DNA of 64,000 nucleotides from a virus. The DNA lies in IMG/VR virus record IMGVR_UViG_3300034072_001093, positions 1-64,000 of that record; one strand, written 5' to 3'. Shown here piece by piece: positions 1 to 64,000 of this stretch (position 1 is its first letter; every line of letters begins with the position of its first letter). Under the pieces are notes generated by a model. That model saw only the letters and a list, made by a program, of their open reading frames with translations. It did no database searches and had not been told where the DNA came from. The position numbers and the translations under genes were made by a program.

Positions 1-3000
1 TGGGAAGCGATCGGCGACGCCGGCGACTGGGGCCTCAATGTGTCGCCCAGGGGCTTCACGGGAGGCCGCTGGTTCAATGGCCGTGACAACCTCATTTACA
101 ACGGTCCTCTCAACGCAATCAAGCAGAACTGGGCCGGTAGGAAGCTGCGTGTTCAGTGCGAAGCATATAATGCCGAGAACGCATGGCAGCTGCGCGCTGG
201 CGTGTTCTGCTACGGCGCCGACGGCAACATTGTTCCAGGCGGTTATGTCAGCGGTGCGGTAGCGGAACCGGGACACGGCTGGGCCTATGGCGACTTTGAG
301 ATCACCGTTCCCGAAAACACTGTATCCATCAACCCGTGGGTGCAGATTTCGAACGGTGGTCCGATTGGTGCCAGCCGCGCGCTGGTGACCTATTTCGCCA
401 TCTTCGACGTCACCGAGAGCAAGGCTGCCAAGAGCAGTGCTGACGTTGCTTCGAATGCCGCGAGCACGGCTGACGGTCACCGAGCGGAAGCAGTCACACA
501 AGCGGGCCTGGCAGCAACCTATTCCAACGAGGCGCTGAAGCGAACCTCCGCCGCGGGCATTCCCTCCTGGCTGAAGAACGACGACTATTGGCATTGGACC
601 GAAGGTTGGAACGATCAGGTCTACTACTCCAGCGACAACGGCCGTCATTACATGAACCGGGTGTTCCCGGCGAACAGCTATTCGCTGGTTCGCAACCGTT
701 ATCCTATGGCGGTTGTGCCGGGCATGAAGGTGCGCGCTACGGCCAATGTCGGCAACTGGAACGCCGGAATGCCGAACGCCACCAGTATCCTGCGTTTCGC
801 CTGGTATGTGAATGGCGAACGCCGCCTCGACTATGGCAGCGCAGGCTCGAAGCCGATCCCCAATCAGCATGTCATCGAGAACCATGTCAACGAGTTCACG
901 GTCCCGGCAAACTGCACCGAGTTGTTCCTCGAGAGCTACATCGAAGGTCGTGGCTCCGACGAGACGCGCCGGGAGTTCCTCTGGTGGGATCTCAAGCTCG
1001 AGGACGTAACCTCCGAGCTGGCTGCAAAGTCGAGCGCTGATGCTTCGAGCTCCAGTGCCACGACCGCTGATGCTCACCGGGCAACTGCACTAGAGCACAG
1101 GAACCAAGCTGCGACCTTCGCTGCTGGAGCACAGTCGGCGTTCGATGCCAGCTTCCCTGCCTCGTTCGACGAGACGGGTCGCAAAGCATACCAGTTCGAC
1201 ATCCCGGTCACCCGTTGGCACGGCCCTGGAAGCAACTGGCCGTCTGGTCCCTGGCTCACTGAATATGGATCTGGCGCTGTCACCGGCGAGTTCGGCATCC
1301 GCCACAAGGCCATCCACAACAAGGTCTCCGGCAGGCGCATCCGTGTCTCGGCGTGGGTCTACACCAACGCCTCGAACATGACGTTCTTCATCGGGGCGGC
1401 ATCGTCGGACAACGCTGACCTGTCGGCGAGCGTGTGGAATGGGCATGGGCGCAGCGAGCCGGCCACGTCTGCTCTTCTGAAGCCACCCCTTCACACCTTC
1501 CACAAGATGGTGACGGAATACGACATCGACGCTGACGGCTTCCGTCAGTTCATGTGGTTCTACGTCGGGTGTCGCCCTGACGCAGGGCAGACGAACAATA
1601 GCAGCTTCCACACCGGCCCTATCCTGATCGAGGACATCACCTCGGAGTTTGCCTCCAAGGCCAGTGCTACGACTTCTGCGAGCAGTGCTGCCACGGCCGA
1701 TCGCCATCGTGCTGATGCGGCTGAAGAACGTCGCATTGCCGGTGAGTTCAAGGGTGCAGCCGAGACCGCAGCAAATGCCGCTTCGGGTAGTGCGATCACC
1801 GCTTCGGGTGCCGAAAGCCGCACGCTGACCTACGCAACCCAGGCGTCGAGCTTCGGTGCGCAGGCGCTCAACAAGAATGCTTTCTTCGCTGCGCCGTTAT
1901 GGACCGGGAGCGTTCCGCCTCTTTGGTATCACTGGACAAATGAGGGTGGCGCGTACATCGGAAAGTATGGCTCCAATGCCGACCGACCCAACCCCTATGG
2001 TCCCGAAGCATTGCAGATGGACCGCAATTCCGGTCCCAGCGGTATCCGGGCCGCTCTTGGGCCGCTGGGCGCAGGATGGTATGTCATTGAGGCCGACCTG
2101 TGGGTGCAGGACGGGTCTTGGCGCGGCGCGGGTCTGCACTACAATTTCGACAATGGCTACTACGGCAACCTTGACTTCGGCACGGAACCCGACACCAACG
2201 ATTGGACCTTCGGTGGCGGCCTGTTCGTAAACCGCAAATTTTCCAAGCTGATCCACAATGGCACGTCCTCGCCGGGTGGCAACTTCTACGCAATGGCGGG
2301 CTGGGATGGTTTTGCCGGTTGGAACGGCTCGACGGGTTTTGCTCGCACCATTTGGCACAAGGCCCTGCTGCGGCCCGCTACCTCGCAGGAAATCGAAGCG
2401 CGCAAGGCCATGACCGCTTCGATTTCCAACGACGCGAGGATCACCACCGAGGTCGCTACCCTGAATACGGCCATCGGTGCTGTGGCGGGAAGGGCGACTA
2501 CGCTTGAGGCACGCGCTCTGGCTGGGGGCAATATCCTTTCGAACACCACGTTCCTGACCATGGACGGGTGGGGCACCTATCAGTATGGGGGGCACTCGGC
2601 CGGCTTCAGCATCAATACGGCAGGGGATGCCTGGCATCCCGTAGGCGAGAATGTGCTCGGGATGCACCAGGGCCAGGCAGCGATCGCCGACCCCGGCAGT
2701 CAAGCTGGTAACTATTTCTCGGAACATTTCCCTGTGATAGGTGGAAGCTACATCCAGCATTATTGCTTTGTAGCGGGGCATCGGGTGCACGACTTCAATG
2801 TTTTTCTGGAGTTCTACGACAGCAATAGAACATTGCTGGCATACAGCTTTAGCGATCAGGTCGTGAATGGTGACCGTGGCGGAACCAACCCCAATGCCTA
2901 TGATCGTCTCGGTGTGAAATCCTATCGTGTGCCTGACAACGCCGTCTCAGCTTGCCTGGTTCTTCGCAAATACGGCACGAGGACTGGACATGGTGACAGC

Positions 3001-4050
3001 TATGCCTGGTTCTGGCGTCCATATGTCGGTGCGGCTCGTCAGGGCCAGACCGAATGGAACCCGTATTCGCCCGGCAGTGGCAACGCGGTGCAAAAGCAGA
3101 TTGGTGCTCGTGTTAGCGTGACCGAGAGTGCTGTTGCAGGACTTGAAGGAGCAGCTGCTCACTACAGCATCGTTGCTGCTGCCACTGGTTCCAATGACGC
3201 AGTGGCTCAGCTGACGGCGGGCAAGAACGGCTCGGGCATCAACCTGGTCAGTGACAAGCTCACGATCAAGAACAAGGTCAATGGCCAGCTCATCGATGTG
3301 GTCACCGTGGAGGGTGGTGAGGCCAAGATCCGTGCAGCGGCGATCCGCAATGCTCGTGTCGGTCCTCGATCGAACTCGCAGATCCTGCTGCCGGTCATGC
3401 TGCGGCCGCTGATCCGCCTGGGGAGCCATGGGCAGACGGTCTACTACCAGAACGGCGAGACCTTCGGTGCAAACCCGGAGAACATCGTTGCAGACCAGAA
3501 TGGGCTGCCGGCACTCCAGCTAGGCGAGAAGTATGACATCAAGGCGATCAACATCACCCCGACGCACTTCACCGCCCATGTGACCAAGATCACGGCTGCA
3601 GATCCGGTCACCCAGACGGCGACCACTGGGGAAAATGTGGGAGGAACGCCCCAGTGGCGCTCGCACAAGCAGACCGCTCTCGATGCCTATAACGGCCTCT
3701 ACCAGTATAGCTTCACCATCTCGGGAACCCTGATCTCCTCGGAGAACGGTGTGAACGAATGGTATGCTGCTGGCCAGATCTACCTGGCCGACACCAACGG
3801 CAACATGCAGCTGGTGGGTGGCTATGACGAGAACTGGGTGACCAACGGCGGTGGGACCCGATCGATCACTGTCACGATCAACACCAGCATGGCTGTCGGC
3901 CAGACCGGTGGATACGAGTTCGGTGTTCACCCGACTGCAGGTGGCATCACCAACTTCGTCAACGTCATCTACTCGACCCAGGTTCAGAGCAACGTAACAG
4001 CGCTTGGCGGAGCTGTTCCGTGGATCATCACCCCGCCGACACCCGATTGA
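1..4050 (+). CDS. Modular tail fibre / receptor-binding protein (5'-truncated by window)
   Basis: Frame 1 is open from base 1. Trp/Tyr/Gly-rich beta-sandwich-like modules of about 200 aa are separated by conserved Ala/Ser-rich linkers (xxD[VI]TxxxAxKxSA...TADxHRA). Lies upstream of the lysis and portal genes, as in N4-like late regions. Confidence 0.75.
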   Translation, partial: WEAIGDAGDWGLNVSPRGFTGGRWFNGRDNLIYNGPLNAIKQNWAGRKLRVQCEAYNAENAWQLRAGVFCYGADGNIVPGGYVSGAVAEPGHGWAYGDFEITVPENTVSINPWVQISNGGPIGASRALVTYFAIFDVTESKAAKSSADVASNAASTADGHRAEAVTQAGLAATYSNEALKRTSAAGIPSWLKNDDYWHWTEGWNDQVYYSSDNGRHYMNRVFPANSYSLVRNRYPMAVVPGMKVRATANVGNWNAGMPNATSILRFAWYVNGERRLDYGSAGSKPIPNQHVIENHVNEFTVPANCTELFLESYIEGRGSDETRREFLWWDLKLEDVTSELAAKSSADASSSSATTADAHRATALEHRNQAATFAAGAQSAFDASFPASFDETGRKAYQFDIPVTRWHGPGSNWPSGPWLTEYGSGAVTGEFGIRHKAIHNKVSGRRIRVSAWVYTNASNMTFFIGAASSDNADLSASVWNGHGRSEPATSALLKPPLHTFHKMVTEYDIDADGFRQFMWFYVGCRPDAGQTNNSSFHTGPILIEDITSEFASKASATTSASSAATADRHRADAAEERRIAGEFKGAAETAANAASGSAITASGAESRTLTYATQASSFGAQALNKNAFFAAPLWTGSVPPLWYHWTNEGGAYIGKYGSNADRPNPYGPEALQMDRNSGPSGIRAALGPLGAGWYVIEADLWVQDGSWRGAGLHYNFDNGYYGNLDFGTEPDTNDWTFGGGLFVNRKFSKLIHNGTSSPGGNFYAMAGWDGFAGWNGSTGFARTIWHKALLRPATSQEIEARKAMTASISNDARITTEVATLNTAIGAVAGRATTLEARALAGGNILSNTTFLTMDGWGTYQYGGHSAGFSINTAGDAWHPVGENVLGMHQGQAAIADPGSQAGNYFSEHFPVIGGSYIQHYCFVAGHRVHDFNVFLEFYDSNRTLLAYSFSDQVVNGDRGGTNPNAYDRLGVKSYRVPDNAVSACLVLRKYGTRTGHGDSYAWFWRPYVGAARQGQTEWNPYSPGSGNAVQKQIGARVSVTESAVAGLEGAAAHYSIVAAATGSNDAVAQLTAGKNGSGINLVSDKLTIKNKVNGQLIDVVTVEGGEAKIRAAAIRNARVGPRSNSQILLPVMLRPLIRLGSHGQTVYYQNGETFGANPENIVADQNGLPALQLGEKYDIKAINITPTHFTAHVTKITAADPVTQTATTGENVGGTPQWRSHKQTALDAYNGLYQYSFTISGTLISSENGVNEWYAAGQIYLADTNGNMQLVGGYDENWVTNGGGTRSITVTINTSMAVGQTGGYEFGVHPTAGGITNFVNVIYSTQVQSNVTALGGAVPWIITPPTPD

Positions 4051-4061
4051 GGACAAAAAAT

Positions 4062-4214
4062 ATGAGTATCGAACTGATCTTCGCAATCATCCTGGTTTCC
4101 CTCCTGGCTCTTTTGGGCTACCGTATTTTCAAGCGGGAGCGGGTCTCCCGCAAGGATGGCAAGATCTCTGGCGGACACGCCAATGGTCCCAATCCCCATG
4201 AGCGCCTGAAGTAA
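4062..4214 (+). CDS. Small single-TM membrane protein
   Basis: GAGGA SD then ATG at 4062. Hydrophobic segment LIFAIILVSLLALLGY followed by a basic tail. Confidence 0.6.
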   Translation: MSIELIFAIILVSLLALLGYRIFKRERVSRKDGKISGGHANGPNPHERLK

Positions 4215-4259
4215 GCGCCCAGAACCTCCCAAAAACAGAACATAAAGCGGAGTTTTTCC

Positions 4260-4577
4260 ATGACTGACACCCCTGTGACGGTCGACGAGCTGAACGCCAT
4301 GCAGGCCGAGCTCGATCGCCAGAAAGCCAACCTGATGGTTGGCAAGATCGACGAAGCGCTGATGGAGCTGACTTCGGCCGACATCGACAATCTCGCCAAT
4401 ACCCTGACCGAGCTTGCTTCCGGCATGGTCAACGGCAACTCGAAGACCCAGATGATGAACACGGTCTCGATGATCCGGACGATGCCCAACATCCTCAATC
4501 ATGAGCGAAGCACATTCAATGCGGTCCTGAACCCTCCGACCACACCGGGAATGGTTACTCCGCCCCCGATGCCGTAA
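4260..4577 (+). CDS. Hypothetical protein (possible tail fibre accessory/chaperone)
   Basis: GGAG SD, phage-like codon usage, followed by a terminator-like hairpin. Confidence 0.65.
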   Translation: MTDTPVTVDELNAMQAELDRQKANLMVGKIDEALMELTSADIDNLANTLTELASGMVNGNSKTQMMNTVSMIRTMPNILNHERSTFNAVLNPPTTPGMVTPPPMP

Positions 4578-4590
4578 GCATCTGGAATGC

Positions 4591-4631
4591 GACGAACTCC
4601 GCGGTGATCTGATTGCCGCGGAGTCGTCTTT
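4591..4631 (+). terminator. Rho-independent terminator-like hairpin
   Basis: Stem ACTCCGCGGTGAT/ATTGCCGCGGAGT with GACG/CGTC extension, then TTT. Confidence 0.55.
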
Positions 4632-4694
4632 CAGGTATGTAGCTGAGCTTCAGCACACAGCCCGACCAAAGAACAAAACATAAGGTCCACGGGC

Positions 4695-5099
4695 ATGTCT
4701 ATGCTTACTGAGCTGGGCGGAATCGTCCCCGCGCTCAAATCTCTCGGCGGTATCTCATCCTTTGGATTTGGCGCCTTCATCGCGTTCAAGTTCATCCAAT
4801 GGGCAACCCAGACTCTCCATGGTCGGGTTGACAAGAGAGAAGCCGATCTCATGCAGAAAGAAGCGGATTACCGCTCCCGGACCGATGCCCAGCTCCAGGC
4901 TCTGGTGGTGCGTGTGGACCGCATGGAGCGGGACAACGATGTCCTCTTCGGCGTCGTTACATCCATTTTGGACCGACATCCGGTGGCCATCATCGGCCGC
5001 CAGCTGCGTGCAGCCTATCCCGTTCCCACTGAAATGTCGCCTCGGATGGCGGCTCTCCTGGCTCGCCTTGAGACCCAAGAACACAATCAGGTAAACTGA
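4695..5099 (+). CDS. Membrane-anchored coiled-coil protein (holin/antiholin candidate)
   Basis: N-terminal hydrophobic segment GISSFGFGAFIAFKFIQW then a coiled coil. Immediately upstream of the endolysin. Confidence 0.55.
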   Translation: MSMLTELGGIVPALKSLGGISSFGFGAFIAFKFIQWATQTLHGRVDKREADLMQKEADYRSRTDAQLQALVVRVDRMERDNDVLFGVVTSILDRHPVAIIGRQLRAAYPVPTEMSPRMAALLARLETQEHNQVN

Positions 5100-5109
5100 G
5101 GAATCCCAC

Positions 5110-5826
5110 ATGTCGAACAAGCAGAAGGTCAGAGATCTCCAGCTCTGGCTCAACTCGAAGGGTGCCAACCTCAACCCCGATGGGGTTGGCGGTCCCCGCA
5201 CCCGGCAGGCTATTCTGGACGTCTTCCGGTATCGCTGGGCCAATGCCATCAACACGGCGTCGATCGTCAAGTTCGCTGCCCGCCTGGGATGCACCACGGC
5301 ACAGATCCGAGCCGTCTCGGAGGTCGAGGCTCCCGGTGGTGGTTGGGACAGCGCTGGCCTGCTCACGGCGCTCTATGAGCGCCATTATGGTTGGAAGCGC
5401 TGGATGATCCACATCCCCCTCCTCTCGAACCCCAAGCCGGGTGGCTACACGATCGATGTCGATCGGGATGGTATCAACGACAGCTGGGAAAAAGTCGCCG
5501 ATGCTGCATGCCGGTTCGGCATGGAAGCCTTCGAGTGTGCCAGCTGGGGCAAGTTCCAGATCATGGGTGCCTGGTGGAAGAAGCTGGGATACCCGTCGGT
5601 GCTGGACTTCGTGTTCGCGCTCTCGCGTGACGAGACCGAGCATTACGAGGCCCTGGTTCGGTATATCGAGCGCTTCGGCCTGATCAACGCTGTCCGGCAG
5701 ATCTCGGACAATCCCAGGGACTGCGTTGCCTTTGCCAAGGGCTACAACGGTCCGGGCTATGCAAAGAACCAGTATGACGTGAAGATCGCCCGCGCTCATG
5801 CTCGCCACAAGTGGATGGACGCATGA
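5110..5826 (+). CDS. Endolysin, N-acetylmuramidase (DUF3380-type) with N-terminal peptidoglycan-binding domain
   Basis: Motifs AVxxVE, LYERH, SWGKFQIMG and FAKGYNGP. N-terminal LQxxL...DGxxGPxT matches the PG-binding motif. Confidence 0.9.
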   Translation: MSNKQKVRDLQLWLNSKGANLNPDGVGGPRTRQAILDVFRYRWANAINTASIVKFAARLGCTTAQIRAVSEVEAPGGGWDSAGLLTALYERHYGWKRWMIHIPLLSNPKPGGYTIDVDRDGINDSWEKVADAACRFGMEAFECASWGKFQIMGAWWKKLGYPSVLDFVFALSRDETEHYEALVRYIERFGLINAVRQISDNPRDCVAFAKGYNGPGYAKNQYDVKIARAHARHKWMDA

Positions 5827-6116
5827 ACCAGCTGCCTTCCATCATGAGCCATGACGGGCGCAGGGCATGGGCATTCGCTGCCCTGATCTGTGCCTGTGGG
5901 ATCTTCACCGCCTTCGCATCGATCGGTGTCTACCTGGTCAGCGAGAACCTCAAATACAGCTTCTATCTGGCCCTGGCTGCCCACGCTCAGTTGTTCGTTG
6001 CCCTTGGTGGCATCGTCGCTCTGCTGGTCCGTCGATCGGTCAAGATCACCCGCAGTGGTGCTGAGTTCGCTGACCAGGAAGTCAGGGGGGAGTCGGAGCA
6101 GATCACGAAGTCCTGA
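5823..6116 (+). CDS. Putative holin (2 TM)
   Basis: ATGA overlap with the endolysin stop. Two hydrophobic helices and a charged C-terminus. Confidence 0.6.
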   Translation: MNQLPSIMSHDGRRAWAFAALICACGIFTAFASIGVYLVSENLKYSFYLALAAHAQLFVALGGIVALLVRRSVKITRSGAEFADQEVRGESEQITKS

Positions 6117-6150
6117 GCTACCCAAACCCAGACCAAAGAGACCAGACCAC

Positions 6151-7305
6151 ATGCCATCCATCCTTGACCAGGCGGAACTCCGCCGAACTGTCGAGCTGTA
6201 TCATCAGAACGACCAGAATGTTCGCAAGACCGCCAAAGCCATGGGCTTGCACCCGAGCAATGTATCTCGCCGGCTGACCGCTGCTACCCGTCAGGGTCAT
6301 GCACCGGGCCATTTCGATAACGGTGTCGCCCCCGGCAACATCATGGGCAAGGTCACCATTGCCCGGAACAAATACGGTGAGATCGAGCGGACCTGGGAAC
6401 GCCAGCACCCCGATGAGTGGCAGCACATCGAGGACCTGATTATGTCCAGGGTCGACGGCGTGAAACCGATCGATCGGATCAAGGCCCCCAAGAAGTTCGG
6501 GCCTGCTCAGCTACTGAACCAGGTGACAATCGCTGATGGCCATGTCGGTGGCTATGCCTGGGCTCCCGAGACCGGTGGTCCGAACTGGGACCTCGACATT
6601 GCCCACGATCAGCTGCTCGGTGGTGCCACCTGGCTCATGGACAATATGCCCGATGCCGAGAACCTCGTGTTCAACGTCCTGGGCGACTTCCTCGACACCG
6701 ACGGCTATGCGCCTCTGACGCCTGCCAGCAAGCATCTGCTCGATGTCTGCGGCCGCTTCCCTCAGATCGCCGATGTTGGGGAGTCCGTGATCGAACAGGC
6801 AGTGATGCACGCTCTGCATCGCTACAAGCACGTCACCGTGGTCATCAAGCCGGGGAACCATGATCCTCTCTCGGCCTTCTGGATGCGAAAGCTCCTGACC
6901 AGGATCTTCAAGAATGAGCCCCGGGTCACGGTTGATCCGTCGATCCGGCCCTACTGGGCGATGCTCTTCGGCAAGACGATGATCTGCTCCCACCATGGCG
7001 ACAAGGCCAAGCTGGAAGCTCTGCCCGGCATCTTCGCTGCCGATTTCGCCGAGATGTGGGGACAGGCTCGATACCGGATCTGCCACACCGGCCACCTGCA
7101 CCACAAGCACACGCTCCTGACCCAGGGCAAGGAGCTTCGGGGCATGATGGTCTACCAGCATCCGACCCTTGCCAAGAACAACGCCTGGGCCGCGGATCGG
7201 GCATTCAACTCGGCCTATGAGCTGCTGGGCAACACCTACCACTGTGGCGGGGCAATGCCCCAGACGCTGCACTATTCCCGCGAACTCCTGGGACTGGCAG
7301 CATGA
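6151..7305 (+). CDS. HTH-fused calcineurin-like metallophosphoesterase
   Basis: N-terminal HTH (NVRKTAKAMGLHPSNVSRRL). Motifs DxH (IADGH), GD (LGDFLD), GNHD, HGD and GHLHH. Confidence 0.85.
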   Translation: MPSILDQAELRRTVELYHQNDQNVRKTAKAMGLHPSNVSRRLTAATRQGHAPGHFDNGVAPGNIMGKVTIARNKYGEIERTWERQHPDEWQHIEDLIMSRVDGVKPIDRIKAPKKFGPAQLLNQVTIADGHVGGYAWAPETGGPNWDLDIAHDQLLGGATWLMDNMPDAENLVFNVLGDFLDTDGYAPLTPASKHLLDVCGRFPQIADVGESVIEQAVMHALHRYKHVTVVIKPGNHDPLSAFWMRKLLTRIFKNEPRVTVDPSIRPYWAMLFGKTMICSHHGDKAKLEALPGIFAADFAEMWGQARYRICHTGHLHHKHTLLTQGKELRGMMVYQHPTLAKNNAWAADRAFNSAYELLGNTYHCGGAMPQTLHYSRELLGLAA

Positions 7306-8114
7306 ACCTCATCCTGATCTTCGTCGCTGGGTTCCTCAGCGTCTTCGCTCTGGGATTCCAGTCCCGCAACGTCAACCACGGGAACTATGGCTGGGCAGCC
7401 GGCACGTCGTTCCTGATCGGGCTGAGCCAGGCCAATCTGTGGGGAGCCCTGCTGAAAGACCTGTCCTGGCTCCCCCAGCTCGTCTATGCTTTCGCTGGTT
7501 GCCTGGGCATTACCAGCTCGATGTATGTGCATCGGCGTTGGATCGTCAAAGCTCCGGCAACCCCCTCCGACCAAAGGGAAACCCAGAAAATGAAACGACC
7601 AAAGATTTTGGTCCTTGGCCATGGACGCCATGGCAAGGACACTGTCGCCGAGCTCCTGCAGCAGCATTACGGGCTGAGCTTCGAAAGCTCCTCCATGTTT
7701 GCTGGCAAGCAGATCATGTTCGAGCATTTCAACCGATCGCCGGACCTGCCGAGTTATGAAAGCTTCGAAGAATGCTATGCTGACCGGGTGAACCACCGGG
7801 GCGAGTGGCATCGTCAGATCTCCGACTACAACAGGCCCGACAAGGCTCGTCTGTGCCGGGAGATCCTCGAAGAGTCCGACATGTATGTCGGGATGCGCTG
7901 TTCGAAGGAATATGAGGCCAGCAAGCACCTGTTCGACCACGTTCTGTGGGTCGACGCTTCCGATCGAGGCATGCCCTACGAGGGCAAAGACAGCTTCAAC
8001 ATCTCCTATGACCCGGATGAGATGCTCTGGATCTCCAACAATGGCGACCTCGACGACCTCGAGCGGGTGCTCAACACGGTGATGTCCTGTCGGGGTATCG
8101 CAGCTGCCCTTTAA
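7302..8114 (+). CDS. Small 3-TM membrane domain fused in frame to a dNMP kinase-like P-loop domain (internal ATG at 7590)
   Basis: Residues 1-~80 are hydrophobic. From 7590 the sequence reads MKRPKILVLGHGRHGKDT, a P-loop of the phage dNMP kinase type. No stop between the two parts. Confidence 0.7.
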   Translation: MNLILIFVAGFLSVFALGFQSRNVNHGNYGWAAGTSFLIGLSQANLWGALLKDLSWLPQLVYAFAGCLGITSSMYVHRRWIVKAPATPSDQRETQKMKRPKILVLGHGRHGKDTVAELLQQHYGLSFESSSMFAGKQIMFEHFNRSPDLPSYESFEECYADRVNHRGEWHRQISDYNRPDKARLCREILEESDMYVGMRCSKEYEASKHLFDHVLWVDASDRGMPYEGKDSFNISYDPDEMLWISNNGDLDDLERVLNTVMSCRGIAAAL

Positions 8115-8120
8115 TTTTGA

Positions 8121-8148
8121 TTGGACTTTGCGAAATGATTGGTAGAAT
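8121..8148 (+). promoter_or_regulatory. Sigma70-like late promoter candidate
   Basis: TTGGAC-16 bp-TAGAAT with an extended -10 (TG), in an AT-rich patch before the spanin and portal genes. Confidence 0.45.
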
Positions 8149-8665
8149 AAGCCTCATCACGGCGCTGAAGTATCTGGTGCCCCTCCTGGTTCTCGCCGGA
8201 GGGGTCTATTGGATCTACAGCTCAGGACAAAGCCAAGGCAAAGCTGCGGTCCAGGCACTCTGGGACAAAGCCAAGCTGGAAGAAGCCACAGAAGTGGCCA
8301 GGCTGAAGAGCGAGATTGCAGATGCTGAAAAGACCCACCGGCAACAAAGCCAGGAAACTGCCGACAAACTCGCGGACTCCGAGATCCGATTTGCTGGCGC
8401 TATCGCTGATCTGCGGACTGATTTCGCTCACCGCATGCAGCAGCATTCCCAAAGAGCCGAGGTTTACCAACGTCTGTCCGACGGCGGAACCGCTGAGCTC
8501 GCATACCTTGCGGGCCATGCAGCCGAACTCGACCGATCTCTTGAAGAGGGTCGACTCCTGGTTGGCGAGCTCCGATCGACTGTTGAACAGCGTGACCAGC
8601 AAATCCTCGGTCTCGCCGACCAAATCCGAGCAGACCGACAACTGATTGGGGTGGCTTCGGAGTAA
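8135..8665 (+). CDS. Rz: Inner-membrane spanin (Rz-like); start uncertain (8135 or GTG 8177)
   Basis: N-terminal TM (LVPLLVLAGGVYWIY) plus a long coiled coil. Directly upstream of portal, like N4 gp60. Confidence 0.8.
   Translation: MIGRISLITALKYLVPLLVLAGGVYWIYSSGQSQGKAAVQALWDKAKLEEATEVARLKSEIADAEKTHRQQSQETADKLADSEIRFAGAIADLRTDFAHRMQQHSQRAEVYQRLSDGGTAELAYLAGHAAELDRSLEEGRLLVGELRSTVEQRDQQILGLADQIRADRQLIGVASE
8322..8645 (+). CDS. Rz1: Outer-membrane spanin lipoprotein (Rz1-like), fully embedded in Rz in the +1 frame
   Basis: Basic N-region, hydrophobic LLALSLICGLIS, lipobox LTA-C, and a Pro-containing mature region. Confidence 0.75.
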   Translation: MLKRPTGNKARKLPTNSRTPRSDLLALSLICGLISLTACSSIPKEPRFTNVCPTAEPLSSHTLRAMQPNSTDLLKRVDSWLASSDRLLNSVTSKSSVSPTKSEQTDN

Positions 8666-8724
8666 CCGGAGCCACTCACTTTTTCACTTCAGAACCGCCG
8701 ACAAAGAAGCGGGATGGGGACACG

Positions 8725-10923
8725 ATGACGAAGGACGAAACGGTCCAGCTCCGGACTGATCCGGGGTCCACTGCCAAGCTCACAGACTGGGCCAAGGAGC
8801 CCGTGCTGGCTGACCTGACCCAGGATCTGCAGGTAGCCAAGCAGAGCCACGATCTCCAGATGATGAAGATTGCTGCCTGGCAGGAACTCATGAAGGTCTC
8901 GGGCAAGGAAAAGCCCAAGGCTCGCAAGGGTCGATCGCAGGTCCAGCCCAAGCTGGTTCGCCGTCAGGCAGAGTGGCGATATTCGGCTCTGACCGAGCCC
9001 TTTGTCAGCTCCGACAAGCTCTTCAAGATCGATCCCGTCTCCAGCGAAGACACCAATGCAGCTCGTCAGAACGAGCTGATGCTGAACTACCAGTTCCGCA
9101 CCAAGCTGAACAAGGTCAAGTTCGTCGATGACCTGGTTCGCTCCGACGTCGACGAGGGCACTGCCATCGTTCGCACAGGCTGGGTTCGCAGCACCGTCGA
9201 GGTCGAGGAAGAAGCTCCCGTCTTCGCCATCTTCAGGGCGGAGAGCCAGGAAGAGATCGACCAGCTGCAGCAGGCGATCGAGCTCAAGGTCGCCAATCCC
9301 CGCGGATTTGACGAGACCGTTCCTCCCGAGCTCAAGCAGGCTGTCGAGCATTACGAAGAGACCGGTGAAGCGGCCGTGTTCAAGCAGTCGGGGACCAAGA
9401 TGGTTCCTGTCGAGAAGGTCATCGAGAACCGCCCCGATCTGAAGGTCTTCAACCCGAAGAACGTCCTGATCGATCCCACCTGTGACGGTGACATCGAGAA
9501 GGCTGGCTACTGCATTTTCCTGATCGAGACGTCCAAAGCCGAGCTCATCAAGGAGAACGGCAAGGACGGCAAGCGGTACAAGAACCTCGACAAGATCGAC
9601 TGGAACAACGCCACTCCGGCGACCAATCCCGACATCGAGACGAAGACCCCCAACGGCCTGGTCACCAACGATCCGATGAAGCGGAAAGTGGTGGCCTACG
9701 AGTATTGGGGCTACCACGACATCAATGACGATGGGACCCTGGTTCCTGTCGTCTGCACCTGGATCGGTGAGACGCTGATCCGGATGGAAGAGAACCCCTT
9801 CCCTGACGGCAAGCTGCCGATCGTCATCATTCCCTATATGCCCGTGAAGCGTGAGCTCTACGGTGAGCCTGATGCCGAGCTGCTGGGCGATAACCAGCGA
9901 GTTCTGGGTGCAATCACCCGTGGTATGATCGACCTTCTGGGCCGGTCTGCCAACAGCCAGCAGGGCTTTGCCAAGGGCATGCTCGATCCGGTAAACCGTC
10001 GCCGGTTCGAAGAGGGCGACGATTACGAGTTCAACCCGAACCTGACGCCCGCCAATGGGCACATCGTTCACAAGTACCCCGAGCTGCCTCAGTCGGCGAT
10101 GCTCATGCACAACATGCAGAACCAGGAAGCAGAAGCCCTGACCGGGGTGAAGAGCTTCTCCGGTGGCATGTCTGGTGGTGCTTATGGCGATGTGGCTGCC
10201 GGTATCCGTGGGATGCTCGATGCAGCCTCCAAGCGTGAGATGGCGATCCTTCGTCGCCTGGCTCATGGCATGGCCCAGATTGCCCGCAAGATCGTGATGA
10301 TGAACGCTGTCTTCCTCTCAGAGGAAGAGGTGGTCCGGGTGACCAACACCGAGTTCGTCACCATCAAGCGGGAGGATCTGCAGGGCGAGTTCGACTACCA
10401 GGTCGACATTTCCACCGCCGAGATCGAGGATGCACAGGCCAAGGACCTGGCGTTCATGCTTCAGACCATGGGTCCGAACATGGACTTCTCGATGACGAAG
10501 ATGATCCTCGCCGAGATCGCCCGCCTCAAGAAGATGCCCGAGCTGGCTGCTAAGATCATGGCGTTCGAGCCGAAGCCTGACCCGCTGCAGCAGAAGATCC
10601 AGGAACTGGAGATCGAGAAGCTTCAGGCCGAGATCGAACAGATTCGGGCAAAAACCCAGGAAGCTCTGGCCAACGCAGGCAAGAAGGCCAGCGAGAAGGA
10701 CAAGGCTGACCTGGACTTCGTGGAACAGGAATCTGGTGTCCAGCATGCCCGTGCTCTCCAGCAGACCCAGGCACAAGGCCGAGCCAACCAGGATTTGGAG
10801 GTGCTCAAGGCTCTGACTGCCACCCGCAAACCCGAGGAAAAGGAGCCCGACATCGAGGCTGCTGTCGGGTTCAACACGCTCACAGACATCCGTGACCAAG
10901 GGATCACGGGTGGGGGTGCCTGA
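8725..10923 (+). CDS. Portal protein (N4 gp59-like)
   Basis: 732 aa with conserved N4-portal segments (GRSxVQPKLVRRQAEWRYSALTEPF; RGMIDLLGRSAN). Synteny supports the call. Confidence 0.92.
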   Translation: MTKDETVQLRTDPGSTAKLTDWAKEPVLADLTQDLQVAKQSHDLQMMKIAAWQELMKVSGKEKPKARKGRSQVQPKLVRRQAEWRYSALTEPFVSSDKLFKIDPVSSEDTNAARQNELMLNYQFRTKLNKVKFVDDLVRSDVDEGTAIVRTGWVRSTVEVEEEAPVFAIFRAESQEEIDQLQQAIELKVANPRGFDETVPPELKQAVEHYEETGEAAVFKQSGTKMVPVEKVIENRPDLKVFNPKNVLIDPTCDGDIEKAGYCIFLIETSKAELIKENGKDGKRYKNLDKIDWNNATPATNPDIETKTPNGLVTNDPMKRKVVAYEYWGYHDINDDGTLVPVVCTWIGETLIRMEENPFPDGKLPIVIIPYMPVKRELYGEPDAELLGDNQRVLGAITRGMIDLLGRSANSQQGFAKGMLDPVNRRRFEEGDDYEFNPNLTPANGHIVHKYPELPQSAMLMHNMQNQEAEALTGVKSFSGGMSGGAYGDVAAGIRGMLDAASKREMAILRRLAHGMAQIARKIVMMNAVFLSEEEVVRVTNTEFVTIKREDLQGEFDYQVDISTAEIEDAQAKDLAFMLQTMGPNMDFSMTKMILAEIARLKKMPELAAKIMAFEPKPDPLQQKIQELEIEKLQAEIEQIRAKTQEALANAGKKASEKDKADLDFVEQESGVQHARALQQTQAQGRANQDLEVLKALTATRKPEEKEPDIEAAVGFNTLTDIRDQGITGGGA

Positions 10924-10978
10924 GGCACCCTGATCTCATCCCCTCAACGATAACCCAGAAAAGACGGAAACGACCAAC

Positions 10979-11314
10979 ATGTCCGAAGTTGCCCAGCTTG
11001 AACAGTACCGCGAAAACGCCAAGGAGCTGCTCGATCGCCGCCATATGGCCCAGCGTCTCGCACTCAACCCCGACTTCAAGAAGCTGATCCTCGACGAGTT
11101 CTGCCTGCGCGAAGCAGCTCGCTATGTTCAGTCGTCGGCCGATCCGGCTCTGCCGGCCAATGAGCGGGCTGATGCTCTCGCCATGGCTCAGGCTTCTGGC
11201 CACCTGAAGCGCTTCCTGTCGGTCACGATCCAGATGGGTGCTCATGCTGAGCGGGAAATGCCCGAGATCGACGCCGCCCTCGCCGAAGCCCGTGCCGAGG
11301 AGGGTGCTGACTGA
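10979..11314 (+). CDS. Conserved N4-like protein (gp58-like)
   Basis: Lies between portal and gp57. Contains the motif NPDFKKLILD. Confidence 0.75.
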   Translation: MSEVAQLEQYRENAKELLDRRHMAQRLALNPDFKKLILDEFCLREAARYVQSSADPALPANERADALAMAQASGHLKRFLSVTIQMGAHAEREMPEIDAALAEARAEEGAD

Positions 11315-12543
11315 TGACTACCGAAAACACCAATCCGCTGGGAATGTCCGATGAGGACTTCCTGAACATGGTTCCCCCTTCGAGCGAACCCAAGCAGGAG
11401 CAGGAAGCTGCACCGGCTGAGGCCGCCGCTGAAGACGAGGAACAGCAGGGAAACGAGGGCACCGCCGACACACCCGCCGAAGGTCAAGCGGCCGAAGGGA
11501 CGGAAACGGACGGAACCTCGGACACCGAAACTGGAGCGGCCGCCGAAGCTGAAGACGAAGGTGCTGAGGGTGACGAGGGCAAAGAAGCCCCCAAAGATCC
11601 CTCCCCCGCATCTGGCGACACCAAAGCCGCGGACGGCGCAGCCGTCAAAGCAGGCGAAGGTGGCGACAAGGGCGGGGAGAAGAAGGCCGAACCGAAGTCC
11701 AACACCAATGAAAGTCCGAACTACCAGGCTTTCTACGAACAGATCATGACGCCGTTCAAGGCGAATGGTCGCACCATTGAACTGAAGTCGCCTGAAGAGG
11801 CGATCCAGCTCATGCAGATGGGTGCGAACTACACCAAGAAAATGCAGGATATACAGCCGCACCGCAAAGTGCTAATGATGCTGCAGAACAACGACCTTCT
11901 CGACGAGGGCAAGCTCTCCTTCGCCATTGACCTGGTGAAGAAAGACCCCGAGGCGATCAAGAAGCTCGTCAAGGATGCTGGTATCGATCCAATGGACATC
12001 GATACCACCGTCGAACCCTCTTACACCGAGGGCAACCACACGGTTAGCGACGAAGAAGCCCGGTTCCGGGAAACTCTGGAGGACGTCACTTCCTCCGAGT
12101 CCGGCAAGGAAACGCTTCAAACGATCGATCGCACCTGGGACCCTGCCAGCAAAGAGGCTCTGTGGAAATCGCCCGAGATCATGGCGATCATGCACCAACA
12201 GCGGGAAGCAGGCGTCTATGACGTCATCGCCGCCGAGGTCGAACGCCAGCGCACACTGGGCAAGATTCCCGCAAACACCCCGTTCCTCCAGGCCTACAAG
12301 GACGTAGGCGAACAGCTCACTCAGGCAGGTGCTTTCGGCACCCCTACTGCTGACCAATCCGGCAAGCCGGAACGTCAGAAGATCGGTGAGAAAGTCGCTG
12401 CTCCCAAGCCCAAGGTGACCAACGGGGACAAGGCCAGTGCTGCTGCTCCCACGCGCAGTGCAGGCAAGCCCGCCCACAAAATCGTGAACCCGCTGTCGAT
12501 GTCCGACGACGAGTTCATGAACAGCTTCAAAGATCGCCTTTGA
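11314..12543 (+). CDS. Scaffold / 'tape-measure'-annotated N4 gp57-like protein
   Basis: Acidic low-complexity N-terminus, PFKANG...LMQMGANY motif, and NPLxMSDEDF repeated at both termini. Confidence 0.85.
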   Translation: MTTENTNPLGMSDEDFLNMVPPSSEPKQEQEAAPAEAAAEDEEQQGNEGTADTPAEGQAAEGTETDGTSDTETGAAAEAEDEGAEGDEGKEAPKDPSPASGDTKAADGAAVKAGEGGDKGGEKKAEPKSNTNESPNYQAFYEQIMTPFKANGRTIELKSPEEAIQLMQMGANYTKKMQDIQPHRKVLMMLQNNDLLDEGKLSFAIDLVKKDPEAIKKLVKDAGIDPMDIDTTVEPSYTEGNHTVSDEEARFRETLEDVTSSESGKETLQTIDRTWDPASKEALWKSPEIMAIMHQQREAGVYDVIAAEVERQRTLGKIPANTPFLQAYKDVGEQLTQAGAFGTPTADQSGKPERQKIGEKVAAPKPKVTNGDKASAAAPTRSAGKPAHKIVNPLSMSDDEFMNSFKDRL

Positions 12544-12567
12544 TCGTCTCCAGGGACCAAAAACAAG

Positions 12568-13758
12568 ATGTTGAACTACAACGCACCCGCCGCTGGCCAG
12601 AAGTCGTCGATCGACAGTGCCGGCTCCGATCAGATGAACACCTTCTTCTGGCTGAAGAAGTCGATCATCGAAAGCCGGAAGGAGCAGTTTTTCATGCCGC
12701 TCGCTTCCGTCACCAACATGCCGAAGCATTACGGCAAGTCGATCAAGGTCTATGAGTACGTTCCGCTGCTCGATGACCGCAACGTCAACGATCAGGGTCT
12801 CGACGCTGCCGGTGCTACCACCGTCAACGGCAACCTGTACGGTTCGAGCCGTGACGTTGGCACCATCACCTCGCGTCTGCCCACGCTGACCGAGAATGGC
12901 GGTCGTGTGAACCGTGTCGGCTTCACCCGTCTGGAACGCGAAGGCTCGATCCACAAGTTCGGTTTCTTCACCGAATTTACCCAGGAATCGATGGACTTCG
13001 ATTCGGACGACATGCTGATGGATCACCTGTCGCGTGAGCTGATGACCGGTGCCGTACAGCTGACCGAAGCTGTGCTGCAGAAGGATCTGCTCGCTGCTGC
13101 TGGCACCGTCCTGTTCGCAGGTATGGCAGCCAACAACGGCCAGGTCACCGGCGAAGGCCAGGTGCCCTCGGTGGTCAGCTATGCCAACCTGATGCGCCTC
13201 GATCAGATCCTGACCGACAACCGCACGCCGAAGCAGACCAAGGTCATCACTGGCTCGCGTCTGAACGACACCAAGACTATTCCTGGTGCTCGCGTCATGT
13301 TCGTCGGCTCGGAACTGGTTCCGCTGCTGAAGGGCCTGAAGGACCTGTTCAACAATCCGGCTTTCATCGCCATCCAGCACTATGCGGATGCCGGTACGAT
13401 CCTGAACGGTGAGATCGGCACGATCGATGCCTTCCGCATCGTCCAAGTTCCGGAAATGCTGCACTGGGCAGGTGCTGGTGCCGATGTCGTGGACAACCCC
13501 GGTTACCGGGAGACCAACGGCAATTACGACATCTACCCGATGCTCGTGATCGGCGAGGACAGCTTCACCACCATCGGCTTCCAGACCGACGGCCAGACGG
13601 TGAAGTTCTCGGTGATGACCAAGATGCCGGGCAAGGAAACCGCGGATCGCAACGATCCCTACGGTGAGACCGGCTTCAGCTCGATCAAGTGGTACTACGG
13701 TATCCTGGTCAAGCGTCCCGAGCGCATCGCTCTGGTGAAGACCGTCGCTCCGCTCTGA
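12568..13758 (+). CDS. Major capsid protein (N4 gp56-like)
   Basis: 396 aa with N4 MCP motifs ([39 protein letters not shown]) and highly biased codons. Confidence 0.95.
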
Positions 13759-13777
13759 TTGAGCTGAGCCAATGATC

Positions 13778-13802
13778 GAGGGGGGAGCAATCCCCCCTCT
13801 TT
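13778..13802 (+). terminator. Terminator after the major capsid gene
   Basis: GAGGGGGGA-GCAA-TCCCCCCTC followed by TTT. Confidence 0.8.
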
Positions 13803-13834
13803 CAGCATTCCCCCAAGATAAGAGACCAACAGAA

Positions 13835-14455
13835 ATGTCCGACGAAACCCAGAACACTGCCCCGGCCAAGACCGAGCTCGAAGTCCTCAAGGACCGTGCT
13901 CGCGTGATGGGCATCACCTTCTCGCCCAACATCGGTGTCGAGGCCCTGCGTGCCCGCATTGAAGCCAAGATGAACGGCGAAGACGAGAAGAGCCAGGAGC
14001 AGGAAGCTCCCCAGCAGGCTCAGAACGAGATCAATCCCCTCGGCGAAACTCCGACCGATCGGCCGCTCACGATGTCCGAGCTTCGTAAGAAGATCATCGC
14101 CGAGCAGACCCGTCTGGTTCGCATCCGCATCACCAACATGGATCCCAAAAAGAAGGATCTGCCGGGTGAAATTATCACGGTGGCCAACGAGTTCATGGGC
14201 ACCATCAAGAAGTATGTGCCCTATGGCGAGGCAACCGAGAACGGTTACCATGTGCCGTACTGCATCTATGACTTCCTGAAGGAGCGCCGCTTCCTCGACA
14301 TCCGCACGAAGCGCGACAAGAAGGGTCAGATCCAAACCACCGCAAACTATGTTCGCGAGTTCGCGATCGAGGTGCTCGATCCCCTGACGCCCGAAGAACT
14401 GGCTCGTCTCGCCAACCAGCAGGCTGCCAGCGGCAGCGTGACCAACGCCGACTGA
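13835..14455 (+). CDS. N4 gp55-like protein
   Basis: Motifs LKxRAxxMGIxFSPNIG and LVRIRITNMDPKK. Synteny supports the call. Confidence 0.8.
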   Translation: MSDETQNTAPAKTELEVLKDRARVMGITFSPNIGVEALRARIEAKMNGEDEKSQEQEAPQQAQNEINPLGETPTDRPLTMSELRKKIIAEQTRLVRIRITNMDPKKKDLPGEIITVANEFMGTIKKYVPYGEATENGYHVPYCIYDFLKERRFLDIRTKRDKKGQIQTTANYVREFAIEVLDPLTPEELARLANQQAASGSVTNAD

Positions 14456-14477
14456 TCCAGGAAGGACACCTCCCCCG

Positions 14478-16121
14478 ATGGCAACCAACGGTGCAGATCT
14501 TGTCGCCAATGATCTGTTGAACTCTCTGGCTCCAGGGCCTGAGTTCGAGGTCCCGAACATCGACATCACGCAGGATGAGTTCCAGTTTCCTGGTTCTCTC
14601 GGCGATGATCTCTATGGCACGGTAACCCGGCTCAAGAACGAAGATCTCACCACCGGTGCCGTCGGGGGCACTGGTGCCTTTGATGCGCTCATGCAGAGCA
14701 TCAAGGCACACCTGCGGGAAGAATATGACAAGGGCCGGATCACCGGCGCTGAGTACACCAAGGCATACATCGCCCTCACCGAGGGTGCGATGGCAAACGC
14801 AACCCAATTTCTTCTGAGCCGGGAGCAGGCATTCTGGGAAGCCCAGAAAAGCCAGATTGCTGCGATATCGGGCCTCACCGAACTGGAGCTTCAGAAGCTC
14901 CGGATCACCCAGGCTCGTCTGGAAGCTGTGACCACTCGGGTAAACTTTGCGCGAGCGAAGATCTCGCTGGCTCTGGAAGACCTCAACTTCGGAACGGCCA
15001 AGTTCAATCTCGACCAGATCCTGCCGAAGGAGCTGGAGCTCAAGGGTCTCCAGGGCCTGAGCATCACGAGCCAGACCAACCTGACCGACAAGCAGCTCGA
15101 TCGACTGGACTCCGAAATCTCCCTGACCGAAGCTCAGGTCAGCAAGATGGCTGTCGAGGAGACGCTCGTCACACAGCAGGTTGCCAAGCTGGTCAAGGAC
15201 ACGGATTACATCGTGGCCCAGACTGGACAGATCGAGAGCCAGATCGAGCTTACTGAAGCCCAGACCCTAAAGCTCGGTAGCGATAAGAGCCTGGTTGACG
15301 CTGAGGTTCTCAAAAACGCCCAGGAGCTGCAGGTCCTCATCAAGCAGGTCACCAAGCTCGACAGCGAGATCGAGCTGACTGACGCACAGATTGCCAAGAT
15401 GGAAAGCGACACTGCGGTCAATACGGCCCAGATTGCAAAGCTCGCCAGCGATCGTCTCTACGTCGATGCCCAGGCCACCAAGATCCCGAGCGAGATCCTG
15501 TTGACCGATGCCCAGACCGCAAAACTCGGCAGCGACAAGCTTTACGTGGATGCCCAGATCACCAAGGTTGCAAGCGAGAAATCGCTGATCGACAGCCAGG
15601 TGGCCAAGGCTGCAGCGGAAAAGCTCAACATCGAAGCGAACACCAATCGCATCACGGCCGAGATCACTCTGCTTGGTTCCCAGAACCAGAAGATGCTGTC
15701 GGACAAGCTGCTGGTCGACGCCCAGCGGACGAACCTGGGTGCCGAGAAGCTGAAGATCGAAGCCGACACCCAGTTCATTCTGTCCCGTGTCACGCTCAAC
15801 GAAAACGAGATCGACCTGTTCGAGATCAAAGAGAAGCTCATGCAGGAGCAACTCGAAGGTGAGCGAGCCAAGACGATGGATACCCGATCGGATGGGATCA
15901 CCCCCATCCTGGGTTCGGTCGGCAAGCAGAAGGACCTCTACGCCCAGCAGATCGTGTCGTATCAGCGGGATGCCGAGGTCAAGGCCGGCAAGCTGTTCGT
16001 GGACAGCTGGATCACGCAGAAGACGATCGATGAAGGTCTCCTGGCTCCCCAGGGCTTCACCAATGCCAGCCTCGATCAGGTGCTCTCTGCGCTCAAGATC
16101 AAGAACGGCTTCGTGCCGTAA
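14478..16121 (+). CDS. Tail tube / structural protein (N4 gp54-like) with expanded 14-aa repeat region
   Basis: Conserved N-terminal LTTGxVGGTGAFDALM...RITGAEY and C-terminal GSVGKQKDLYxQQIxSY. Central tandem 14-residue repeats. Confidence 0.8.
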   Translation: MATNGADLVANDLLNSLAPGPEFEVPNIDITQDEFQFPGSLGDDLYGTVTRLKNEDLTTGAVGGTGAFDALMQSIKAHLREEYDKGRITGAEYTKAYIALTEGAMANATQFLLSREQAFWEAQKSQIAAISGLTELELQKLRITQARLEAVTTRVNFARAKISLALEDLNFGTAKFNLDQILPKELELKGLQGLSITSQTNLTDKQLDRLDSEISLTEAQVSKMAVEETLVTQQVAKLVKDTDYIVAQTGQIESQIELTEAQTLKLGSDKSLVDAEVLKNAQELQVLIKQVTKLDSEIELTDAQIAKMESDTAVNTAQIAKLASDRLYVDAQATKIPSEILLTDAQTAKLGSDKLYVDAQITKVASEKSLIDSQVAKAAAEKLNIEANTNRITAEITLLGSQNQKMLSDKLLVDAQRTNLGAEKLKIEADTQFILSRVTLNENEIDLFEIKEKLMQEQLEGERAKTMDTRSDGITPILGSVGKQKDLYAQQIVSYQRDAEVKAGKLFVDSWITQKTIDEGLLAPQGFTNASLDQVLSALKIKNGFVP

Positions 16122-18343
16122 TGGGCCTGCTTGGCGGAACCAAGATCTATGTCTCGTCGGTGGCCTACAACCTGGCTGGTGACGAGAAGGATCGGCCGAA
16201 TTTCCTGAAGAGCGTGGTGATCGGGAACATCCTGACACCACGCAATATCTCCATGTCCCAGGCCCTGGCGTCAGCCTATGGCAAGGGACCAGGCATGAAG
16301 CTGCGTTCGCTGTTCAAATGGGCACAGCGGAACTACAAGCTGGTGGGTATGCCCCAGTCCAGGGGACGCAGCTCATTCCGGATCGATTACAACGCCGTCA
16401 AGCAGCGTATCCCGGTGGAGTGGAGTACGATCGCTGACATCCGGGTAGTGAAGACCGGTGTGGCCGATTACACCTGGTGGGCGGAGCAGTGGATCCTGGA
16501 CTATGAGCCAGCCATCTTCGAGACCAACTGGCAAGCGGATATCGACAACAATTATAACGAGATCACGATCTACCGGGCCGATGGCACGTCGATCACGTTC
16601 GCCCCTCAGGGCTTCGACCGAAACGCACTCTACCTCTACGTGGTCTATGGTTCTCGGAACCTGCATCAGGGCAGGATCTGGATCTACAAATACCTGTCTG
16701 GTCAGCCGACACTCGACATCATGATCTCGGAGACAGCTGCTCCCCTGAGCGACTGGTATCCGGTGATCCCTGTCCGTCTAAACAACCGGTTCGTCTCCGA
16801 GGAGAACCGGGCCGAGCTCTATTACGATGCCAAGCGCTGCTACAAAAAGGCAACCGGAGAGCATCTCGATAGCCTGATCGACAAGCTCAAGGACAACGAG
16901 AACCTCGACGACATCGACTATGCCCACGTCATCTTCGGGGTGTCGCTGAACACAAAGGAGAATGCCGGGCTGCGATACCTCTACCAGTTCTTCTTCAAGC
17001 ACATGCCGAACCAGGCCACGGATTCTCAGTATTACCAGCTCTGGAAGTCCAAGCAGGAGCTCTACGAGCAGCAGGCCCAGGCTTGGGTGGACTGGCGTGA
17101 CGAGCAGGGATTTGTGCGTCCTGGTGACCTGCTCCAGGGAACCAAGCAGCCGAGCTACCCGAGGCCTCCGGTGCCGCCCTGGAATGGTGTCCAGATCCGG
17201 CATGAAGCTCCCGCGGATATTGATTTCGACATCGACATCGGATGGCGTGCGATCACCGAGCAGAAGGGCACAGGCCTGGGCAAGCCGGACGCCAAACCCG
17301 GCGATCTGTGGTGGGAAGTGCGAAGCGGATACCGCTTCAATCTGTTCGGGCAAGACGGCCAGGTCATCACCAAGAAGTCGAGCCAGAAGGATGATTATGT
17401 CGTTCTCTGGTGGCAGACCGGTGTCGATAGCTGGCGTGCTCTGCACATCGAGGGCCTGGTTCACAACAACTTCGTGTACCGGGGCAAGGATGTGGAGACC
17501 ACGGCAACCGAGGCGATCACCGACGAAGACCCTTCAGGGTTCATCGTGCCGCTCCAGTATTCCACCTTCACTGAGATGAGCCTGATCGAGGCAACGCAGA
17601 TGTCGACTGCGTGCATCCATCTGGTGCTCAACTCCTACAAGGTGGTGAAGAAGAAATGGTATCAGACCGGTCTGTTCAAGATCGTCCTGATCGTCGCTGT
17701 CATTGCCACGATCTATTTCACCGGAGGCTTCTCGGCAGGTGCCGTTGGTGCTCTTGGCTCCAACCTTGCAGTAGGCACAGCGATCGGCTTGACCGGCATG
17801 GCTGCGATCATTGTCGGAGCAGTGGCCAACGCCATTGCAGCCATGATCATCACGAGCGTTATCACCAAGGGAGCGACTGCAGCTTTCGGGGCGAAGATCG
17901 GCGCGATCGTCGGGGTCCTTGCCTCGCTGGTCGCGATCAACGGGCTCACCAACATGGCGAGCACCGGTAACTTTGCGATCAACTTTGGAAGCATGGCCAG
18001 GGCGGAGAATCTGCTCAAGCTCGCCAGTGCTGCCGGCAACGCATATTCCGGTTTCGTGGAGGCCTCGATAGCGGACATTGCCGCTGAGACCCAGGAGATG
18101 CTCGACGAGTACAAGGGCGAAGCGGAAAAGCTGTCTGCTCTCTATGAAGAGATGGTGGGATCTGATAGAGGTGTCATTGACCCCACGACATTCACCAACG
18201 TGGGCAGCCCATTTATCGAGAGCCCTGGTTCCTTCCTTGGACGGACTCTCATGACGGGAAGCGACATCGCCGATCTCTCTCTAGAGATGCTGTCCAACTT
18301 CGCCGACATCACCCTCAGCACTGAACTTTCGCTCGACGCATGA
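16121..18343 (+). CDS. N4 gp53-like structural protein with C-terminal hydrophobic helices
   Basis: MGLxGxxKIYVSS start and KKKWYQTGxFK followed by several TM-like segments. Synteny supports the call. Confidence 0.75.
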   Translation: MGLLGGTKIYVSSVAYNLAGDEKDRPNFLKSVVIGNILTPRNISMSQALASAYGKGPGMKLRSLFKWAQRNYKLVGMPQSRGRSSFRIDYNAVKQRIPVEWSTIADIRVVKTGVADYTWWAEQWILDYEPAIFETNWQADIDNNYNEITIYRADGTSITFAPQGFDRNALYLYVVYGSRNLHQGRIWIYKYLSGQPTLDIMISETAAPLSDWYPVIPVRLNNRFVSEENRAELYYDAKRCYKKATGEHLDSLIDKLKDNENLDDIDYAHVIFGVSLNTKENAGLRYLYQFFFKHMPNQATDSQYYQLWKSKQELYEQQAQAWVDWRDEQGFVRPGDLLQGTKQPSYPRPPVPPWNGVQIRHEAPADIDFDIDIGWRAITEQKGTGLGKPDAKPGDLWWEVRSGYRFNLFGQDGQVITKKSSQKDDYVVLWWQTGVDSWRALHIEGLVHNNFVYRGKDVETTATEAITDEDPSGFIVPLQYSTFTEMSLIEATQMSTACIHLVLNSYKVVKKKWYQTGLFKIVLIVAVIATIYFTGGFSAGAVGALGSNLAVGTAIGLTGMAAIIVGAVANAIAAMIITSVITKGATAAFGAKIGAIVGVLASLVAINGLTNMASTGNFAINFGSMARAENLLKLASAAGNAYSGFVEASIADIAAETQEMLDEYKGEAEKLSALYEEMVGSDRGVIDPTTFTNVGSPFIESPGSFLGRTLMTGSDIADLSLEMLSNFADITLSTELSLDA

Positions 18344-18363
18344 GCTGAATGTGGAGACCATCC

Positions 18364-18900
18364 ATGTCTGAAATGAACAACACGCCCTTCGGTCTTCGCT
18401 CTTATCGGCCTCTGCCGATGGGTGAGGACTTCATGGGTGGCCCTACCCTCGCTGACTCGCTCCGTGGCTTTGGTGGGACGGGTGGCGTTCCCCTGTCTGG
18501 CTCCTCGCTTGCGGGCAATATCGTGCTCGACCCCAATATGGGGGCAAACCTTGCTTCGGCGGCGATGACCCCGGCAATTGCTGGTATGCCGAACGCTGGC
18601 GGCATCGGAGCAAGCTGGGGAAAGCCCACCTTCACCGATAAAGCCAATATGGTGATTTCGGGTCTCGGCCTGCTCAGCAACCTCTGGATGGGATCCAAGC
18701 AGCTCAGCCTCGCCAAGCGGAACCAGAAGCTGGCAGAGCAGACCACCCAGGCCAACTATGACGCTCAGCGTCTCGACACGGCACGAAGTCTTCAAGACAT
18801 CGGCCGCACTCGTGCATTCACCGAAGGCCGATCGGAAGCCGACGGTAAAGCCTGGGCCGACAGCTACACCCCCAAGGATCTGAAGTTCGGCCGCGGCTGA
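18364..18900 (+). CDS. Small ejection/structural protein (N4 gp52-like)
   Basis: Position in the operon, an amphipathic segment GLGLLSNLWMGxKQL, and no Cys. Confidence 0.65.
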   Translation: MSEMNNTPFGLRSYRPLPMGEDFMGGPTLADSLRGFGGTGGVPLSGSSLAGNIVLDPNMGANLASAAMTPAIAGMPNAGGIGASWGKPTFTDKANMVISGLGLLSNLWMGSKQLSLAKRNQKLAEQTTQANYDAQRLDTARSLQDIGRTRAFTEGRSEADGKAWADSYTPKDLKFGRG

Positions 18901-18918
18901 TAAGAGAGGAACTCCCCG

Positions 18919-20949
18919 ATGCCCGGACCCACATGGCGTAACATTGCAGCTCCTGATCTCTCGACCAGCTTGGCTGCGATCTCGGCTGCCACCAACAATT
19001 TCAATCAGGGCCTGGCCACTGCAAAGGCTGGCTTCAACGAGTTCGACGCCAAGCAGTCGGAGCGTATGAACGCTGCATTCCAGACTGCCCTGCTGGGTCA
19101 GCAGGACAGCGGCAAGTTCTCCGAAGCCTTGGCTGCAGATCCGACCCTGGGCTTTGACCCTCGCCGGCTGAATGCCCAGAGCCTGGCCATGGCCGGCAAC
19201 TGGACCAACACGCTCCTGGGTCAGGATCGCACCCGGCAGAGCCTGGAAGCTGGTGCCGAAGACCTGAAACAGAGCCGCTGGAACTTCAGTGAAAAGCAGG
19301 GTGCTGCTGAGCGTGACAAGGTGCTCGGAGAGAGGCTGCCTGGATTGTTCAACCTGGCTCTGGCAGGCAAGGAAAATGAAGCCATGGCTGGCCTAGCTGC
19401 TGTCACTGGCCTTCGTGGTTCAGAGCTCAGCGAAGCTGGCAAAAACGTGCTCGGGTTTGCAAAGAGTGGTGTCGATATCACCGGTCAGCGACAGGATCAG
19501 AAGTTCCAGGCCGAGAACCAGAGTTGGAGCCGTGAGGACCGGGAAAGCGGCAAGGCTGCTGATGCGATCGCAGAGGCTGTGCTTTCACAGGCAGGTCCTG
19601 GCGCGAACATCCTGGCTCTGGTTGAGCAGGCTTCTGCTGGTGCAAACCCGACGGTGCGTGCAGCAGTGCGTGCTCGTGTCGATGCTGCTCTGGGCACCTC
19701 GCTCTTCAGCGGAATGGGCGTCGGTGGTGGTGCAGGTGTCGGCGGTGGTGTTGCTCCTGGTGGTGGTAGCGGCAAAGACCGCTCGGGCATCATGAATTAT
19801 GAAGCTCGTGCAGTTGGCTTTGATACCGTTCCTGCCAGCGTAAAGACGCTGGGAGACGCAGTTGCTTTCGGCAAGCAGGTGAACCGTGCTGGTGCGAGTT
19901 CCAGTGCCATGGGCATCTTCCAGATCACGCAAGAAACGATTCAGGATTTCGGTCAGCAGCTTTATGGCAAAGCTGGGTGGAAGAACAAGGAGTGGACGCC
20001 ACAGGTTCAGGATGAGCTTGGGCAGGCGATATTCGAGGCCAGTAACGGCAGTGCTAAGGCTCTCAAAGGCCGGTGGGTTTCACTCTCGCTTGCTGAGGCT
20101 GAGCAGGTTCGTAAGCTGCCTTGGGAACAGGCCAAGGTCATCATCGCCCAGAAGGAGTCCGGTCACGACTTCACCGCTGGTGGTGCCCTGTCCCCGCAAG
20201 AAGCCGAGCGCATGGCTAAGCGTGGTGCAGACAGCAGCTCAACCGATCTGGATGTCCAGTCTTGGGCGAATGGGATTGGCAAGAACGCCCCCACGATCAC
20301 GGTTGCTCAGGCGATCTCCAAGCAGATCCCTGGCTCCAAACCAAAAGAGCTGATGGTCATCATCGATCGCATGGTCGATGCTTCCCGTGGACCGGACAAG
20401 AAGCCCAGGCTCAATCGGACTCAGGCAGGCCAGATCGTGATCGAGAGCATGACGCCTGACACGTCTGGCTCTGTCCAGAAGTTCCTCGACTCCTGGGGTC
20501 TCGGCAGCGACAATCCGGCTCTGTCGGGTGGTTGGCGTCTGGACCAGGGCAAGGTCAGCACCAAGGTCAAGGCTGCACTGCAGGGTGACCAGGCCTTCAT
20601 CGTCAACGACAATGAACGCCGGATGGCCGAAGCGCAAAGCGTTGCACAGGCCCAGGCAGAGTACCAAGAGCTCGCGCAGCAGGAAAACGCGATCAGACGG
20701 GATATTGCTGCTGGCCGTGCTGGTCGAGCCAGTCTGCTGCCCCAAATCATCATGCAGAAGAATGCGGCCTATGCCGCATGGAAACAGGCAGAAGAGCCGC
20801 TGCTCGAACGGGAGCGGAAGTCTCGGGGAGAGCCACCGAAGGGGACTCCTCCCAAGAAGACCACGGCAAAAGCTCCTCCCGCAAAGCCAAAGGCTGAGCC
20901 CAGGAGCATCTTCAGCCTGGGAGACTGGTTCACACTGAACTCGAAATAA
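18919..20949 (+). CDS. Ejection protein (N4 gp51-like) with lysozyme/lytic-transglycosylase-like domain
   Basis: TWRNIAAP start typical of gp51. Internal SSAMGIFQITQET...TPQVQD resembles the SLT/lysozyme motif. No Cys seen. Confidence 0.7.
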   Translation: MPGPTWRNIAAPDLSTSLAAISAATNNFNQGLATAKAGFNEFDAKQSERMNAAFQTALLGQQDSGKFSEALAADPTLGFDPRRLNAQSLAMAGNWTNTLLGQDRTRQSLEAGAEDLKQSRWNFSEKQGAAERDKVLGERLPGLFNLALAGKENEAMAGLAAVTGLRGSELSEAGKNVLGFAKSGVDITGQRQDQKFQAENQSWSREDRESGKAADAIAEAVLSQAGPGANILALVEQASAGANPTVRAAVRARVDAALGTSLFSGMGVGGGAGVGGGVAPGGGSGKDRSGIMNYEARAVGFDTVPASVKTLGDAVAFGKQVNRAGASSSAMGIFQITQETIQDFGQQLYGKAGWKNKEWTPQVQDELGQAIFEASNGSAKALKGRWVSLSLAEAEQVRKLPWEQAKVIIAQKESGHDFTAGGALSPQEAERMAKRGADSSSTDLDVQSWANGIGKNAPTITVAQAISKQIPGSKPKELMVIIDRMVDASRGPDKKPRLNRTQAGQIVIESMTPDTSGSVQKFLDSWGLGSDNPALSGGWRLDQGKVSTKVKAALQGDQAFIVNDNERRMAEAQSVAQAQAEYQELAQQENAIRRDIAAGRAGRASLLPQIIMQKNAAYAAWKQAEEPLLERERKSRGEPPKGTPPKKTTAKAPPAKPKAEPRSIFSLGDWFTLNSK

Positions 20950-20953
20950 AATG

Positions 20954-20987
20954 GTAGGGCAGTCCCGGAATATCGGGGTTGCCCTAC
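20954..20987 (+). terminator. Stem-loop between the gp51-like gene and vRNAP
   Basis: GTAGGGCAGTCCCG...CGGGGTTGCCCTAC. No clear U-tract, so it may be a processing or stabilising hairpin instead. Confidence 0.4.
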
Positions 20988-21042
20988 TGACTCTCGCCCC
21001 CTTATAGGGGCCACAAAACATAATCCCAAAAGGGAAACCCAG

Positions 21043-24000
21043 ATGACCAATCCGACCGATTTGATGAACCAGTACCTCGAAATTTACGGGGTACGCCCCC
21101 AAACGGTCAGAGGCATCAAACAATCACAGGTCGCTCGATCGTCTGCCCAGAAGCAGCAGGAACTCGCACAGATCAGCTCGCCTGAGGGCGCCTACGACGA
21201 GTTCGCTGGCGACATGGCGGACACCGGTGGAGCCAGTGCCAACGAGACCCAGCAGGATTTCCGCAACCTGTCGCCGGGTGAACTCGAAGCGAAGTACGGC
21301 AACCAGGCTGGCAGCATCATCTCAGCCCGCGTTGACGCTGGTGCTCGTTACCGGGCACCTCAGGTTATGCGTCGTTCGGCTGGGGAGATCGCCTCGGATC
21401 TGGGTCTGGCTGTGGCCAAGGGTGGTGCTGGTCTCCTCGGCCTCGGAGCTCTGGGCGTCAATCTGGGAGCCAAGGCCGTCGGTGCTGATGATGCGGCTGC
21501 AATCGGCCTTCGTGCTGCACAGTTCTCGCAGTCTGTGAATGACTTCCTCACCAGCAAGCAGACCGATGCTCTGCAGGGCGAGAAAGAGAACACCGAGGCA
21601 GAGATCCGTCAGGCCAAGCGTGACACCGACCAGCTCTACGAGCAGGAACGCCAATCCGGCGAAGGTGGAGCCAAGGTCAACCAGATCCTGCGTGAGTTCC
21701 GCGATGTCGGTGCTCGTGTTCTCGCCAATCCGACTGTCCTTGGTGATGCTGTCGCCGAGGGTGTCGGCTCGATGGCTGGTGCTGGTGTGCTGGCCCGAGG
21801 TGCTGCCAAGCTTGCTGGTGCTGTGTCCTCCCGTGTGGCTCCCGGTTTCCAGCTCTCCGAAAAGGCAGCTTCTCGTCTCGCCACTGCTAACATGGCAGCT
21901 TCGATCGGCGCACAGGAAGGCGGCAGTGCATTTCAGGGAACGACCCTGGAAGCATACGAAATCCTGAACGAGCGCTACCCCGACATGTCGGAAAAGCAGA
22001 AAGCTGAGCTGGCAACCCAGGCCGGTGAGTTGGCTGCTGCCACCCAGACTCCGATCGCAGCGGTGACCGGTCTGCTGGTGGCTCGATTTGAAATGAATCC
22101 GCTGAAGGCCCCTGCCCTTGCCTTCGGAACGAACACCGTCAAGGAGACAATTGAGGAAGGCGTTCAGGGAGCAACCGGAACCCTGGCTCAGAACTATGCA
22201 CTGGGCCAGGCTGTCGATCGTGATCGGGATCTGTTCGAAGGCGTCGGCGATGCTGCTGCCCGTGGAATGATCGCAGGTTTCGGCACCGGTGCTGTGGTCG
22301 GCTCTCCCAGCCTTGCAGCAGGAACCGCCGCTGGTGCAGCCAAGGCCGGTGTGAGCGCTGCTTCCACTGGAGCTATGGCGGTCGCCAGCAAGACCATGCG
22401 TGGTGTCAACGCAGCTGTCTCCAAGGTCGAAGGGACTTCGTTCTACCAGGCCATCAAAGAGCGTGCTCAGAAGATCATCGAGGAGGAAGAGAACGCCTCT
22501 CCATCTTCGGCTGAGAACACCAAGAGCATGCTCTCCGGTGCGATCGAGACTGTCCGTTCGATGGGCGAGCGGGTTGTGGAGACTCTGCGCTCTGAAGGTG
22601 CACCTGACCAGGCCGTCGACGATGTGATGGAACTGGCCAAGACCGCCTCGTTCGATATTGCCGAGATCGACGAGACTGCTCCTGAACTGGTTCGAACTGC
22701 TGTCGCAGGATCAACCAATCGCTTCGAAGCGATGGAGGCTCTGGCCCAGGTGGTAAACCAGGCAGAGGAAGGCAGTGCCGACCAGATCACGGCTGCCCGG
22801 TATCTCGCCGACATGAAGTCGCAGGTCGAAGGTCTGACCCAGCACAAGCCCATGGAAAGCCTGGACGAGATCACTCCAGAGAGTGAGATCGATACCACTG
22901 TCCGCGGTCTGGAAGCAGGTCTGGTCAACCTTCTCGATAACCCCGGCATCAAGCGTGCGTATGAGTTGGCAAAGACGGCTTTGGGTGCTGCTGTCGAAAA
23001 GGGTGCAGCGATCCTTCGTGCCAACGAAGATCCTACTACTCCCGAGAGCCAGGAGCGGATCAAGACTGCGCTGGCTGTTGCTGAGCATACCCCTGAAAAG
23101 TCGGACATCGAGACCAATGAGGTCCTGCTGAAGCATGCCGAGAATGGCACAATCCAGCTGACCCCGGTGCAGCAGGCTCAGCTGCTCTCTGCATCTGCAC
23201 TGGTTCAGGCGGAACGCCAGCTGCTCGCAGCCCAGGCAGAACAGGGCATCAAGACCAACGTCAACATGGTGACTGGTCAGGCTCTGACCGATATTCCCGA
23301 TGCGATCGGTGGTGTGCGGCTGCCGTCCCTTGCCGGCCATGCTCGCCGGATCATCCAGGCCTACAAGGCCGGGTCGATCGACGTGGCCAAGGCTCACCTT
23401 CAGGAGTTGATGCAGTTCGCCCAGCATTTCCAGAACAAGGTGGCTGCAGCCAATGCCCACTTTGCCCGTGGTGGTCAGGGCAGAGGAGATCGCTTCATGG
23501 CTCTGTCGAGCCAGTATGAACCCGATGGCAGCCGCAAGATGGTGGAATCGAGCAAGCCGTTCGACGTTCGGCCGTGGAACCCTGCTTCGGTCGGCCTGGC
23601 TCAAACTGTCGGTAAGGAAGCCGAGGTCATTGCCAGCGTGGCAAACCAGATCGCACAGGCATTCCCGGATCTGGGAATTGCCCCCGTGGTTCCGGTTGCT
23701 CTGGATCCTGGTCTGAGCGGTCCCGTCGCTGAGGTGGTTGCACGCAATCCTCGTGGTGCTGCTGCTTCTAATGTCCCCCAGACACCGACCAATGTCCAAC
23801 CCGTCCAGGCCCAGGCTCCTGTCGCCCAACAGCAGCAGCAGCAGGTCCAGCTTCAGGCTGATGTCGAACAGGCACGGGCCAAGGGCGCAGTCGCTGCTGC
23901 CAGCAAGAAGGACACTGCTCCTCCTGCCGAGTATTCCACCGAGCAGAAGGTGGCCTGGTACGAAGGCCGTGACGAAGCACGTCAGCTCGCTGCCCAGGAA

Positions 24001-27000
24001 GCAGCTGAGGCAGAGCTGGAAGCTCAGCCGGCTATCGAAGAAATCCCGGTGGTTGAGGAGCCAGTGACAGAAGCTGTCACCCCCGATCCTGAGACTGTCG
24101 TGGAAGAGGTCGTTGAACCCGAACCTGTGCAGGTCGAGGAATCGCCTCAGGAAGCCCAGGAGACCCCTGCTCCCGAGAGCCAACCCGTGGAGACCCAGGA
24201 AGCTGAAATCGTGCCTGACGAGGCTCCTGTGACCGCTGCTGAGGTCTCTGGCATCATTGCTGAAGCTCTGGATGCGAAGATCCCGGAAGCTGAGCCTGCG
24301 GTCGAACCTGCCGAGGTGGTCCCTGCCCCGTCGGTTGCCGAGCCTGCCGAGACGGTGAAGACCCGCTTCCCCAAGCTGGTCGGCCATGCTGCAGGATCGA
24401 AGATCACCAACTGGTTCTCGAGGGCATTCGGCCTGAAGAAGGCGGAAACGATCAAGCTGTGGAGCTATGAGGGCAACCCGATCCGATCGGTGCTCGACAT
24501 GCTCAACGGCAGCCTTGAGGATTATCTGGGCGACAACGCCCCTGAGGCGAACCTGACGCCCCAAGAGATCTCGATGTATGAGGCCTTCATCGAGAAGAAC
24601 GCCAGTGGCATCATCCGATCGCTGAATGGCCGGATCCAGAAGTTCCTCGATGCGCCTCACTCGCAGAAAGAAACCGCTCCCCGCAAGAGCTTCTGGCGGC
24701 AGGGCAAGAAGCCCTACAACGAATACGTGACGGGCCGCATCCTCAACCTGGTCGAGGAGAACGACGGTAAGTTCACTCTGAACCGTGAGCTTGTTGGCAT
24801 GGGTGTGCTGGCTGCTCTGCAGTGGATCCAGCAGACGAACAACTACGGCAAGCGCAAAGAGGGCCGTGACGTTCCCGGTCTGTTGGGCATGTCGAGCCAG
24901 GAAGCCAATTCCAGGCCCGAGCTCGATGGCACCAGGGAAGCGATTGCACGGGAGTTCAACCTCGGCATCACTCGTGTCGAGGCTTCCCGTTCACTGGCCC
25001 AGATGATCCGCAAATACTGGGGTCTGGACACCCGCAAGGATGCGCCGAAGGCTTATACTGACGGCATCGCCGAAGCGCTGGCCAAGGAGATCATCGATAC
25101 GATGGTCGATGGCGGTCTGCTGGTGCGTGAGTTCCCGCTCAACAAGGTGATCCCTAGCAGCAAGACTGCCAAGGAACGGACGGTAGAGATCTACTATCCG
25201 GCTGAGAATGTGCTGCCGGAGACGGGCATTCCCGATTTGATCGAGCGCATGGTCATGCGGAAGCCTGACACGGTGAACTTCGTCGGCACTCCGCCGAAGA
25301 ACATCGCACAGACCCAGGTCAACAACTCGAAGGCGAAGCTCACCAGGGAGCAGAAGGCCGCCATTCGTGCTCGTCAGGCTGTGCCCTTCTTCGTGAACAC
25401 CAGCATGCTGGAGTTCTATCGGAACGCAGGTGACCTGCTGAACACGCTGTTCGGTGGTGGTCGTATCGACGGTCTGCCGATCAATGCAGAGCATCGCCGG
25501 ACCTTGGAAGGGCGTAACCGGACAGTGCAGCTCGGCATGCAGCAGATCGAGAAGCTCGCCCGTGAAATGCAGGCATATGCCGAAGCCAAGGGCATTCCGA
25601 TCGAGGAAGTCCCGGCGCATTTCGAATACAGCTTCAACTCGATGAACCGTGAGCAGATGCTTGGTGGCACCACGCCGCAGAACAACAAGCTGATGCGTGA
25701 GGTCTTCCTGCCCACCACATCGACGAGCGATCTGTCGGACGTGTCGAGCAAGGCTTATCGGGGCTTCATGCTGGCCATGGCTCAGCACATCGGCATAAAG
25801 CTGGAGCGTCAGTCGAGCCAGGACAGCATCGACCAGGCCAAGAGTGATCTCGAGAGCAAGTATGCTCGCTCGATCGCAGGCCTGAAAGTCTGGCTGCAGA
25901 ACAAGGGACCGATCTCGGAAGAGCTGGTTCAGACACTGCAGAGCGAGCTGGGCGGAAAGCTCAACCCGGCTGCCGTGCATGCTCTGATGGAATATGCCCG
26001 GTTCGACGCAATGAGCCAGGAAGAACGCAAGAGCTTCAGCACCTCGCTGTATCTCGAAGCCGATGGTGTGACCAACGGCCCGATCAACGCTCTGATGCTG
26101 TTCAATCCTGGTTCGTTCACGGCAGACTGGATTGCCGATGTTCGTCGTGGTGGTGTGCTGTTCGACGGTGCAGCCTCGATGAACGAAGCCTATGGCAGCA
26201 ATGGGGGTGACCTCTATGCCCGAGCCAGCAAGAAGCTGACCCAGCTGCTGAAGAGCGTGCTGCCCGAGACGGAAGTCGAGCGCAAAGAGCTGGAAGGCCT
26301 GCTGGCGTTCATGGATCTCTTCATGGGCGATGACGTCACCTACACCCAATTCGAGGATGGCACATTCGAGGTGTCCTTCGATCGTGGTGTGACGAAGAAC
26401 CCGCTGACGATCACCCTCTATGGTTCAGGTGCCAACGGCATGGCCGACAAGCTGGCCACCGTGCTCGTGGATGCGATCCACGAGAAGATGACCGAGATGG
26501 CTCTGAGGGGCGATGCAAACCCCAACATCTCGGTGTCGGAAGCGCTGTTCCCCAACGATCCGAACCATGAGGTGAAGTTCGAGTATTTCGAGGGCCTGCT
26601 CAAGGACCTGACCGGTCTGAAGTTCAAGGACCCGATCAGCCTCTCGATCACGAGGGACGCCTATACCCGGCTCAAGAGCCGGATGGCGGAATACATCGTG
26701 CCTCAGCTGCAGGCTGCTATCACGGCAACCGTCGGCAAGACGGTGGTGGACACCCTGACCGATGTCCGGATGGCCACACAGGTGCAGTCGATCGCCCTTC
26801 AGTATGCGTTTGCTGCCGAAGTGAAGAAGCGTCTGGAAGCCAAGGGAGCAAAGAGCTCGGAGTTCCTGTCGCAGCAAGAGCTCGATGAGATCTTCGACTC
26901 CCTGGCTCATCTGGTTCCGATCCTCTCCACCGGGGAGCAGAACTTCTACATCGCCAACTCGCAGCGTGCTGATGAGGACAGCAATCCGTTCTCGCAGCTG

Positions 27001-30000
27001 CTGTCGGGCAAGATGTCGACGCCCGCCTTCCTGGAGAACCCGGCAAACGCTGGTGTCCGGGGCATGCCTTCGCTCGTCATCGGTTCGGGCGATGGCATGA
27101 TGATGCAGAACTTTGCTGGATCCAAGGCAGGTCCGGGCAAGACCCTGGGCGTGTTCGACGGTCTGAACATGCCGATCGACATGATCGAGGAATACAGCAA
27201 GCGGATCAACGCAGCTGTGGCCCAGGCCTGGCAGCGCAATCCCCTGCAGAGTGTGGCTGACACCTTCACGCAGTTCCTGCCGGCCTATTCTCTGAAGGGC
27301 AAGACCTACCAGGAAATCGGGGACATTCGCTATGCCCTGACTGGCGGCACAAACGCGAAGGAAACCCCCGTTGCCGAGCTGGAGCGTCTGCTCAAGGTCC
27401 TGAATGCTTCGCTTCAGCGGGGAGCCATGCAGATGGAAGCCCGCCAGAATGCTCTGGCCCAGGTGGACTTCCGTGTGGACCAGATGGCCGGTGCTGCATC
27501 GCCTCACGTTACCGGGGGCAAGATCTCGCTCGAAGGTATGAGCAACGAGCAGATCGAGCAGGTTCTCAACGATCTCTACAATCAGGAGCTGGCCAAGCTC
27601 GAAGAGCGGGCAGAGACCCTTGCCAAGGCCACCGTGCCTGAAGCCGTGATCGATCTTTCGACCGAGCATCCTTCGGGTGCCCGTGTGGTCCTGCCCCAGG
27701 CTCTGAAGTCGTTGGTCGAGAAGCTGAGCGGCACAGGCTGGCAGCTGAATGTTCTCGGCGATCAGGTCGCTTCGCTCATCGAGCAGGGCTACCAGATCGT
27801 GGCTGGATCGGATGCTCAGCTTCGTTCCTGGCTCAACCAGAATGGCATGAACCAGAGTGTGCTGGACAACCCCGGCGCCGAGACGGTCAATGGCGTCACC
27901 CTGCCCAACTCGAAGGTGATCCTGTTAGTCAACCCGACGGCCGAAACGATCGTCCACGAGATGATCCATGCTGCCACCTACAACACGCTGGCTGCCCATT
28001 ATGCTGGGCAGGATCTGGGTCCCCGTGCCGTGGAGAAGGTCCGTGCGATCGAGCGTCTCGAAGTACTGGCCAAGCAGTTCCTCTCGCTCGACCTGTCCCA
28101 GGCCAGCGAGCAGGTGCAGCGTGCCTATGTGAACGCACGCAATGCCATGAAGCAGGCCCTCGCCGAGGGCAACAAGGCTGCAGCTCTCAATGAGTTCATG
28201 GCCTGGGGTCTGGCGAACCAGGAGCTGGCAGAACAACTGGACAAGACCGAGGCGAATCCCCTGGTCCGAATGCTGCGTGACGTCATCGATGGCATCAAGC
28301 AGCTCATGTTCGGCAAGCGCCAGGTGCCGGTGCTGGGTGACATGCTCAGCAACCTGCGCTTCAACACGGCGATCCTCGCTGTGACCCAGAAGGATGCGTT
28401 CGATCTGTTCGACGAGACGGCACTCTACCACAGCGAAGCCTATGGAAAGTCGCCTCGCCTCAGCCGGATCAACGAGATCCTGCAGGACAAGGTGTTCAGC
28501 TACGTCCGTGGAATGATGGTCGACGAGGGTGAAGCTGCCCAGCAGAATGCACAGAACCAGGTGAGCAACCTTACTGTGCTGGCTGACCAGGCTCTGACTG
28601 GTGCCGTGGGTGCTGGCTTCTCGATGAACATGCAGGAGAAGAGCACCTTCCAGCTGGTAGTTAGCACCATGGCATCTGCCATCCAGCTCGACGGCAATGC
28701 GCTGTCGAAGGCTTCGGAGCTGTTCAACTATGTGACCAAGACGCTGAGCATCAGCGATTTCCTGGCCAATCCGAATGAGGAGAACACCACCGACAGCACG
28801 CTGGCCAACGAGAAATACAACTTCGTCCTGGGCAACTATGGGACGCAGTTCGACCAGCTCAACCGGTCTTCGCTGCTGCCTGTGTTCATGGGCCTGGCTC
28901 TGACCAACGAGGAGTTCCGCAAGGTCCTGGCCAAGATGCCTCTTCCCGCGGATGTCCGGAACACCGATGGCACTCTCGACAACCGGATCGAGAATGCCGG
29001 AAACAATGTGATGGACTGGCTCGGCCGCTACTTGTCGGGGCAGAAGCGCTCGGACAAGACGGTGGGTGCTGTCGTGGACAGCCTGACCGAGCAGGTGCTG
29101 AAGACCGCGGCAGAGCGCCAAAGCTTCATCTCTGTGGTGGCCGGCAAGGCTGGTGGAGTGGTCGATACCGTCAACGATTTCGTGGCGAGCTCGATCGAGT
29201 TCATGTCGGAGCGGGCATTCCTCGGTGGTCAGAAAATCGCCGAGAACGCCACCAACCGGTGGACCAAGGTCGCTGGTGAGGCCATCAGTGCCATGGGTGG
29301 CATCGCCAATCGGGACTATGCCAACAAGCTCGGGGAAAACTGGATCGAGAGCGTGTTTGCTGCTGACCTTCCCAAGCCGCTGACCGATCTGGTCAACGAC
29401 ATGATCGGCCGCACCGAGAGCAATGCCCCGATCTACGACATGATCAAGCGGGTTCGCAGCTGGGTGACCAAGAGCCGTCAGCATTACCGCGAGGATCTGC
29501 CGAAGATCATTGCCAAGCAGTTCTCGAGAGAGCTGAGCAAGCAGGAATGGGCCGATCTCCACAAGGGCATCGGTCAGACTGACGTGGCCGCTCTTCGTAT
29601 GCGGTTCACCATGGCCCAGATCCTGTCGATGCTGGCTGATCCTGGTGTCCTGGCTCAGGAGATGAGCCGCCTCGAAGCCGATCTGAAAGCTGCTCATCCT
29701 CAGGACTTCAACACGCTGCAGCGCAAGTCGGTGCAGCTGGCCGAGTTCATGAACACGGGCAAGCCTGGCACAAATCTGCTTCGTAATGCCTTGGCGATCG
29801 CAGCTCTGCTGGGTGAGAACCGGACGACGAAATATGCTCCGACGGCAACCACCGAGCAGATGGTCGATGCCCTGGTGTCGCTCTACGCCCTCCAGGGTCT
29901 GAACCAGGACACGAAGGACAGCCTGGCCAAGCTGGCTCAGGGCGAAGCCGACGGCCTGTCGTTCACCACGGAATACCTGGCAGCTCTGCGGAAGTTCGAG

Positions 30001-31788
30001 CTTCGCCGGGCAGTCGGGAACGCCAAGTTCAACCACTTCAAGGGGTATCTGCCGAACGCCAAGGATGGCGAGATGACGATCGTTGTCCGCAAGACCGACA
30101 ACTATGCCGATCTGCGTCAGCAGAGCTTCAAGATGATCGGGGTCTACCATGGTTCGAACCTCGATCGCCGATCGGGAACCTCGGCCTATTTCATGGTGCC
30201 GGTGTCGACCCGTGCCAACTATCAGCAGGGCATCATGCAGACTGTCCAGCAGACGGTTGGTGGTGTGGATCTGATGACGGGCCTGAGCCATGATCGATCG
30301 GCTGCAGGTGCCATTGCAGAGCCCAAGACTGTGGCTCGGATCTGGCGCAACCGGCACCAGGAAAATGCTGTGGAGCCCCTGATCCCGATGTTCGACAAGG
30401 ACGGCATGATCATGGGCTATGAGCGCAGCACCAATCCCGAGATCATGGGGCAGATGGGTCAGGAGAACCACCTGGCCAATGCGATGGGTCAATGGCGTGG
30501 GCGTCAGGTCGAAGAGCGTGAAGGTCGCTATGTGAACCAGACGCTGATCGAACGCATGCACCAGATGTGGGAGAAGGCCAGCGCAGAGCAGCAGAAGACC
30601 CAGTTCGTCAACCTGTTCGATCCCAAGGTTCGCAAGGACGATCCTGTGCTGGAAGACATCTTCCAGAGCCTGCCCGGCTATGTGATCCAGGACATCGTGA
30701 AGGTCTTCGGCGAGCAGTTCATGATCCGCAAGGATCTGCTCAATGACTCGATGGGCTATCGTGATGCCTCTATCCGGGATGCCTGGACCGGCAACAGCCG
30801 TCTGGACCCCAAGATCCTGGAGATGATCAAGAACACCACGATCTCGGTGTTCGGCATGGATGGGTATCGCAAGCTGGTGACGGCCGAGAAAACGATCCAG
30901 AACGTGATGACCGACCTTAGGGTGATCATCGTGGTCAAGTCGATGTTCGTGCCTGCTGCGAACCTGACCTGGAACATCTACCAGCTCATGTCCCGTGGTG
31001 TTCCCATTGGTTCGATCGGCAAGGGCATGCCCCGCAAGGTCTCGGAGGTGAACGATTACCTCAAGCGCAAGAGCCGGGAGATCGAGGCCGAAGCCGAGCT
31101 TAAGGCAGTGGGAACCAATGTCCGTGCAGCTCTCAAGCTGGAAGCGGAGATCCAGGCACTCAAGGACAGCTACAAGTTCCTGAGCATCTGGCCTCTGATC
31201 GATGCCGGCGAGCTTAGTTCGATCTCTGACGGCATGCTTTCGCAGGACGATCTGAAGCTTAGCGAGGGCCGCATCAGCGAATATATCGATCGACTGGCTG
31301 ACAAGCTGCCTGCTAGTGTGCGGACCATGGCCAAATACGGTCTGATTGCTCGGGACACGGCGCTGTTCAAGGGGCTGCAGAAGACGGTTGAATACGGGGA
31401 CTTCCTGGCCAAGGCGATCCTCTACGAGGATCTGGTGGGCAGGCAAAAGAAAACGCCCGAAGCAGCACTGGCCATGATCAACGAGGAATACGTCAATTAT
31501 GACCGGCTGCCCGGGCGTACCCGTGGTGCGGTGGAGCAACTCGGGTTGGCATGGTTCTGGAACTTCAAGATCCGATCGACCAAGACGGCTCTGTCGATCG
31601 TGAGGAACAATCCGGTCCACGCACTGATTGCGATGAACCTGCCTGCTCCTGGCTTCCTGGGTGACGTGGGAAGCCCGCTGACGGACAATATGGTGGCTGT
31701 GACGGGTGACGGCAGGGCTGGCTTCTCTATCGGCCTTGAGATGGCCCTGAGGGCGCCTCAGCTGCATCCGCTGGGCAGCGTGCTGTGA
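21043..31788 (+). CDS. Virion-encapsidated RNA polymerase (N4 gp50-like vRNAP)
   Basis: 3581 aa. T7-like motif A (EADGVTNG), motif B (RGVTKNPLTITLYGSG) and motif C (VFDG). No Cys found on reading the translation. HEMIH zincin-like motif in the C-terminal part. Confidence 0.97.
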   Translation: MTNPTDLMNQYLEIYGVRPQTVRGIKQSQVARSSAQKQQELAQISSPEGAYDEFAGDMADTGGASANETQQDFRNLSPGELEAKYGNQAGSIISARVDAGARYRAPQVMRRSAGEIASDLGLAVAKGGAGLLGLGALGVNLGAKAVGADDAAAIGLRAAQFSQSVNDFLTSKQTDALQGEKENTEAEIRQAKRDTDQLYEQERQSGEGGAKVNQILREFRDVGARVLANPTVLGDAVAEGVGSMAGAGVLARGAAKLAGAVSSRVAPGFQLSEKAASRLATANMAASIGAQEGGSAFQGTTLEAYEILNERYPDMSEKQKAELATQAGELAAATQTPIAAVTGLLVARFEMNPLKAPALAFGTNTVKETIEEGVQGATGTLAQNYALGQAVDRDRDLFEGVGDAAARGMIAGFGTGAVVGSPSLAAGTAAGAAKAGVSAASTGAMAVASKTMRGVNAAVSKVEGTSFYQAIKERAQKIIEEEENASPSSAENTKSMLSGAIETVRSMGERVVETLRSEGAPDQAVDDVMELAKTASFDIAEIDETAPELVRTAVAGSTNRFEAMEALAQVVNQAEEGSADQITAARYLADMKSQVEGLTQHKPMESLDEITPESEIDTTVRGLEAGLVNLLDNPGIKRAYELAKTALGAAVEKGAAILRANEDPTTPESQERIKTALAVAEHTPEKSDIETNEVLLKHAENGTIQLTPVQQAQLLSASALVQAERQLLAAQAEQGIKTNVNMVTGQALTDIPDAIGGVRLPSLAGHARRIIQAYKAGSIDVAKAHLQELMQFAQHFQNKVAAANAHFARGGQGRGDRFMALSSQYEPDGSRKMVESSKPFDVRPWNPASVGLAQTVGKEAEVIASVANQIAQAFPDLGIAPVVPVALDPGLSGPVAEVVARNPRGAAASNVPQTPTNVQPVQAQAPVAQQQQQQVQLQADVEQARAKGAVAAASKKDTAPPAEYSTEQKVAWYEGRDEARQLAAQEAAEAELEAQPAIEEIPVVEEPVTEAVTPDPETVVEEVVEPEPVQVEESPQEAQETPAPESQPVETQEAEIVPDEAPVTAAEVSGIIAEALDAKIPEAEPAVEPAEVVPAPSVAEPAETVKTRFPKLVGHAAGSKITNWFSRAFGLKKAETIKLWSYEGNPIRSVLDMLNGSLEDYLGDNAPEANLTPQEISMYEAFIEKNASGIIRSLNGRIQKFLDAPHSQKETAPRKSFWRQGKKPYNEYVTGRILNLVEENDGKFTLNRELVGMGVLAALQWIQQTNNYGKRKEGRDVPGLLGMSSQEANSRPELDGTREAIAREFNLGITRVEASRSLAQMIRKYWGLDTRKDAPKAYTDGIAEALAKEIIDTMVDGGLLVREFPLNKVIPSSKTAKERTVEIYYPAENVLPETGIPDLIERMVMRKPDTVNFVGTPPKNIAQTQVNNSKAKLTREQKAAIRARQAVPFFVNTSMLEFYRNAGDLLNTLFGGGRIDGLPINAEHRRTLEGRNRTVQLGMQQIEKLAREMQAYAEAKGIPIEEVPAHFEYSFNSMNREQMLGGTTPQNNKLMREVFLPTTSTSDLSDVSSKAYRGFMLAMAQHIGIKLERQSSQDSIDQAKSDLESKYARSIAGLKVWLQNKGPISEELVQTLQSELGGKLNPAAVHALMEYARFDAMSQEERKSFSTSLYLEADGVTNGPINALMLFNPGSFTADWIADVRRGGVLFDGAASMNEAYGSNGGDLYARASKKLTQLLKSVLPETEVERKELEGLLAFMDLFMGDDVTYTQFEDGTFEVSFDRGVTKNPLTITLYGSGANGMADKLATVLVDAIHEKMTEMALRGDANPNISVSEALFPNDPNHEVKFEYFEGLLKDLTGLKFKDPISLSITRDAYTRLKSRMAEYIVPQLQAAITATVGKTVVDTLTDVRMATQVQSIALQYAFAAEVKKRLEAKGAKSSEFLSQQELDEIFDSLAHLVPILSTGEQNFYIANSQRADEDSNPFSQLLSGKMSTPAFLENPANAGVRGMPSLVIGSGDGMMMQNFAGSKAGPGKTLGVFDGLNMPIDMIEEYSKRINAAVAQAWQRNPLQSVADTFTQFLPAYSLKGKTYQEIGDIRYALTGGTNAKETPVAELERLLKVLNASLQRGAMQMEARQNALAQVDFRVDQMAGAASPHVTGGKISLEGMSNEQIEQVLNDLYNQELAKLEERAETLAKATVPEAVIDLSTEHPSGARVVLPQALKSLVEKLSGTGWQLNVLGDQVASLIEQGYQIVAGSDAQLRSWLNQNGMNQSVLDNPGAETVNGVTLPNSKVILLVNPTAETIVHEMIHAATYNTLAAHYAGQDLGPRAVEKVRAIERLEVLAKQFLSLDLSQASEQVQRAYVNARNAMKQALAEGNKAAALNEFMAWGLANQELAEQLDKTEANPLVRMLRDVIDGIKQLMFGKRQVPVLGDMLSNLRFNTAILAVTQKDAFDLFDETALYHSEAYGKSPRLSRINEILQDKVFSYVRGMMVDEGEAAQQNAQNQVSNLTVLADQALTGAVGAGFSMNMQEKSTFQLVVSTMASAIQLDGNALSKASELFNYVTKTLSISDFLANPNEENTTDSTLANEKYNFVLGNYGTQFDQLNRSSLLPVFMGLALTNEEFRKVLAKMPLPADVRNTDGTLDNRIENAGNNVMDWLGRYLSGQKRSDKTVGAVVDSLTEQVLKTAAERQSFISVVAGKAGGVVDTVNDFVASSIEFMSERAFLGGQKIAENATNRWTKVAGEAISAMGGIANRDYANKLGENWIESVFAADLPKPLTDLVNDMIGRTESNAPIYDMIKRVRSWVTKSRQHYREDLPKIIAKQFSRELSKQEWADLHKGIGQTDVAALRMRFTMAQILSMLADPGVLAQEMSRLEADLKAAHPQDFNTLQRKSVQLAEFMNTGKPGTNLLRNALAIAALLGENRTTKYAPTATTEQMVDALVSLYALQGLNQDTKDSLAKLAQGEADGLSFTTEYLAALRKFELRRAVGNAKFNHFKGYLPNAKDGEMTIVVRKTDNYADLRQQSFKMIGVYHGSNLDRRSGTSAYFMVPVSTRANYQQGIMQTVQQTVGGVDLMTGLSHDRSAAGAIAEPKTVARIWRNRHQENAVEPLIPMFDKDGMIMGYERSTNPEIMGQMGQENHLANAMGQWRGRQVEEREGRYVNQTLIERMHQMWEKASAEQQKTQFVNLFDPKVRKDDPVLEDIFQSLPGYVIQDIVKVFGEQFMIRKDLLNDSMGYRDASIRDAWTGNSRLDPKILEMIKNTTISVFGMDGYRKLVTAEKTIQNVMTDLRVIIVVKSMFVPAANLTWNIYQLMSRGVPIGSIGKGMPRKVSEVNDYLKRKSREIEAEAELKAVGTNVRAALKLEAEIQALKDSYKFLSIWPLIDAGELSSISDGMLSQDDLKLSEGRISEYIDRLADKLPASVRTMAKYGLIARDTALFKGLQKTVEYGDFLAKAILYEDLVGRQKKTPEAALAMINEEYVNYDRLPGRTRGAVEQLGLAWFWNFKIRSTKTALSIVRNNPVHALIAMNLPAPGFLGDVGSPLTDNMVAVTGDGRAGFSIGLEMALRAPQLHPLGSVL

Positions 31789-31797
31789 TCAAAGGAA

Positions 31798-31833
31798 TGT
31801 GGGGGACCGGGGTCGCACTTTCGGTCCCCCACA
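31798..31833. terminator. Hairpin at the convergence of late (+) and middle (-) transcription
   Basis: 12-bp inverted repeat TGTGGGGGACCG/CGGTCCCCCACA. Confidence 0.7.
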
Positions 31834-31867
31834 CCCTGGCTCCTCGTGGGGGTTCAGGAGCCAGAGG

Positions 31868-32440
31868 TCAAGCTGCTTGGGCTTCTCGGCGTCTGCGGCG
31901 GTTGATGTGCAGGATCGAGAGCTTCATGATGGGGCTATGGTCGAACTGTCCACGCATGACAGCAGCGGTCAGATTGCTATCCATGATGGCAGCAACTTCC
32001 TGGCGTGCTTCCACCAGCACCGGGTCAACTCCGATCAGAGCCAATTCAGGGTGAAGCTCGATCGCCCGTTCGCGGAACTCCCGAAGACGAGCAAGCTCGT
32101 CGTCGTCGGTCGGCTGCTCAGCAGGGGTTTCTTGGATAGCGGGCTCGTCAACGGGAGCCTTGGTAACAGCAGGGAGATCCTCGACGCTGTAGACCACAGG
32201 GAGGAACGAGAATTGTTCTTCGGTGCCGACCCAGGACAGAGTGTGGGCTCGGCCGAAGGTTGGCGGAACGGCTTTAGTCTTTTTGACCAAGTGGCTCGCT
32301 GCCAGGCGGTCGATAATGGCGTGCAGCGCGCCATACTGGTCCCAGCCCAGGTGAGCCTTTAGGTCACGGACGCAGGTTTCCGGATTGCTGCGAATGAATT
32401 TCGCGATTTCGAGACTGAATTTCGTGGGACGACGCATCAT
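31868..32440 (-). CDS. Hypothetical protein with N-terminal winged-HTH-like segment
   Basis: AAGGAG SD before ATG 32440. EIAKFIRSNP...VRDLKAHLG...IIDRLAASHLV has a wHTH pattern. Confidence 0.6.
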   Translation of the reverse strand: MMRRPTKFSLEIAKFIRSNPETCVRDLKAHLGWDQYGALHAIIDRLAASHLVKKTKAVPPTFGRAHTLSWVGTEEQFSFLPVVYSVEDLPAVTKAPVDEPAIQETPAEQPTDDDELARLREFRERAIELHPELALIGVDPVLVEARQEVAAIMDSNLTAAVMRGQFDHSPIMKLSILHINRRRRREAQAA

Positions 32441-32469
32441 GCGCTCCTTGGTTCTGGAAATGGGTGGGC

Positions 32470-32631
32470 TCATTCCTCGGTCGAAGGCGAGAAGAGCTTC
32501 AGGATCCACCTGACGATCACGAATGCTCCGACGATCATCAGCACGGTTGGGAGGGCGGAAATGATGGCCGGGACGACATACGCCCCGACCACCAGGATGA
32601 CTGCGATTGACAGCCAGTGTTCTGTTTTCAT
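32470..32631 (-). CDS. Small 2-TM membrane protein
   Basis: Sequence MKTEHWLSIAVILVVGAYVVP...LMIVGAFVIVRWIL. Confidence 0.6.
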   Translation of the reverse strand: MKTEHWLSIAVILVVGAYVVPAIISALPTVLMIVGAFVIVRWILKLFSPSTEE

Positions 32632-32641
32632 TGACCCAGGG

Positions 32642-33064
32642 TTACGCCGCAGCGACATCCGGGTTGTTAGTCGGCTTCTTCAGGTTGGCGAAGATCGACG
32701 GCTTGGCCGGTGCAGCTTCGACCTCGGTGTCGGTTGTCGAACCAGCTTGGGTTTCTTCCGTGGCGAACGGCGGTTCGTCAGCTTCGGGTTCAGTTGCCGG
32801 TGCTTCTTCGGTCTCCGTGTTGGCAGCCGGAGCAGTGCGAGCAGCGGTCACCTTGGCAGCGACACCGGCATTGCGACGGGTCGGAGCCGGTGCAGGAGCG
32901 GCGATGGGCTCATCCGTGATGGACAGCTCGGCCGTGAAGCCCTGGTCACCACGGGTGGCCTTCATTTCGATCGTCACGGCCTTGCCTTCGACGACGAGAC
33001 CGCGGCTGTTGAGGTAGAAGCGGAGAGCGTCTTCGATCTCCGACTGGATCAGGATAACCTGCAT
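32642..33064 (-). CDS. Conserved N4-like hypothetical protein with acidic tail
   Basis: MQVILIQSEIEDAL start and C-terminal SIFANLKKP. Follows the resolvase. Confidence 0.7.
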   Translation of the reverse strand: MQVILIQSEIEDALRFYLNSRGLVVEGKAVTIEMKATRGDQGFTAELSITDEPIAAPAPAPTRRNAGVAAKVTAARTAPAANTETEEAPATEPEADEPPFATEETQAGSTTDTEVEAAPAKPSIFANLKKPTNNPDVAAA

Positions 33065-33065
33065 T

Positions 33066-33620
33066 TCAAAGTCCTTCGAAAATCCGCATGAGGTTGCGGA
33101 ACATGGGGGTGTTCACACCTGCATGGATCGCTGCGATGGCGTCTGCGAGGTGTTCAGCTTTCTGTGCCACCTGCCCCCGGTGAAGGGGCCAGTTGGCGTC
33201 GGGATAGAACTCCATCGCCTTGGCGATCATGAGCTCTTTGCTGGCGAGCTTATTTTCGGCGAGGGCTTGCTTGCACTCGCTGGGGGTCACCTCGACCAGG
33301 GGAATGCCTTCCGAGACGATAGCTCCCAGGATCCCCACGCACATGCCGTAGCTGGCCATCGCTCTTGCGGATTGAGATCCGACGGGCACTTCGACGAAGA
33401 CAACCTTCGCCTTGCGTGCCTCAGCGATAACGACCGATGCCAGCTGTTGCGTGAGGTGGAGATCCTTGGAGTTCTTCCTCACCTGCTTCCCCTTCTCATC
33501 CTTGGGTGCAACCAAGGTGAGCCGGGGGGTGTCGAGGACCCCCGTGCTGAGGTCTAACTCGGAAGGAGCGAGGCCCCAGTTTCGCATACTGGGGTCCATG
33601 CCAAGCACGGGGATCTTCAT
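33066..33620 (-). CDS. RuvC-like Holliday junction resolvase (N4 gp46-like)
   Basis: VLGMDPSMRNWG, VFVEVPVGSQ and HLADAIA give the acidic RNase H-fold motifs. Confidence 0.85.
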   Translation of the reverse strand: MKIPVLGMDPSMRNWGLAPSELDLSTGVLDTPRLTLVAPKDEKGKQVRKNSKDLHLTQQLASVVIAEARKAKVVFVEVPVGSQSARAMASYGMCVGILGAIVSEGIPLVEVTPSECKQALAENKLASKELMIAKAMEFYPDANWPLHRGQVAQKAEHLADAIAAIHAGVNTPMFRNLMRIFEGL

Positions 33621-33633
33621 GGCTCAGGCCTCC

Positions 33634-34398
33634 TCAGGCGGCTTTCTTGTTGCCGAAGAGGCTCTTGCTGGCAGGCTTGGCACCGCCCTGCTGGGGCGGC
33701 TGACCGGGACGGCCCGACTGAGCAGCACCAGCACCGTCCTTGACCTTGCGGTTGTCCTTCTGCTTGCCCTTGTTCTTCTCGAGCCAGGCAGTGTGGAAGG
33801 TGCCTTCCTCGGCACCAGCGGTCGCTTCGGGGACGGTCATCATCGTCTCGGTGTTGAACACCTTGTCGATCGTGTTGACCTCGCGGGTCTCGGCCGTCTC
33901 GACATAGGCACCGCTGGCGTCCTTCTCGCTCTTGTTTTCGAGCACGTTGAGGATCGCCACGCTGACGGTCTTGCCGATCAGATCGATCAGGACCGGGACC
34001 TTGGTCGGGACATCCTTCTTCAGTTCGGCGTCATAGATCATGACAGCCTTTTCCTCGGTCGGCTGTTCCGACAGGGGGATGCCAGTGGCGCAGAGGCACA
34101 GGTCGTTGATGGTGATAAAGCCGGGCAGCGGAGCCTTCTTGTCATTCTTCGTGACATAGTAGTTATTGCCGTCGCGGGTGGTCATGTAGACCGTCTCGCG
34201 GTATTCACGGCCGCCGAGGTCGAGGTTGACCACGACACCCTGGGCACCGCCCGAGCTGGAGATGGCATAAACCAGCTTGATGGGGCCGGTGTAGATGTCG
34301 CTGGCCAGGGGGCTGAAGCCGCCCAGGCGATCGGTTGCTTCTTCCAGACCTTCGGTGGTCAGGCTTCCAAAGAGTGCATTCATTTTTTGGGCTTTCAT
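33634..34398 (-). CDS. ssb: Single-stranded DNA-binding protein / late transcription activator (N4SSB, gp45-like)
   Basis: Synteny, LPGF motif, NTIDKVF, and the C-terminal SKSLFG tail of N4-type SSB. Confidence 0.8.
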   Translation of the reverse strand: MKAQKMNALFGSLTTEGLEEATDRLGGFSPLASDIYTGPIKLVYAISSSGGAQGVVVNLDLGGREYRETVYMTTRDGNNYYVTKNDKKAPLPGFITINDLCLCATGIPLSEQPTEEKAVMIYDAELKKDVPTKVPVLIDLIGKTVSVAILNVLENKSEKDASGAYVETAETREVNTIDKVFNTETMMTVPEATAGAEEGTFHTAWLEKNKGKQKDNRKVKDGAGAAQSGRPGQPPQQGGAKPASKSLFGNKKAA

Positions 34399-34534
34399 TC
34401 TGGGTTTTTGATGCTTTTTTCGAGATATTTTTCGTGTGTTTTTCGTCTCTTGAAAGCGGTTGCTGGCAGTTTTTTACAGGGTCTGCCAACCTGATCCCCT
34501 CGACGGATTTGCGCCCCGTTGAGAGGGAATGGGG

Positions 34535-35305
34535 TTACTCGTCGTAGAACCTGTGCAGGTGATCCAGGAGCAGCTGGGCATCGTTGTCCATGTAGGTCTG
34601 CTTCCGACTGAACATGCCCATGGGCGAACGGATACGAGTGCCGATCGATTCCTTGGTCAGGCGCGTCTGGAAAACGTGCTTGAAGCCGAGATCCTCATCG
34701 TCTTCGGTGACGGTGAGCAGATCGGGGTCGGCGTCCTTGAGATCCTTCAGGGGGATCTTGGTCGCCTCGACGACGGTCGAGAAATAGGCTTCCAGTCCCT
34801 GGTTCTTCAGGGAGCCCTTGATGGGCACGGAACGCTTCATCGACAGCGAGCTCTCGTCATACTGTTCGAGGACGTGAGCCAGGATGATGACGGGCTTGCC
34901 AAACTGGACCAGCTTCTGCTGGATCAGGCGCTTCCAGAACTGGGCATAATTGCTCCAGCCCTTCATGGTGTCAGCGGTCCCGAGCACATACTGGCTCTCG
35001 AACATATCCATCATGAAGGTGGCGGTATCGATGATCAGGCCATCGACGTCATCGGGATTGTTGATCGCCTCGTCGACGAACTCATAGACCTGCCAGGGGT
35101 CATCGACACGGGCGTTGATGAACTTGTTCTTGAAAGGCAGGCGCTTGCCGGCCTCGCAGTTGATGTAGATCCAGCGTTCCTGGTTCCTGATGTTGCGGAG
35201 CGAGGCGGATTTGCCCGCACCGGAGACGCCGCCGATCAAGACCATCTGGTCGTTGAACTCGATCTGCTCCTCGTCTTCCATGGGGGCTTCGATTGTGTCG
35301 GTCAC
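34535..35305 (-). CDS. AAA_24/Sak4-like ATPase (N4 gp44-like)
   Basis: Walker A GVSGAGKS and Walker B LIID. AGGAG SD before GTG 35305. Confidence 0.85.
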   Translation of the reverse strand: MTDTIEAPMEDEEQIEFNDQMVLIGGVSGAGKSASLRNIRNQERWIYINCEAGKRLPFKNKFINARVDDPWQVYEFVDEAINNPDDVDGLIIDTATFMMDMFESQYVLGTADTMKGWSNYAQFWKRLIQQKLVQFGKPVIILAHVLEQYDESSLSMKRSVPIKGSLKNQGLEAYFSTVVEATKIPLKDLKDADPDLLTVTEDDEDLGFKHVFQTRLTKESIGTRIRSPMGMFSRKQTYMDNDAQLLLDHLHRFYDE

Positions 35306-35385
35306 TGGGTATTCTCCTGGAAATTCGGTTGGCAGTGGCGGTCCTCGAACCAAGAAAAGGACTGCCACTGCCTAGATGTGCGTGA

Positions 35386-37545
35386 TCAGGCGGCCTCTCG
35401 CTCGACGAAGCGTTTGGCCACCGTGACCAGCACGGTGCTGTCGATCTCTGCTTTGGGCAGAGGCTCTTTCAGCTTTTTGTTGAAGGTGTGGACACGGTTG
35501 CTGACCTCGGTCAGCTGCATGCCCCCGTCCATAAGAGCCAAGGCGAACTTGATCATATGGTTGTTGCGGTTGCCTGAGGCCATTCGCTGGGCGAACCAGC
35601 GCTCGAGGTTATCGAGCGACTGGAGCTCCTTGTTGGCCTGCAGGAATTGCTCGTTCTTGTTCGTCCGGGGGATGAACGGCAGAGCATCCACCATCTGCCC
35701 CTCGTTGTAGTGGTGGGTTCCACCTTCGAAGGACTGCCACTTCTTCGACCGCTGGTTGGCGGCCGCATCGGAGTCGAACGGCAGCCAGGCCATGAAGGAG
35801 TTCATGAACTCCTTGTAGTCCTCGCTGTCGAGCTCCAGCGTGTAGTTGATGGGCATGATCAGGCGGAACCTGTTCTCCTCATCAGTGTGGCGCTTGGTGG
35901 TGTAGGTCATGAAGGTGTAATCCTTCATGAGCTCGTGGACCGTATCGAGCGTGACACCGCCGTCGATGTCGATCACGACCAGGTTGAAGCCTGGGATGAT
36001 CTTGTCTTCGGCACGGTGCCCACCTTCGGCCCAGTGGTTGATCCAGTGAAGCCCAGGAGCCTGGGTCAGCACATGGAGCTGGTCGAAAGGTGCAAGCTCG
36101 CCCTCATAATTGTAGGCGAAGTTGTCGCTGTAGGCGATCCGCAGCTTGTCGAGCGAGGTCTCCTTCAGGGTTTCCCCCGAGAAGAACTCGATCCCGTCGA
36201 TGAACCGCTTCTTCAGGATGATGTGCTGCTTGTAGCCATAGGCCTGAGCCAGGGTGATCATCTCGCTGCGAGCAGACTGACCCGTCTTGTAGAAGGGCAG
36301 CTCCTCGTGAAGATCAGCATGCGTCAGCTCACGATCGCAGCCGGCGATGAACCGGGCGAGCTTTGCGTAAGCTGGCTCACGCTTGACGATCTTCTCAGCA
36401 AAAGCCTGACCGGACTCTTCCACCACCTTGATGGCGGAGTACAGGTGATCGAGCTCCAGGGTGCTGGACTGGTCGATAAAGGCATAAGCCCCTGCCAGCT
36501 TCAGCGCCTTGTAATAGCGGTGGGAGAGCTCGGCCTTCTCGGTATCCTTGTGGGTATCGAGGGCGTCTGCAGCCCGCTCACAGTCGATCTTGTACCGCAG
36601 CAGCTCGATCGCCACTGGATCTTCGAGCTGGATCTGCCACCCAAATAGCGCCGGATCGGCAAGGTTCTCGAAGTGGTCGTTCCAGGCATCCAGAGTGGCG
36701 CTGTTCTGCTTGGTGGTCAGGTCGGCATAGATCTCCTCGGGGGTCTTCGAATAGTATGCCTTCCGGTTCGGCTCACCAAAACCGAAGATACAGCGGCGAG
36801 CATAGCCGATCTTGAGGAACTGGTAGAACTGATCTTCGGTCTGGCTCCCGTCGAAGATCCTGTCGGGCGAGCCAAACAGGAGCATGTTCGTCGGGGTCTT
36901 GCCGTCGATTTCCTCGGTGCGCTTGTTGTCGGCCGACTCCTTGATCAGCTTGCCCTTGATGCGGCCCTGGTCATAGAGTTCCAGGAACACATTGAGGACT
37001 TCTGTGTTTGCTACCAGGTTAGAGCCGATCTCGTCGATTTGGAGGTTGATTGCCCCCGCACCGGAGAGTAACAGCTTGTGACGCAGCTGCTTGACCGCAG
37101 GAGAAGTTCCTTCAGAAAACGTGTAGAGGTGGTGTCCGGCAGACCTGAACTCTTTCTGCGCTTTCTCGAACTCCTCCTGCTGGTCAGTACCGTCCCGAAC
37201 AGCCCGCCGATTGGCGATCTTCATCAGGTTCTGCTCAGCCAGATAGTTGAATGTGTCGTCCATGAACCGGCGCTTGAAGCCGTTCATGACTTGCTCTTCC
37301 ATGATGGCCACGGAATGGCCCTTGCCGAAGCCTGAGGTCGCAACACCAATGGAATAGATGTTGACGGGCACAGGACCGCGGTCCTTGGTCAGGACAGTGA
37401 CGCCCATGTTGGCGGCCATCATACCAAGGAAATAGGCGACCTGAGCCTGATAGAAGCTCCGATCGGTATTCATGGTCTGCTTGCAAAGAGTATCCACGAT
37501 CTCCTGCATGGCGGGGTGGTGTGGAACCTTGGAAAAGTCCATCAT
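35386..37545 (-). CDS. DNA primase (N4 gp43/Dns-like)
   Basis: ATSGFGKG P-loop, prim-pol DIDGG, YTTKRH and RFRLI motifs, and C-terminal PriCT-like GNRNN. Confidence 0.88.
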   Translation of the reverse strand: MMDFSKVPHHPAMQEIVDTLCKQTMNTDRSFYQAQVAYFLGMMAANMGVTVLTKDRGPVPVNIYSIGVATSGFGKGHSVAIMEEQVMNGFKRRFMDDTFNYLAEQNLMKIANRRAVRDGTDQQEEFEKAQKEFRSAGHHLYTFSEGTSPAVKQLRHKLLLSGAGAINLQIDEIGSNLVANTEVLNVFLELYDQGRIKGKLIKESADNKRTEEIDGKTPTNMLLFGSPDRIFDGSQTEDQFYQFLKIGYARRCIFGFGEPNRKAYYSKTPEEIYADLTTKQNSATLDAWNDHFENLADPALFGWQIQLEDPVAIELLRYKIDCERAADALDTHKDTEKAELSHRYYKALKLAGAYAFIDQSSTLELDHLYSAIKVVEESGQAFAEKIVKREPAYAKLARFIAGCDRELTHADLHEELPFYKTGQSARSEMITLAQAYGYKQHIILKKRFIDGIEFFSGETLKETSLDKLRIAYSDNFAYNYEGELAPFDQLHVLTQAPGLHWINHWAEGGHRAEDKIIPGFNLVVIDIDGGVTLDTVHELMKDYTFMTYTTKRHTDEENRFRLIMPINYTLELDSEDYKEFMNSFMAWLPFDSDAAANQRSKKWQSFEGGTHHYNEGQMVDALPFIPRTNKNEQFLQANKELQSLDNLERWFAQRMASGNRNNHMIKFALALMDGGMQLTEVSNRVHTFNKKLKEPLPKAEIDSTVLVTVAKRFVEREAA

Positions 37546-38555
37546 TTGTAGCGATCCTTTTGGGTGCAGGCGTCGAAGGCCGGACAATAGTCGCAGCGCT
37601 TGGGAGCACCTGGGACCTCGATGACGACGCCCTGCCCGCCCTGATCATTTAGGTGGGCATAGGCTTCAGCAGCGGAGTCGAAGTTTTTGGTGGAGCGGCC
37701 GTCGGTCTTCGCCGGGTTCTTGTAATATTTGAACTTCGGGTCAGACTGCCACAGCTCCTCGGGGGTGCACTCGGGCAGCTCGTGCTCGGGCACCTTGCGG
37801 AATTTCTCGATCAGCCGGATCTTCTCGCGGATCCAGGCTTCGACCTCATCGGTCGACAGGAGCTGGATCTGCTTCTGCTCAACACGGCGCTGAGGATAGG
37901 CCTTGTTGGTGATCGCATCGATCTTCTTCCAGTCGGTGAAGACGAAGTTGATGTTGCCATAATCCTCGGTGATCCGGGGACGGAAACGGGTTTCCGGCGA
38001 CAGGCTGATGTCCGAGTTGCCCTGGGCATCGAGCCAGCGGTAGATCGACATCTGCAGCTGGAAGTCGCTGGTCTTGCCGCCAGAGACCCAGCTGTAGGCC
38101 GAGGTGCTCTTGGTGTCGTTGACGATGCCGTCGGTGATGGCATCGAACTTCCCGCCGATGATGTAATTGCCGAAGCGACGGAACATCCGCTGTTCCAGAT
38201 AGACCGGAATGGGGTCCTTCATGGCATCGAGCTGAGCGTCGGTCGGGTTGATGAGAACCCGATCGATGACGCCCTCAGGGTAGCCGAGCTTGGCAAGATT
38301 GCGGCGATAGCCCTTGAGCCAGGCTTTCTCCATGGAGTCATGGATGGCGTGGCCATAGGCGCTGGCGATGAGATCGGCGACGTCCAGAGGGATCTTCTGG
38401 CTCGGGTGGATACGGCTCGGCAGCAGGATATGCCGCAGGGGCTTCATCAGGCCGGTGACGGAGATGTAGTCGGGCTGGTCGATGTGGTCGTATTCATCGT
38501 GGACAAGCCAGACAGCGAGAGCGAGCGGAATACCGCTTGTATTGGTGATGGTCAT
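37542..38555 (-). CDS. PD-(D/E)XK exonuclease (N4 gp42-like)
   Basis: GKFD...DTKST and QMSIY motifs, with a C-terminal CxxCx5C cluster. Confidence 0.85.
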   Translation of the reverse strand: MTITNTSGIPLALAVWLVHDEYDHIDQPDYISVTGLMKPLRHILLPSRIHPSQKIPLDVADLIASAYGHAIHDSMEKAWLKGYRRNLAKLGYPEGVIDRVLINPTDAQLDAMKDPIPVYLEQRMFRRFGNYIIGGKFDAITDGIVNDTKSTSAYSWVSGGKTSDFQLQMSIYRWLDAQGNSDISLSPETRFRPRITEDYGNINFVFTDWKKIDAITNKAYPQRRVEQKQIQLLSTDEVEAWIREKIRLIEKFRKVPEHELPECTPEELWQSDPKFKYYKNPAKTDGRSTKNFDSAAEAYAHLNDQGGQGVVIEVPGAPKRCDYCPAFDACTQKDRYK

Positions 38556-38574
38556 GGTTCATTCCTGGGTTTCG

Positions 38575-38795
38575 CGTATGGGGCTGCCAGACCGTTGGCC
38601 CGGTCACAGCAGCCCCGAGGACTTAATGGTCCCGGAGGGGGAGCTCGAGTTGGTCCTCGTGCTCTTCCCGCTCCATAAGGATGCTAGGCATAGCGATGTC
38701 CTCTCACGCAATGGCGCAGAGCGAGGCTCTCTCTCCAGACAGCGCCGATGAACAGGAGGCGGATTCCTCCTGTCCCCAGAGAGCTTGGTGTCTGA
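38575..38795 (-). ncRNA. Structured intergenic leader RNA candidate containing a 22-aa ORF (38623-38691)
   Basis: At least four stems plus a possible pseudoknot in 220 nt. See findings. Confidence 0.45.
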
Positions 38796-39137
38796 TCAGT
38801 TGAGCTGGGAGAGGTCGTAGGGCGGCCGTTCCTGGAGCTTGGTGCCTTCGGGCTGCTTCTGGAACTCGGCCTGGCTCATGTGGCCCAGGTAGACGACGTT
38901 CACGAGAACGACGTCGGCAACGATGATCGAGGGGTCTTCCATGCGGCCATGGAAGTTGAGCTGCAGAGCCTGCTGGGCACGACCGATGGCGCTGACCGGG
39001 AAGGTCTTCTCGTCACGGCTGACGACGGCATTGAGCAGCGTGCTGCCAATGGTTTCAGGCTGATCGTCCGTGGCGGGCTTGGCGAACTTCACCTCGCCGC
39101 AGACGAGGTAATAGTGATGCTTCTGGAATTTGGACAT
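38796..39137 (-). CDS. Conserved N4-like hypothetical protein downstream of DNA polymerase
   Basis: AGGA SD. Motifs AQQALQ and YLGHMSxxEF. Confidence 0.7.
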   Translation of the reverse strand: MSKFQKHHYYLVCGEVKFAKPATDDQPETIGSTLLNAVVSRDEKTFPVSAIGRAQQALQLNFHGRMEDPSIIVADVVLVNVVYLGHMSQAEFQKQPEGTKLQERPPYDLSQLN

Positions 39138-39233
39138 GGCTTGGTTCCTGTCTGCAGCCCCTTCCGGGGAGGAAAGGGCTGCTGGTCTAGACATTGGGGG
39201 ATCTGGGTTTGGGTCTCATGTCGAGAGAAATAG

Positions 39234-39261
39234 ACATTAGCCGGAGAGGCCTGTTCGTCAA
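39234..39261 (-). promoter_or_regulatory. Sigma70-like promoter candidate for the replication operon
   Basis: TTGACG-16 bp-TAATGT (GCTAAT) on the minus strand in an AT-rich intergenic region. Confidence 0.4.
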
Positions 39262-39328
39262 TCCCTAAATGAGAATAATGGCAGTGTGCATTTATGTAAA
39301 CACACACTATGTTGACATTTGATAAGAC

Positions 39329-41992
39329 TTAGGCAACCGCGCTCACGATTGCTTCAGTAATATCATCCGCCGTTGCGTCGTTCGCTATTTCAATTTCTTT
39401 GCTCCAATCAGGATAGAAGATGGACAGAGCCCCACCAAGCTTCACTTTATCGTGAGCTATATCTGGGTGGTCTTGCCATCTGACGGCTTGAACGAGGTGT
39501 TTGTTGGTGTAGAGCACTGGCTCCATGCAATCCCGAATGAGGAAATATCCCGCATCGTGGATCTGAGAGCATGGTCTGATGTCCAGACGGTGTTCACTCT
39601 TTCGGACTTTGCCCATGAACTCTGAGCCCGCTCGGGAATTGAGCAGACACCAGCTTTGTCCGAAGGCATTGCCTGCAGATCGGGCTTCTGCTTCTGCTTC
39701 GAATGGGGTCTTCCGGTTACCCCGGATGACCTGCTTCAGCAGCGGCGTGCGGACACGAAGGCCAAAGGCCACCGTGACATAGCCGGTCTTGCTCGCCTCC
39801 TGGATCTTGTTCCAGATCCATTCGTCGCTGACTTTGTAGAGCTCATGGTAGCGGGTCTCGATCGCGATCGCTTGTTCCTTGTTGAGGCCCGTCTGTTCGA
39901 CGATCCCTTTCCAGGTGCCACCATAGGTGAGCAGGAAGGTCGGAACCTTGCTCTCCTGCCGTTCGACAGGATAGGCTTTGGCGATCGAGTTGATGCTCAC
40001 CACCGAGTTGGGATCAATGCCCTCCATGCGATATCCGAAATAGGAGAACGCTCGGAGGCAATGACCATCGTATCCATCCGTGTAGACCTTAAGTTTCTGA
40101 GGGTCCTTTGTGGTGAGAGCCGAGATCCTGTCTTCGAGGGAATCGAAGTCCAGCCCCGCAAAAATCCACCCAGGTGGTGCGACGAAGCAGCTCTTTATGA
40201 GCTTGCCCAGGGCGAGCTTGCCCTTCTTGATGTACGGCTCCAGTATATGTCCGAACCTGTCGATCATTGCCTGCGAGACCGCCATGAAGATGTTGGACGG
40301 CAGGTTCTGCAGGTTGGGATCGGAGCTGCTGAGGCGGCCCGAGATCGTGCCTCCCAGGTTGAAGTTCCCGAACAGATAATGCCATCCATCGGGTCCCTCA
40401 AACGCACCCTTGAAAGCCGGGATGAACGAGGTCAGCAGCTTGTTGATGGCCTTGAACTCGATCAGAGCTTCGAGGAACTCCAGCACCTCTGGCTCAGTGG
40501 TGTGGTTCTTCAGAGCCTTGAGGGTGTCGCCGTCGGTGGCTGGCAGCTTGGTGTCCGTCCTGGCGATTACGGGCAGACCGAGAACCTCGTAGAGCAGCTT
40601 CTGGAGCTGGGGCGGCGAGTTGGGATTGAAGACCTCCTTTCCGTCGGCCGCGGTAACCCGTTTCTTCTTGAGCTCGCTGTTCCGCTTGATTGCCCAGGCC
40701 TCGTTGAGCTTGGTGGTGAACTCGGCGATGATGGCTGAGGAGTTCATGACCTGGACCGAGTGGTCCTCATAGGCCTGCAACACCTCTTCAACTTCGAGGA
40801 CACGATCCATCTTGAGGGGCATGCCGGTCAGCTGCATCTGGATGATGTCCAGCGTGGCAGGCTTGAAGACCGTCTCGTAAATGTCGAGCTGCTGATCGGC
40901 CACCATGGTATCCCAGTGCTTGTCCAGGGTGAACCAGGTGGAGAGACCATCGACCAGATTGTATTCCAGCAGTTTCGGCAGCGGAATGTTGGTGATGTCC
41001 TTGATGTCATCCTGCGCCCAGTTGCCGGAGAACTCCTGCGCCTGGGTTTTGAGGCTGAGATCGTTGCCCGCCGTGCTGTTGGTGGCGAGATAGGTGATCA
41101 GCTTGGTGCAGTCCCAGTTCCTGAGCATGACCTCCATGCCTTCCAGTAGCCCCTCGGTGTCGAGGATGTGGTCCATGAAGAGCTGGTAGATCAGGATGTA
41201 GACGTCGAAGCTGATCGAGTGATAGATCGCCTTCTGAGTGAACGCCTCGAAGAAAGCCTTCAGCAGCGCCCTCACCGGCTCGTTGCGGACCTGGCGGCCG
41301 AACGGAGCTTCGGTGGCTCCAGCGATGGGCTCATAGTCCACCGCGAAGGCAATCCCTTCGTGCTGGTTCCAGCACATGGTAATGGTGCCGATCCCTGCTG
41401 TCGGGTGTTTCAGGCTGAAGGTCTCGATGTCGATCGTCAGAGGCGTGTCGAGATCGAGCAGCTTTTGCAGCCAGGCATGGATCTCCTCGTAGGTCTGGGG
41501 ATATTCAGCGAACCGGATGATCCCTTTCCCTGGCTCCTGGTAGCAGCCGACACGGTGAGCTGTGAGGGCCTGCATACCCTGCTGGATCTGCTGGGTGATC
41601 TTGTCCGGATCGTAAAAGATCGATCGGTAATTGGGCACGTACACGACCTTGAAATCCCCGAACGGGGAGTCGAGCACGTAGCCCATGTTCGGCTCGACCT
41701 TGCGGACGCCGGCCAGGACTTTGAAATAGTCACCTTGGGCACAGAGGACATACTTCACGCCCATGTCAGTGAGGACAGGAGCAAGCTCCTCCTCTACATA
41801 GGCCTTCATCTCGCCGACCGGGGTCTTCTTCTTGTCGGGCGACATGAAGAGGTCGATCACGAGAACGTCATCCGGGTTTACAGCCCCGTCGGATAAATAG
41901 GCTTTCTGGATCTCCTTCGTCATGATGGTGGGAGTGAGCAGAGCAACCTCGTAGCTGCTCTTCTCTTCCGAGCTGTAATAGGCGTACTTCAT
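39329..41992 (-). CDS. Family A DNA polymerase (N4 gp39-like)
   Basis: Exonuclease DIET and YNLVD, GRLSSSDPNLQN, motif A DFDSLE, motif B RQESKVPTFLLTYG and motif C QIHDA. Confidence 0.95.
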   Translation of the reverse strand: MKYAYYSSEEKSSYEVALLTPTIMTKEIQKAYLSDGAVNPDDVLVIDLFMSPDKKKTPVGEMKAYVEEELAPVLTDMGVKYVLCAQGDYFKVLAGVRKVEPNMGYVLDSPFGDFKVVYVPNYRSIFYDPDKITQQIQQGMQALTAHRVGCYQEPGKGIIRFAEYPQTYEEIHAWLQKLLDLDTPLTIDIETFSLKHPTAGIGTITMCWNQHEGIAFAVDYEPIAGATEAPFGRQVRNEPVRALLKAFFEAFTQKAIYHSISFDVYILIYQLFMDHILDTEGLLEGMEVMLRNWDCTKLITYLATNSTAGNDLSLKTQAQEFSGNWAQDDIKDITNIPLPKLLEYNLVDGLSTWFTLDKHWDTMVADQQLDIYETVFKPATLDIIQMQLTGMPLKMDRVLEVEEVLQAYEDHSVQVMNSSAIIAEFTTKLNEAWAIKRNSELKKKRVTAADGKEVFNPNSPPQLQKLLYEVLGLPVIARTDTKLPATDGDTLKALKNHTTEPEVLEFLEALIEFKAINKLLTSFIPAFKGAFEGPDGWHYLFGNFNLGGTISGRLSSSDPNLQNLPSNIFMAVSQAMIDRFGHILEPYIKKGKLALGKLIKSCFVAPPGWIFAGLDFDSLEDRISALTTKDPQKLKVYTDGYDGHCLRAFSYFGYRMEGIDPNSVVSINSIAKAYPVERQESKVPTFLLTYGGTWKGIVEQTGLNKEQAIAIETRYHELYKVSDEWIWNKIQEASKTGYVTVAFGLRVRTPLLKQVIRGNRKTPFEAEAEARSAGNAFGQSWCLLNSRAGSEFMGKVRKSEHRLDIRPCSQIHDAGYFLIRDCMEPVLYTNKHLVQAVRWQDHPDIAHDKVKLGGALSIFYPDWSKEIEIANDATADDITEAIVSAVA

Positions 41993-42001
41993 CAGATTTC
42001 C

Positions 42002-42547
42002 TCAGTAAATCAGGCGGGTAGCGGAATAGGCTTCCATCTTCTCTTTGGTCTTCTCGAACTGGATCCAGGCAGGAGAACCAGGCTCCAGACAGAATCCCTC
42101 TTCGCCGGTTCGCTCCAATCCCTTGAAGATTTCAAGGGCCGGGATCACACACTCGGGAAGAGAATTCCTGAGAGCGAGGAGGTCGGGTTCGACGGCTTTT
42201 ACAAGGCCGACAATTCCCTGCCGGATGGCCTTGCGGTCTTCCAGGAGCAGGGCATGATCAGCCAGGAGTTCCTGCATCTCTCCCTTGAGCGAGAGATGCA
42301 GGCCCCTCAAAGGTTGCCCGCGAACAGGGCAATCCGGATGCCGGTAGGCAACCCCATCGTAGAGGAATCCCCAGCGCCTCTGGCCCTCGGTCTTCTCCAT
42401 GATGTTGTCATGCTTGAGGACCAGGGCGTAGACCCGCTTGAGCCAGTGTTCGCTCTCATGGACGAACAGGTAGCGATCAATGGCACCGGTTACGACGTCC
42501 ACGAATGCGTTCCTGGCTCTCTGGGCAGTCATGTTGACAGGCGGCAT
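42002..42547 (-). CDS. N4 gp38-like hypothetical protein
   Basis: Lies between helicase and polymerase. GFLYDGxxY and LRNSLPEC motifs. Confidence 0.7.
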   Translation of the reverse strand: MPPVNMTAQRARNAFVDVVTGAIDRYLFVHESEHWLKRVYALVLKHDNIMEKTEGQRRWGFLYDGVAYRHPDCPVRGQPLRGLHLSLKGEMQELLADHALLLEDRKAIRQGIVGLVKAVEPDLLALRNSLPECVIPALEIFKGLERTGEEGFCLEPGSPAWIQFEKTKEKMEAYSATRLIY

Positions 42548-42557
42548 GGGGGTTCTC

Positions 42558-43889
42558 CTAGTGGATCAGCCCGCCAAAGCGTGGAGCCAGGTCTCCGAAA
42601 AGGAAGACCCGCTCCCTGGCTCTCGAGAAAGCCACGTAGAGCATACGAGCTGCTTGGTTGGGGTTGGTACAGGTGCTGATGTTGCCGAGGTCGATGACCG
42701 CGGTTTCGTAGGTCGAGCCCTGGGCCTTGTAGACCGTGCCTGCGTCGAGGGGACGGAGGTCCGGATAACCCTGCTTCAGGTGGAAGTGGGTCGGCCAGTC
42801 CTGCTTCTTGGCGAAATACTGGATGCAGGCACGAAGGTGGTCCATGTCCATGGCAATGGGCACGTTCGTGTGAGTACCGCCGCTGGCAGTGGCGATCGTT
42901 GCAAGCCGGTAATCTAGGGTCACGCCATCCGGCAGCTGGGCGGTCTTGATGCCGGTGTCATAGGACAGGATCTTAACCCCTGCCTCGACCGAGAGCAGGC
43001 CATTGCGAAGCTGGACAGCGTTGTTGTTGACCAGGAACTCGTTGGTGGTGAGTTCAGCCGGCAGGTTGCGGATCTGCCGGATATAGTCGTTGAATAGGCT
43101 CACCCGCTCGTTGGTGTAAGCCAGGATGCGGTGATCACGGGTCGGCGAAGAGAAGTTGTGGTCGAGGACCGCCTGCAGATCTTCATCGTCGCAGTGATCG
43201 ATGACGCCGGGGACGATCTTGATCGGCTTGAAGATGCCGGTCTCGACGGTCTCACGGAGCTGGTTGCAGACCTCCATCAGGGCTGTCTGGTTCGAGTTCC
43301 GCATCTGCTGCTTGAGCTCGACGAAGGGCTTGTTGCCCAGGAACACAGGCGAGATCCTTTCCATGACGGGAGCCAGCTGGCAGTGATCACCAACATAGAC
43401 GATCTTGCAGTTCAGGGTGCCCTGGTGGATCATGTTGTAGAGACCGCTGTCGATCATCGAACATTCGTCGACGAACAGGATCTTGTTCTCGTGGACCTTG
43501 AAATCCTTGCGCTTGGCGAGCTTGGATTTTCCGGTGTTGTAGTCCTCGCGGACGTTGAGCCGGAGGAAGGATGCCAGTGTCTGGGAAGGCCGCTGAGTGG
43601 CAACAGCCAGCACTTCGGCCGCCTTGTTGGTGGTCGCCGTCATGTGAACTTCGTCATAGACAGGCGGCATGCCCATCAGCTGGCAGGTCTGCTGGTAGCG
43701 GGGCATGATGTCATCGATCATCAGGCTCATGGTGAACGTCTTGCCGACGCCACCCGGGCCAGACATGATCATCTCTTTCTCATTCGAGAAGAGGAAGTTG
43801 AAGAACATGTCGGCAGCTGCCTGCTGGTCTTCGTTGGGCGCAGGCTTCTTGGCCTGGCGAGCAGAGATGCTCGACGTGATCTGGTTCAT
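42558..43889 (-). CDS. SF1B (Dda/RecD-like) DNA helicase
   Basis: Motifs GPGGVGKT, DECSM, GDHCQL, KAQGST and YVAFSRA. Confidence 0.92.
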   Translation of the reverse strand: MNQITSSISARQAKKPAPNEDQQAAADMFFNFLFSNEKEMIMSGPGGVGKTFTMSLMIDDIMPRYQQTCQLMGMPPVYDEVHMTATTNKAAEVLAVATQRPSQTLASFLRLNVREDYNTGKSKLAKRKDFKVHENKILFVDECSMIDSGLYNMIHQGTLNCKIVYVGDHCQLAPVMERISPVFLGNKPFVELKQQMRNSNQTALMEVCNQLRETVETGIFKPIKIVPGVIDHCDDEDLQAVLDHNFSSPTRDHRILAYTNERVSLFNDYIRQIRNLPAELTTNEFLVNNNAVQLRNGLLSVEAGVKILSYDTGIKTAQLPDGVTLDYRLATIATASGGTHTNVPIAMDMDHLRACIQYFAKKQDWPTHFHLKQGYPDLRPLDAGTVYKAQGSTYETAVIDLGNISTCTNPNQAARMLYVAFSRARERVFLFGDLAPRFGGLIH

Positions 43890-43953
43890 GGGTTTTTCCG
43901 TTATGCTGCTGGGGCTGCGTCCCCCCAGAAAAGAGGGGACGCATCCATGGAGA

Positions 43954-45612
43954 TCAGGCAATCTTGGTCTTGATCACCGCGATTTCCTGCGGGGTGAAGC
44001 TGAGCTTCTCCCAGGAAATCTTGACCTTCTGCTTGTGGTTCAGGAGAGCTGCCCACTGCTGCTTCTCGTAGAGAGCACGAGCGGTGGCCTGACGGGGGCC
44101 GAGGCCAGCCATCGGGTCCTTCTTCGGCGGAGCGGTCTTGGTCGGAGCCTGGGCAACAGGACGCTGATGCAGGCTTTTGCGAGCGCCCATCTCGTCGATG
44201 AACGCCTTCAAGCCCTGATCAGTGATCGTCGGAAAGCCGAGCTTTTCCCAGGTCCTCTTGGTCCTGGCTCGAATGGCCAGCAGATCTTCGGCCGCTTGGG
44301 CGCGGACCTTGCTGTGGTTGGCACGGCTCTGCATCGTGTCGATCAGGCTCTGGATGGACTGCGCCTGGGTCATGCTGACCTTCTGCTCGGTGACCTGCTT
44401 GCTCAGAGCCGTCGGATCGACAGCCGGAGCAACAGGCTTCTTGGGATCGGAAAGGTCGATGGCTTCAGCTTCCTGGCTCGGCATTGCCACGGTGACGTCG
44501 GCTGCATTGGGGATGGACAGCGCTTTGGTCTCGAAAGACCCGCCCATTGCGGAGGTGATACGCACCTCCTCGATCGGCGGAGCGTGATGGCCGGCAATAG
44601 CCGCTGCGAGCAGCGTTTTGCCTTCAGGATGGTCGGTCATGGGTTTGCCTTGCTTGAGGCTCAGGAACATGTCGTCCGTGAGCTCGAAGATGATGTGGTA
44701 GCCAGCGACCCGCATTTTGTCGGGCTCGTTGTGGGGCACTGCGATGACGTCTTCGGGTGCAACCTTGCCAAGGGTGCATGCCGTGCCGGGGAAGGTGCGG
44801 AGATAGCCACGACGAGCGACATGGAGACCGGTGGAGCACTGGGTCCGACGGCTCGGGTCAATCAGCTTTTCGTCCATGCAGACGAAGCTGCCGACCCGCT
44901 GCACCACCCTGTTGGTGTGGCAGTCGACATAGGTGTGTTCACCGCGGCGGTTGAGCACCTTGTAGATGATGATTGAACCATCTTCAGCGATCGGCAGATC
45001 AGCCCGTTCCAGGAAGTGCATGAGCTCCTGGGCAGTGTGCTGACGCTTGGATGCGACGGTCGCCATACGAGCAAAGAATGCTTCCAGAGCCTTGGGCGAG
45101 CCCAATTTGTTGGCGTGGGCGATCTGGCGCTGCAATTTCTCTGCCCCCACAATGGGGGTATCGTTGACGACGGCAACGACGGTCTGGTCTTTGTCCAGCT
45201 CATCGTTGGTCATCGGCTCGGCATGGGCCATGATGTCAGCCAGAGCGGCATCGATCTTGGCCCGCTGGTCCGGGACAGCGCCCATGGCGATATTGGGCAC
45301 CATGGGGGCTTCCTCTGCGGGCTCGTCTTCGGAGCTGAACAGCTCCTTGATCTTGGCCTTCGCCACCCGGAAGAAGCGAACCAGGCCACCGGTGGATTTC
45401 TCGAAATCCTGGTAGTTGGTGGTGGGCGGAGTTTCCTCGATTGAGATGTCGACCTCGGCGACCTGACGAGCCAGGAGAGCATCCTTGGACTCGTCGATGA
45501 TGCGCTGAAGGCGGGGATCGCCCTGCTCGATGCGAGAGGTCTTGCCGTCCTCGTGGTAGAGGGTGAGGCAAACCTTATCGACCACCAGGGCAACGATGCG
45601 GAGTTTGGTCAT
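43954..45612 (-). CDS. rIIB: rIIB-like protein
   Basis: LPIAEDGSIIIYK, CSTGLHV and PEDVIAVP motifs. Follows rIIA. Confidence 0.88.
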   Translation of the reverse strand: MTKLRIVALVVDKVCLTLYHEDGKTSRIEQGDPRLQRIIDESKDALLARQVAEVDISIEETPPTTNYQDFEKSTGGLVRFFRVAKAKIKELFSSEDEPAEEAPMVPNIAMGAVPDQRAKIDAALADIMAHAEPMTNDELDKDQTVVAVVNDTPIVGAEKLQRQIAHANKLGSPKALEAFFARMATVASKRQHTAQELMHFLERADLPIAEDGSIIIYKVLNRRGEHTYVDCHTNRVVQRVGSFVCMDEKLIDPSRRTQCSTGLHVARRGYLRTFPGTACTLGKVAPEDVIAVPHNEPDKMRVAGYHIIFELTDDMFLSLKQGKPMTDHPEGKTLLAAAIAGHHAPPIEEVRITSAMGGSFETKALSIPNAADVTVAMPSQEAEAIDLSDPKKPVAPAVDPTALSKQVTEQKVSMTQAQSIQSLIDTMQSRANHSKVRAQAAEDLLAIRARTKRTWEKLGFPTITDQGLKAFIDEMGARKSLHQRPVAQAPTKTAPPKKDPMAGLGPRQATARALYEKQQWAALLNHKQKVKISWEKLSFTPQEIAVIKTKIA

Positions 45613-48032
45613 TTCTGGGTTTCCTTGGAATTGCTCGCCACTGCCAGCTTGATCATTTCGATCAGAGCGGGCCTGGTCGTGGGCGAGTAGGGTTCGGGGG
45701 AGTGGAGAATGCCGACGAGCGGGTAGATGTCGAAGACATCCATGAGCTTGTTGCAGGACATCCTGATGATGGTGCTCACGAAAGCACTGTCCAGTTTCAC
45801 CTTCTGGGCAGCGTCCTCGATAGCAGTGCTATCGAAGAACGTTGCCTTGGTCAGAGACCGGGCAATGCTGATGATGTTCCAGTCCTTTTCGGTGAGGTCC
45901 TGGACCACTCCGAGGGTAGACTGGAGCTCGGGAATCCTCTCGACGGCGTTCATGAAAAACACGAACACGCGGGGAAGTTTGATGCGGGTGAAATCCCGAG
46001 CCAGGTGAGCCCGGATACGAGGGTTGGTCTCATATTCCTTGACGATCAGTTCAATCAGGTGGGCGTTGAGGCTCTTGGCTCCTTTCTTGATGTAGGCCTC
46101 TTCCTGGGTCACGCTGATGGTCAGACCGACCTTGTCAGCGAACATGTCCATGATGGCCTTGCTCGCGTCTTCGTTGAGGTAGTCGGTCAGCTCAGTGCCT
46201 TCCTTGCCCCGCTTGACGGTTAGAACGAACTCCGGTTTCTCAGACCGGGCTTTGACGCTCTCACTGCATGCGGGATCTTCCGGCATCGAGAAGCTGCGTT
46301 TCCAGACGCGGACACCGGACAGAAGGGGCAGGCCCTTCTTGACGTTCCGTTCGGCCCGGATGATGGGCGTAACCACATCCGGTTCTTCCCAGGGTTGAAC
46401 GATCGTCATGTCGAGGACGGTATACCCCAGGCTCTCGAAGGCTTCTCTGACCTTCGGGGTCTTGGTGTAGGTCCTCGGGACGATGAAGGTGATGACGCCG
46501 TGCATGGCAGCATCAATCCCCTCCATTTCAGGGAAGCGCTTGATGCGGTTCCTGATGTCCTCGGGGGTGAAGCCGATAGCTGCAATCTTGCGACATACAG
46601 CAATGCCCTGCTCCTGCCAGAAGTTGTCGTGCAGCCGCAGCTGGTCGAACGAATGCTGACAGGGCCGGTAGGAGTCACGCAGCCAGATCGACAGACGCTT
46701 GATCGGGAGATCCCGGCTCGAAATCGCGTCCTTCACCGGTTGAATGACCTGGCTCATGAACCAGTAATTCACTGCCGGAGTGGCGGACGTTTTCAGCTTC
46801 CTGTCGATCAGAAGAGCATGGCGGAAGGATTTCAGGAGGTCCTTGTCGCCAATCCCCTGGTGCTGCAGAACACGAGCACGCAGGAAGAGCTCGTCATCTG
46901 CCATGTTGCCGTAAGTGCCGCCGTGAAGCCTGTAGCGAGCGAGACGCTGAACCAGGTGGTCAGGCTTGAACAGGATCGACCTATTCGGCACCGAGACAGG
47001 CATGGGATGCCGGGTATCGAAGACTTGCCACGCCTTCACGGGAGTGTCGAACTCGTTGAAAAAGCTGCGAAAAGCAACGTTGGCTTTATGCTCAAGATTG
47101 GCTTCAGCCTGATCGAGGCATTCCGTGATGAGCTTCTTGATCGTGGCGATCGTCATCGGGGTGAGAGACAGACTTTCCCGGCTCGGAGTGATGCTGAGGC
47201 TGTCAGCCGGAGCCTGGAAAATGATCGAGAGTCTCTCGTTTCGGCCAGCGACCTTATCGACGAACTTCGACGCACGGTTGAGCTCGGCCTCATACTCGGC
47301 AGACCGAGGAACAGGGTAGATCACGTTGCCCAGGCGGATCTGAATCTTGTTGTTGTAATGGAGGGGCACCAGAAGGAAGCCCATCTCGGCCTTCGAGAAG
47401 GGATAGGTGTTGAGCTGCTTGCCGTTGAGCTCGACCAGCATTTCGCCGTTGCGGACAACCTCGTGAATGAGACTCTCAAACCGACTGCGGTCCTGGCTGG
47501 TCTTCAGGGGTATGTTGACCTCGACGCCGGTCTCTTCCGTGGGGAAGGACGCGATCGGCAAGATGCTGGGCTTGCCGTTCACCTCGGCCGAGGACTTCGA
47601 CATGTTGTAGATGGTCCGCTCACCATCATGGTAGCTGGTGACCTGGAAGTGGTCGGTGAACGAAAACGGTGCCTTGCAGCCCAGGCCGAAGCCACCGGTC
47701 ACGAATTTGTTGGCCCGCTTGGTGGAGCCGCCATAGGTGCCGAACAGCGGCTTGATCATGTTCTTGGCGATGCCGTTGCCGAAGTCGCGGAAGATGACGG
47801 CTTCGTTGGTCAGGGTGACCTGCAGGGGCACGTTCTGCTTGCCGGCCTCGATGTGAGCATCCCACCCATTGCAGAGGGTCTCACGAACGACAGCCAGAGG
47901 CTGGTTCGAGTAGAGAGCGCCGGAGAGGACCATCATGAGGGTGGGGTCGGAGTCGTCGAAGGTGAACTCCATGGCCTCGCCACCGCCGATAACGGCGTGG
48001 GTAACGTGGTCTTCGTGATGTGCGACTTTCAT
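45609..48032 (-). CDS. rIIA: rIIA-like protein (GHKL/HATPase N-terminal domain)
   Basis: RETLCNGWDAH, RDFGNGI, STK and GGFGLGCK. Confidence 0.88.
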   Translation of the reverse strand: MKVAHHEDHVTHAVIGGGEAMEFTFDDSDPTLMMVLSGALYSNQPLAVVRETLCNGWDAHIEAGKQNVPLQVTLTNEAVIFRDFGNGIAKNMIKPLFGTYGGSTKRANKFVTGGFGLGCKAPFSFTDHFQVTSYHDGERTIYNMSKSSAEVNGKPSILPIASFPTEETGVEVNIPLKTSQDRSRFESLIHEVVRNGEMLVELNGKQLNTYPFSKAEMGFLLVPLHYNNKIQIRLGNVIYPVPRSAEYEAELNRASKFVDKVAGRNERLSIIFQAPADSLSITPSRESLSLTPMTIATIKKLITECLDQAEANLEHKANVAFRSFFNEFDTPVKAWQVFDTRHPMPVSVPNRSILFKPDHLVQRLARYRLHGGTYGNMADDELFLRARVLQHQGIGDKDLLKSFRHALLIDRKLKTSATPAVNYWFMSQVIQPVKDAISSRDLPIKRLSIWLRDSYRPCQHSFDQLRLHDNFWQEQGIAVCRKIAAIGFTPEDIRNRIKRFPEMEGIDAAMHGVITFIVPRTYTKTPKVREAFESLGYTVLDMTIVQPWEEPDVVTPIIRAERNVKKGLPLLSGVRVWKRSFSMPEDPACSESVKARSEKPEFVLTVKRGKEGTELTDYLNEDASKAIMDMFADKVGLTISVTQEEAYIKKGAKSLNAHLIELIVKEYETNPRIRAHLARDFTRIKLPRVFVFFMNAVERIPELQSTLGVVQDLTEKDWNIISIARSLTKATFFDSTAIEDAAQKVKLDSAFVSTIIRMSCNKLMDVFDIYPLVGILHSPEPYSPTTRPALIEMIKLAVASNSKETQK

Positions 48033-48128
48033 GATGGCTTCCTTGGTTCTGGGTTTAGGACGCACAGGGCCAGCCCACCCCCGGAGGGGGTTGGCGGCTC
48101 CTGTGCTGTCTGGTCTGATGGTTAGGGG

Positions 48129-48575
48129 TTAGACAAAGTGGTCGAGGAAGGGCGGCGAGTAGGCCGGCCCCTTCGTAATCTTGCCGTTCTCGTCGAAGAT
48201 GGGATTGCCCTCTTCGTCGAACTTCGACCAGTTGGATCGATCGACCTCATCGAGTGCCTCCTCGATGTGCAACCCCAGAAAAACCCCCACACCGGTAGCC
48301 GTCACGACCTGATCGCAGAGAGAGTCGAGAAACTCCTTGCGGTCATCGGTCATGATCGGAGTGTCAGAGGTTTTCAGGTGCTTGGCCAGGGCCTCCATGG
48401 CTTCCTTGGCCTGCTGGCGCATGACCTCGCCGAAGCCGGATGTCGATCGATAGGCGTCGAGCATCTCGGCCACCTCTTCGAAGTGGACGCCCATCTGCAC
48501 ACGGATGTGCTTGGGCAGAGGCTCGGGCCTGGCCTTTCGGAACCAGTTGGCGATGCTGGAAATGGTGTCGTTCAT
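48129..48575 (-). CDS. MazG-like NTP pyrophosphohydrolase
   Basis: EEVAE, DSLCD, EVDRSNWSK and GKITKGPxY. Confidence 0.85.
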   Translation of the reverse strand: MNDTISSIANWFRKARPEPLPKHIRVQMGVHFEEVAEMLDAYRSTSGFGEVMRQQAKEAMEALAKHLKTSDTPIMTDDRKEFLDSLCDQVVTATGVGVFLGLHIEEALDEVDRSNWSKFDEEGNPIFDENGKITKGPAYSPPFLDHFV

Positions 48576-48590
48576 TTGGTCTGGGTTCTT

Positions 48591-48899
48591 TCAGTTCGGG
48601 CGTGCAGCCCGGTATGCGTCGTTGATGAGGCCAGCGATAAAACGCCGAACGTCTCCCCGAATGCCGATCTCGTCGGCAACCCAGTTCACCTGGTTCTCGG
48701 GCAGCTGCTCGAAGATCTCCTCCATGAATGATCTGCGAGTATCGTTCGGCTTGATGCCCATGCGGGTCAGCCGGTGAGAGACGCTGGTGTGGTGCATCCC
48801 CAGCTTCCGTGCGATGGAAGCCGCGGAGAACCCCAAAGCGTTCATCCGGAGAATCTCCTCCTTGGTGTCGTAGAATTGTTCTGTTTTAGAAGCTGGCAT
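48591..48899 (-). CDS. HTH DNA-binding protein
   Basis: GFSAASIARKLGMHHTSVSHRL forms an HTH. Confidence 0.8.
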   Translation of the reverse strand: MPASKTEQFYDTKEEILRMNALGFSAASIARKLGMHHTSVSHRLTRMGIKPNDTRRSFMEEIFEQLPENQVNWVADEIGIRGDVRRFIAGLINDAYRAARPN

Positions 48900-48929
48900 T
48901 GTGCGTGTCCCATTATCTTTATCGTTCGA

Positions 48930-49200
48930 TGCAGACGTGCAGGATCGTCCGGAAAAGGTTCCGAAGTTGAGACGATCCTGCGGGATCAGCTAATTTTGCT
49001 ATGCTGGAAAAGCATGGTCAGTGCTTTCTCCTGGCTCAAGCAGACAGCTTCGGGTCGCGCACCCCAAGGGCACCACCCGAAGTAACAATCGCCAACCAAA
49101 TACCCTGAGGGGGAGCGGATACTGGGATTGGTGAGACTGTCACCCTTAGCCCCGGCAGAGGCCACGTTCTGTCTACTAAATTGATGTTTGGTCTGGGTTT
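48930..49200 (-). ncRNA. Structured leader RNA candidate with a 9-codon uORF (48986-49015)
   Basis: Multi-branch closing stem 49039-49047/49169-49177, inner stem CTTCGGGT/ACCCGAAG, and hairpin GCAGGATCGTC/GACGATCCTGC. Confidence 0.4.
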
Positions 49201-49286
49201 ATGAGAAGTTGGTCGCTTCTATCCTATGATAGGGCAAGCCTGAATCTGGTGGCAAGCACTATTTAGAGGTATGTCGACATTTCGTC

Positions 49287-49751
49287 TCAAATCTCCAGGA
49301 GCTTCCGGTGCTGGATCAGGTAGGAAGTTGCTCTTTCGAGCAAAGCCAGATCGTCTTTGAAGAAGCCCAGGCCGCGGTTACAGGAGCTGCAAAGCATGCC
49401 CCTGAAAGTGTGGGTCTGGTGACAATGATCGATCGAAAGCTCTTTCCACCTACCATCTCCAGCAGCCCCACAAAGGTCACAAAGACCGTTATGGGCGAGA
49501 AGCTGCTGAATAAGCTCTGGGGTCGCTTTGACGCCGATCCGACGAAGACGGTATCTCAGGCGACCCTCCGGATTGCCGTGATACCTATCGGAGGATTGAG
49601 CGTTGAGCTTGTCCTTGTTGGCCTGGCGATAACTCCGCATATACGCCTGATGCTGAGCCAGCTTATCGGGATCCGCATTACGCTTTGCCCTCGCTCTGGC
49701 GCATGCTTCGAGCTTCTTAGCAGAAGTTTTGTTAACCCTGGTCACGGTCAA
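49287..49751 (-). CDS. Endonuclease VII-type HNH (putative free-standing homing endonuclease)
   Basis: CxxC...IDHCH...RGMLCSSCNRGLG. Overlaps the thyX stop. Confidence 0.85.
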   Translation of the reverse strand: MTVTRVNKTSAKKLEACARARAKRNADPDKLAQHQAYMRSYRQANKDKLNAQSSDRYHGNPEGRLRYRLRRIGVKATPELIQQLLAHNGLCDLCGAAGDGRWKELSIDHCHQTHTFRGMLCSSCNRGLGFFKDDLALLERATSYLIQHRKLLEI

Positions 49752-50644
49752 ATCTCCAGAGTTTTGCGAAACTGAATCCAGCCCGTGAAGTTCCCGTGGA
49801 GGTCAGATCTTGCCCATTCATAGGTTCCGTCTGGACGAGGGTCTAAAGCCTCATCAGGTGTTGCCTGATGCTCTGCAGGTGAGGCATGCAGGGGCTTGGA
49901 GCCAACGAGGCGATCGAACAGCTTCAGGTCTTCCTCGACGGTGGTCTGGCGGCCGTCATGGGTCAGGTAGCTGACACGAGCACAGCGAGCGGTGGAGACC
50001 TTCTTGAGGATGTCGTTTATCTGGCCAGGCATGGGAACGACACGCATGACGCCGTTCCCGGTAATCCGGTCCTGGGCTGCCTTGACGTCATCGCGGGTGA
50101 TGTAAGGCAGATGCCAGTCTTCCGGAGCCAGGTGCTGAGGATGGCTGCTGCACAGAGCGTTGAGCATTTCCAGAGCCAGGACCTTCATCTCAGGCTGGGC
50201 ATCGGGGTGAGCACGCAGCTCGAAGAAGTTCTCCCAGTCCGTCGCCGTGACGACGACGTTGATGTGTGCCCATGGTTCGAGGATGCGATTGGCAATCTGC
50301 TTGTGGAGACCGAGACGAACCATCTCTTCTGCAGCTCTGATGCAGCAATCGAGAGCATCGTGCCACTCTGCGTTGGCATATGCCAGGTCATCTGCGGTGA
50401 GTTCAGCTCCAGCCTGCATCCCAGGCTTATTGCTGCCCCAGAAGACAGGCATGGCAGGATCCCGGCGAAGATCTTCGATCATTCGTTCGACAGGGATAGC
50501 TCGACTGGAGCTTGCGTTCCGCGAAAAGACCCTGTGTGTCATAAACTCCGCATGGATGAACCTCGGGTAGCGTAGCTGCATGGTTGTGAGGCGGATTCCA
50601 GCAGGTGAGATGCTGTCCGCGATCACTTTGGCATAGATTGTCAT
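49748..50644 (-). CDS. thyX: Flavin-dependent thymidylate synthase
   Basis: THRVFSRNASSSRAIP (ThyX motif), KQIANR, CARVSY and HASPAEH. Confidence 0.92.
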   Translation of the reverse strand: MTIYAKVIADSISPAGIRLTTMQLRYPRFIHAEFMTHRVFSRNASSSRAIPVERMIEDLRRDPAMPVFWGSNKPGMQAGAELTADDLAYANAEWHDALDCCIRAAEEMVRLGLHKQIANRILEPWAHINVVVTATDWENFFELRAHPDAQPEMKVLALEMLNALCSSHPQHLAPEDWHLPYITRDDVKAAQDRITGNGVMRVVPMPGQINDILKKVSTARCARVSYLTHDGRQTTVEEDLKLFDRLVGSKPLHASPAEHQATPDEALDPRPDGTYEWARSDLHGNFTGWIQFRKTLEI

Positions 50645-50826
50645 GGGTCTGTGTCTTTCTGGGTTTGTGAAGTCCGAGACACTCTGGAGAGAGCCTCGGT
50701 TGGTCGACTTCAAGGGGGTCAGATGGTGCACTCACGGTTTACAGTGTTAGGGTAAACCTGAGGAAAGCTGGGGGTTTGCTGGGGATATGGTTTACAAGAA
50801 AATCCTTATTTTTCAATGATACGCAA

Positions 50827-50874
50827 GGAATCATAATCCGTAGGTCGGGGGTTCAAGTCCCTCCTCCGCTACCA
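50827..50874 (+). other. attP core: 3' half of an elongator tRNA-Met (CAT)
   Basis: GGA-ATCATAA-TCC anticodon arm, GGGGG-TTCAAGT-CCCTC T arm, CTCCGCT-A-CCA end. No 5' half or D arm upstream. About 60 bp from the integrase stop. Confidence 0.85.
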
Positions 50875-50932
50875 AAAAATCCCGGTAAAACAAAGGTTTA
50901 GAGGAGCGGCAAATTTCAGATGAAACCAAAGT

Positions 50933-52012
50933 TTACACGCCTTTGTAAACTTTTCCGCGCTGGGTCTTCTGGCCCATGCCGCGCATCTTTTGCGCCAAGT
51001 GCATGATGACCCGTGCGTTATCGACATATCTGAGCCGTACAGCGGACACTTTCTCCGAACTCCAACCAAGAATCTTGGCGATGTCATCGTCGTTGAGGCC
51101 GTTCTGCACCAGCTTAGTGGCGAAAGTGCCACGAAGGTCGTGAAGAACACGATCGAACCCTGGCGGAAACGATTTCCGGAGCATGCAAGACAGCCCTTGC
51201 TTGGTCCAAGCGAACCCGCGGCTGTTTTTCAGCACGGTTCCGGTCTGCTCTCTGCCCTTCAACCATGCCCTGAGTTCAGGGAGCATGGGGATGATGGCCT
51301 CTGTTCCTCGCTTCTCGGTGCGTTCGACCCAGACAAAATTCTGGTCGAGGTTCACATTACCCCACTCAAGCTTGACCAGATCTCCGAGACGGAGACCGGT
51401 GAGGCTGGCGAGAACGATGGCGTCCATGACGTGCGTCGGGATCTTGGCATTGTGAATGGCGTCCCAGTGACGCTCCTCCCAGATCTCGTCGGCCTTGTTG
51501 ACGCGGTGGAGCTTGGAGATGCCGTCGGCACAGTTGTGGTCGACCATGGCGTTCTCCCTGCCCCAGTTGAGCAGGGTGCTCATCATGACGACACCCTTGT
51601 CGGCCGAGCGGGGTTGGTCCCTCCACTGGTTCCGCCAGCCGTGGACCTTGCCTCGCATCTTGGCATCGTTGAAGAGCTCAAGGGGCATCTTCCCGAAGTG
51701 CTCGTCGATCCGGTTGAGCCAGAGACGGTAGTCCTTTTTGGTGGCCGGCTTCAGCCGACCAAACTCGGGGCTGTCCTGGTAGGCTGTAATGAGGGCACTC
51801 ATTCTGACGGTCTTCTCGTCTCGATCTTTGTTCATGGCCGCGAGCTGCTTGGCGAGCAGCTTTTGGGTGATAACGGGGGGGACGTGATCATCCGTCTGGA
51901 TGAGTGGTCCCCCCCGCCAGGCATACGAATAGTACCGATCGCCCCATCTGAGGCGTTTGCGGACAATGTGTATCCCTATCACGACCTTAGTCCTGCGCCG
52001 CGAAGTAGGCAT
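50933..52012 (-). CDS. int: Tyrosine integrase (start uncertain: ATG 52012 or GTG 51982)
   Basis: Catalytic residues R (TGLRLGD), K (TEKRG), HxxR (HDLRGT), W (LGW) and Y (RYV), with an N-terminal arm-binding-like segment. Confidence 0.92.
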   Translation of the reverse strand: MPTSRRRTKVVIGIHIVRKRLRWGDRYYSYAWRGGPLIQTDDHVPPVITQKLLAKQLAAMNKDRDEKTVRMSALITAYQDSPEFGRLKPATKKDYRLWLNRIDEHFGKMPLELFNDAKMRGKVHGWRNQWRDQPRSADKGVVMMSTLLNWGRENAMVDHNCADGISKLHRVNKADEIWEERHWDAIHNAKIPTHVMDAIVLASLTGLRLGDLVKLEWGNVNLDQNFVWVERTEKRGTEAIIPMLPELRAWLKGREQTGTVLKNSRGFAWTKQGLSCMLRKSFPPGFDRVLHDLRGTFATKLVQNGLNDDDIAKILGWSSEKVSAVRLRYVDNARVIMHLAQKMRGMGQKTQRGKVYKGV

Positions 52013-52196
52013 CGAATCTGTCCCGTAGCGTGGTCTCCTTGGCTGCCGGGGGCAGCTGCGGAGATGGTAAGCATGAAACAGTGACTCCATCTTCCCGGAT
52101 GTCAACGGAGTTGGGCATGAAGCCGTATTCCCGCTTGAGCATGTCGAGGATGGATCGCACCTCGGTTAGAGGCACGGTACGCCGCTTTGTAGTCAC
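51987..52196 (-). CDS. Excisionase/recombination-directionality-factor candidate
   Basis: 69-aa protein with a GGGAGG SD, immediately upstream of and overlapping int. Confidence 0.45.
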   Translation of the reverse strand: MTTKRRTVPLTEVRSILDMLKREYGFMPNSVDIREDGVTVSCLPSPQLPPAAKETTLRDRFDAYFAAQD

Positions 52197-52340
52197 GAAT
52201 CCTCCCTTGGTCCCGTGAAGCTGAGCCTGACCTGCTCAGCCGCACAGAGATGATTCTGTTGATGGTCATGGTTTGGCACCGAAGTGCCTGGTCTGGGTTT
52301 TTACGGTGCTCTGTAAGGGGGGGCGAGCACTGTGAGAGGG

Positions 52341-52372
52341 CATATCCCGGATGGTTTCCAACATGTCAACAT
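52341..52372 (-). promoter_or_regulatory. Sigma70-like promoter for xis-int overlapped by palindrome ATGTTGACAT
   Basis: TTGACA (52369-52364)-17 bp-GATATG (52346-52341). The palindrome spans 52363-52372. Confidence 0.6.
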
Positions 52373-52409
52373 AGCCTGAAAAGATAACATCGAGCCCCTT
52401 CGGGTAAAC

Positions 52410-52802
52410 TTAACATCGGTTGTTTTTGGGTAAGCCCTCCTGTCCGATATGCTGCTGCATGTTGCTGCAGGTTCGAGCTATGAGATGGCATTGGTAAACC
52501 AGAGGTAACGCATCCCAGACGTCTGATAACCAAATGAAAATGCGCTGTTTTACCGTGACATCTTCAAATTGGGTCTTATCTGGGAGTGAAATGCCCGAAG
52601 GTGTTTCCACAGGATTATTCGATCCATTTTGGTTGTTGTTTGCCGCCTGCAGGAGGTCATAAAACTCCTGCAGTGTGGCCTGGAGGCCACTCTTATCGAC
52701 CGGAATTTCGATCTTGTCGAAGTCCGGATTGATCTTGGCTGCGTCTGCCTGGGTGGTGAGGACGTGGATTCGCTGCCCATCGTTTGCGGTGTAGAAGATC
52801 AT
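52410..52802 (-). CDS. Hypothetical protein
   Basis: ATGA overlap with the deaminase stop. TQADA...IPVDKSGL motif and an AT-rich 3' half. Confidence 0.6.
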   Translation of the reverse strand: MIFYTANDGQRIHVLTTQADAAKINPDFDKIEIPVDKSGLQATLQEFYDLLQAANNNQNGSNNPVETPSGISLPDKTQFEDVTVKQRIFIWLSDVWDALPLVYQCHLIARTCSNMQQHIGQEGLPKNNRC

Positions 52803-53389
52803 GCCTGGTTCCTCAGCTGGCGAGTTGCCTCGCGTCTGCGTTCGACATTGGCGTTGTTGGCCTCAAGGAGGCCTCGGACACGCCACTCGAGAAACTGGAT
52901 TCGATCCTTGAGCTTCTCTTGATTGGGCGGAGGTGAGCCAGGGAGAACCCTGACAGTCACCCCACCTTCGAACAGGATCTCGGCCGCCTGTCTCATGCTC
53001 TCTCCCCATCGGGGATCGTCATGGTCGAATGGATAGACCACCACGCAGCTGATCCCAGCCTGAACGATGTCGCCTGCACAGTTCGCACAAGGGAACCAGG
53101 GAATATACATGGTGCATCCCCTGGTGCTGGCTCCCATGCGTGCTGCATTGAGGATAGCATTCTCCTCGGCATGCTTGGTGAAGGCGTATTTGGTCGGCCT
53201 GGCGTGGCGCGATTCGATTGTGTCATCCACGCCCCTGGGGAAGCCGTTCCAGCCTGAGCTGACCTGCTCCTGGTCAGGGCCGACGATGACAGCACCAACC
53301 TGCCGGCCACGGTCCTTGGACCATTCGGCATAGTGCAGGGCGAGCGACATCCATCGCTCGTCCCACATGCGCTGCTTCGAGGCGATCAT
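52799..53389 (-). CDS. dCMP deaminase
   Basis: HAEENA and PCxxC zinc motifs, SKD..RQVGAVIV and GWNGFP. Confidence 0.92.
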   Translation of the reverse strand: MIASKQRMWDERWMSLALHYAEWSKDRGRQVGAVIVGPDQEQVSSGWNGFPRGVDDTIESRHARPTKYAFTKHAEENAILNAARMGASTRGCTMYIPWFPCANCAGDIVQAGISCVVVYPFDHDDPRWGESMRQAAEILFEGGVTVRVLPGSPPPNQEKLKDRIQFLEWRVRGLLEANNANVERRREATRQLRNQA

Positions 53390-53574
53390 GATGCCTCCCC
53401 GAAATACAGCTTCCGGCAGGTCTTGCAGGTGACTTTGCCGAAATTTTCCTGGGAGGCGAAATAGTAGCTGCCTTCCAGGGGCTGACCACAAAGGGTGGTT
53501 GTGGGGTTGACTCGGTTACGGTCGGCGATGTGGCGAGCCTTGCTGTCGTCGAGCAGGGTATCGATTGCGGGCAT
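53386..53574 (-). CDS. Small Cys/His (zinc-ribbon-like) protein
   Basis: H...TLCG...VTCKTC pattern with an AGGAG SD. Confidence 0.6.
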   Translation of the reverse strand: MPAIDTLLDDSKARHIADRNRVNPTTTLCGQPLEGSYYFASQENFGKVTCKTCRKLYFGEAS

Positions 53575-53576
53575 GG

Positions 53577-54830
53577 TCAGCTCCTGACGTAGATGAGCTT
53601 GCCGAAGGGCACGCTCTGTCCCTTCTGGGTGCAGGCCCAGATGATGGGAACATTGACGGGAAGCGGCTGCATCGGGGCGACATAGAGATCGCTGAAGATG
53701 ACGGCCGCGGTGGGCTTGTGCTCGACGATGTGAGCATGGACGCAGCGAAGGCAGGTGCCTCCCCTGCCCACGACCACGATCTTTTCGAAGCGATCGTCCT
53801 CGTAGAAGACGTCCTCCTTCTGGATCTGGGTGTCGAACTGGACCAGGGTGAGCTTCTTCGGGTTGAACTGTTCCTTGATGAATTTCACCTCGGAGTTGAA
53901 CCGGAGAACCTCCTGGTCGGTGATCGAGCCGGACACATCGAGGTAGTAGATGAGGTGCTCAAGGCGACCTTCGTCCTCGAATCGGGACGGCAGATACATG
54001 TCGTCATGGGCGAATCGGCGGTTGGGCCTGCGCCAGGTGAAGTCCTCATCGACCAGATCGGTGAAGAAGGCCTTGAGCTCCGCTTCCCAGGGGATGATCG
54101 GAGCCAGGAATTTCTCGACAATCTGCTCGATGTTGCCCGGCAAAGTGCCAGGCTTCTGCCCGGCAAGCTTAGCCTGGTGAATGGCTCGGACCACGTTGTT
54201 GACGGCCGCTGTGGCTGTCTCCTTGGACATGGGGATCATGTCGCCGAGCTGATCGGTATCATTGGGGTTGGGCTGCCCTGCTGCTCCCTGGTTCCCGACA
54301 TCGCCGCCTGAACCATTGGGTGTGCAGGGTCCAGGCCCCCAGCTGGGCTTGGGCGGTTTCTGGTATTGCTGGATGAGGATGTCGTAGATGTCTTCCTCGG
54401 CCTGCAGTCCGTATTGCTGGTCCTTCCAGCAGTTTTCGACGCTGGTGAATTTGAATCCGTCCTGTTCGAGGCCGTTGTTGATCCGGAGATCGCAGGCGAA
54501 GTTCCAGATCAGGGGATCCCGGCTTTCACGCCGAACCTGGTGCAGCAGGGCTGCATGCCAGAGTTCGTGCATGAGGACGGTCTCCCGACCATCAGGGTGG
54601 ATTTCCATGAACCAGTCGGGGTTCCACCAGAAGGTGACGCCGTCGGTTGCTGCCGTGGGAATATCCCGGCTCCAGATGAAGTCCATGGACGACATGATGG
54701 AGCCAAGGAAGGCAGCGTTCTGGCCCAGGAAGACCTTGGTCTTGGTCCGATCGAGCTCACGGGTGATCGTGAACTCGTCGTAACCTAGCTCCTGCACCTG
54801 CTTGGGTGCAGCGGGGTGTTGGTTGCTCAT
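53577..54830 (-). CDS. Metallopeptidase-vWA protein (N4 gp25-like)
   Basis: HELWH zincin motif, MIDAS DVSGS, GRGGT and FSDL. Confidence 0.88.
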   Translation of the reverse strand: MSNQHPAAPKQVQELGYDEFTITRELDRTKTKVFLGQNAAFLGSIMSSMDFIWSRDIPTAATDGVTFWWNPDWFMEIHPDGRETVLMHELWHAALLHQVRRESRDPLIWNFACDLRINNGLEQDGFKFTSVENCWKDQQYGLQAEEDIYDILIQQYQKPPKPSWGPGPCTPNGSGGDVGNQGAAGQPNPNDTDQLGDMIPMSKETATAAVNNVVRAIHQAKLAGQKPGTLPGNIEQIVEKFLAPIIPWEAELKAFFTDLVDEDFTWRRPNRRFAHDDMYLPSRFEDEGRLEHLIYYLDVSGSITDQEVLRFNSEVKFIKEQFNPKKLTLVQFDTQIQKEDVFYEDDRFEKIVVVGRGGTCLRCVHAHIVEHKPTAAVIFSDLYVAPMQPLPVNVPIIWACTQKGQSVPFGKLIYVRS

Positions 54831-54839
54831 AGAGCCTCC

Positions 54840-55883
54840 TCAGCCGTTGATGTAGCGGGACAGGGCGATCATCGCCTTGGCGAAGGACGGGTGACGCTTC
54901 AGCTTCTCGTTGCGGAGAATGACCGAACGGAAGAAGACGATCTTGAAGGTGAGATCGAAGCGGTCGATGTAGGTCGCCACGTCCTCGAAAGCCTCTTCAG
55001 TGACGATGTCCATCAGGTGCGAGACGACAGCCCATTTGGTGGCGTTGTCCTGGGGAACCGGGCACTTTTCCGGGTCCTTGCGGATGTCGGCAATGCTGAC
55101 CATCGAGGCGTAGATCTTGGTGAACTGGACGAACTCGACAGCCACGCCGGAGGTGAGAGCACCGGCATAGAGGCTGATCTTGTCGTCCCTGACCTCTTTG
55201 CCCTTGATTAGCTTGTTCATGAACTCCCAGGTCCGGGGGCAGCAGAAGGTCTTCTCCTGGTGGTCGGGCCGGAAGTCCATCAGCAGGCTGGGCTTGAAGC
55301 TCAGGAAGCCGATGATCCGCGGATCGAAGTTCTGGGCCAGGGCGACGTCTTCACGCCACTCCTCGAAGTTGATCTCCATCTCGATGTGGATGAGCCGGCT
55401 CTGCATGGCAGTGCTGAGGCTGGTCGTGATCGCCTTGTCCGTCGACAGGTTGCCGGCAAGGACGACACCGACGTCTTCGTGCAGGTCGAACTGGCCGACC
55501 TTGCGATCGAGCACGAGCTTGTAGGCGGCCGCCTGCACGCTCTTGGGTGCCGAGTTGAACTCGTCGAGGAACAGGCCCCAGCCATTGCTGCCCTTGGGCT
55601 TCTCACGGCCAGCGAGCGGGAACAGATCGGCGAACGGGGCGAAGCGAGCTTCACCATTCTCGTCGAACCGGGGAAGCCCGGTCAGGTCTTCCGGTGCCGA
55701 GGTGGACAGCCGGTGGTCGATCATGTCGAGGCCGAACTCGTCGAAGATCGAACGGACGATCGAGCTCTTGCCGACGCCGGGCGATCCCTGGACGAAGGGA
55801 ACCAGGCCCGCCATCAGGCAATCGACGATGTGCGAGCGGGTCTGACGGGGCGTGCAGCGATACAGGTTGGTCGTGTCGGTCAT
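54840..55883 (-). CDS. MoxR-like AAA ATPase (N4 gp24-like)
   Basis: GSPGVGKS, LFLDEFN, AGN and PRTWE. Confidence 0.9.
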   Translation of the reverse strand: MTDTTNLYRCTPRQTRSHIVDCLMAGLVPFVQGSPGVGKSSIVRSIFDEFGLDMIDHRLSTSAPEDLTGLPRFDENGEARFAPFADLFPLAGREKPKGSNGWGLFLDEFNSAPKSVQAAAYKLVLDRKVGQFDLHEDVGVVLAGNLSTDKAITTSLSTAMQSRLIHIEMEINFEEWREDVALAQNFDPRIIGFLSFKPSLLMDFRPDHQEKTFCCPRTWEFMNKLIKGKEVRDDKISLYAGALTSGVAVEFVQFTKIYASMVSIADIRKDPEKCPVPQDNATKWAVVSHLMDIVTEEAFEDVATYIDRFDLTFKIVFFRSVILRNEKLKRHPSFAKAMIALSRYING

Positions 55884-55909
55884 TGGTCTGGGTTTCCTTG
55901 GTTCTGGGT

Positions 55910-57115
55910 TCAGGAGAGTGCGTAATCGGCGGCCAGGATGTCCTGGGCCAGGGTGTCATCGAGCTTTCCAAGGCTGATGGGTTTGCCCAGCAGCTGGCTG
56001 ACGATGTTGTCGAGCAGGTTGCTCTTGGCGATCAGGTGCAGCTGCAGGTTGTATTGGCGGCGCAGGTCGTTGCCGTAGTTGGGGTGGCAGCGGAAGCAGT
56101 CGTGGACGGTGACCACCTTGAAGGGCTTCACAGGGAGAGACTGGATCAGGTCTTCGATCACCCCTTGGTCAACATGACCGAGGTTGTCGGGGTTGAGGTG
56201 ATCCATGATCCGAGCGGACAGGTAACCTGTGCTTTGATAATGGTTCCAGAGAACCGCAACGAGCCGATCATCCACGGTTTTGGTGGCCTTACCGTAGATC
56301 TCGTTTTCAGCCATCAGGAGGTCCCAAAGGACCTTGACTTTAACGGGATCATAATCGCACCGGCGGCCCATCTCACGGACGATCATGCCGTCGATCGAGT
56401 GGACGACATTCGCTCCCAGAGCACGGCCGCCTTCGACAGGTGCATTGATTTTGCGGGTGATCTCGATCGGCTGATTGAGAACGTGCACAGTCTCCTTGAC
56501 GGTATCCATGACCGGCGTGCGGACCTGGAAGTTGTCGGGCAGCACCCAGTCGTGGCTCAGGGTGTCCGGATTCCACATGGCCTGGAATGCCTGGTTGAGT
56601 TCCCAGGCACCCGGAGCTGCGTGTGCCATGGTGTTGTAGAAGACGTTCAGGAAGTTACCTTCACCAAACACCCTCTTAGGCACAGCCGTCGAGCCGTAGA
56701 GGGCCGTCATGATGGCCTCCTTGCACATGGCTCGGGAGATCTTCGAGGTGTCGCCGATCTGGTCCAGCATATACTGGTAGATCCGGGTGTAGGCGTCTTC
56801 ACGCTGACCGGTGTTGACGACGTTGCAGAGCTCGGCCGCATAGCGATCGCCGATCAGTACAGCGAGGATCTGCAGGCCTGAGCTGGTGGCATCGAGCGAG
56901 ATCAGGTGGCCGGTGGGCAGCTGGCGTTCAGTCTCACGCCAAGCCTTGACGGCAGCGTGGTAGAGGGCCGGATTCTCTGCCTGGTCGAGCAGGCTTTCGA
57001 GATCGTTCTCGTTGTTGTCGAACCAGGCCAGGCGAGTGTCCCAGGTCTCCTTGTCGAGACCGAACTGCGAGGCGACGTCGATTTTGATGTATTCACGAGC
57101 GGTGAAGGTTTCCAT
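55910..57115 (-). CDS. RNA polymerase II subunit 2 (N4 gp16-like)
   Basis: T7-like motifs DATSSGLQ, RAMCKEAIMTALYGS and VHDCF. Confidence 0.95.
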   Translation of the reverse strand: METFTAREYIKIDVASQFGLDKETWDTRLAWFDNNENDLESLLDQAENPALYHAAVKAWRETERQLPTGHLISLDATSSGLQILAVLIGDRYAAELCNVVNTGQREDAYTRIYQYMLDQIGDTSKISRAMCKEAIMTALYGSTAVPKRVFGEGNFLNVFYNTMAHAAPGAWELNQAFQAMWNPDTLSHDWVLPDNFQVRTPVMDTVKETVHVLNQPIEITRKINAPVEGGRALGANVVHSIDGMIVREMGRRCDYDPVKVKVLWDLLMAENEIYGKATKTVDDRLVAVLWNHYQSTGYLSARIMDHLNPDNLGHVDQGVIEDLIQSLPVKPFKVVTVHDCFRCHPNYGNDLRRQYNLQLHLIAKSNLLDNIVSQLLGKPISLGKLDDTLAQDILAADYALS

Positions 57116-57144
57116 GGCGGTCTTCCTGTGAAATGTGGTGGAGA

Positions 57145-57408
57145 TCAGAAGGGGACGGAGTCGATCATCTGGATCACGTCAGGGCTGAAACGCAGCCACT
57201 CGACGTTCTTGTTCGCCCATTCGAGGTAGTCGGGATCGTCACGGAACACTTCCGAGACGAGGCGACCTTTGTGTTTCCCAAAGGTCAGCCGGCTGTCCCA
57301 TCCGAAGGTCGTGACGGAATCGTGCTGCTTGAAGCGATTGGGGGTGGTGGTCTGGGGCTGCTCATCGAGCGGCAAGCCGCAGTAAGGGCACTCCTTGTGG
57401 TGGCCCAT
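57145..57408 (-). CDS. Small protein with CxxC and TFGKHKG (exodeoxyribonuclease X C-terminal-like) motif
   Basis: LTFGKHKG...DPDYLEW, with a GGAG SD. Confidence 0.7.
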   Translation of the reverse strand: MGHHKECPYCGLPLDEQPQTTTPNRFKQHDSVTTFGWDSRLTFGKHKGRLVSEVFRDDPDYLEWANKNVEWLRFSPDVIQMIDSVPF

Positions 57409-57561
57409 GTCAGTTCTCCTGGTTCAGGAGACCGGTGGATTGTGAACAGCACGACGCCTGCCGAGGATTGCCTCAGCAGAGCGTTGGTCTTCGTGCTGTA
57501 AACTTGGTCGGTCTGGGTTTTGGTCGGTGGAGTCGGTAGCCGGTTTACACCGGAATTTCGA

Positions 57562-57741
57562 TCAGTCTTTCTTCAGAGCTCTGGCGTTCTGCCGGTAGGC
57601 GAGCTTGTTGATCAGGGCTTGCTTGGCCTGCTCATATTCACGCTCGATCGCGGGTTGGTCCTCAGGCATCTGAGCACCCCGCATTTCATGGGCTCGAACC
57701 GCATTCTCGAAGCGGTTGAGGGCGGCTTTGTATCCGGCCAT
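57562..57741 (-). CDS. Hypothetical protein
   Basis: Abuts the upstream ORF, helical sequence. Confidence 0.5.
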   Translation of the reverse strand: MAGYKAALNRFENAVRAHEMRGAQMPEDQPAIEREYEQAKQALINKLAYRQNARALKKD

Positions 57742-58019
57742 CAGTCCATCCTCATGTTCTGTTTGGGCTCCCAATACTCGTCAGGCTCGCCTGTCGAGTA
57801 GGTCGCCTGCACAATGTCCCGGTGATAGTGGGCGACACGCATTGTCGCTGCACGCAGGGACCCGTCCTGGTCTCGCTTTCCCATCCACAGGTGGATGGCA
57901 CAGCCATCAGGGCCGACAAGGTCAGTGCGATATGGCACCGGATCTTTGTGGCCGGGGACGTAGATGAGACCTTCGGCTTTCTGGCCAGGGTTCGGGATGC
58001 GTCTAGGCGTTCGGCTCAT
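57741..58019 (-). CDS. Hypothetical protein
   Basis: AAGGA SD, operon context. Confidence 0.55.
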   Translation of the reverse strand: MSRTPRRIPNPGQKAEGLIYVPGHKDPVPYRTDLVGPDGCAIHLWMGKRDQDGSLRAATMRVAHYHRDIVQATYSTGEPDEYWEPKQNMRMD

Positions 58020-58350
58020 GGGAAATCCTTTCGCTCGGGAGGTGCAGCGTCAGCATGACAACCTCCATGTCTTCGGCTCGGCGGTGCTTCTGCTTGGTGG
58101 TCCAGACGTCACCGTATTCGTCGCCATAGAACTTGCCCTGGAGCCAGGCATTGAGGAGGTTCTGGGCTGCCGATCGGGTGGCATAGGTCCGGATCAGCAT
58201 GTCCCTTTCGTAGCCCTTGGGCCAGCTGTCGGGATCGCTGAAGTCCACTGGTTCGAGGTGGGAACCCCCTCTCCCATCCCGGCGCTGAGGCCGGGGCAGG
58301 TATTTCTGCGTGCCTTTCACACGCACAGCATATTGGATGAGCTGGGTCAT
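58003..58350 (-). CDS. Hypothetical protein
   Basis: Operon context and codon usage. Confidence 0.6.
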   Translation of the reverse strand: MTQLIQYAVRVKGTQKYLPRPQRRDGRGGSHLEPVDFSDPDSWPKGYERDMLIRTYATRSAAQNLLNAWLQGKFYGDEYGDVWTTKQKHRRAEDMEVVMLTLHLPSERISHEPNA

Positions 58351-58353
58351 AGC

Positions 58354-58581
58354 TCACCAGTCCTGGTCTTCGACACGCTCTCCGATGTGGAGAATGCCGT
58401 TGGAGAGGTTAGCGTCGTGATAGACCTTTAGGGGTGGTTCCTCCCCATCATCGACGGCGAAGAGCTCTTCGATTTCGAAATACGGGAGCATCTCGTGGAG
58501 ATTTCTGTTCTGGTCGTAGATCAGAGCCATGGGGACGCTATTCCCGTTGGTCATCAGCGGGCGTTGGATCTTGACGATCAT
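58354..58581 (-). CDS. Hypothetical protein
   Basis: MIVKIQRPL...ALIYD...VEDQDW, with an ATGA overlap. Confidence 0.6.
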   Translation of the reverse strand: MIVKIQRPLMTNGNSVPMALIYDQNRNLHEMLPYFEIEELFAVDDGEEPPLKVYHDANLSNGILHIGERVEDQDW

Positions 58582-58742
58582 GTGAGATGCCCCTTGTCGG
58601 TTGTTTTCTTGATCAGACCCCAAAGAGTGTATTCTTCGTCCTCAGTGAGATCCCAATTTTCAGCCCCCATTTCCCTCTGCACCTCATCAGTGTGGATGAG
58701 GCGGATGAGTGCTTTGACTTCTTCTTTGGTCAGTTCGATCAC
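58578..58742 (-). CDS. Small hypothetical protein
   Basis: GTGA overlap with the RNAP1 stop and a GGAG SD. Confidence 0.5.
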   Translation of the reverse strand: MIELTKEEVKALIRLIHTDEVQREMGAENWDLTEDEEYTLWGLIKKTTDKGHLT

Positions 58743-59620
58743 ACAAGATGCTCCTTGTCGGCAAGCTGGACGACTGCCTTGTTCCACTCGGTCCCCTGGT
58801 AGTTGACATGGTAGCCCATGCAGTAGGTCCGGCCCCGCTTGTCGTAGCGGTGGGTGACGTGGTGGACGTTGGCGATCGAGGTCAGCTGGGCCATGACGTC
58901 CCGAGCTGCCTGGTCGTATTTCTGGAAGGCACGCTGGCGTTTCTCGAAGTCCTTCTTCGTCTCGCCCTCCTTCTGCCGATCGAGGTCTGACCAGCTGTTC
59001 TGAACCATCTCCGCGGTCTCCATTTTGATGGCGAAGCGGATGGCGTTCATGCGGTTGATGTGGTCGAGGCAGAGGTCATCCTCTCCCGGATTCTGGTTCA
59101 GCATGACCGAGCCAGAACTCATGAAATAGCCGGTCTCGTTGTTCCGCAAGACAGGCCTGGGAGGCACGACCATAGGCAGAGGGAACTGGTAGCGGTTGAG
59201 CTCCTCCTGAACGTCATCGCTGACCTCGAAGATCACGATGAACTGCCCCAGATTGGGGTTATAGTCGAACAGGTCGACGGCCACACAAAGCATGAGCATG
59301 TCAGCCGTGGCCTGGGCATCGTTGAGGTGCCGGTACATGACGCCGACCATGGTCTTGACGTCAGCGCGCTTGTGGAGAGCGATTTGGACCATGGCATCGA
59401 AGCCGAAGGTCACAGGGATGCCGGCCTCTTCCATCACCCGCACGAAGGGGATGTCGGACTCGATGAACTCCTTCTTGATCCTGGGGATCAGCTGGTTCTT
59501 GTTGAAGAGGATCTCGAGCTGCACCTGGAGAGCATGCAGCTGCTTATCAGTCGTACCGTTTCCGATAGACGTAGGGTTGCCATCGTTGATGGGGTCGTTG
59601 GAAGCGAGAGCGTTGGTCAT
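58739..59620 (-). CDS. RNA polymerase II subunit 1 (N4 gp15-like)
   Basis: QFPLPMVVPP and THRYDKRGRTYCMGYHVNYQG (DxRGR motif). Confidence 0.93.
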   Translation of the reverse strand: MTNALASNDPINDGNPTSIGNGTTDKQLHALQVQLEILFNKNQLIPRIKKEFIESDIPFVRVMEEAGIPVTFGFDAMVQIALHKRADVKTMVGVMYRHLNDAQATADMLMLCVAVDLFDYNPNLGQFIVIFEVSDDVQEELNRYQFPLPMVVPPRPVLRNNETGYFMSSGSVMLNQNPGEDDLCLDHINRMNAIRFAIKMETAEMVQNSWSDLDRQKEGETKKDFEKRQRAFQKYDQAARDVMAQLTSIANVHHVTHRYDKRGRTYCMGYHVNYQGTEWNKAVVQLADKEHLV

Positions 59621-59825
59621 GGTCTGGGTCTTCCTTGGTTCCGGTCATCATCCGGTAGGTGTTGAGCATGTCGTTGATGCGATTGTGGGCATTCTCATGG
59701 CCGATACGCTGGACGATTTCCTCGTAGAGCCTGGCAGTGAGCTCGAGATTCTCAGCTGTGAATGCGGGAGAGTGGATCTCCATGACGTATTCGCCGATGA
59801 GATCTTCGATCGGCTTTTTGGACAT
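59547..59825 (-). CDS. Hypothetical protein overlapping the RNAP1 5' end
   Basis: AAGGAA SD before ATG 59825. The 74-bp overlap makes the 3' end uncertain. Confidence 0.5.
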   Translation of the reverse strand: MSKKPIEDLIGEYVMEIHSPAFTAENLELTARLYEEIVQRIGHENAHNRINDMLNTYRMMTGTKEDPDHDQRSRFQRPHQRWQPYVYRKRYD

Positions 59826-59950
59826 AGGGGTTCCTTTGTGGGAGAGCCAAAAAACAAAAACCAACCCTGACGAACGAGACAGCCAATGGCGGCAGCCTCG
59901 CCCGTCAGGGCGATCACGCGAGAAACCTTTCCTCTGGAAAGGTTTCGAGA

Positions 59951-60385
59951 TCAGCAGATCTGGGCTTCCCAGCGATCGGCCAGGTCCTTGTTGACCTGGG
60001 CCTTGGCTTTGCTCTCGGGTGTGCCATTGGCTTCGTGCTGGGACTGGTAGAAGCGGAACTTCTCAGCAGTTTCCATGGCGAATGCGAGAGGCACGAGGAT
60101 GAAGCCAACAGGCGGTTCCTGGTCGGCTATCTTGACCTCTTCGCGTAGCTCGGCACGATCGCTTGCCCATTTTTTATAGCTTTGCTTCGGGCCTGGGTCG
60201 AACATCTCGTTGATCTCGTTGGTGCTGAGCTTCATGCGGTTCCCGAAGTCGGTCTCCACGAGGTAGAGCTTCTGGTTGTCCTTGGCCAGGTGAGCCTTCA
60301 TGCTCACGGAGCTGGGCTGGATCTCCTTGATGACGATAGCGTTGCCGGTCCGGCGACCGTCCTTGGTGAAGAGAATGCGGCTCAT
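59951..60385 (-). CDS. Hypothetical protein
   Basis: LFTKDGRRTGNA...VETDFGN, with an ATGA overlap. Confidence 0.65.
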   Translation of the reverse strand: MSRILFTKDGRRTGNAIVIKEIQPSSVSMKAHLAKDNQKLYLVETDFGNRMKLSTNEINEMFDPGPKQSYKKWASDRAELREEVKIADQEPPVGFILVPLAFAMETAEKFRFYQSQHEANGTPESKAKAQVNKDLADRWEAQIC

Positions 60386-60636
60386 GCTGTTGCTCCCCAT
60401 TTGAAGCGCTTCACGATGTCGGAGAAGCCCTCGACCGACGGTGCGATGGTCCCCTGGTGATCCGCTGCAGTGTAGCGAATGCCCTTGGGTGCCTTGGAGT
60501 GGCCGGTCTGGTTGACCGAGGCCCGGATGGTCTGGACGACATCCTTGCCCTTGGCACCAGGGCGTAGGGGACCATCCCAGGTGGTGAGTTCGAGGACGAT
60601 TTCATCGCCCTCTTTGCGGAGGAATTTGATGCTCAT
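60382..60636 (-). CDS. Hypothetical protein
   Basis: Translational coupling on both sides. Confidence 0.6.
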   Translation of the reverse strand: MSIKFLRKEGDEIVLELTTWDGPLRPGAKGKDVVQTIRASVNQTGHSKAPKGIRYTAADHQGTIAPSVEGFSDIVKRFKWGATA

Positions 60637-61187
60637 GCTGCCTGCCTTTCGATGGTGTCGGGCTGCTTGTCGGTCGTCAGGATGAAATCGCTGAGAGCGA
60701 GGATGTCCTCAGGGATACCCACGTCGAAGACAGGGATGCCCCAGAGGCTGGCGATGTTGAGAGCGTGTTTGGTTCCACCCGTGTAATAGGCACGGGGCAG
60801 CCAGGTGATCACGCATTTCACCGGGTCATCGAGGTTCTCGCCCAGAATGATGGGCACGTTCCTGCAGAGGAGCATCTTGGCTCCATCGGAGCATCTGTCC
60901 CAGGCAGGATGGGCCTGTTGTGCGATCTCGATCTGGCGTGGTGTGACCGGCAGCTTGGCGAAGCATCGACCATCGCTGGAGGCTCCGTTGTAGCGTTCCC
61001 AGGGCAGGAAGATCTGTTTCTGGTCCTTGGCTCCGATCTCGAAGGCCTGGTCTGCTCCGACAGCTCGGCCCGATCGGAGCATCCAGCCTCGCTTGTAGAG
61101 CTCGTCGGCGATGGCAGTCATGGTGGCCTGAGCATAATCAGGCGTGCTCCGCGGGCCGATGCCCGCGTAGGTCAATTGTCTGGTCAT
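60633..61187 (-). CDS. SLOG/DprA-like nucleotide-binding protein
   Basis: YAGIGPRxTP, LRSGRAxGADxAFE and GGT...A...IPVF. Confidence 0.8.
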   Translation of the reverse strand: MTRQLTYAGIGPRSTPDYAQATMTAIADELYKRGWMLRSGRAVGADQAFEIGAKDQKQIFLPWERYNGASSDGRCFAKLPVTPRQIEIAQQAHPAWDRCSDGAKMLLCRNVPIILGENLDDPVKCVITWLPRAYYTGGTKHALNIASLWGIPVFDVGIPEDILALSDFILTTDKQPDTIERQAA

Positions 61188-61276
61188 GTGGGTCTCTGGG
61201 TTTTTGGTAGGAGGAAAACAGAGCGAGCAACCAGGTTTGGTCCCCTGGTTACCCGCTCAAACGAAGCGAAGCGACG

Positions 61277-61660
61277 TTAGCTGGTTGGGCAGACAACAGC
61301 GAAGAGAGCTTCGCCTGCGCTATCCGGAATTACGGGCTCCCATCCGGTATTGAGAGGTCCTGATTTTCTGTTCCCATCTGCTGATGTGAGGACCATGAAG
61401 GAGCTCTTAGTCATGCGCCTAGAGCAGTCCACCTCTTCAAACACCAGCTTCTCTTCACGAGTCCTGGAGTTTGTCATTTTCAGCCAGTAGGTCGGCAGAG
61501 ATTTGGTGGCCATTGCCTTTCGGATGTCCGAAGCCTTCAAGAAGAAGGTGTTTCCCTCGCGAGAAACTATCACCTCCACCCACCGGTCATCAGTTTGTGC
61601 CAATGCTGGGACGGAGGATAATGCCCCCAATATGGAGGCAATGAGCACAAGCTTCTTCAT
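61277..61660 (-). CDS. Secreted/periplasmic protein with signal peptide
   Basis: MKKLVLIASILGALSSVPALA|Q, two Cys, WxxVIPDS, and atypical codon usage. Confidence 0.75.
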   Translation of the reverse strand: MKKLVLIASILGALSSVPALAQTDDRWVEVIVSREGNTFFLKASDIRKAMATKSLPTYWLKMTNSRTREEKLVFEEVDCSRRMTKSSFMVLTSADGNRKSGPLNTGWEPVIPDSAGEALFAVVCPTS

Positions 61661-61678
61661 GGTGTTGGTCTTCCTGGT

Positions 61679-62005
61679 TCAGGTGTCTTCGCGGTATCCG
61701 CGATTCATCCAAGGTTGGGGCTGAATTTGCCGAAGCCAATCAGCTACGTCAGGAATACGATTGTGGCAATCCTGTCTGACGTGCATCTCGGCGACGAGTC
61801 TGGTCGGTGCTCCATTGGGGAGCACGATGCCGAACTTACGCTCGGCCTCGTATATCCCATGTGAGTGGTGCCTGAGTGCCCGGTGACGAAAGTCACCGAA
61901 CAGCTCTTTGGTGGCATCAAACCAGCTGTGCAGCTCGAAATAGTCTTCGGGCTTGCCGCCGAACCTGCGAGCAGAGGATTCAGCATGGTAGAGCATGTGG
62001 CTCAT
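61679..62005 (-). CDS. DUF6915-like His-rich protein
   Basis: HAESSARRFGGKPEDY..LHxWFD..K....FRHRALRHH..GI...E...R..AE.HV..D. Confidence 0.75.
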   Translation of the reverse strand: MSHMLYHAESSARRFGGKPEDYFELHSWFDATKELFGDFRHRALRHHSHGIYEAERKFGIVLPNGAPTRLVAEMHVRQDCHNRIPDVADWLRQIQPQPWMNRGYREDT

Positions 62006-62007
62006 GA

Positions 62008-62433
62008 TCAGGCGACTCCCTCTTCGGTGTGGGCGTTCTCGCTCATTGTGGTGTTGACGTCGATCGAGCACTCGAAGGTGTATGGTACGGTCGAGACGTT
62101 GAACTCCATGTGCCCCTGGCCGCCGTCGTTGTTATACCAGTCGACGCCGGTGCCAGAGAGGTAGTCATAGGCGAAATCCTCGATCTCCTGGAGCAAGGGA
62201 TCGGCTTTGATCTGAGCGTAGAAATTACAGTCTTCGTCGACATCAATGTTGTCGATCGATCCGCTATCGCCACCGCCACTGAAGGCGATGTAAACGGTTT
62301 TCCAGCCCCTCTCAGCTATCTTGTTAGCAAGTTCTCGGCGTTTGGCATTGGCCTTGAGCTTGGTGAGCTTCCGCTCGTTTTCCATGTTGAGGAGGATTTC
62401 AGCGACGTTGGTCGAGGGAGCATTCATGGTCAT
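62008..62433 (-). CDS. DUF6878-like protein
   Basis: FSGGGDSGSI and WYNNDGGQG motifs. Adjacent to the DUF6915-like gene. Confidence 0.7.
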   Translation of the reverse strand: MTMNAPSTNVAEILLNMENERKLTKLKANAKRRELANKIAERGWKTVYIAFSGGGDSGSIDNIDVDEDCNFYAQIKADPLLQEIEDFAYDYLSGTGVDWYNNDGGQGHMEFNVSTVPYTFECSIDVNTTMSENAHTEEGVA

Positions 62434-62466
62434 TTCCTTGGTTCTGGGTTTTGGAAGTTGGTCGGC

Positions 62467-62628
62467 TCAGTCCTTGTAGCCCCGATATCGTGTGGGATAG
62501 CGGTAGACCATCCCGGCGATGAGGAAGGAGCCGTTATCGAGCTTCTTGAACATGCGGAACACTAGGCGAGTGCCACGACGCTTGGGCAGGAAACGGGTCA
62601 GGGTAATCTTGGGAATGATGATCTGCAT
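62467..62628 (-). CDS. Small basic hypothetical protein (53 aa, not in ORF track)
   Basis: MQIIIPKITLTRFLPKRRG...RGYKD, preceded by a double AACCCAGA leader. Confidence 0.55.
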   Translation of the reverse strand: MQIIIPKITLTRFLPKRRGTRLVFRMFKKLDNGSFLIAGMVYRYPTRYRGYKD

Positions 62629-62649
62629 TGGTCTGGGTTCTTTCTGGGT

Positions 62650-62826
62650 TTAGATGCTGGTCAGCATCCAGTGGACTTGCTCCGCCTCGACGAGAGCTTT
62701 GATGGTGGCCTTGCGGCCGAACCGTCGGTTCATCTGGGCGACGTACCGATCGGATTTGTCGTTCTTGTGCCGGAGCACATGCTTGATCGCGAGCTCTTCA
62801 ATTGTCGGTGGTGGCTTACGCGGCAT
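62650..62826 (-). CDS. Small hypothetical protein (58 aa, not in ORF track)
   Basis: MPRKPPPTIEELAIK...WMLTSI. Overlaps the upstream stop. Confidence 0.55.
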   Translation of the reverse strand: MPRKPPPTIEELAIKHVLRHKNDKSDRYVAQMNRRFGRKATIKALVEAEQVHWMLTSI

Positions 62827-63232
62827 CAGCTCTGGCCTCGATCGTTTTGTTGAGGGCCTTCAGCCCTTCGAGGTAGAGGCTGATCTCACGATGGATAGCC
62901 GGTGCCTTGTTCGGCAGATCGGCCAGTCCAGTGCCTACGCCATCCTCGGGCCAGACGACTGTCTTGCCGGCGATCAGGCAGAGCGTGAGGTAATTGAAGA
63001 TCTCCAGGTAATGGAGCCTGAAGCGCTTGAGGTCGGCATCGTTCATGAACGATTCCGGATCGTTGTTCGGTGCTCGCTTGGTGATGATGCCGACGGCATT
63101 GGGCTCACCGCGGCACTCTTTTGCCTGGCCACGGAGGCCGAAGCGAAGGGCATTGTCGCCGAAGATATAGACGGATTCCGGGTTGTTCCGGAGGTCTTCA
63201 CGGGTGATCCATTTCTGGAAGATGAGAGGCAT
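62816..63232 (-). CDS. Conserved phage protein, possibly macrodomain-like
   Basis: YIFGDN..R.G..GQA...RGEPNA.GI.TK and PEDGVGTGLA. AAGGAG SD. Confidence 0.6.
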   Translation of the reverse strand: MPLIFQKWITREDLRNNPESVYIFGDNALRFGLRGQAKECRGEPNAVGIITKRAPNNDPESFMNDADLKRFRLHYLEIFNYLTLCLIAGKTVVWPEDGVGTGLADLPNKAPAIHREISLYLEGLKALNKTIEARADAA

Positions 63233-63242
63233 GTGTGCTCCT

Positions 63243-63410
63243 TCAGAACATGTAGCTCAGCATGTCGAGCAGCTGAGCAACGGTGAGTTTTTCGAAGCGG
63301 TGTTCCCGCTCTTCGGGATCGGGTGTTTCTGCTGCGATCTGGTCTTTCACCATGTCGAGCAGGTGCCGGAGAGTGCTGGCAGTGTTGGCTGCCACGTCTT
63401 CACGCTGCAT
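63243..63410 (-). CDS. Small early protein (55 aa, not in ORF track)
   Basis: AAGGAA SD. MQREDVAAN...LSYMF. Confidence 0.55.
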   Translation of the reverse strand: MQREDVAANTASTLRHLLDMVKDQIAAETPDPEEREHRFEKLTVAQLLDMLSYMF

Positions 63411-63414
63411 GTGA

Positions 63415-63558
63415 TCAGTTCCTTTGGTCGGTGTCGTTCATGGCTTTGGCCACGATCTGGTCAGCTCGGCGCATGAAGAACCCAGCAAACCAATTGTTCA
63501 TGACGATGAGGCGGCTGAGCTCATTCTGAGCCTGCTCAGGAAGAGGTTTCTGGTTCAT
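63415..63558 (-). CDS. Small early protein (47 aa, not in ORF track)
   Basis: AGGA SD plus ACCCAGA leader. MNQKPLPE...DQRN. Confidence 0.5.
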   Translation of the reverse strand: MNQKPLPEQAQNELSRLIVMNNWFAGFFMRRADQIVAKAMNDTDQRN

Positions 63559-63655
63559 CTCTGGGTCCTGTTAGGTTTCAGGTTGCTTTCGTCGAAAAGC
63601 CCCTGAAAGTTGGAATCTAGGATTTAGGTGTTGGACTATCTCGGCCAGCCACCAA

Positions 63656-63684
63656 GGGGACCCCATGCTTGCGCATGAGGCCCC
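63656..63684 (-). terminator. Hairpin downstream of the gp2-like gene
   Basis: Minus strand GGGGCCTCATGC-GCAA-GCATGGGGTCCCC-TT. Confidence 0.6.
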
Positions 63685-63699
63685 CGATGGAGGCGAGAA

Positions 63700-63999
63700 T
63701 TAAGCAGCGAAGCTGATCGGCGGAGCGAAGGATTCCCCTTCGTCGGCGACGAACTCTTCACGCTCAGCGTGGTGACGCAGACGGATGTCGAGACCACCAT
63801 CACCGTTCGAGATGATCACGGTTTCGCCGGGCTCGAGACGTTCGGCACGAGCGAGCAGCGTGTCACGCAGCACGTTCATGCGCTTACGCAGAGCAGCGAA
63901 CTCGCGGTTGTTCACCTTGGTGTCGGCGTCGGCCATGGTGTCGAGCGGGATGCCGTTGAGCAGCGAAACGAAAGGATATTTCTCGTCGTTCTGCTGATA
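63700..63999 (-). CDS. N4 gp2-like ssDNA-binding RNAPII activator (5'-truncated by window)
   Basis: The frame is open to the window edge. FVSLxxGIPLDTM...N.LRD.L...A..LEPGE pattern of gp2. Confidence 0.75.
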   Translation of the reverse strand, partial: YQQNDEKYPFVSLLNGIPLDTMADADTKVNNREFAALRKRMNVLRDTLLARAERLEPGETVIISNGDGGLDIRLRHHAEREEFVADEGESFAPPISFAA

Positions 64000-64000
64000 G

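Follow-up and report, generated by a model that had tools for sequence, protein, structure and literature searches.

The window analysed here comprises 64,000 nucleotides (positions 1 to 64,000 of IMG/VR virus record IMGVR_UViG_3300034072_001093) and is part of a circular assembly with a full contig of 75,061 bp. The phage is N4-like (Schitoviridae), with a GC content of 58% and approximately 3.2 kb of intergenic DNA, around 4% of the genome. Its replication operons encode an N4-type exonuclease, primase and SSB, as well as an HTH protein, MazG-like and rII-like proteins, a helicase and a DNA polymerase; the labels given to these genes and to the integrase in the initial annotation were essentially right. 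Homologs of N4 gp1, gp2, gp15 and gp16 are also encoded (tblastn matches); RNAP2 is assigned to phrog_2051, and a homolog of RNAP1 is encoded as well. A separate motif, CGCTTCGCTYCGTYTG, is present in three copies in the early region and fits the early hairpin promoter class. Neither Rfam families nor tRNAs were detected when the window was scanned, and ORF130 and a 213-aa ORF matched neither Pfam nor PHROG entries.

In addition, the phage has a tyrosine integrase and an attP site containing a tRNA fragment. A 69-aa ORF (51987-52196) and the integrase ORF (50933-52105) together occupy positions 50933..52196 on the minus strand. The integrase was identified through Pfam (PF00589, E 1.7e-16), and for the 69-aa ORF upstream of it no Pfam or PHROG match was found. 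The nearest integrases found are those of phages of Alphaproteobacteria, which point to a host among these bacteria. The 48-nt attP core (50827..50874, plus strand) is identical to the 3' portion of a tRNA that has a CAT anticodon and ends in CCA, and many contigs in other sequencing runs run from this core into the 5' halves of tRNA genes. Integrase-carrying N4-like phages have already been reported (PMC10654107). In the literature, no account was found of how lysogeny is entered or left by an N4-like phage that starts infection with a packaged RNA polymerase.

A palindromic motif in three intergenic gaps

The motif ATGTYRACAT is present in exactly three copies in the whole contig, all of them in the window: ATGTTGACAT at 39309-39318 as the window strand reads (site 1), ATGTCGACAT at 49271-49280 (site 2) and ATGTCAACAT on the plus strand at 52363-52372 (site 3). 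The initial annotation had listed these decamers and a 12-mer common to sites 1 and 3 in inverted orientation, and both observations are confirmed, the shared 12-mer being CTATGTTGACAT. The 4+4 dyad symmetry is perfect at all three sites. All copies are intergenic, 7-38 nt past a stop codon, and lie, as had been described, in rare AT-rich gaps with GC contents of 43% (site 1), 51% (site 2) and 54% (site 3), compared to 58% for the genome. The motif itself is 60-70% AT.

The comparison of the genome-wide count with expectation, which had been proposed together with the motif, gave three copies, whereas dinucleotide shuffles predict 0.12 (none of 100 shuffles contained as many as three) and an order-2 Markov model predicts 0.15. 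When one mismatch was allowed, no additional intergenic site was found. Chance recurrence is unlikely because all three copies fall within the approximately 4% of non-coding DNA, even if 256 palindrome families of the 4+YR+4 form are allowed for. These counts support a real, non-random cis element that is common to three control regions, and the motif is almost certainly a functional recognition site.

Several known types of site were compared with the motif. A restriction-site effect (HincII-type GTYRAC) is ruled out, as the core hexamer is observed 76 times genome-wide and expected 77 +/- 8 times. Also, a general intergenic enrichment of the half-site ATGTC/GACAT was rejected, with 3.4 copies per kb of intergenic DNA versus 2.6 per kb genome-wide. 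Near attP, the repeats that could serve as arm-type sites read GTAAACC, unlike the motif, so an IHF or integrase arm site was rejected as well. The LexA consensuses considered are CTGT-N8-ACAG, GTTC-N7-GTTC and GAAC-N4-GTTC, and ATGT-N2-ACAT differs from these in spacing and arms. A LexA (SOS) box was therefore rejected, and the host SOS-type repressor that had been listed as a possible regulator is not borne out by a comparison with these consensuses.

The hairpin promoters of N4 vRNAP and LUZ7 RNAPII are also inverted repeats in the intergenic DNA of N4-like phages, and they require a stem no shorter than 4-6 bp with a loop of 3-4 nt. Unlike these promoters, ATGT-YR-ACAT cannot form the required stem-loop. 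At 0 to -1.6 kcal/mol, its minimum free energy of folding does not surpass that of shuffled sequences, and the motif arms are unused in any fold. The hairpin promoter reading was rejected for this reason, and because no hairpin forms, the motif presumably acts as duplex DNA.

Promoters and genes at the three sites

Site 1 (39309..39318, minus strand) reads AA-ATGTCAACAT-AG on the gene strand and starts 10 nt past the stop codon of the DNA polymerase gene (39329-39331). A consensus scan placed a sigma70-type promoter, P1 (TTTACA-17-TATTCT, 39272..39300, minus strand), 8 nt downstream of it. The P1 -35 sequence GTTTACA is invariant and is followed by a TAnnnT -10 at 16-17 nt in this phage and in the relatives L081, L003 and L001, in each of which promoter scans picked this position independently. 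Sequence comparison indicated a second tandem promoter, P2 (TTGACG-16-TAATGT, 39234..39261, minus strand), in which TTGAC is invariant in the four phages; its counterpart in L001, TTGACT-16-TAGAGT, was called by the scan. The motif half-site also recurs in a more widely spaced inverted repeat that overlaps the P2 -10, ATGTC-N10-GACAT (39237..39218), of which L081 retains TGTC-N10-GACA. The last gene of the SSB operon (31868..32440, minus strand) encodes a protein that has a winged-helix-like N-terminus and is another DNA-binding candidate. The gene has no promoter gap of its own, its product matched no Pfam or PHROG entry, and the ESM Atlas gave leads only, with scores below 0.9.

Site 2 (49271..49280, minus strand) is a perfect 10-bp palindrome in the context AA-ATGTCGACAT-AC and starts 6 nt past the stop codon of an Endonuclease VII-like gene (49287-49289). 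The best scan match is a sigma70-type promoter 15 nt downstream (TTGCCA-18-TATCAT, 49226..49255, minus strand; 10/12), of which both hexamers are identical in L081 and the spacer differs at 4 of 18 bases. Between this promoter and the HTH gene lies a conserved structured leader of 300 nt (48900..49200, minus strand) that begins with AAACCCAGACC. The leader is 92-100% identical to that of L081 and partially conserved in L001, and it matched no Rfam family.

The first gene after site 2 (48591..48899, minus strand) encodes HTH102, a homolog of N4 gp35 (41% identity, E 2e-23, tblastn) and a candidate binder of the motif. HTH102 has weak Pfam matches to HTH_38 and Sigma70_r4_2, belongs to phrog_6377, and has ESM Atlas neighbours with HTH_7, HTH_23 or HTH_28 domains, and its fold class is that of a homeodomain/resolvase-type HTH. 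Its recognition helix reads HTSVSHRLTRM versus PTSISHALTRM in L081, differing at three positions, including an R to A change. N4 is a strictly lytic phage, and HTH102 is also conserved in relatives in which no integrase homolog was found, indicating that it is not a lysogeny-specific repressor. The initial annotation had listed this HTH protein as a possible regulator, which agrees with its position directly after site 2; a dedicated role in lysogeny does not agree with its homology to gp35.

Site 3 (52363..52372) reads AC-ATGTCAACAT-AG on the plus strand, corresponding to the gene-strand 12-mer of site 1, and CT-ATGTTGACAT-GT on the minus strand, which is the gene strand. By its flanks, this site is therefore oriented against the genes, whereas sites 1 and 2 point with them. 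Two candidate promoters (52341..52408, minus strand) were read from the sequence, neither of which was called by the consensus scan. One (TTTACC-16-TATCTT, 52408..52381) would place the motif at about +2 to +11, and the other has TTGACA (52369..52364) with a weak -10, GGATAT or GATATG, at 16-17 nt, so that the motif would lie over the -35. The sigma70-like elements reported for all three gaps were called by the scan at sites 1 and 2, and at site 3 they include the uncalled TTGACA with its weak -10. Relative to the adjoining promoters, the centre of the motif falls near -49 at site 1 and near -57 at site 2.

Variation among relatives

The closest relative found is L081, of which the DNA polymerase is 86% and the EndoVII 98% identical. 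It was compared over 11.9 kb covering sites 1 and 2, and no relative spans the site 3 region. L081 lacks ATGTYRACAT and carries the same 11-mer, TGTCATCATAT, at the positions homologous to sites 1 and 2 and nowhere else in the 11.9 kb. In context, it reads TTGTCATCATAT at the site 1 position and ATGTCATCATAT at the site 2 position, and both copies are oriented with the genes. The symmetry is kept in part (ATG-N4-CAT), with three of the four dyad pairs at site 2 and two of the four at the other site; the inner pair is lost at both and the outer pair also at one. As L081 has one common variant at both homologous positions, the sites changed in concert within a genome, which supports the view that the motif is under lineage-specific constraint and is the best of the arguments that it has a function. 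Near the motif, the promoter hexamers are conserved across up to four phages while the spacers vary, and the promoters adjoining sites 1 and 2 are the top sense-strand matches of independent scans in each relative.

Of 80 loci from more distant relatives, 79 lack the exact motif, and no motif common to the two homologous gaps was found in these loci. At the same kind of position, the distant relatives have another recurrent sense-strand motif, TTTYYTGGKTC. With regard to conservation, the expectation of the initial annotation is thus upheld by the concerted variant at both L081 sites and not by the perfect 4+4 symmetry, which is lost there, or by the distant relatives, which share no motif. 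Scans of viral contigs with the integrase, the dCMP deaminase and the conserved leader pattern yielded no further close relatives, and a scan of genome contigs yielded distant prophages only, with a polymerase identity of at most 61%. A metagenome scan with the helicase of the window gave no match; contigs encoding an identical and a 71%-identical helicase exist and were reached via a metagenome scan.

It is very improbable that the motif lacks a function and either recurs by chance or was left behind when AT-rich intergenic segments recombined with each other. The many palindrome families of the same form that were implicitly tested (approximately 256) and the mosaic genome around site 2, where the EndoVII block is 100% identical to that of L081, would fit such an origin. 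The uniform intergenic placement of the three copies after stop codons, the exact 11-mer of L081 and a GTYRAC count that is neither avoided nor enriched all argue against it. A site for a host protein, such as a global regulator or nucleoid protein, or a plain AT-rich upstream promoter element without a phage-specific reader, is also improbable, although not to the same degree. The motif does lie upstream of host-type promoters at two sites in AT-rich surroundings. However, the two phages carry different, internally consistent variants while the flanks around site 2 are 92-100% identical, the motif matches none of the known UP-element or LexA consensuses considered, and site 3 is found inside the core promoter or downstream of it.

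Possible readers of the motif

Tentatively, and with somewhat less than even confidence, the motif is best explained as an operator-like site through which a DNA-binding protein of the phage would modulate promoters of the host type. ATGTYRACAT would be the core of an 11-13-bp recognition site of a phage-encoded, sequence-specific DNA-binding protein. In the early/middle gene arm, this site would border three control regions on their upstream side and modulate sigma70-type promoters of the host RNA polymerase there. One replication promoter region would drive the structured leader and the gp35-like HTH, MazG-like, rIIA/B-like, helicase and DNA polymerase genes, the other the gp40-like, exonuclease, primase, Sak4-like and SSB genes, and the third the 69-aa ORF and the integrase. 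Overlap of the site with the core promoter would favour repression at the int promoter, and its location upstream of the -35 at the replication promoters may suggest activation, anti-activation or repression needing a second contact. The likeliest binder would be the gp35-like HTH protein, which would then also regulate its own gene. The motif with its three intergenic positions, the joint change of the sites in L081 and the conserved neighbouring promoters are observed; binding by a protein, the identity of this binder and the sign of regulation are what we infer from these arrangements.

The operator reading is favoured by the copy number above expectation together with the concerted change in L081 and the dyad symmetry, by the conserved sigma70-type promoters that adjoin the motif, and by the HTH gene directly after site 2, the helix of which differs between the two phages. 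Since site 3 is inverted yet shares its 12-mer with site 1, a symmetric operator is natural and a directional promoter awkward. The reading is weakened by the loss of dyad pairs in L081 and by half-sites only 6 bp apart, which is unusual for HTH dimers. It is also weakened by the lack of a common motif in distant relatives, with one close relative informing on sites 1 and 2 only. In addition, the inconsistent distance between motif and promoter (8 nt, 15 nt and overlap) is not what would be expected of a simple repressor, nor of an activator that depends on helical phase. The proposal of one regulator for three control regions keeps the shared cis element, the host-type promoters and the adjacent HTH gene in its favour and has this geometry against it.

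Operators of the lambda, P22 and 434 CI-Cro type are likewise short dyad-symmetric sites repeated at several promoters of one phage, with specificities that differ between close relatives as immunity types; the location of site 3 over a candidate -35 of the int-side promoter would be a further resemblance. Unlike these operators, the site described here is only 10 bp long, with half-sites 6 bp apart and two of the three sites upstream of the -35. Also, no CI/Cro-like gene or divergent repressor/antirepressor pair was found, and the phage has its own early and middle RNA polymerases. No CI/Cro/XRE-type repressor domain was detected in the 45 early/middle-arm ORFs scanned with Pfam, and the DNA-binding candidates found were the gp35-like HTH and the possible winged-helix protein only, which further weakens the operator reading. 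The lysis-lysogeny switch that had been suggested is therefore only partly supported, in its cis element and not in a dedicated repressor, the HTH being gp35-like. T4 MotA boxes and class I activator sites resemble the proposed arrangement in that a phage-specified element beside sigma70 -10/-35 sequences redirects or modulates the host RNA polymerase; a MotA box takes the place of the -35 and its position does not vary, whereas the motif is variably placed next to promoters that already have a good -35.

An equally natural reading, not considered in the initial annotation, takes the motif for an N4-type middle promoter core that the heterodimeric phage RNAPII would read with the help of the gp1 and gp2 homologs. 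This main alternative is plausible, at a probability well below even. After infection, rifampicin-resistant transcripts of both replication operons and of the 69-aa ORF with the integrase would then start from the motif, and the sigma70 promoters would be a separate, host-dependent route. The four protein components of the N4 system (RNAPII gp15/gp16, gp1 and gp2) all have homologs in this phage. The N4 RNAPII promoter is minimal and AT-rich, extending from -7 to +2, and an unidentified protein has been proposed to recognise this promoter on duplex DNA (PMC4496689); published descriptions of the N4 middle promoter elements mention AT-richness and a T start (PMC4496689, PMC9163698). The motif is similarly short and AT-rich within a 58% GC genome, is confined to the middle-gene arm and heads three transcription units. 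The candidate vRNAP early promoters are already explained by the three-copy early-region motif. The phage-specific, concerted change in L081 would fit co-evolution with a phage polymerase or cofactor, and sites 1 and 2 and both L081 copies share the gene direction.

On the other hand, the flanks of site 3 are oriented against the genes, the dyad symmetry would be a coincidence, and no copy is found ahead of the ATPase-vWA-deaminase, exonuclease-primase or SSB units. Compared by description, neither dyad symmetry nor an inverted copy is expected of N4 middle promoters, and the motif is unlike the T-rich runs after terminators in N4 intergenic DNA, which is our own reading and does not refer to mapped N4 promoters, as promoters are not annotated in the N4 record. 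The middle promoters of LUZ7 are GC-rich hairpins (PMC9163698), whereas the motif does not fold, and the TTTYYTGGKTC motif of the distant relatives lies on the sense strand at a similar position. Middle promoters in N4-like phages have been noted to be hard to define (PMC9163698).

In a wider and rather unlikely proposal, a temperate N4-like phage would be controlled by a circuit made up of the motif, the host-type promoters beside it and the gp35-like HTH. As a prophage has no virion RNA polymerase, its early/middle programme would be silent by default, and this clade would have put sigma70 promoters before the replication operons and int, all three gated by one phage regulator. If true, it would give Schitoviridae their first cis-regulatory logic of lysogeny and induction. 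The conserved host-type promoters before the replication operons, which in N4 are transcribed by the phage polymerase, may in any case bear on the temperate lifestyle. Short and precisely positioned, and present as a natural variant in a close relative, the motif has two concrete candidate readers, the gp35-like HTH versus RNAPII with gp1 and gp2, and either answer would fill a gap. Among the sequencing runs listed for this phage, none was an RNA run. Variants that are approximately 92-97% identical occur in sludge, drinking-water and other sequencing runs, and all three sites are covered there.

An N4-like phage with an integrase

Judged by its sequence, the window belongs to an N4-like phage (Schitoviridae). 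The virion RNA polymerase (vRNAP) ORF at 21043-31788 encodes 3,581 aa, RNAP2 is assigned to phrog_2051, and homologues of N4 gp1, gp2, gp15, gp16, gp30, gp35, gp36, gp40, gp46 and gp47 are all found by tblastn. Among phage records, nucleotide matches are confined to the DNA polymerase and helicase genes of N4-like phages. The homologues of gp2 (genome 63709-64167, - strand; 35% identity to N4 gp2) and gp1 (genome 65559-65846, - strand; 25% identity to N4 gp1, E 2e-6) indicate that the middle-transcription cofactor set is of the N4 type and not of the LUZ7/Drc type. The contig of 75,061 bp, 64 kb of which is the window, is a circular assembly, since its ends share a 127-bp overlap. Late genes occupy the + strand up to 31788, and early and middle genes the - strand from ~66.6 kb down to 31868.

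Unlike N4, the phage encodes a tyrosine integrase (Pfam PF00589); N4-like phages with an integrase have already been reported (PMC10654107). Adjoining the integrase is a tRNA-like stretch of 48 nt (50827-50874), a copy of the 3' portion of a tRNA with a CAT anticodon. In many contigs from other metagenomes, it is joined to the 5' half of a tRNA gene, which is the pattern expected of an attP core. Three copies of GTAAACC at 50736-50795, one inverted, flank the core, and in the N4-like relative L001 TGTAAACC is found three times around its own tRNA-like core; both are candidate integrase arm-type sites.

The ATGTYRACAT element and its counterpart in a close relative

ATGTYRACAT is present in exactly three copies in the window, at 39309-39318 (site 1), 49271-49280 (site 2) and 52363-52372 (site 3), and these are also the only copies in the whole genome. 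Shuffled sequences predict 0.12 copies and an order-2 Markov model 0.15. The coordinates are those given in the initial annotation, in which the motif was proposed as the operator of one dimeric regulator. All three copies fall within the ~3.2 kb of intergenic DNA of the genome, each at the head of its gap, a short way past the stop codon that closes the - strand gene before it. From this stop codon to the start of the motif, the distance is 10 nt at site 1 (DNA polymerase gene), 6 nt at site 2 (an Endonuclease VII-like gene, EndoVII) and 37 nt at site 3 (ORF130). No further intergenic copies are found with one mismatch allowed. The flanking bases place site 3 in the opposite orientation to the other two sites, with the 12-mer ATGTCAACATAG on the + strand there. 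As single-stranded DNA, the motif gives no fold. Restriction avoidance was ruled out as its cause, because GTYRAC is found at its expected frequency (76 observed, 77 expected).

Among 80 N4-like loci from IMG/VR, with polymerase identities of at most 66%, the motif is present in one, at an unrelated place. The closest relative found, L081, was reached via a protein search (helicase 71% identical) and is an 11.9-kb JGI contig with identities of 86% for the polymerase, 98% for EndoVII, 93% for the exonuclease and 61% for the HTH protein. The close-relative comparison consists of L081 alone, which spans only the counterparts of sites 1 and 2. ATGTYRACAT has no copy in these 11.9 kb. At the positions aligned with sites 1 and 2, L081 carries TTGTCATCATAT and ATGTCATCATAT, and TGTCATCATAT is found at these two positions and nowhere else in the contig; each phage therefore carries a version of its own that its sites share. 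Read from these alignments, phage-specific versions are the signature of a cis element, and the specificity of the factor reading it would differ between the two phages. That the motif is without function is very improbable. In the L081 version, the ATG-N4-CAT outer symmetry is kept at one site, the outermost pair is gone at the other, and the inner pair is gone at both. Identity between the two phages is 92-100% across ~900 nt surrounding site 2 (the EndoVII gene and a 300-nt leader), with a local drop to 72-80% exactly over the motif and promoter. Runs from sludge and drinking water, and one further coded run, contain strains ~92-97% identical to 38500-53500, with all three sites covered. 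In one such strain, the whole site-1 gap (39218-39358) is replaced or too diverged for alignment.

Probable host-type promoters and candidate readers

A consensus scan returns TTTACA-17-TATTCT downstream of site 1 and TTGCCA-18-TATCAT downstream of site 2, the latter being the best match in the 16 kb scanned. When the site-1 promoter is aligned between the window and its relatives L081, L001 and L003 (polymerase identity 63-86%), the -35 GTTTACA is invariant, with a TAnnnT hexamer 16-17 nt on; a second pair, TTGAC(G/T)-16-TAnnnN, follows downstream, and the spacers vary freely. The site-2 promoter has the same two hexamers in L081 as in the window, with 4 of the 18 spacer bases changed. Independent scans of L081, L003 and L001 give the homologous places as top sense-strand matches, in L003 as the sole match in 13 kb. 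Conserved hexamers with varying spacers, and the return of homologous places by independent scans, indicate that these are very probably real host-type promoters. In N4, the corresponding operons are transcribed by the phage's second RNA polymerase, RNAPII.

The distance from motif end to -35 is 8 nt at site 1 and 15 nt at site 2. Site 3 has another arrangement. Read on the gene strand, its motif includes TTGACA, followed at 16-17 nt by a weak -10 (GGATAT or GATATG). A second candidate promoter, TTTACC-16-TATCTT, ends 8 nt upstream of the motif. Neither candidate is called by the consensus scan at site 3, and no relative was found that covers this gap. A host-factor site or upstream element is an improbable explanation of the motif.

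We tentatively read ATGTYRACAT as an operator-like site, as suggested by its dyad symmetry, the inversion of site 3, the closeness of the sites to host-type promoters and the HTH gene next to site 2; the inconsistent motif-to-promoter spacing weakens this reading. The HTH gene (48591-48899, - strand) is the first after site 2 and encodes HTH102, an N4 gp35 homologue and phrog_6377 member with an HTH of the resolvase/homeodomain type. It is found in most relatives, including loci without a detected homologue of the window integrase, and the window and L081 versions have recognition helices that differ at 3 positions. The SSB operon ends with a gene (31868-32440) that may encode a winged-helix N-terminus and is a lead only. 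A Pfam scan of 45 early/middle-arm ORFs gave no CI/Cro-like protein. The possible lysis-lysogeny switch that the initial annotation saw in its single dimeric regulator is a sub-case of the operator-like reading, and an unlikely one.

The other natural candidate reader is RNAPII with the gp1 and gp2 homologues. The N4 RNAPII promoter is minimal and AT-rich (-7 to +2), and an unidentified protein has been proposed to recognise it on duplex DNA (PMC4496689). The motif could also be a middle promoter, a possibility of somewhat lower standing: the complete N4-type middle transcription machinery is encoded and needs promoters somewhere, the small size and AT-richness of the element fit, and its copies are confined to the middle arm, at transcription-unit heads. 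In addition, CGCTTCGCTYCGTYTG, another motif with three copies, already matches the vRNAP early promoters. A middle promoter is disfavoured by the orientation of site 3, and also by TTTYYTGGKTC, a different sense-strand motif that is widely conserved in more distant relatives, where its positions are comparable.

Further repeats, a conserved leader and a nuclease gene

A wider-spaced inverted repeat of the ATGTYRACAT half-site, ATGTC-N10-GACAT, lies at 39218-39237 (- strand) over the -10 of the second site-1 promoter; at the matching position in L081, TGTC-N10-GACA is kept. The three copies of CGCTTCGCTYCGTYTG are located in early-region gaps on the - strand (window 61258-61273; genome 64176-64191 and 65928-65943). 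Their template strand holds GCGAAGC, a mini-hairpin with a GAA loop in which they resemble N4 early promoters, and they are candidate vRNAP promoters. TTTCTTGGTTC (35347-35357, - strand) is located within a hairpin loop downstream of the primase gene; the hairpin is long. TTYYYTGGKTY recurs in many N4-like relatives on the sense strand, 14-67 nt past the stop codons of mostly primase or polymerase genes, and is 5.5-fold enriched in their intergenic DNA.

The non-coding 300-nt leader that separates the HTH gene from the site-2 promoter (48900-49200, - strand) matches no Rfam family. Its identity to L081 is 92-100%, with partial conservation in L001, whereas the flanking genes are only ~60% identical. 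Compared with L081 DNA, the EndoVII gene (49300-49800) shows 96-100% identity in the first ~300 nt (49476-49775) and 88-100% in the remainder, in genomes with protein-level identities otherwise of 60-86%, and is absent from L001. From these comparisons, it appears to be a nuclease gene that was exchanged recently and is possibly mobile.

AAACCCAGA is present in 19 copies in the genome, all on the coding strand: at 6124, 7579, 13845 and 21035 on the + strand of the window, between 34399 and 62651 on its - strand, and three more beyond it. The copies mostly lie 0-20 nt ahead of an ATG; a Shine-Dalgarno sequence is usually missing, and many copies directly follow a hairpin. They may represent an unusual translation or leader signal. 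The same sequence is also found in L081, L003 and L001.

Follow-up and report, generated by a model that had tools for sequence, protein, structure and literature searches.

N4-like phages in culture are regarded as purely lytic, one reason being that an injected polymerase sets off their transcription cascade. The locus described here raises the question of whether a phage with such a backbone can also integrate into the chromosome of its host. Between the genes for a dCMP deaminase and the thymidylate synthase ThyX lies a module made of a 69-aa open reading frame (ORF), a tyrosine integrase gene (int) and a 288-bp attachment region (attP). A first-pass annotation had called this module a complete lysogeny cassette. 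The window, by which we mean the whole 64-kb stretch analysed, belongs to a 75-kb N4-like genome that was recovered from subsurface and soil metagenomes and assembles as a circle. The genes and regions concerned are:

21043-31788, plus strand: virion RNA polymerase (vRNAP), the N4 hallmark, 3581 aa (phrog_2206, E 0)
49748-50644, minus strand: thymidylate synthase ThyX, flanking attP (PF02511, E 7e-15; phrog_85, E 6e-100)
50645-50932, unstranded: whole attP region, non-coding, 288 bp, between the thyX start (ATG 50644) and the int stop
50933-51982, minus strand: tyrosine integrase of the lambda-Int type, 349 aa from GTG 51982 (PF00589, E 1.7e-16; phrog_1, E 2.6e-33)
51987-52196, minus strand: conserved 69-aa ORF, candidate directionality or accessory factor, with a GGGAGGA ribosome-binding site, kept with int
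52197-52409, minus strand: leader of the small-ORF/int unit, with a palindrome, a phage-wide motif and a hairpin
52410-52802: ORF130, function unassigned, between the dCMP deaminase gene and the small ORF
52799-53491, minus strand: dCMP deaminase, the other flank of the module (PF00383, E 8e-24; phrog_174, E 2e-47)

The carrier of the module is a complete, unintegrated N4-like (Schitoviridae) phage. Its vRNAP aligns with phrog_2206 ('virion RNA polymerase') from position 15 to position 3404 of 3406, and both subunits of RNAPII and an N4-type SSB are identified via phrog_2166, phrog_2051 and phrog_743. Primase and TerL are encoded as well. The gene order RNAP2-ATPase-vWA-deaminase-thymidylate synthase-rIIA/B-helicase-DNA polymerase is the same as in Sinorhizobium phage ort11, which, however, has no int. 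The DNA polymerase is 62% identical to those of JWAlpha, inbricus, ort11 and Ea9-2. The full-length vRNAP, RNAPII, the SSB and the gene order bear out the N4-like, vRNAP-dependent backbone that had been proposed.

The module occupies a variable region of this backbone, between the vWA gene and rIIA. ORF130 has no family match in Pfam, PHROG or NCBIfam, and the ESM Atlas gave no usable lead. The 75-kb record closes on itself via a 127-bp end overlap; we read this "direct terminal repeat" as an assembly overlap of circular closure and not as a true phage terminal repeat. With phage genes on both sides (thyX and dCMP deaminase) and a circular record, the earlier reading of attP as the excised or virion form holds.

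Within attP, one segment points directly to the target:

50827-50874, plus strand: attP core; its 48 bp coincide with positions 29-76 of an alphaproteobacterial tRNA(CAU) gene of 77 nt

The core opens in the 5' strand of the anticodon stem, of which it has the 3' part, runs through the anticodon loop (ATCATAA) and the T arm, and closes with the 3' strand of the acceptor stem and CCA. Compared with tRNA(CAU) genes, it is identical at 48 of 48 positions, and the identity begins exactly at tRNA position 29 (GGA) and extends to CCA. It lies 58 bp from the int stop at 50933, and ARAGORN finds no whole tRNA in the window, in agreement with the earlier description of a 48-bp tRNA 3' half, ending in CCA and lacking its 5' half, about 60 bp past that stop. 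A permissive Rfam search of 50600-51000 returned only T-arm-like noise, as expected for half a tRNA.

Over the 41 nt scanned, exact core matches were found at 39 bacterial genome loci, 35 of which are complete 77-nt tRNA(CAU) genes; ARAGORN calls tRNA-Met(cat) at 35 loci. This comparison confirms that the target is a host tRNA gene with the anticodon CAU, as had been claimed. Meanwhile, metagenome contigs of many bacteria leave the phage sequence at 50826/50827 and continue into tRNA 5' halves. The more specific naming of an elongator tRNA-Met is supported by the anticodon and by the lack of initiator features: A1-U72 is paired, and the stem GCGGA/UCCGU, read directly, does not have three consecutive G-C pairs. 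On the other hand, lysidine-modified tRNA-Ile2 likewise has a CAU anticodon and stands as the alternative. A blastn comparison with annotated E. coli tRNAs matched only the rRNA-operon tRNA-Ile(GAU), via generic arms, and is uninformative on Met versus Ile2.

Sphingomonadales is the label of 23 of the 39 exact-match loci, and we infer that the host is a Sphingomonadales-type alphaproteobacterium. The candidates include the cultivable genera Blastomonas, Sphingorhabdus and Sphingopyxis. A search for the integrase in five candidate hosts whose genomes match the core exactly gave no hit at E 1e-10 or better.

Williams reportedly described, in Nucleic Acids Res in 2002, sublocation classes of tRNA-gene integrases, with crossing over in the anticodon loop among them. 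The phage core resembles the sites of such anticodon-loop integrases in its identity block from the anticodon stem to the 3' end (~45-50 bp) and in the stem halves, which are symmetric around a 7-bp loop. An intact tRNA would likewise be regenerated at the int-proximal junction. The difference is that the crossover position is deduced here from the start of identity at position 29.

The integrase is intact, and its model predicts a heterobivalent enzyme with N-terminal arm-binding, core-binding and catalytic domains. An intact tyrosine integrase had been claimed before, and the matches to PF00589 and phrog_1 and the catalytic residues agree: R198, K224, H281, R284, W307 and Y319 are invariant in an alignment of 27 homologs, with K224 assigned as the catalytic lysine by position only. 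The ORF at full extent covers 50933-52105 on the minus strand. GTG 51982 is the likely start, because it equals gene call P0001 and fits the N-termini of the homologs; the alternative is ATG 52012 (JGI call, 359 aa). In the AF2 model (pLDDT 88), the N-terminus forms strands 5-11, 14-20 and 27-32 and a helix 40-57, with pLDDT 86-95. The best Foldseek matches are full-length lambda Int structures (1z1b/1z1g, E ~5e-10, 341-345 columns), whereas the sequence identity to lambda Int is only ~16%. The GC3 of int is 0.75, like that of most backbone genes (commonly 0.70-0.87); its neighbours have 0.60-0.67.

The 69-aa ORF had been described as xis-like and overlapping int. It does lie directly upstream, but its TAA stop is 4 nt ahead of the int GTG, and an overlap (26 nt) arises only with the ATG start. 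Homologs with 37-51% identity stand directly upstream of the same integrase family in at least 14 IMG/VR prophage loci. Position and conservation are what speaks for the term xis-like. The ORF has no Pfam, PHROG or NCBIfam match at E up to 0.01, and no known excisionase resembles it by sequence (HTH_17, lambda Xis, AlpA and Cox families) or by fold. Its AF2 model (pLDDT 73) is a helix-strand-strand-helix, and fold searches gave nothing above noise (best Foldseek E 0.63, best VIA-align Z 3.3). In Brucella phage BiPBO1, whose integrase is 31% identical, an annotated HTH_17 excisionase occupies the corresponding position.

We also predicted a complex of the small ORF with Int. The score of 0.53, against 0.00 for the best control, supports the pairing weakly: of 80 solved complexes 58 attain the mark, as do 2 of 110 mismatched pairs, and at 0.60 or under it is attained by only 7 of the 80 and by both passing mismatches. 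The runs share at least 73% of contacts, with a partner pLDDT of at least 60. On this analysis, the small ORF is a candidate accessory or directionality factor of Int.

Around the core and in the leader we notice four groups of short motifs:

50737-50796, plus strand: P-arm repeats, candidate arm-type Int sites, with GTTTACA at 50737 and 50790 (53 bp apart) and an inverted GTAAAC at 50752-50757
50928-50953, unstranded: P'-arm inverted pair AAAGTTTACA-n6-TGTAAACTTT, overlapping the final codons and stop of int
52292-52299, in the minus-strand leader: phage-wide motif AACCCAGA
52363-52372, in the leader: palindrome ATGTCAACAT, containing TTGACA on the minus strand

GTTTACA occurs nine times in the window against 1.5 expected, and four of the nine copies are inside attP. 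Counted as GTTTAC, five copies fall within the 288 bp, on both sides of the core, as candidate Int-binding sites. Their layout is two direct GTTTAC(A) copies, the core, and then the inverted pair. In the leader, the motif AACCCAGA is one of 21 copies (2 expected), all on the coding strand. The palindrome occurs three times in the 75-kb genome against ~0.3 expected, each time 70-95 nt upstream of a copy of that motif. The leader also holds a GGCAC-TTCG-GTGCC hairpin. No consensus sigma-70 promoter was called on the leader strand, and no separate int promoter was identified.

The arrangement resembles that of phage lambda in the predicted heterobivalent fold of Int, in the small gene directly upstream of int and in the arm repeats flanking the core. 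In contrast, attB of lambda lies between gal and bio, whereas the core here is part of a tRNA gene and the arm motif is GTTTAC(A). The small ORF is dissimilar to lambda Xis in sequence and predicted fold, and no counterpart of the CI/Cro/CII circuit was recognised in the phage.

When IMG/VR was scanned with int or the vWA protein as single queries, no relatives appeared; these emerged only with alignments. The integrase belongs with an alphaproteobacterial prophage family (IMG/VR loci L045, L046, L049 and L059; Mesorhizobium phage vB_MseS-P1 gp1/gp2; chromosomal integrases in Novosphingobium, Croceicoccus and Erythrobacter), whose Int proteins are 33-51% identical to it; the nearest named ones, at ~50%, are from the last three genera. 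The members have in common a homologous small upstream ORF, the GTTTAC repeat layout and mostly tRNA-Met cores. They differ in that they are 35-50 kb prophages without N4 genes, and their tRNA-Met cores are a different variant, 91-94% identical to the core of this phage. Two direct copies ~52 bp apart upstream of the core are also seen in L045, L046, L047, L052, L056 and L062, and an equivalent inverted pair beyond the core in L045, L046 and L049.

For two prophages with integrases of this family, the site is an intact tRNA-Met gene. Locus L059, which is integrated, has an intact tRNA-Met followed by the inverted pair and then by int, the arrangement predicted for attL; in L058, an intact tRNA-Met is near int. 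Remoter integrase relatives in Sphingomonadales genomes are mostly beside tRNA-Gly(CCC), and the tie to tRNA-Met is limited to the close subfamily. Related integrases are also found on contigs of N4-like size (P0006 cluster, 71,173, 73,648 and 146,052 bp; P0055, 73,991 bp), an observation that is suggestive only.

One further contig, L047, represents a second N4-like lineage; its identities to this phage are 66% for DNA polymerase, 61% for thyX and 49% for int. The contig has the small ORF, of which the cut end is visible, int and attP in the same place beside thyX, with GTTTAC repeats and a core that is tRNA-Arg(ACG)-like. On the other hand, neither the int family nor the small-ORF family was found in any of 80 related N4-like IMG/VR loci. 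Contigs of a sludge run (study P2) differ at 5 of 986 nt over 51262-52247 and at 8 of 359 over 50515-50873; in this sludge relative the module is ~99.5% identical, against ~92% for the flanks. More relatives occur in a run from a third study (P3).

Copies flanked by attL and attR, which the first-pass annotation had proposed to look for, did not turn up for this lineage: the 39 tRNA loci contain no homologs of window ORFs, and the vRNAP domain, a query that recovers itself as a positive control, was not found in 401 sampled Sphingomonadales and 401 sampled Alphaproteobacteria genomes (one genome per species). Exact-pattern scans of metagenome contigs gave no match for a hybrid attL (tRNA positions 27-28, core and P' arm) or for P arm plus core, and a scan of IMG/VR none for the core end plus P' arm. 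These blanks are uninformative on integration, because even the attP form itself went unmatched. Logan contigs break inside the 48-bp core, so attL and attR are neither visible nor excludable there.

As regards maintenance, the ~30 ORFs scanned, many of them without an assigned function, showed no recognisable repressor, Cro or antirepressor family. The earlier remark that no CI/Cro-like pair is visible in the window is thereby upheld and extended to 20 further small early or middle ORFs genome-wide, outside the window as well. Of the complete lysogeny cassette, the integration module stands; the word complete is an overstatement, because neither a maintenance function nor an integrated copy was found.

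Our findings support the idea that the module is a working lambda-type site-specific integration system, to which we assign a probability of roughly 75%. After infection, the small ORF and int would be transcribed along with the phage's own early and middle operons. Int would bridge the arm repeats and the core and exchange strands within the 7-bp anticodon loop, the anticodon-stem halves serving as core-type sites. The 75-kb genome would then insert into the tRNA gene of a Sphingomonadales-type alphaproteobacterium, and attL would again have a whole tRNA, completed by the copied 3' part and convergent with int. The small ORF may serve as the accessory or directionality factor of Int; if it is a directionality factor, its tight coupling to int would favour excision, a point against this reading. 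Whether a stable, inducible lysogen results is, in our judgement, an even bet.

We can also imagine true lysogens that have no dedicated immunity repressor, an idea that we regard as improbable. Since the early promoters would be read only by injected vRNAP, the integrated genome would be silent by default, and exit would run through host RNAP at a few phage-specific control regions. Candidates for these are the three ATGTYRACAT palindromes, one of which lies over TTGACA in the small-ORF/int leader. They may be governed by a conserved 102-aa HTH protein, which is encoded at 48591-48899, just downstream of the second palindrome.

Two other readings accept the module as genuine and give it a different role. 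It may have been gained by recombination with the int/att end of a resident Sphingomonadales prophage and be carried with no part in the life cycle of a strictly lytic phage. Elsewhere the integrase family occurs in non-N4 prophages of 35-50 kb, the insertion is in the variable region between the vWA gene and rIIA, the 80 related N4-like loci are without it, and neither a prophage copy nor a repressor was found, all of which would fit such an origin. We nevertheless consider a mere passenger unlikely. Every part is intact and the full attP architecture is retained, the GC3 of int is backbone-like, and the leader bears the phage-wide AACCCAGA motif and the phage-specific palindrome. The module of the sludge relative is also more conserved than its flanks. 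Moreover, the diverged ortholog (49%) in the second N4-like lineage, at the same position and with another tRNA core, argues for long retention and att-site switching under selection. A role for an active integrase outside classical lysogeny, as transient or abortive integration, a carrier state, or recombination with prophages or islands at the same tRNA site, seems to us quite improbable. It would agree with the presence of other elements at this tRNA site in candidate hosts, with tRNA 3' fragments that lack a 5' half in a Sphingorhabdus MAG (L015, paired with L009) and a Rhodomicrobiaceae MAG (L039), and with the lack of a recognisable maintenance gene. The small ORF and int also appear to form a single expression unit. 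Against this, other N4-like lineages are reported as integrated proviruses (PMC10654107), and ordinary lysogeny is therefore possible in the virus family.

The module could finally be an artefact, a prophage int/att end mis-joined into an N4-like contig, as the first-pass annotation had itself warned. The Logan contigs of the possible source run do stop inside the 48-bp core, at 50846-50856, and the core is common to many bacterial tRNA genes in the sample. However, in a contig from an independent study the thyX side continues through the P arm into the core (50515-50873), and other such contigs span int and the small ORF (51262-52247) and ORF130 and the deaminase (52266-53452). L047 holds int, attP and thyX, on to DNA polymerase, in a single contig, and the IMG/VR record is circular. 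Since contigs from two other studies carry the module, an assembly chimera is contradicted, and we give it a negligible chance.

Zheng et al. (2023, mSystems 8:e00197-23; PMC10654107) found lysogeny hallmark genes in 54 N4-like genomes and described 40 N4-like proviruses in integrated form, mainly in Moraxella and also in two Enterococcus faecium strains, and concluded that some N4-like viruses are lysogenic. The earlier statement that integrase-bearing N4-like genomes were already on record is thus correct. In the main text of that study (PMC10654107), 'tRNA' is used solely for host prediction, and no attP, arm sites or target are described. The present phage resembles the set of Zheng et al. 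in combining a Schitoviridae backbone and vRNAP with an integrase, in genomes from IMG/VR metagenomes. It differs in its alphaproteobacterial tRNA(CAU) target, in its Sphingomonadales-type prophage integrase and in that no integrated copy was found.

The genome is a well-resolved addition to the 2023 metagenomic claim of temperate N4-like phages. Its defined attP, predicted attB and candidate arm sites are usable in a direct integration assay. The ortholog in a second N4-like lineage with a different core suggests that the module is kept by selection and not by accident. The question that is now sharpened is how such an N4-like prophage would be silenced and restarted. For phage therapy and for annotation, N4-like backbones are not safely assumed to be integrase-free.

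The integration module of this phage, which consists of a small ORF, a tyrosine integrase gene (int) and attP, is real and looks functional. It lies within the early and middle genes of an N4-like genome, between the genes for dCMP deaminase and thyX.

Virion RNA polymerase gene, and the genes around the module in minus-strand order
21043–31788, plus strand: virion RNA polymerase (vRNAP), a 3581-aa ORF with a full-length match to the virion RNA polymerase family
52799–53491, minus strand: dCMP deaminase, the first gene in minus-strand order around the module
52410–52802, minus strand: ORF130, function not assigned, between the dCMP deaminase and the 69-aa ORF
51987–52196, minus strand: small ORF, 69 aa, between ORF130 and int
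50933–51982, minus strand: tyrosine integrase, GTG start (alternative 359-aa call from ATG 52012)
between int and thyX: 288 bp of non-coding DNA, holding the attP core
49748–50644, minus strand: thyX, beyond the non-coding stretch

Besides vRNAP, the genome encodes both RNAPII subunits, an N4-type SSB, a primase and TerL, and is N4-like. With about 62% identity between its DNA polymerase and those of Achromobacter JWAlpha-like phages, Pseudomonas phage inbricus, Sinorhizobium phage ort11 and Erwinia phage Ea9-2, the phage has no close cultured relative. Around the module the backbone order is the same as in ort11, which carries no integrase. The full record, of which the window spans 1–64000, comprises 75,061 bp and is rated 100% complete with 'direct terminal repeats' in IMG/VR. 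This repeat is a 127-bp identity of the record ends (1–127 and 74935–75061), which looks like the overlap from circular assembly closure, typical of k-mer overlap, and not a phage terminal repeat. Late genes occupy the plus strand from about 68 kb via the record ends to about 33 kb, and the early and middle genes read the other way, on the minus strand, between about 67.8 kb and 33 kb. Judged by this strand switch, the true genome ends probably lie near 67.8–68.1 kb. In the early region, the C-terminal stretch of a 116-aa ORF (locus L109:4235–4585, minus strand; genome 64235–64585) matches the C-terminal domain of ribosomal protein L7/L12 (PF00542, E 6.5e-8, which passes the curated cut-off). 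Of two further early ORFs, 61277–61660 and 57145–57408 (both minus strand), one has a weak Adhesin_E-like match (E 5e-4, below cut-off), and the other matches an ExoX-like C-terminal motif (PF20600, E 3e-11).

The integrase matches PF00589 (E 1.7e-16) and phrog_1 (E 2.6e-33). In a 27-member alignment of homologs, R198, K224, H281, R284, W307 and Y319 are invariant, as is an N-terminal YAWRGGP motif. The AlphaFold model (pLDDT 88) displays an N-terminal three-stranded sheet with a helix, a helical core-binding domain and a catalytic domain, and full-length lambda integrase (1z1b/1z1g, E ~5e-10, 341–345 aligned columns) is what it matches best in the PDB. On the basis of this predicted fold and these matches, we assign the protein as a lambda-type, heterobivalent integrase. 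The closest proteins (63% and 61% identical) are on short metagenome contigs; the relatives that bear a name are integrases from the chromosomes of Novosphingobium, Croceicoccus and Erythrobacter, with about 50% identity. Among the cultured phages compared, the best matches (31–33%) come from temperate phages of Mesorhizobium, Rhizobium, Brucella and Paracoccus, and none is an N4-like isolate. The GC3 of int is 0.75, like that of most backbone genes (commonly 0.70–0.87); its neighbours (endonuclease VII, thyX, ORF130, deaminase) lie at 0.60–0.67. Of the chromosomal integrases in the sampled genomes, the closest (E 5.5e-143) belongs to a Sphingomonadales genome (L193). Behind it come two copies of GTAAAC and a 48-bp core fragment that resembles tRNA-Met, with a second, partial core copy (29 bp) about 800 bp further on. 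No complete tRNA is found in this locus, and the element may be decayed or tandem.

The small ORF has no Pfam, PHROG or NCBIfam match. Its homologs (37–51% identity) stand immediately upstream of int in at least 14 prophage loci, sharing the N-terminus MTxKRRLVP and the motif VDIRxDGVT; gp2 of Mesorhizobium phage vB_MseS-P1 is a probable homolog. The AF2 model (pLDDT 73) is helix-strand-strand-helix, and nothing among solved folds matches it above noise. Prediction of a complex with Int gave a score of 0.53, versus 0.00 for the best control, with runs agreeing in at least 73% of contacts and a partner pLDDT of at least 60. Among solved complexes, 58 of 80 reach the mark for such predictions, and among mismatched pairs 2 of 110 do; within the band of 0.60 or less it was reached by just 7 of the 80 solved complexes, and both passing mismatches fell there too. 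The prediction lends weak support to an interaction. Brucella phage BiPBO1 encodes an annotated HTH_17 excisionase at this position, in front of an integrase with 31% identity. From position and co-conservation only, we read the small ORF as an Int accessory or directionality factor that belongs to no assigned family.

The attP core is a 48-bp tRNA-derived block with a terminal CCA, and ARAGORN finds no complete tRNA in the window. A 41-nt part of it has exact matches at 39 loci in species-representative bacterial genomes, 35 of which are complete 77-nt tRNA(CAU) genes. Side by side, the phage equals the tRNA from position 29 through CCA, while the sequence upstream is unrelated; this identity block, 50827–50874 (plus strand), coincides exactly with the core placed by the first-pass annotation. 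Going by their record titles, 23 of these 39 loci belong to Sphingomonadales (Blastomonas, Sphingorhabdus, Sphingopyxis). The others are further Alphaproteobacteria and a few contigs labelled Betaproteobacteria, whose flanks resemble the flanks of the Blastomonas loci. In many bacterial metagenome contigs the alignment is limited to the core and gives way to tRNA 5' halves at 50826/50827. An elongator tRNA-Met had been proposed as the target. Position 1 is paired with position 72 and the three G-C pairs of initiators are absent, so an initiator tRNA is excluded; the tRNA(CAU) is either elongator Met or lysidine Ile2. Identity from position 29 places the anticodon-stem halves GGA/TCC symmetrically around the 7-bp anticodon loop, the usual core arrangement of integrases that cross over in this loop. 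From where identity starts, we infer the same crossover here. In a Sphingorhabdus MAG (L009/L015) and a Rhodomicrobiaceae MAG (L032/L039), one complete tRNA(CAU) gene is accompanied by one 3' fragment without a 5' half, and in L015 the identity of the fragment also begins at position 29. Here other integrated elements, unrelated to the phage, occupy the same tRNA site.

Where 1.5 copies of the heptamer GTTTACA would be expected, the window has 9, and four of the nine lie in attP.

Repeats around the attP core
50737 and 50790: GTTTACA, direct copies 53 bp apart, upstream of the core (thyX side)
50752: additional inverted hexamer
50827–50874, plus strand: core
50931/50944: GTTTACA, inverted pair beyond the core, overlapping the int stop

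We compared this layout with that of 67 IMG/VR loci encoding the same integrase family, using only loci with sequence available beyond int. There, copies of the same hexamer surround a tRNA-derived core in the order seen in the phage, with two direct copies about 52 bp apart, the core, and an inverted pair 13–14 bp apart. The core is tRNA-Met in six loci, 91–94% identical to that of the phage, and derives from other tRNAs elsewhere, such as a Phe-like one in L062; more distant relatives in Sphingomonadales genomes mostly lie beside tRNA-Gly. L059 and L058 hold an intact tRNA-Met, and in L059 the order tRNA, inverted pair, int is exactly the attL predicted for this phage. This shared layout is the main evidence that the GTTTAC repeats are candidate arm-type Int sites and that attP may be functional.

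One of the 67 loci, the 16.3-kb IMG/VR contig L047, belongs to a second N4-like phage. It carries the cut end of the small ORF, an int 49% identical and an attP with GTTTAC repeats, followed in the same order by a thyX with 61% identity, MazG, helicase and a DNA polymerase with 66%. In place of tRNA-Met, the core of L047 corresponds to the 3' part of a tRNA-Arg(ACG)-like gene. Orthologous modules aimed at different tRNAs therefore stand at the same place in two diverged N4-like lineages, and this argues for retention under selection. The module is rare among N4-like phages: neither int nor the small ORF appears in any of 80 N4-like IMG/VR loci fetched around a gp24-like ATPase (39–69% identity). 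In two of the 80, the same variable region, downstream of a vWA gene, holds a tyrosine integrase unrelated to this one (L124:15230–16393 and L162:11299–12474, one with an Arm-DNA-bind_2 domain), and in L162 a tRNA 3' fragment lies about 158 bp upstream of int. These are independent acquisitions.

Parts of 49000–53500 occur in sixteen public runs, the four best from one study of subsurface and soil metagenomes, which may be the source, and we compared contigs of four runs with this region. In the run that may be the source, contigs ending inside the core cover the stretch without differences. In a sludge run of a different study, 51262–52247 shows 5 differences in 986 nt and 50883–51156 shows 4 in 274, and a contig spanning 50515–50873 joins thyX, the thyX-side arm and the core with 8 in 359. 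The flanks differ at 97 of 1187 nt over ORF130 and the deaminase and at 23 of 323 over thyX; the module is better conserved than its surroundings in this relative. Further relatives of this region come from a third study, in one of its runs. Contigs of independent studies thus join or cover the module, ruling out an assembly chimera. Beside thyX, an endonuclease VII/HNH-type ORF (49287–49751, minus strand) is an optional insert: a relative lacks it, since one contig of a sludge run leads straight from 49286 to 49748 and omits 461 bp. The ORF looks like a mobile gene of the homing-endonuclease type.

The 213-bp leader of the small ORF contains the octamer AACCCAGA, which has 21 copies in the window where 2 are expected, all of them on the coding strand (for example at 21036, 34399, 45614, 48580, 50658, 52292 and 55887). 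It often ends 1–10 nt before a start codon, and at the start of vRNAP it overlaps the ATG. A role as a translation or leader signal that replaces the Shine-Dalgarno sequence is possible. The leader also has the palindrome ATGTCAACAT. Palindromes of the form ATGTYRACAT number three in 75 kb against about 0.3 expected (39309–39318, 49271–49280, 52363–52372), all intergenic, each 70–95 nt upstream of a AACCCAGA copy at a minus-strand operon head. They show no enrichment in 81 related loci and are phage-specific candidates for an operator or promoter element. Because its leader carries both motifs, the module appears wired into the phage's own expression signals.

A search for integrated copies of this lineage, as the first-pass annotation had suggested, found none in the 39 tRNA loci or the sampled genomes. 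No window ORF has a homolog at these loci, the integrase is absent from five candidate host genomes, and the vRNAP polymerase domain, a query that finds itself as control, has no match in samples of 401 Sphingomonadales and 401 Alphaproteobacteria genomes. Scans for the hybrid attL pattern returned 0 and are uninformative, because scans for the attP form itself also returned 0. The earlier remark that no CI/Cro-like pair is visible holds: Pfam and PHROGs reveal no repressor, Cro or antirepressor family in about 30 early and middle ORFs. The only helix-turn-helix candidate is a 102-aa protein (48591–48899, phrog_6377), also present in relatives without int.

IMG/VR mining has yielded 54 N4-like genomes that encode an integrase, transposase or DGR, together with 40 integrated N4-like proviruses, most of them in Moraxella, leading to the conclusion that some N4-like viruses are lysogenic; the main text gives no description of att sites (Zheng et al., 2023, PMC10654107). 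Our literature searches turned up no later experimental work. Integrase-bearing N4-like genomes are therefore known already. What our analysis adds is a resolved layout of attP and its candidate arm sites, an attB predicted in candidate hosts (cultivable genera among them), and evidence for module retention across two N4-like lineages. It sharpens the question of how an N4-like prophage would be silenced and restarted.
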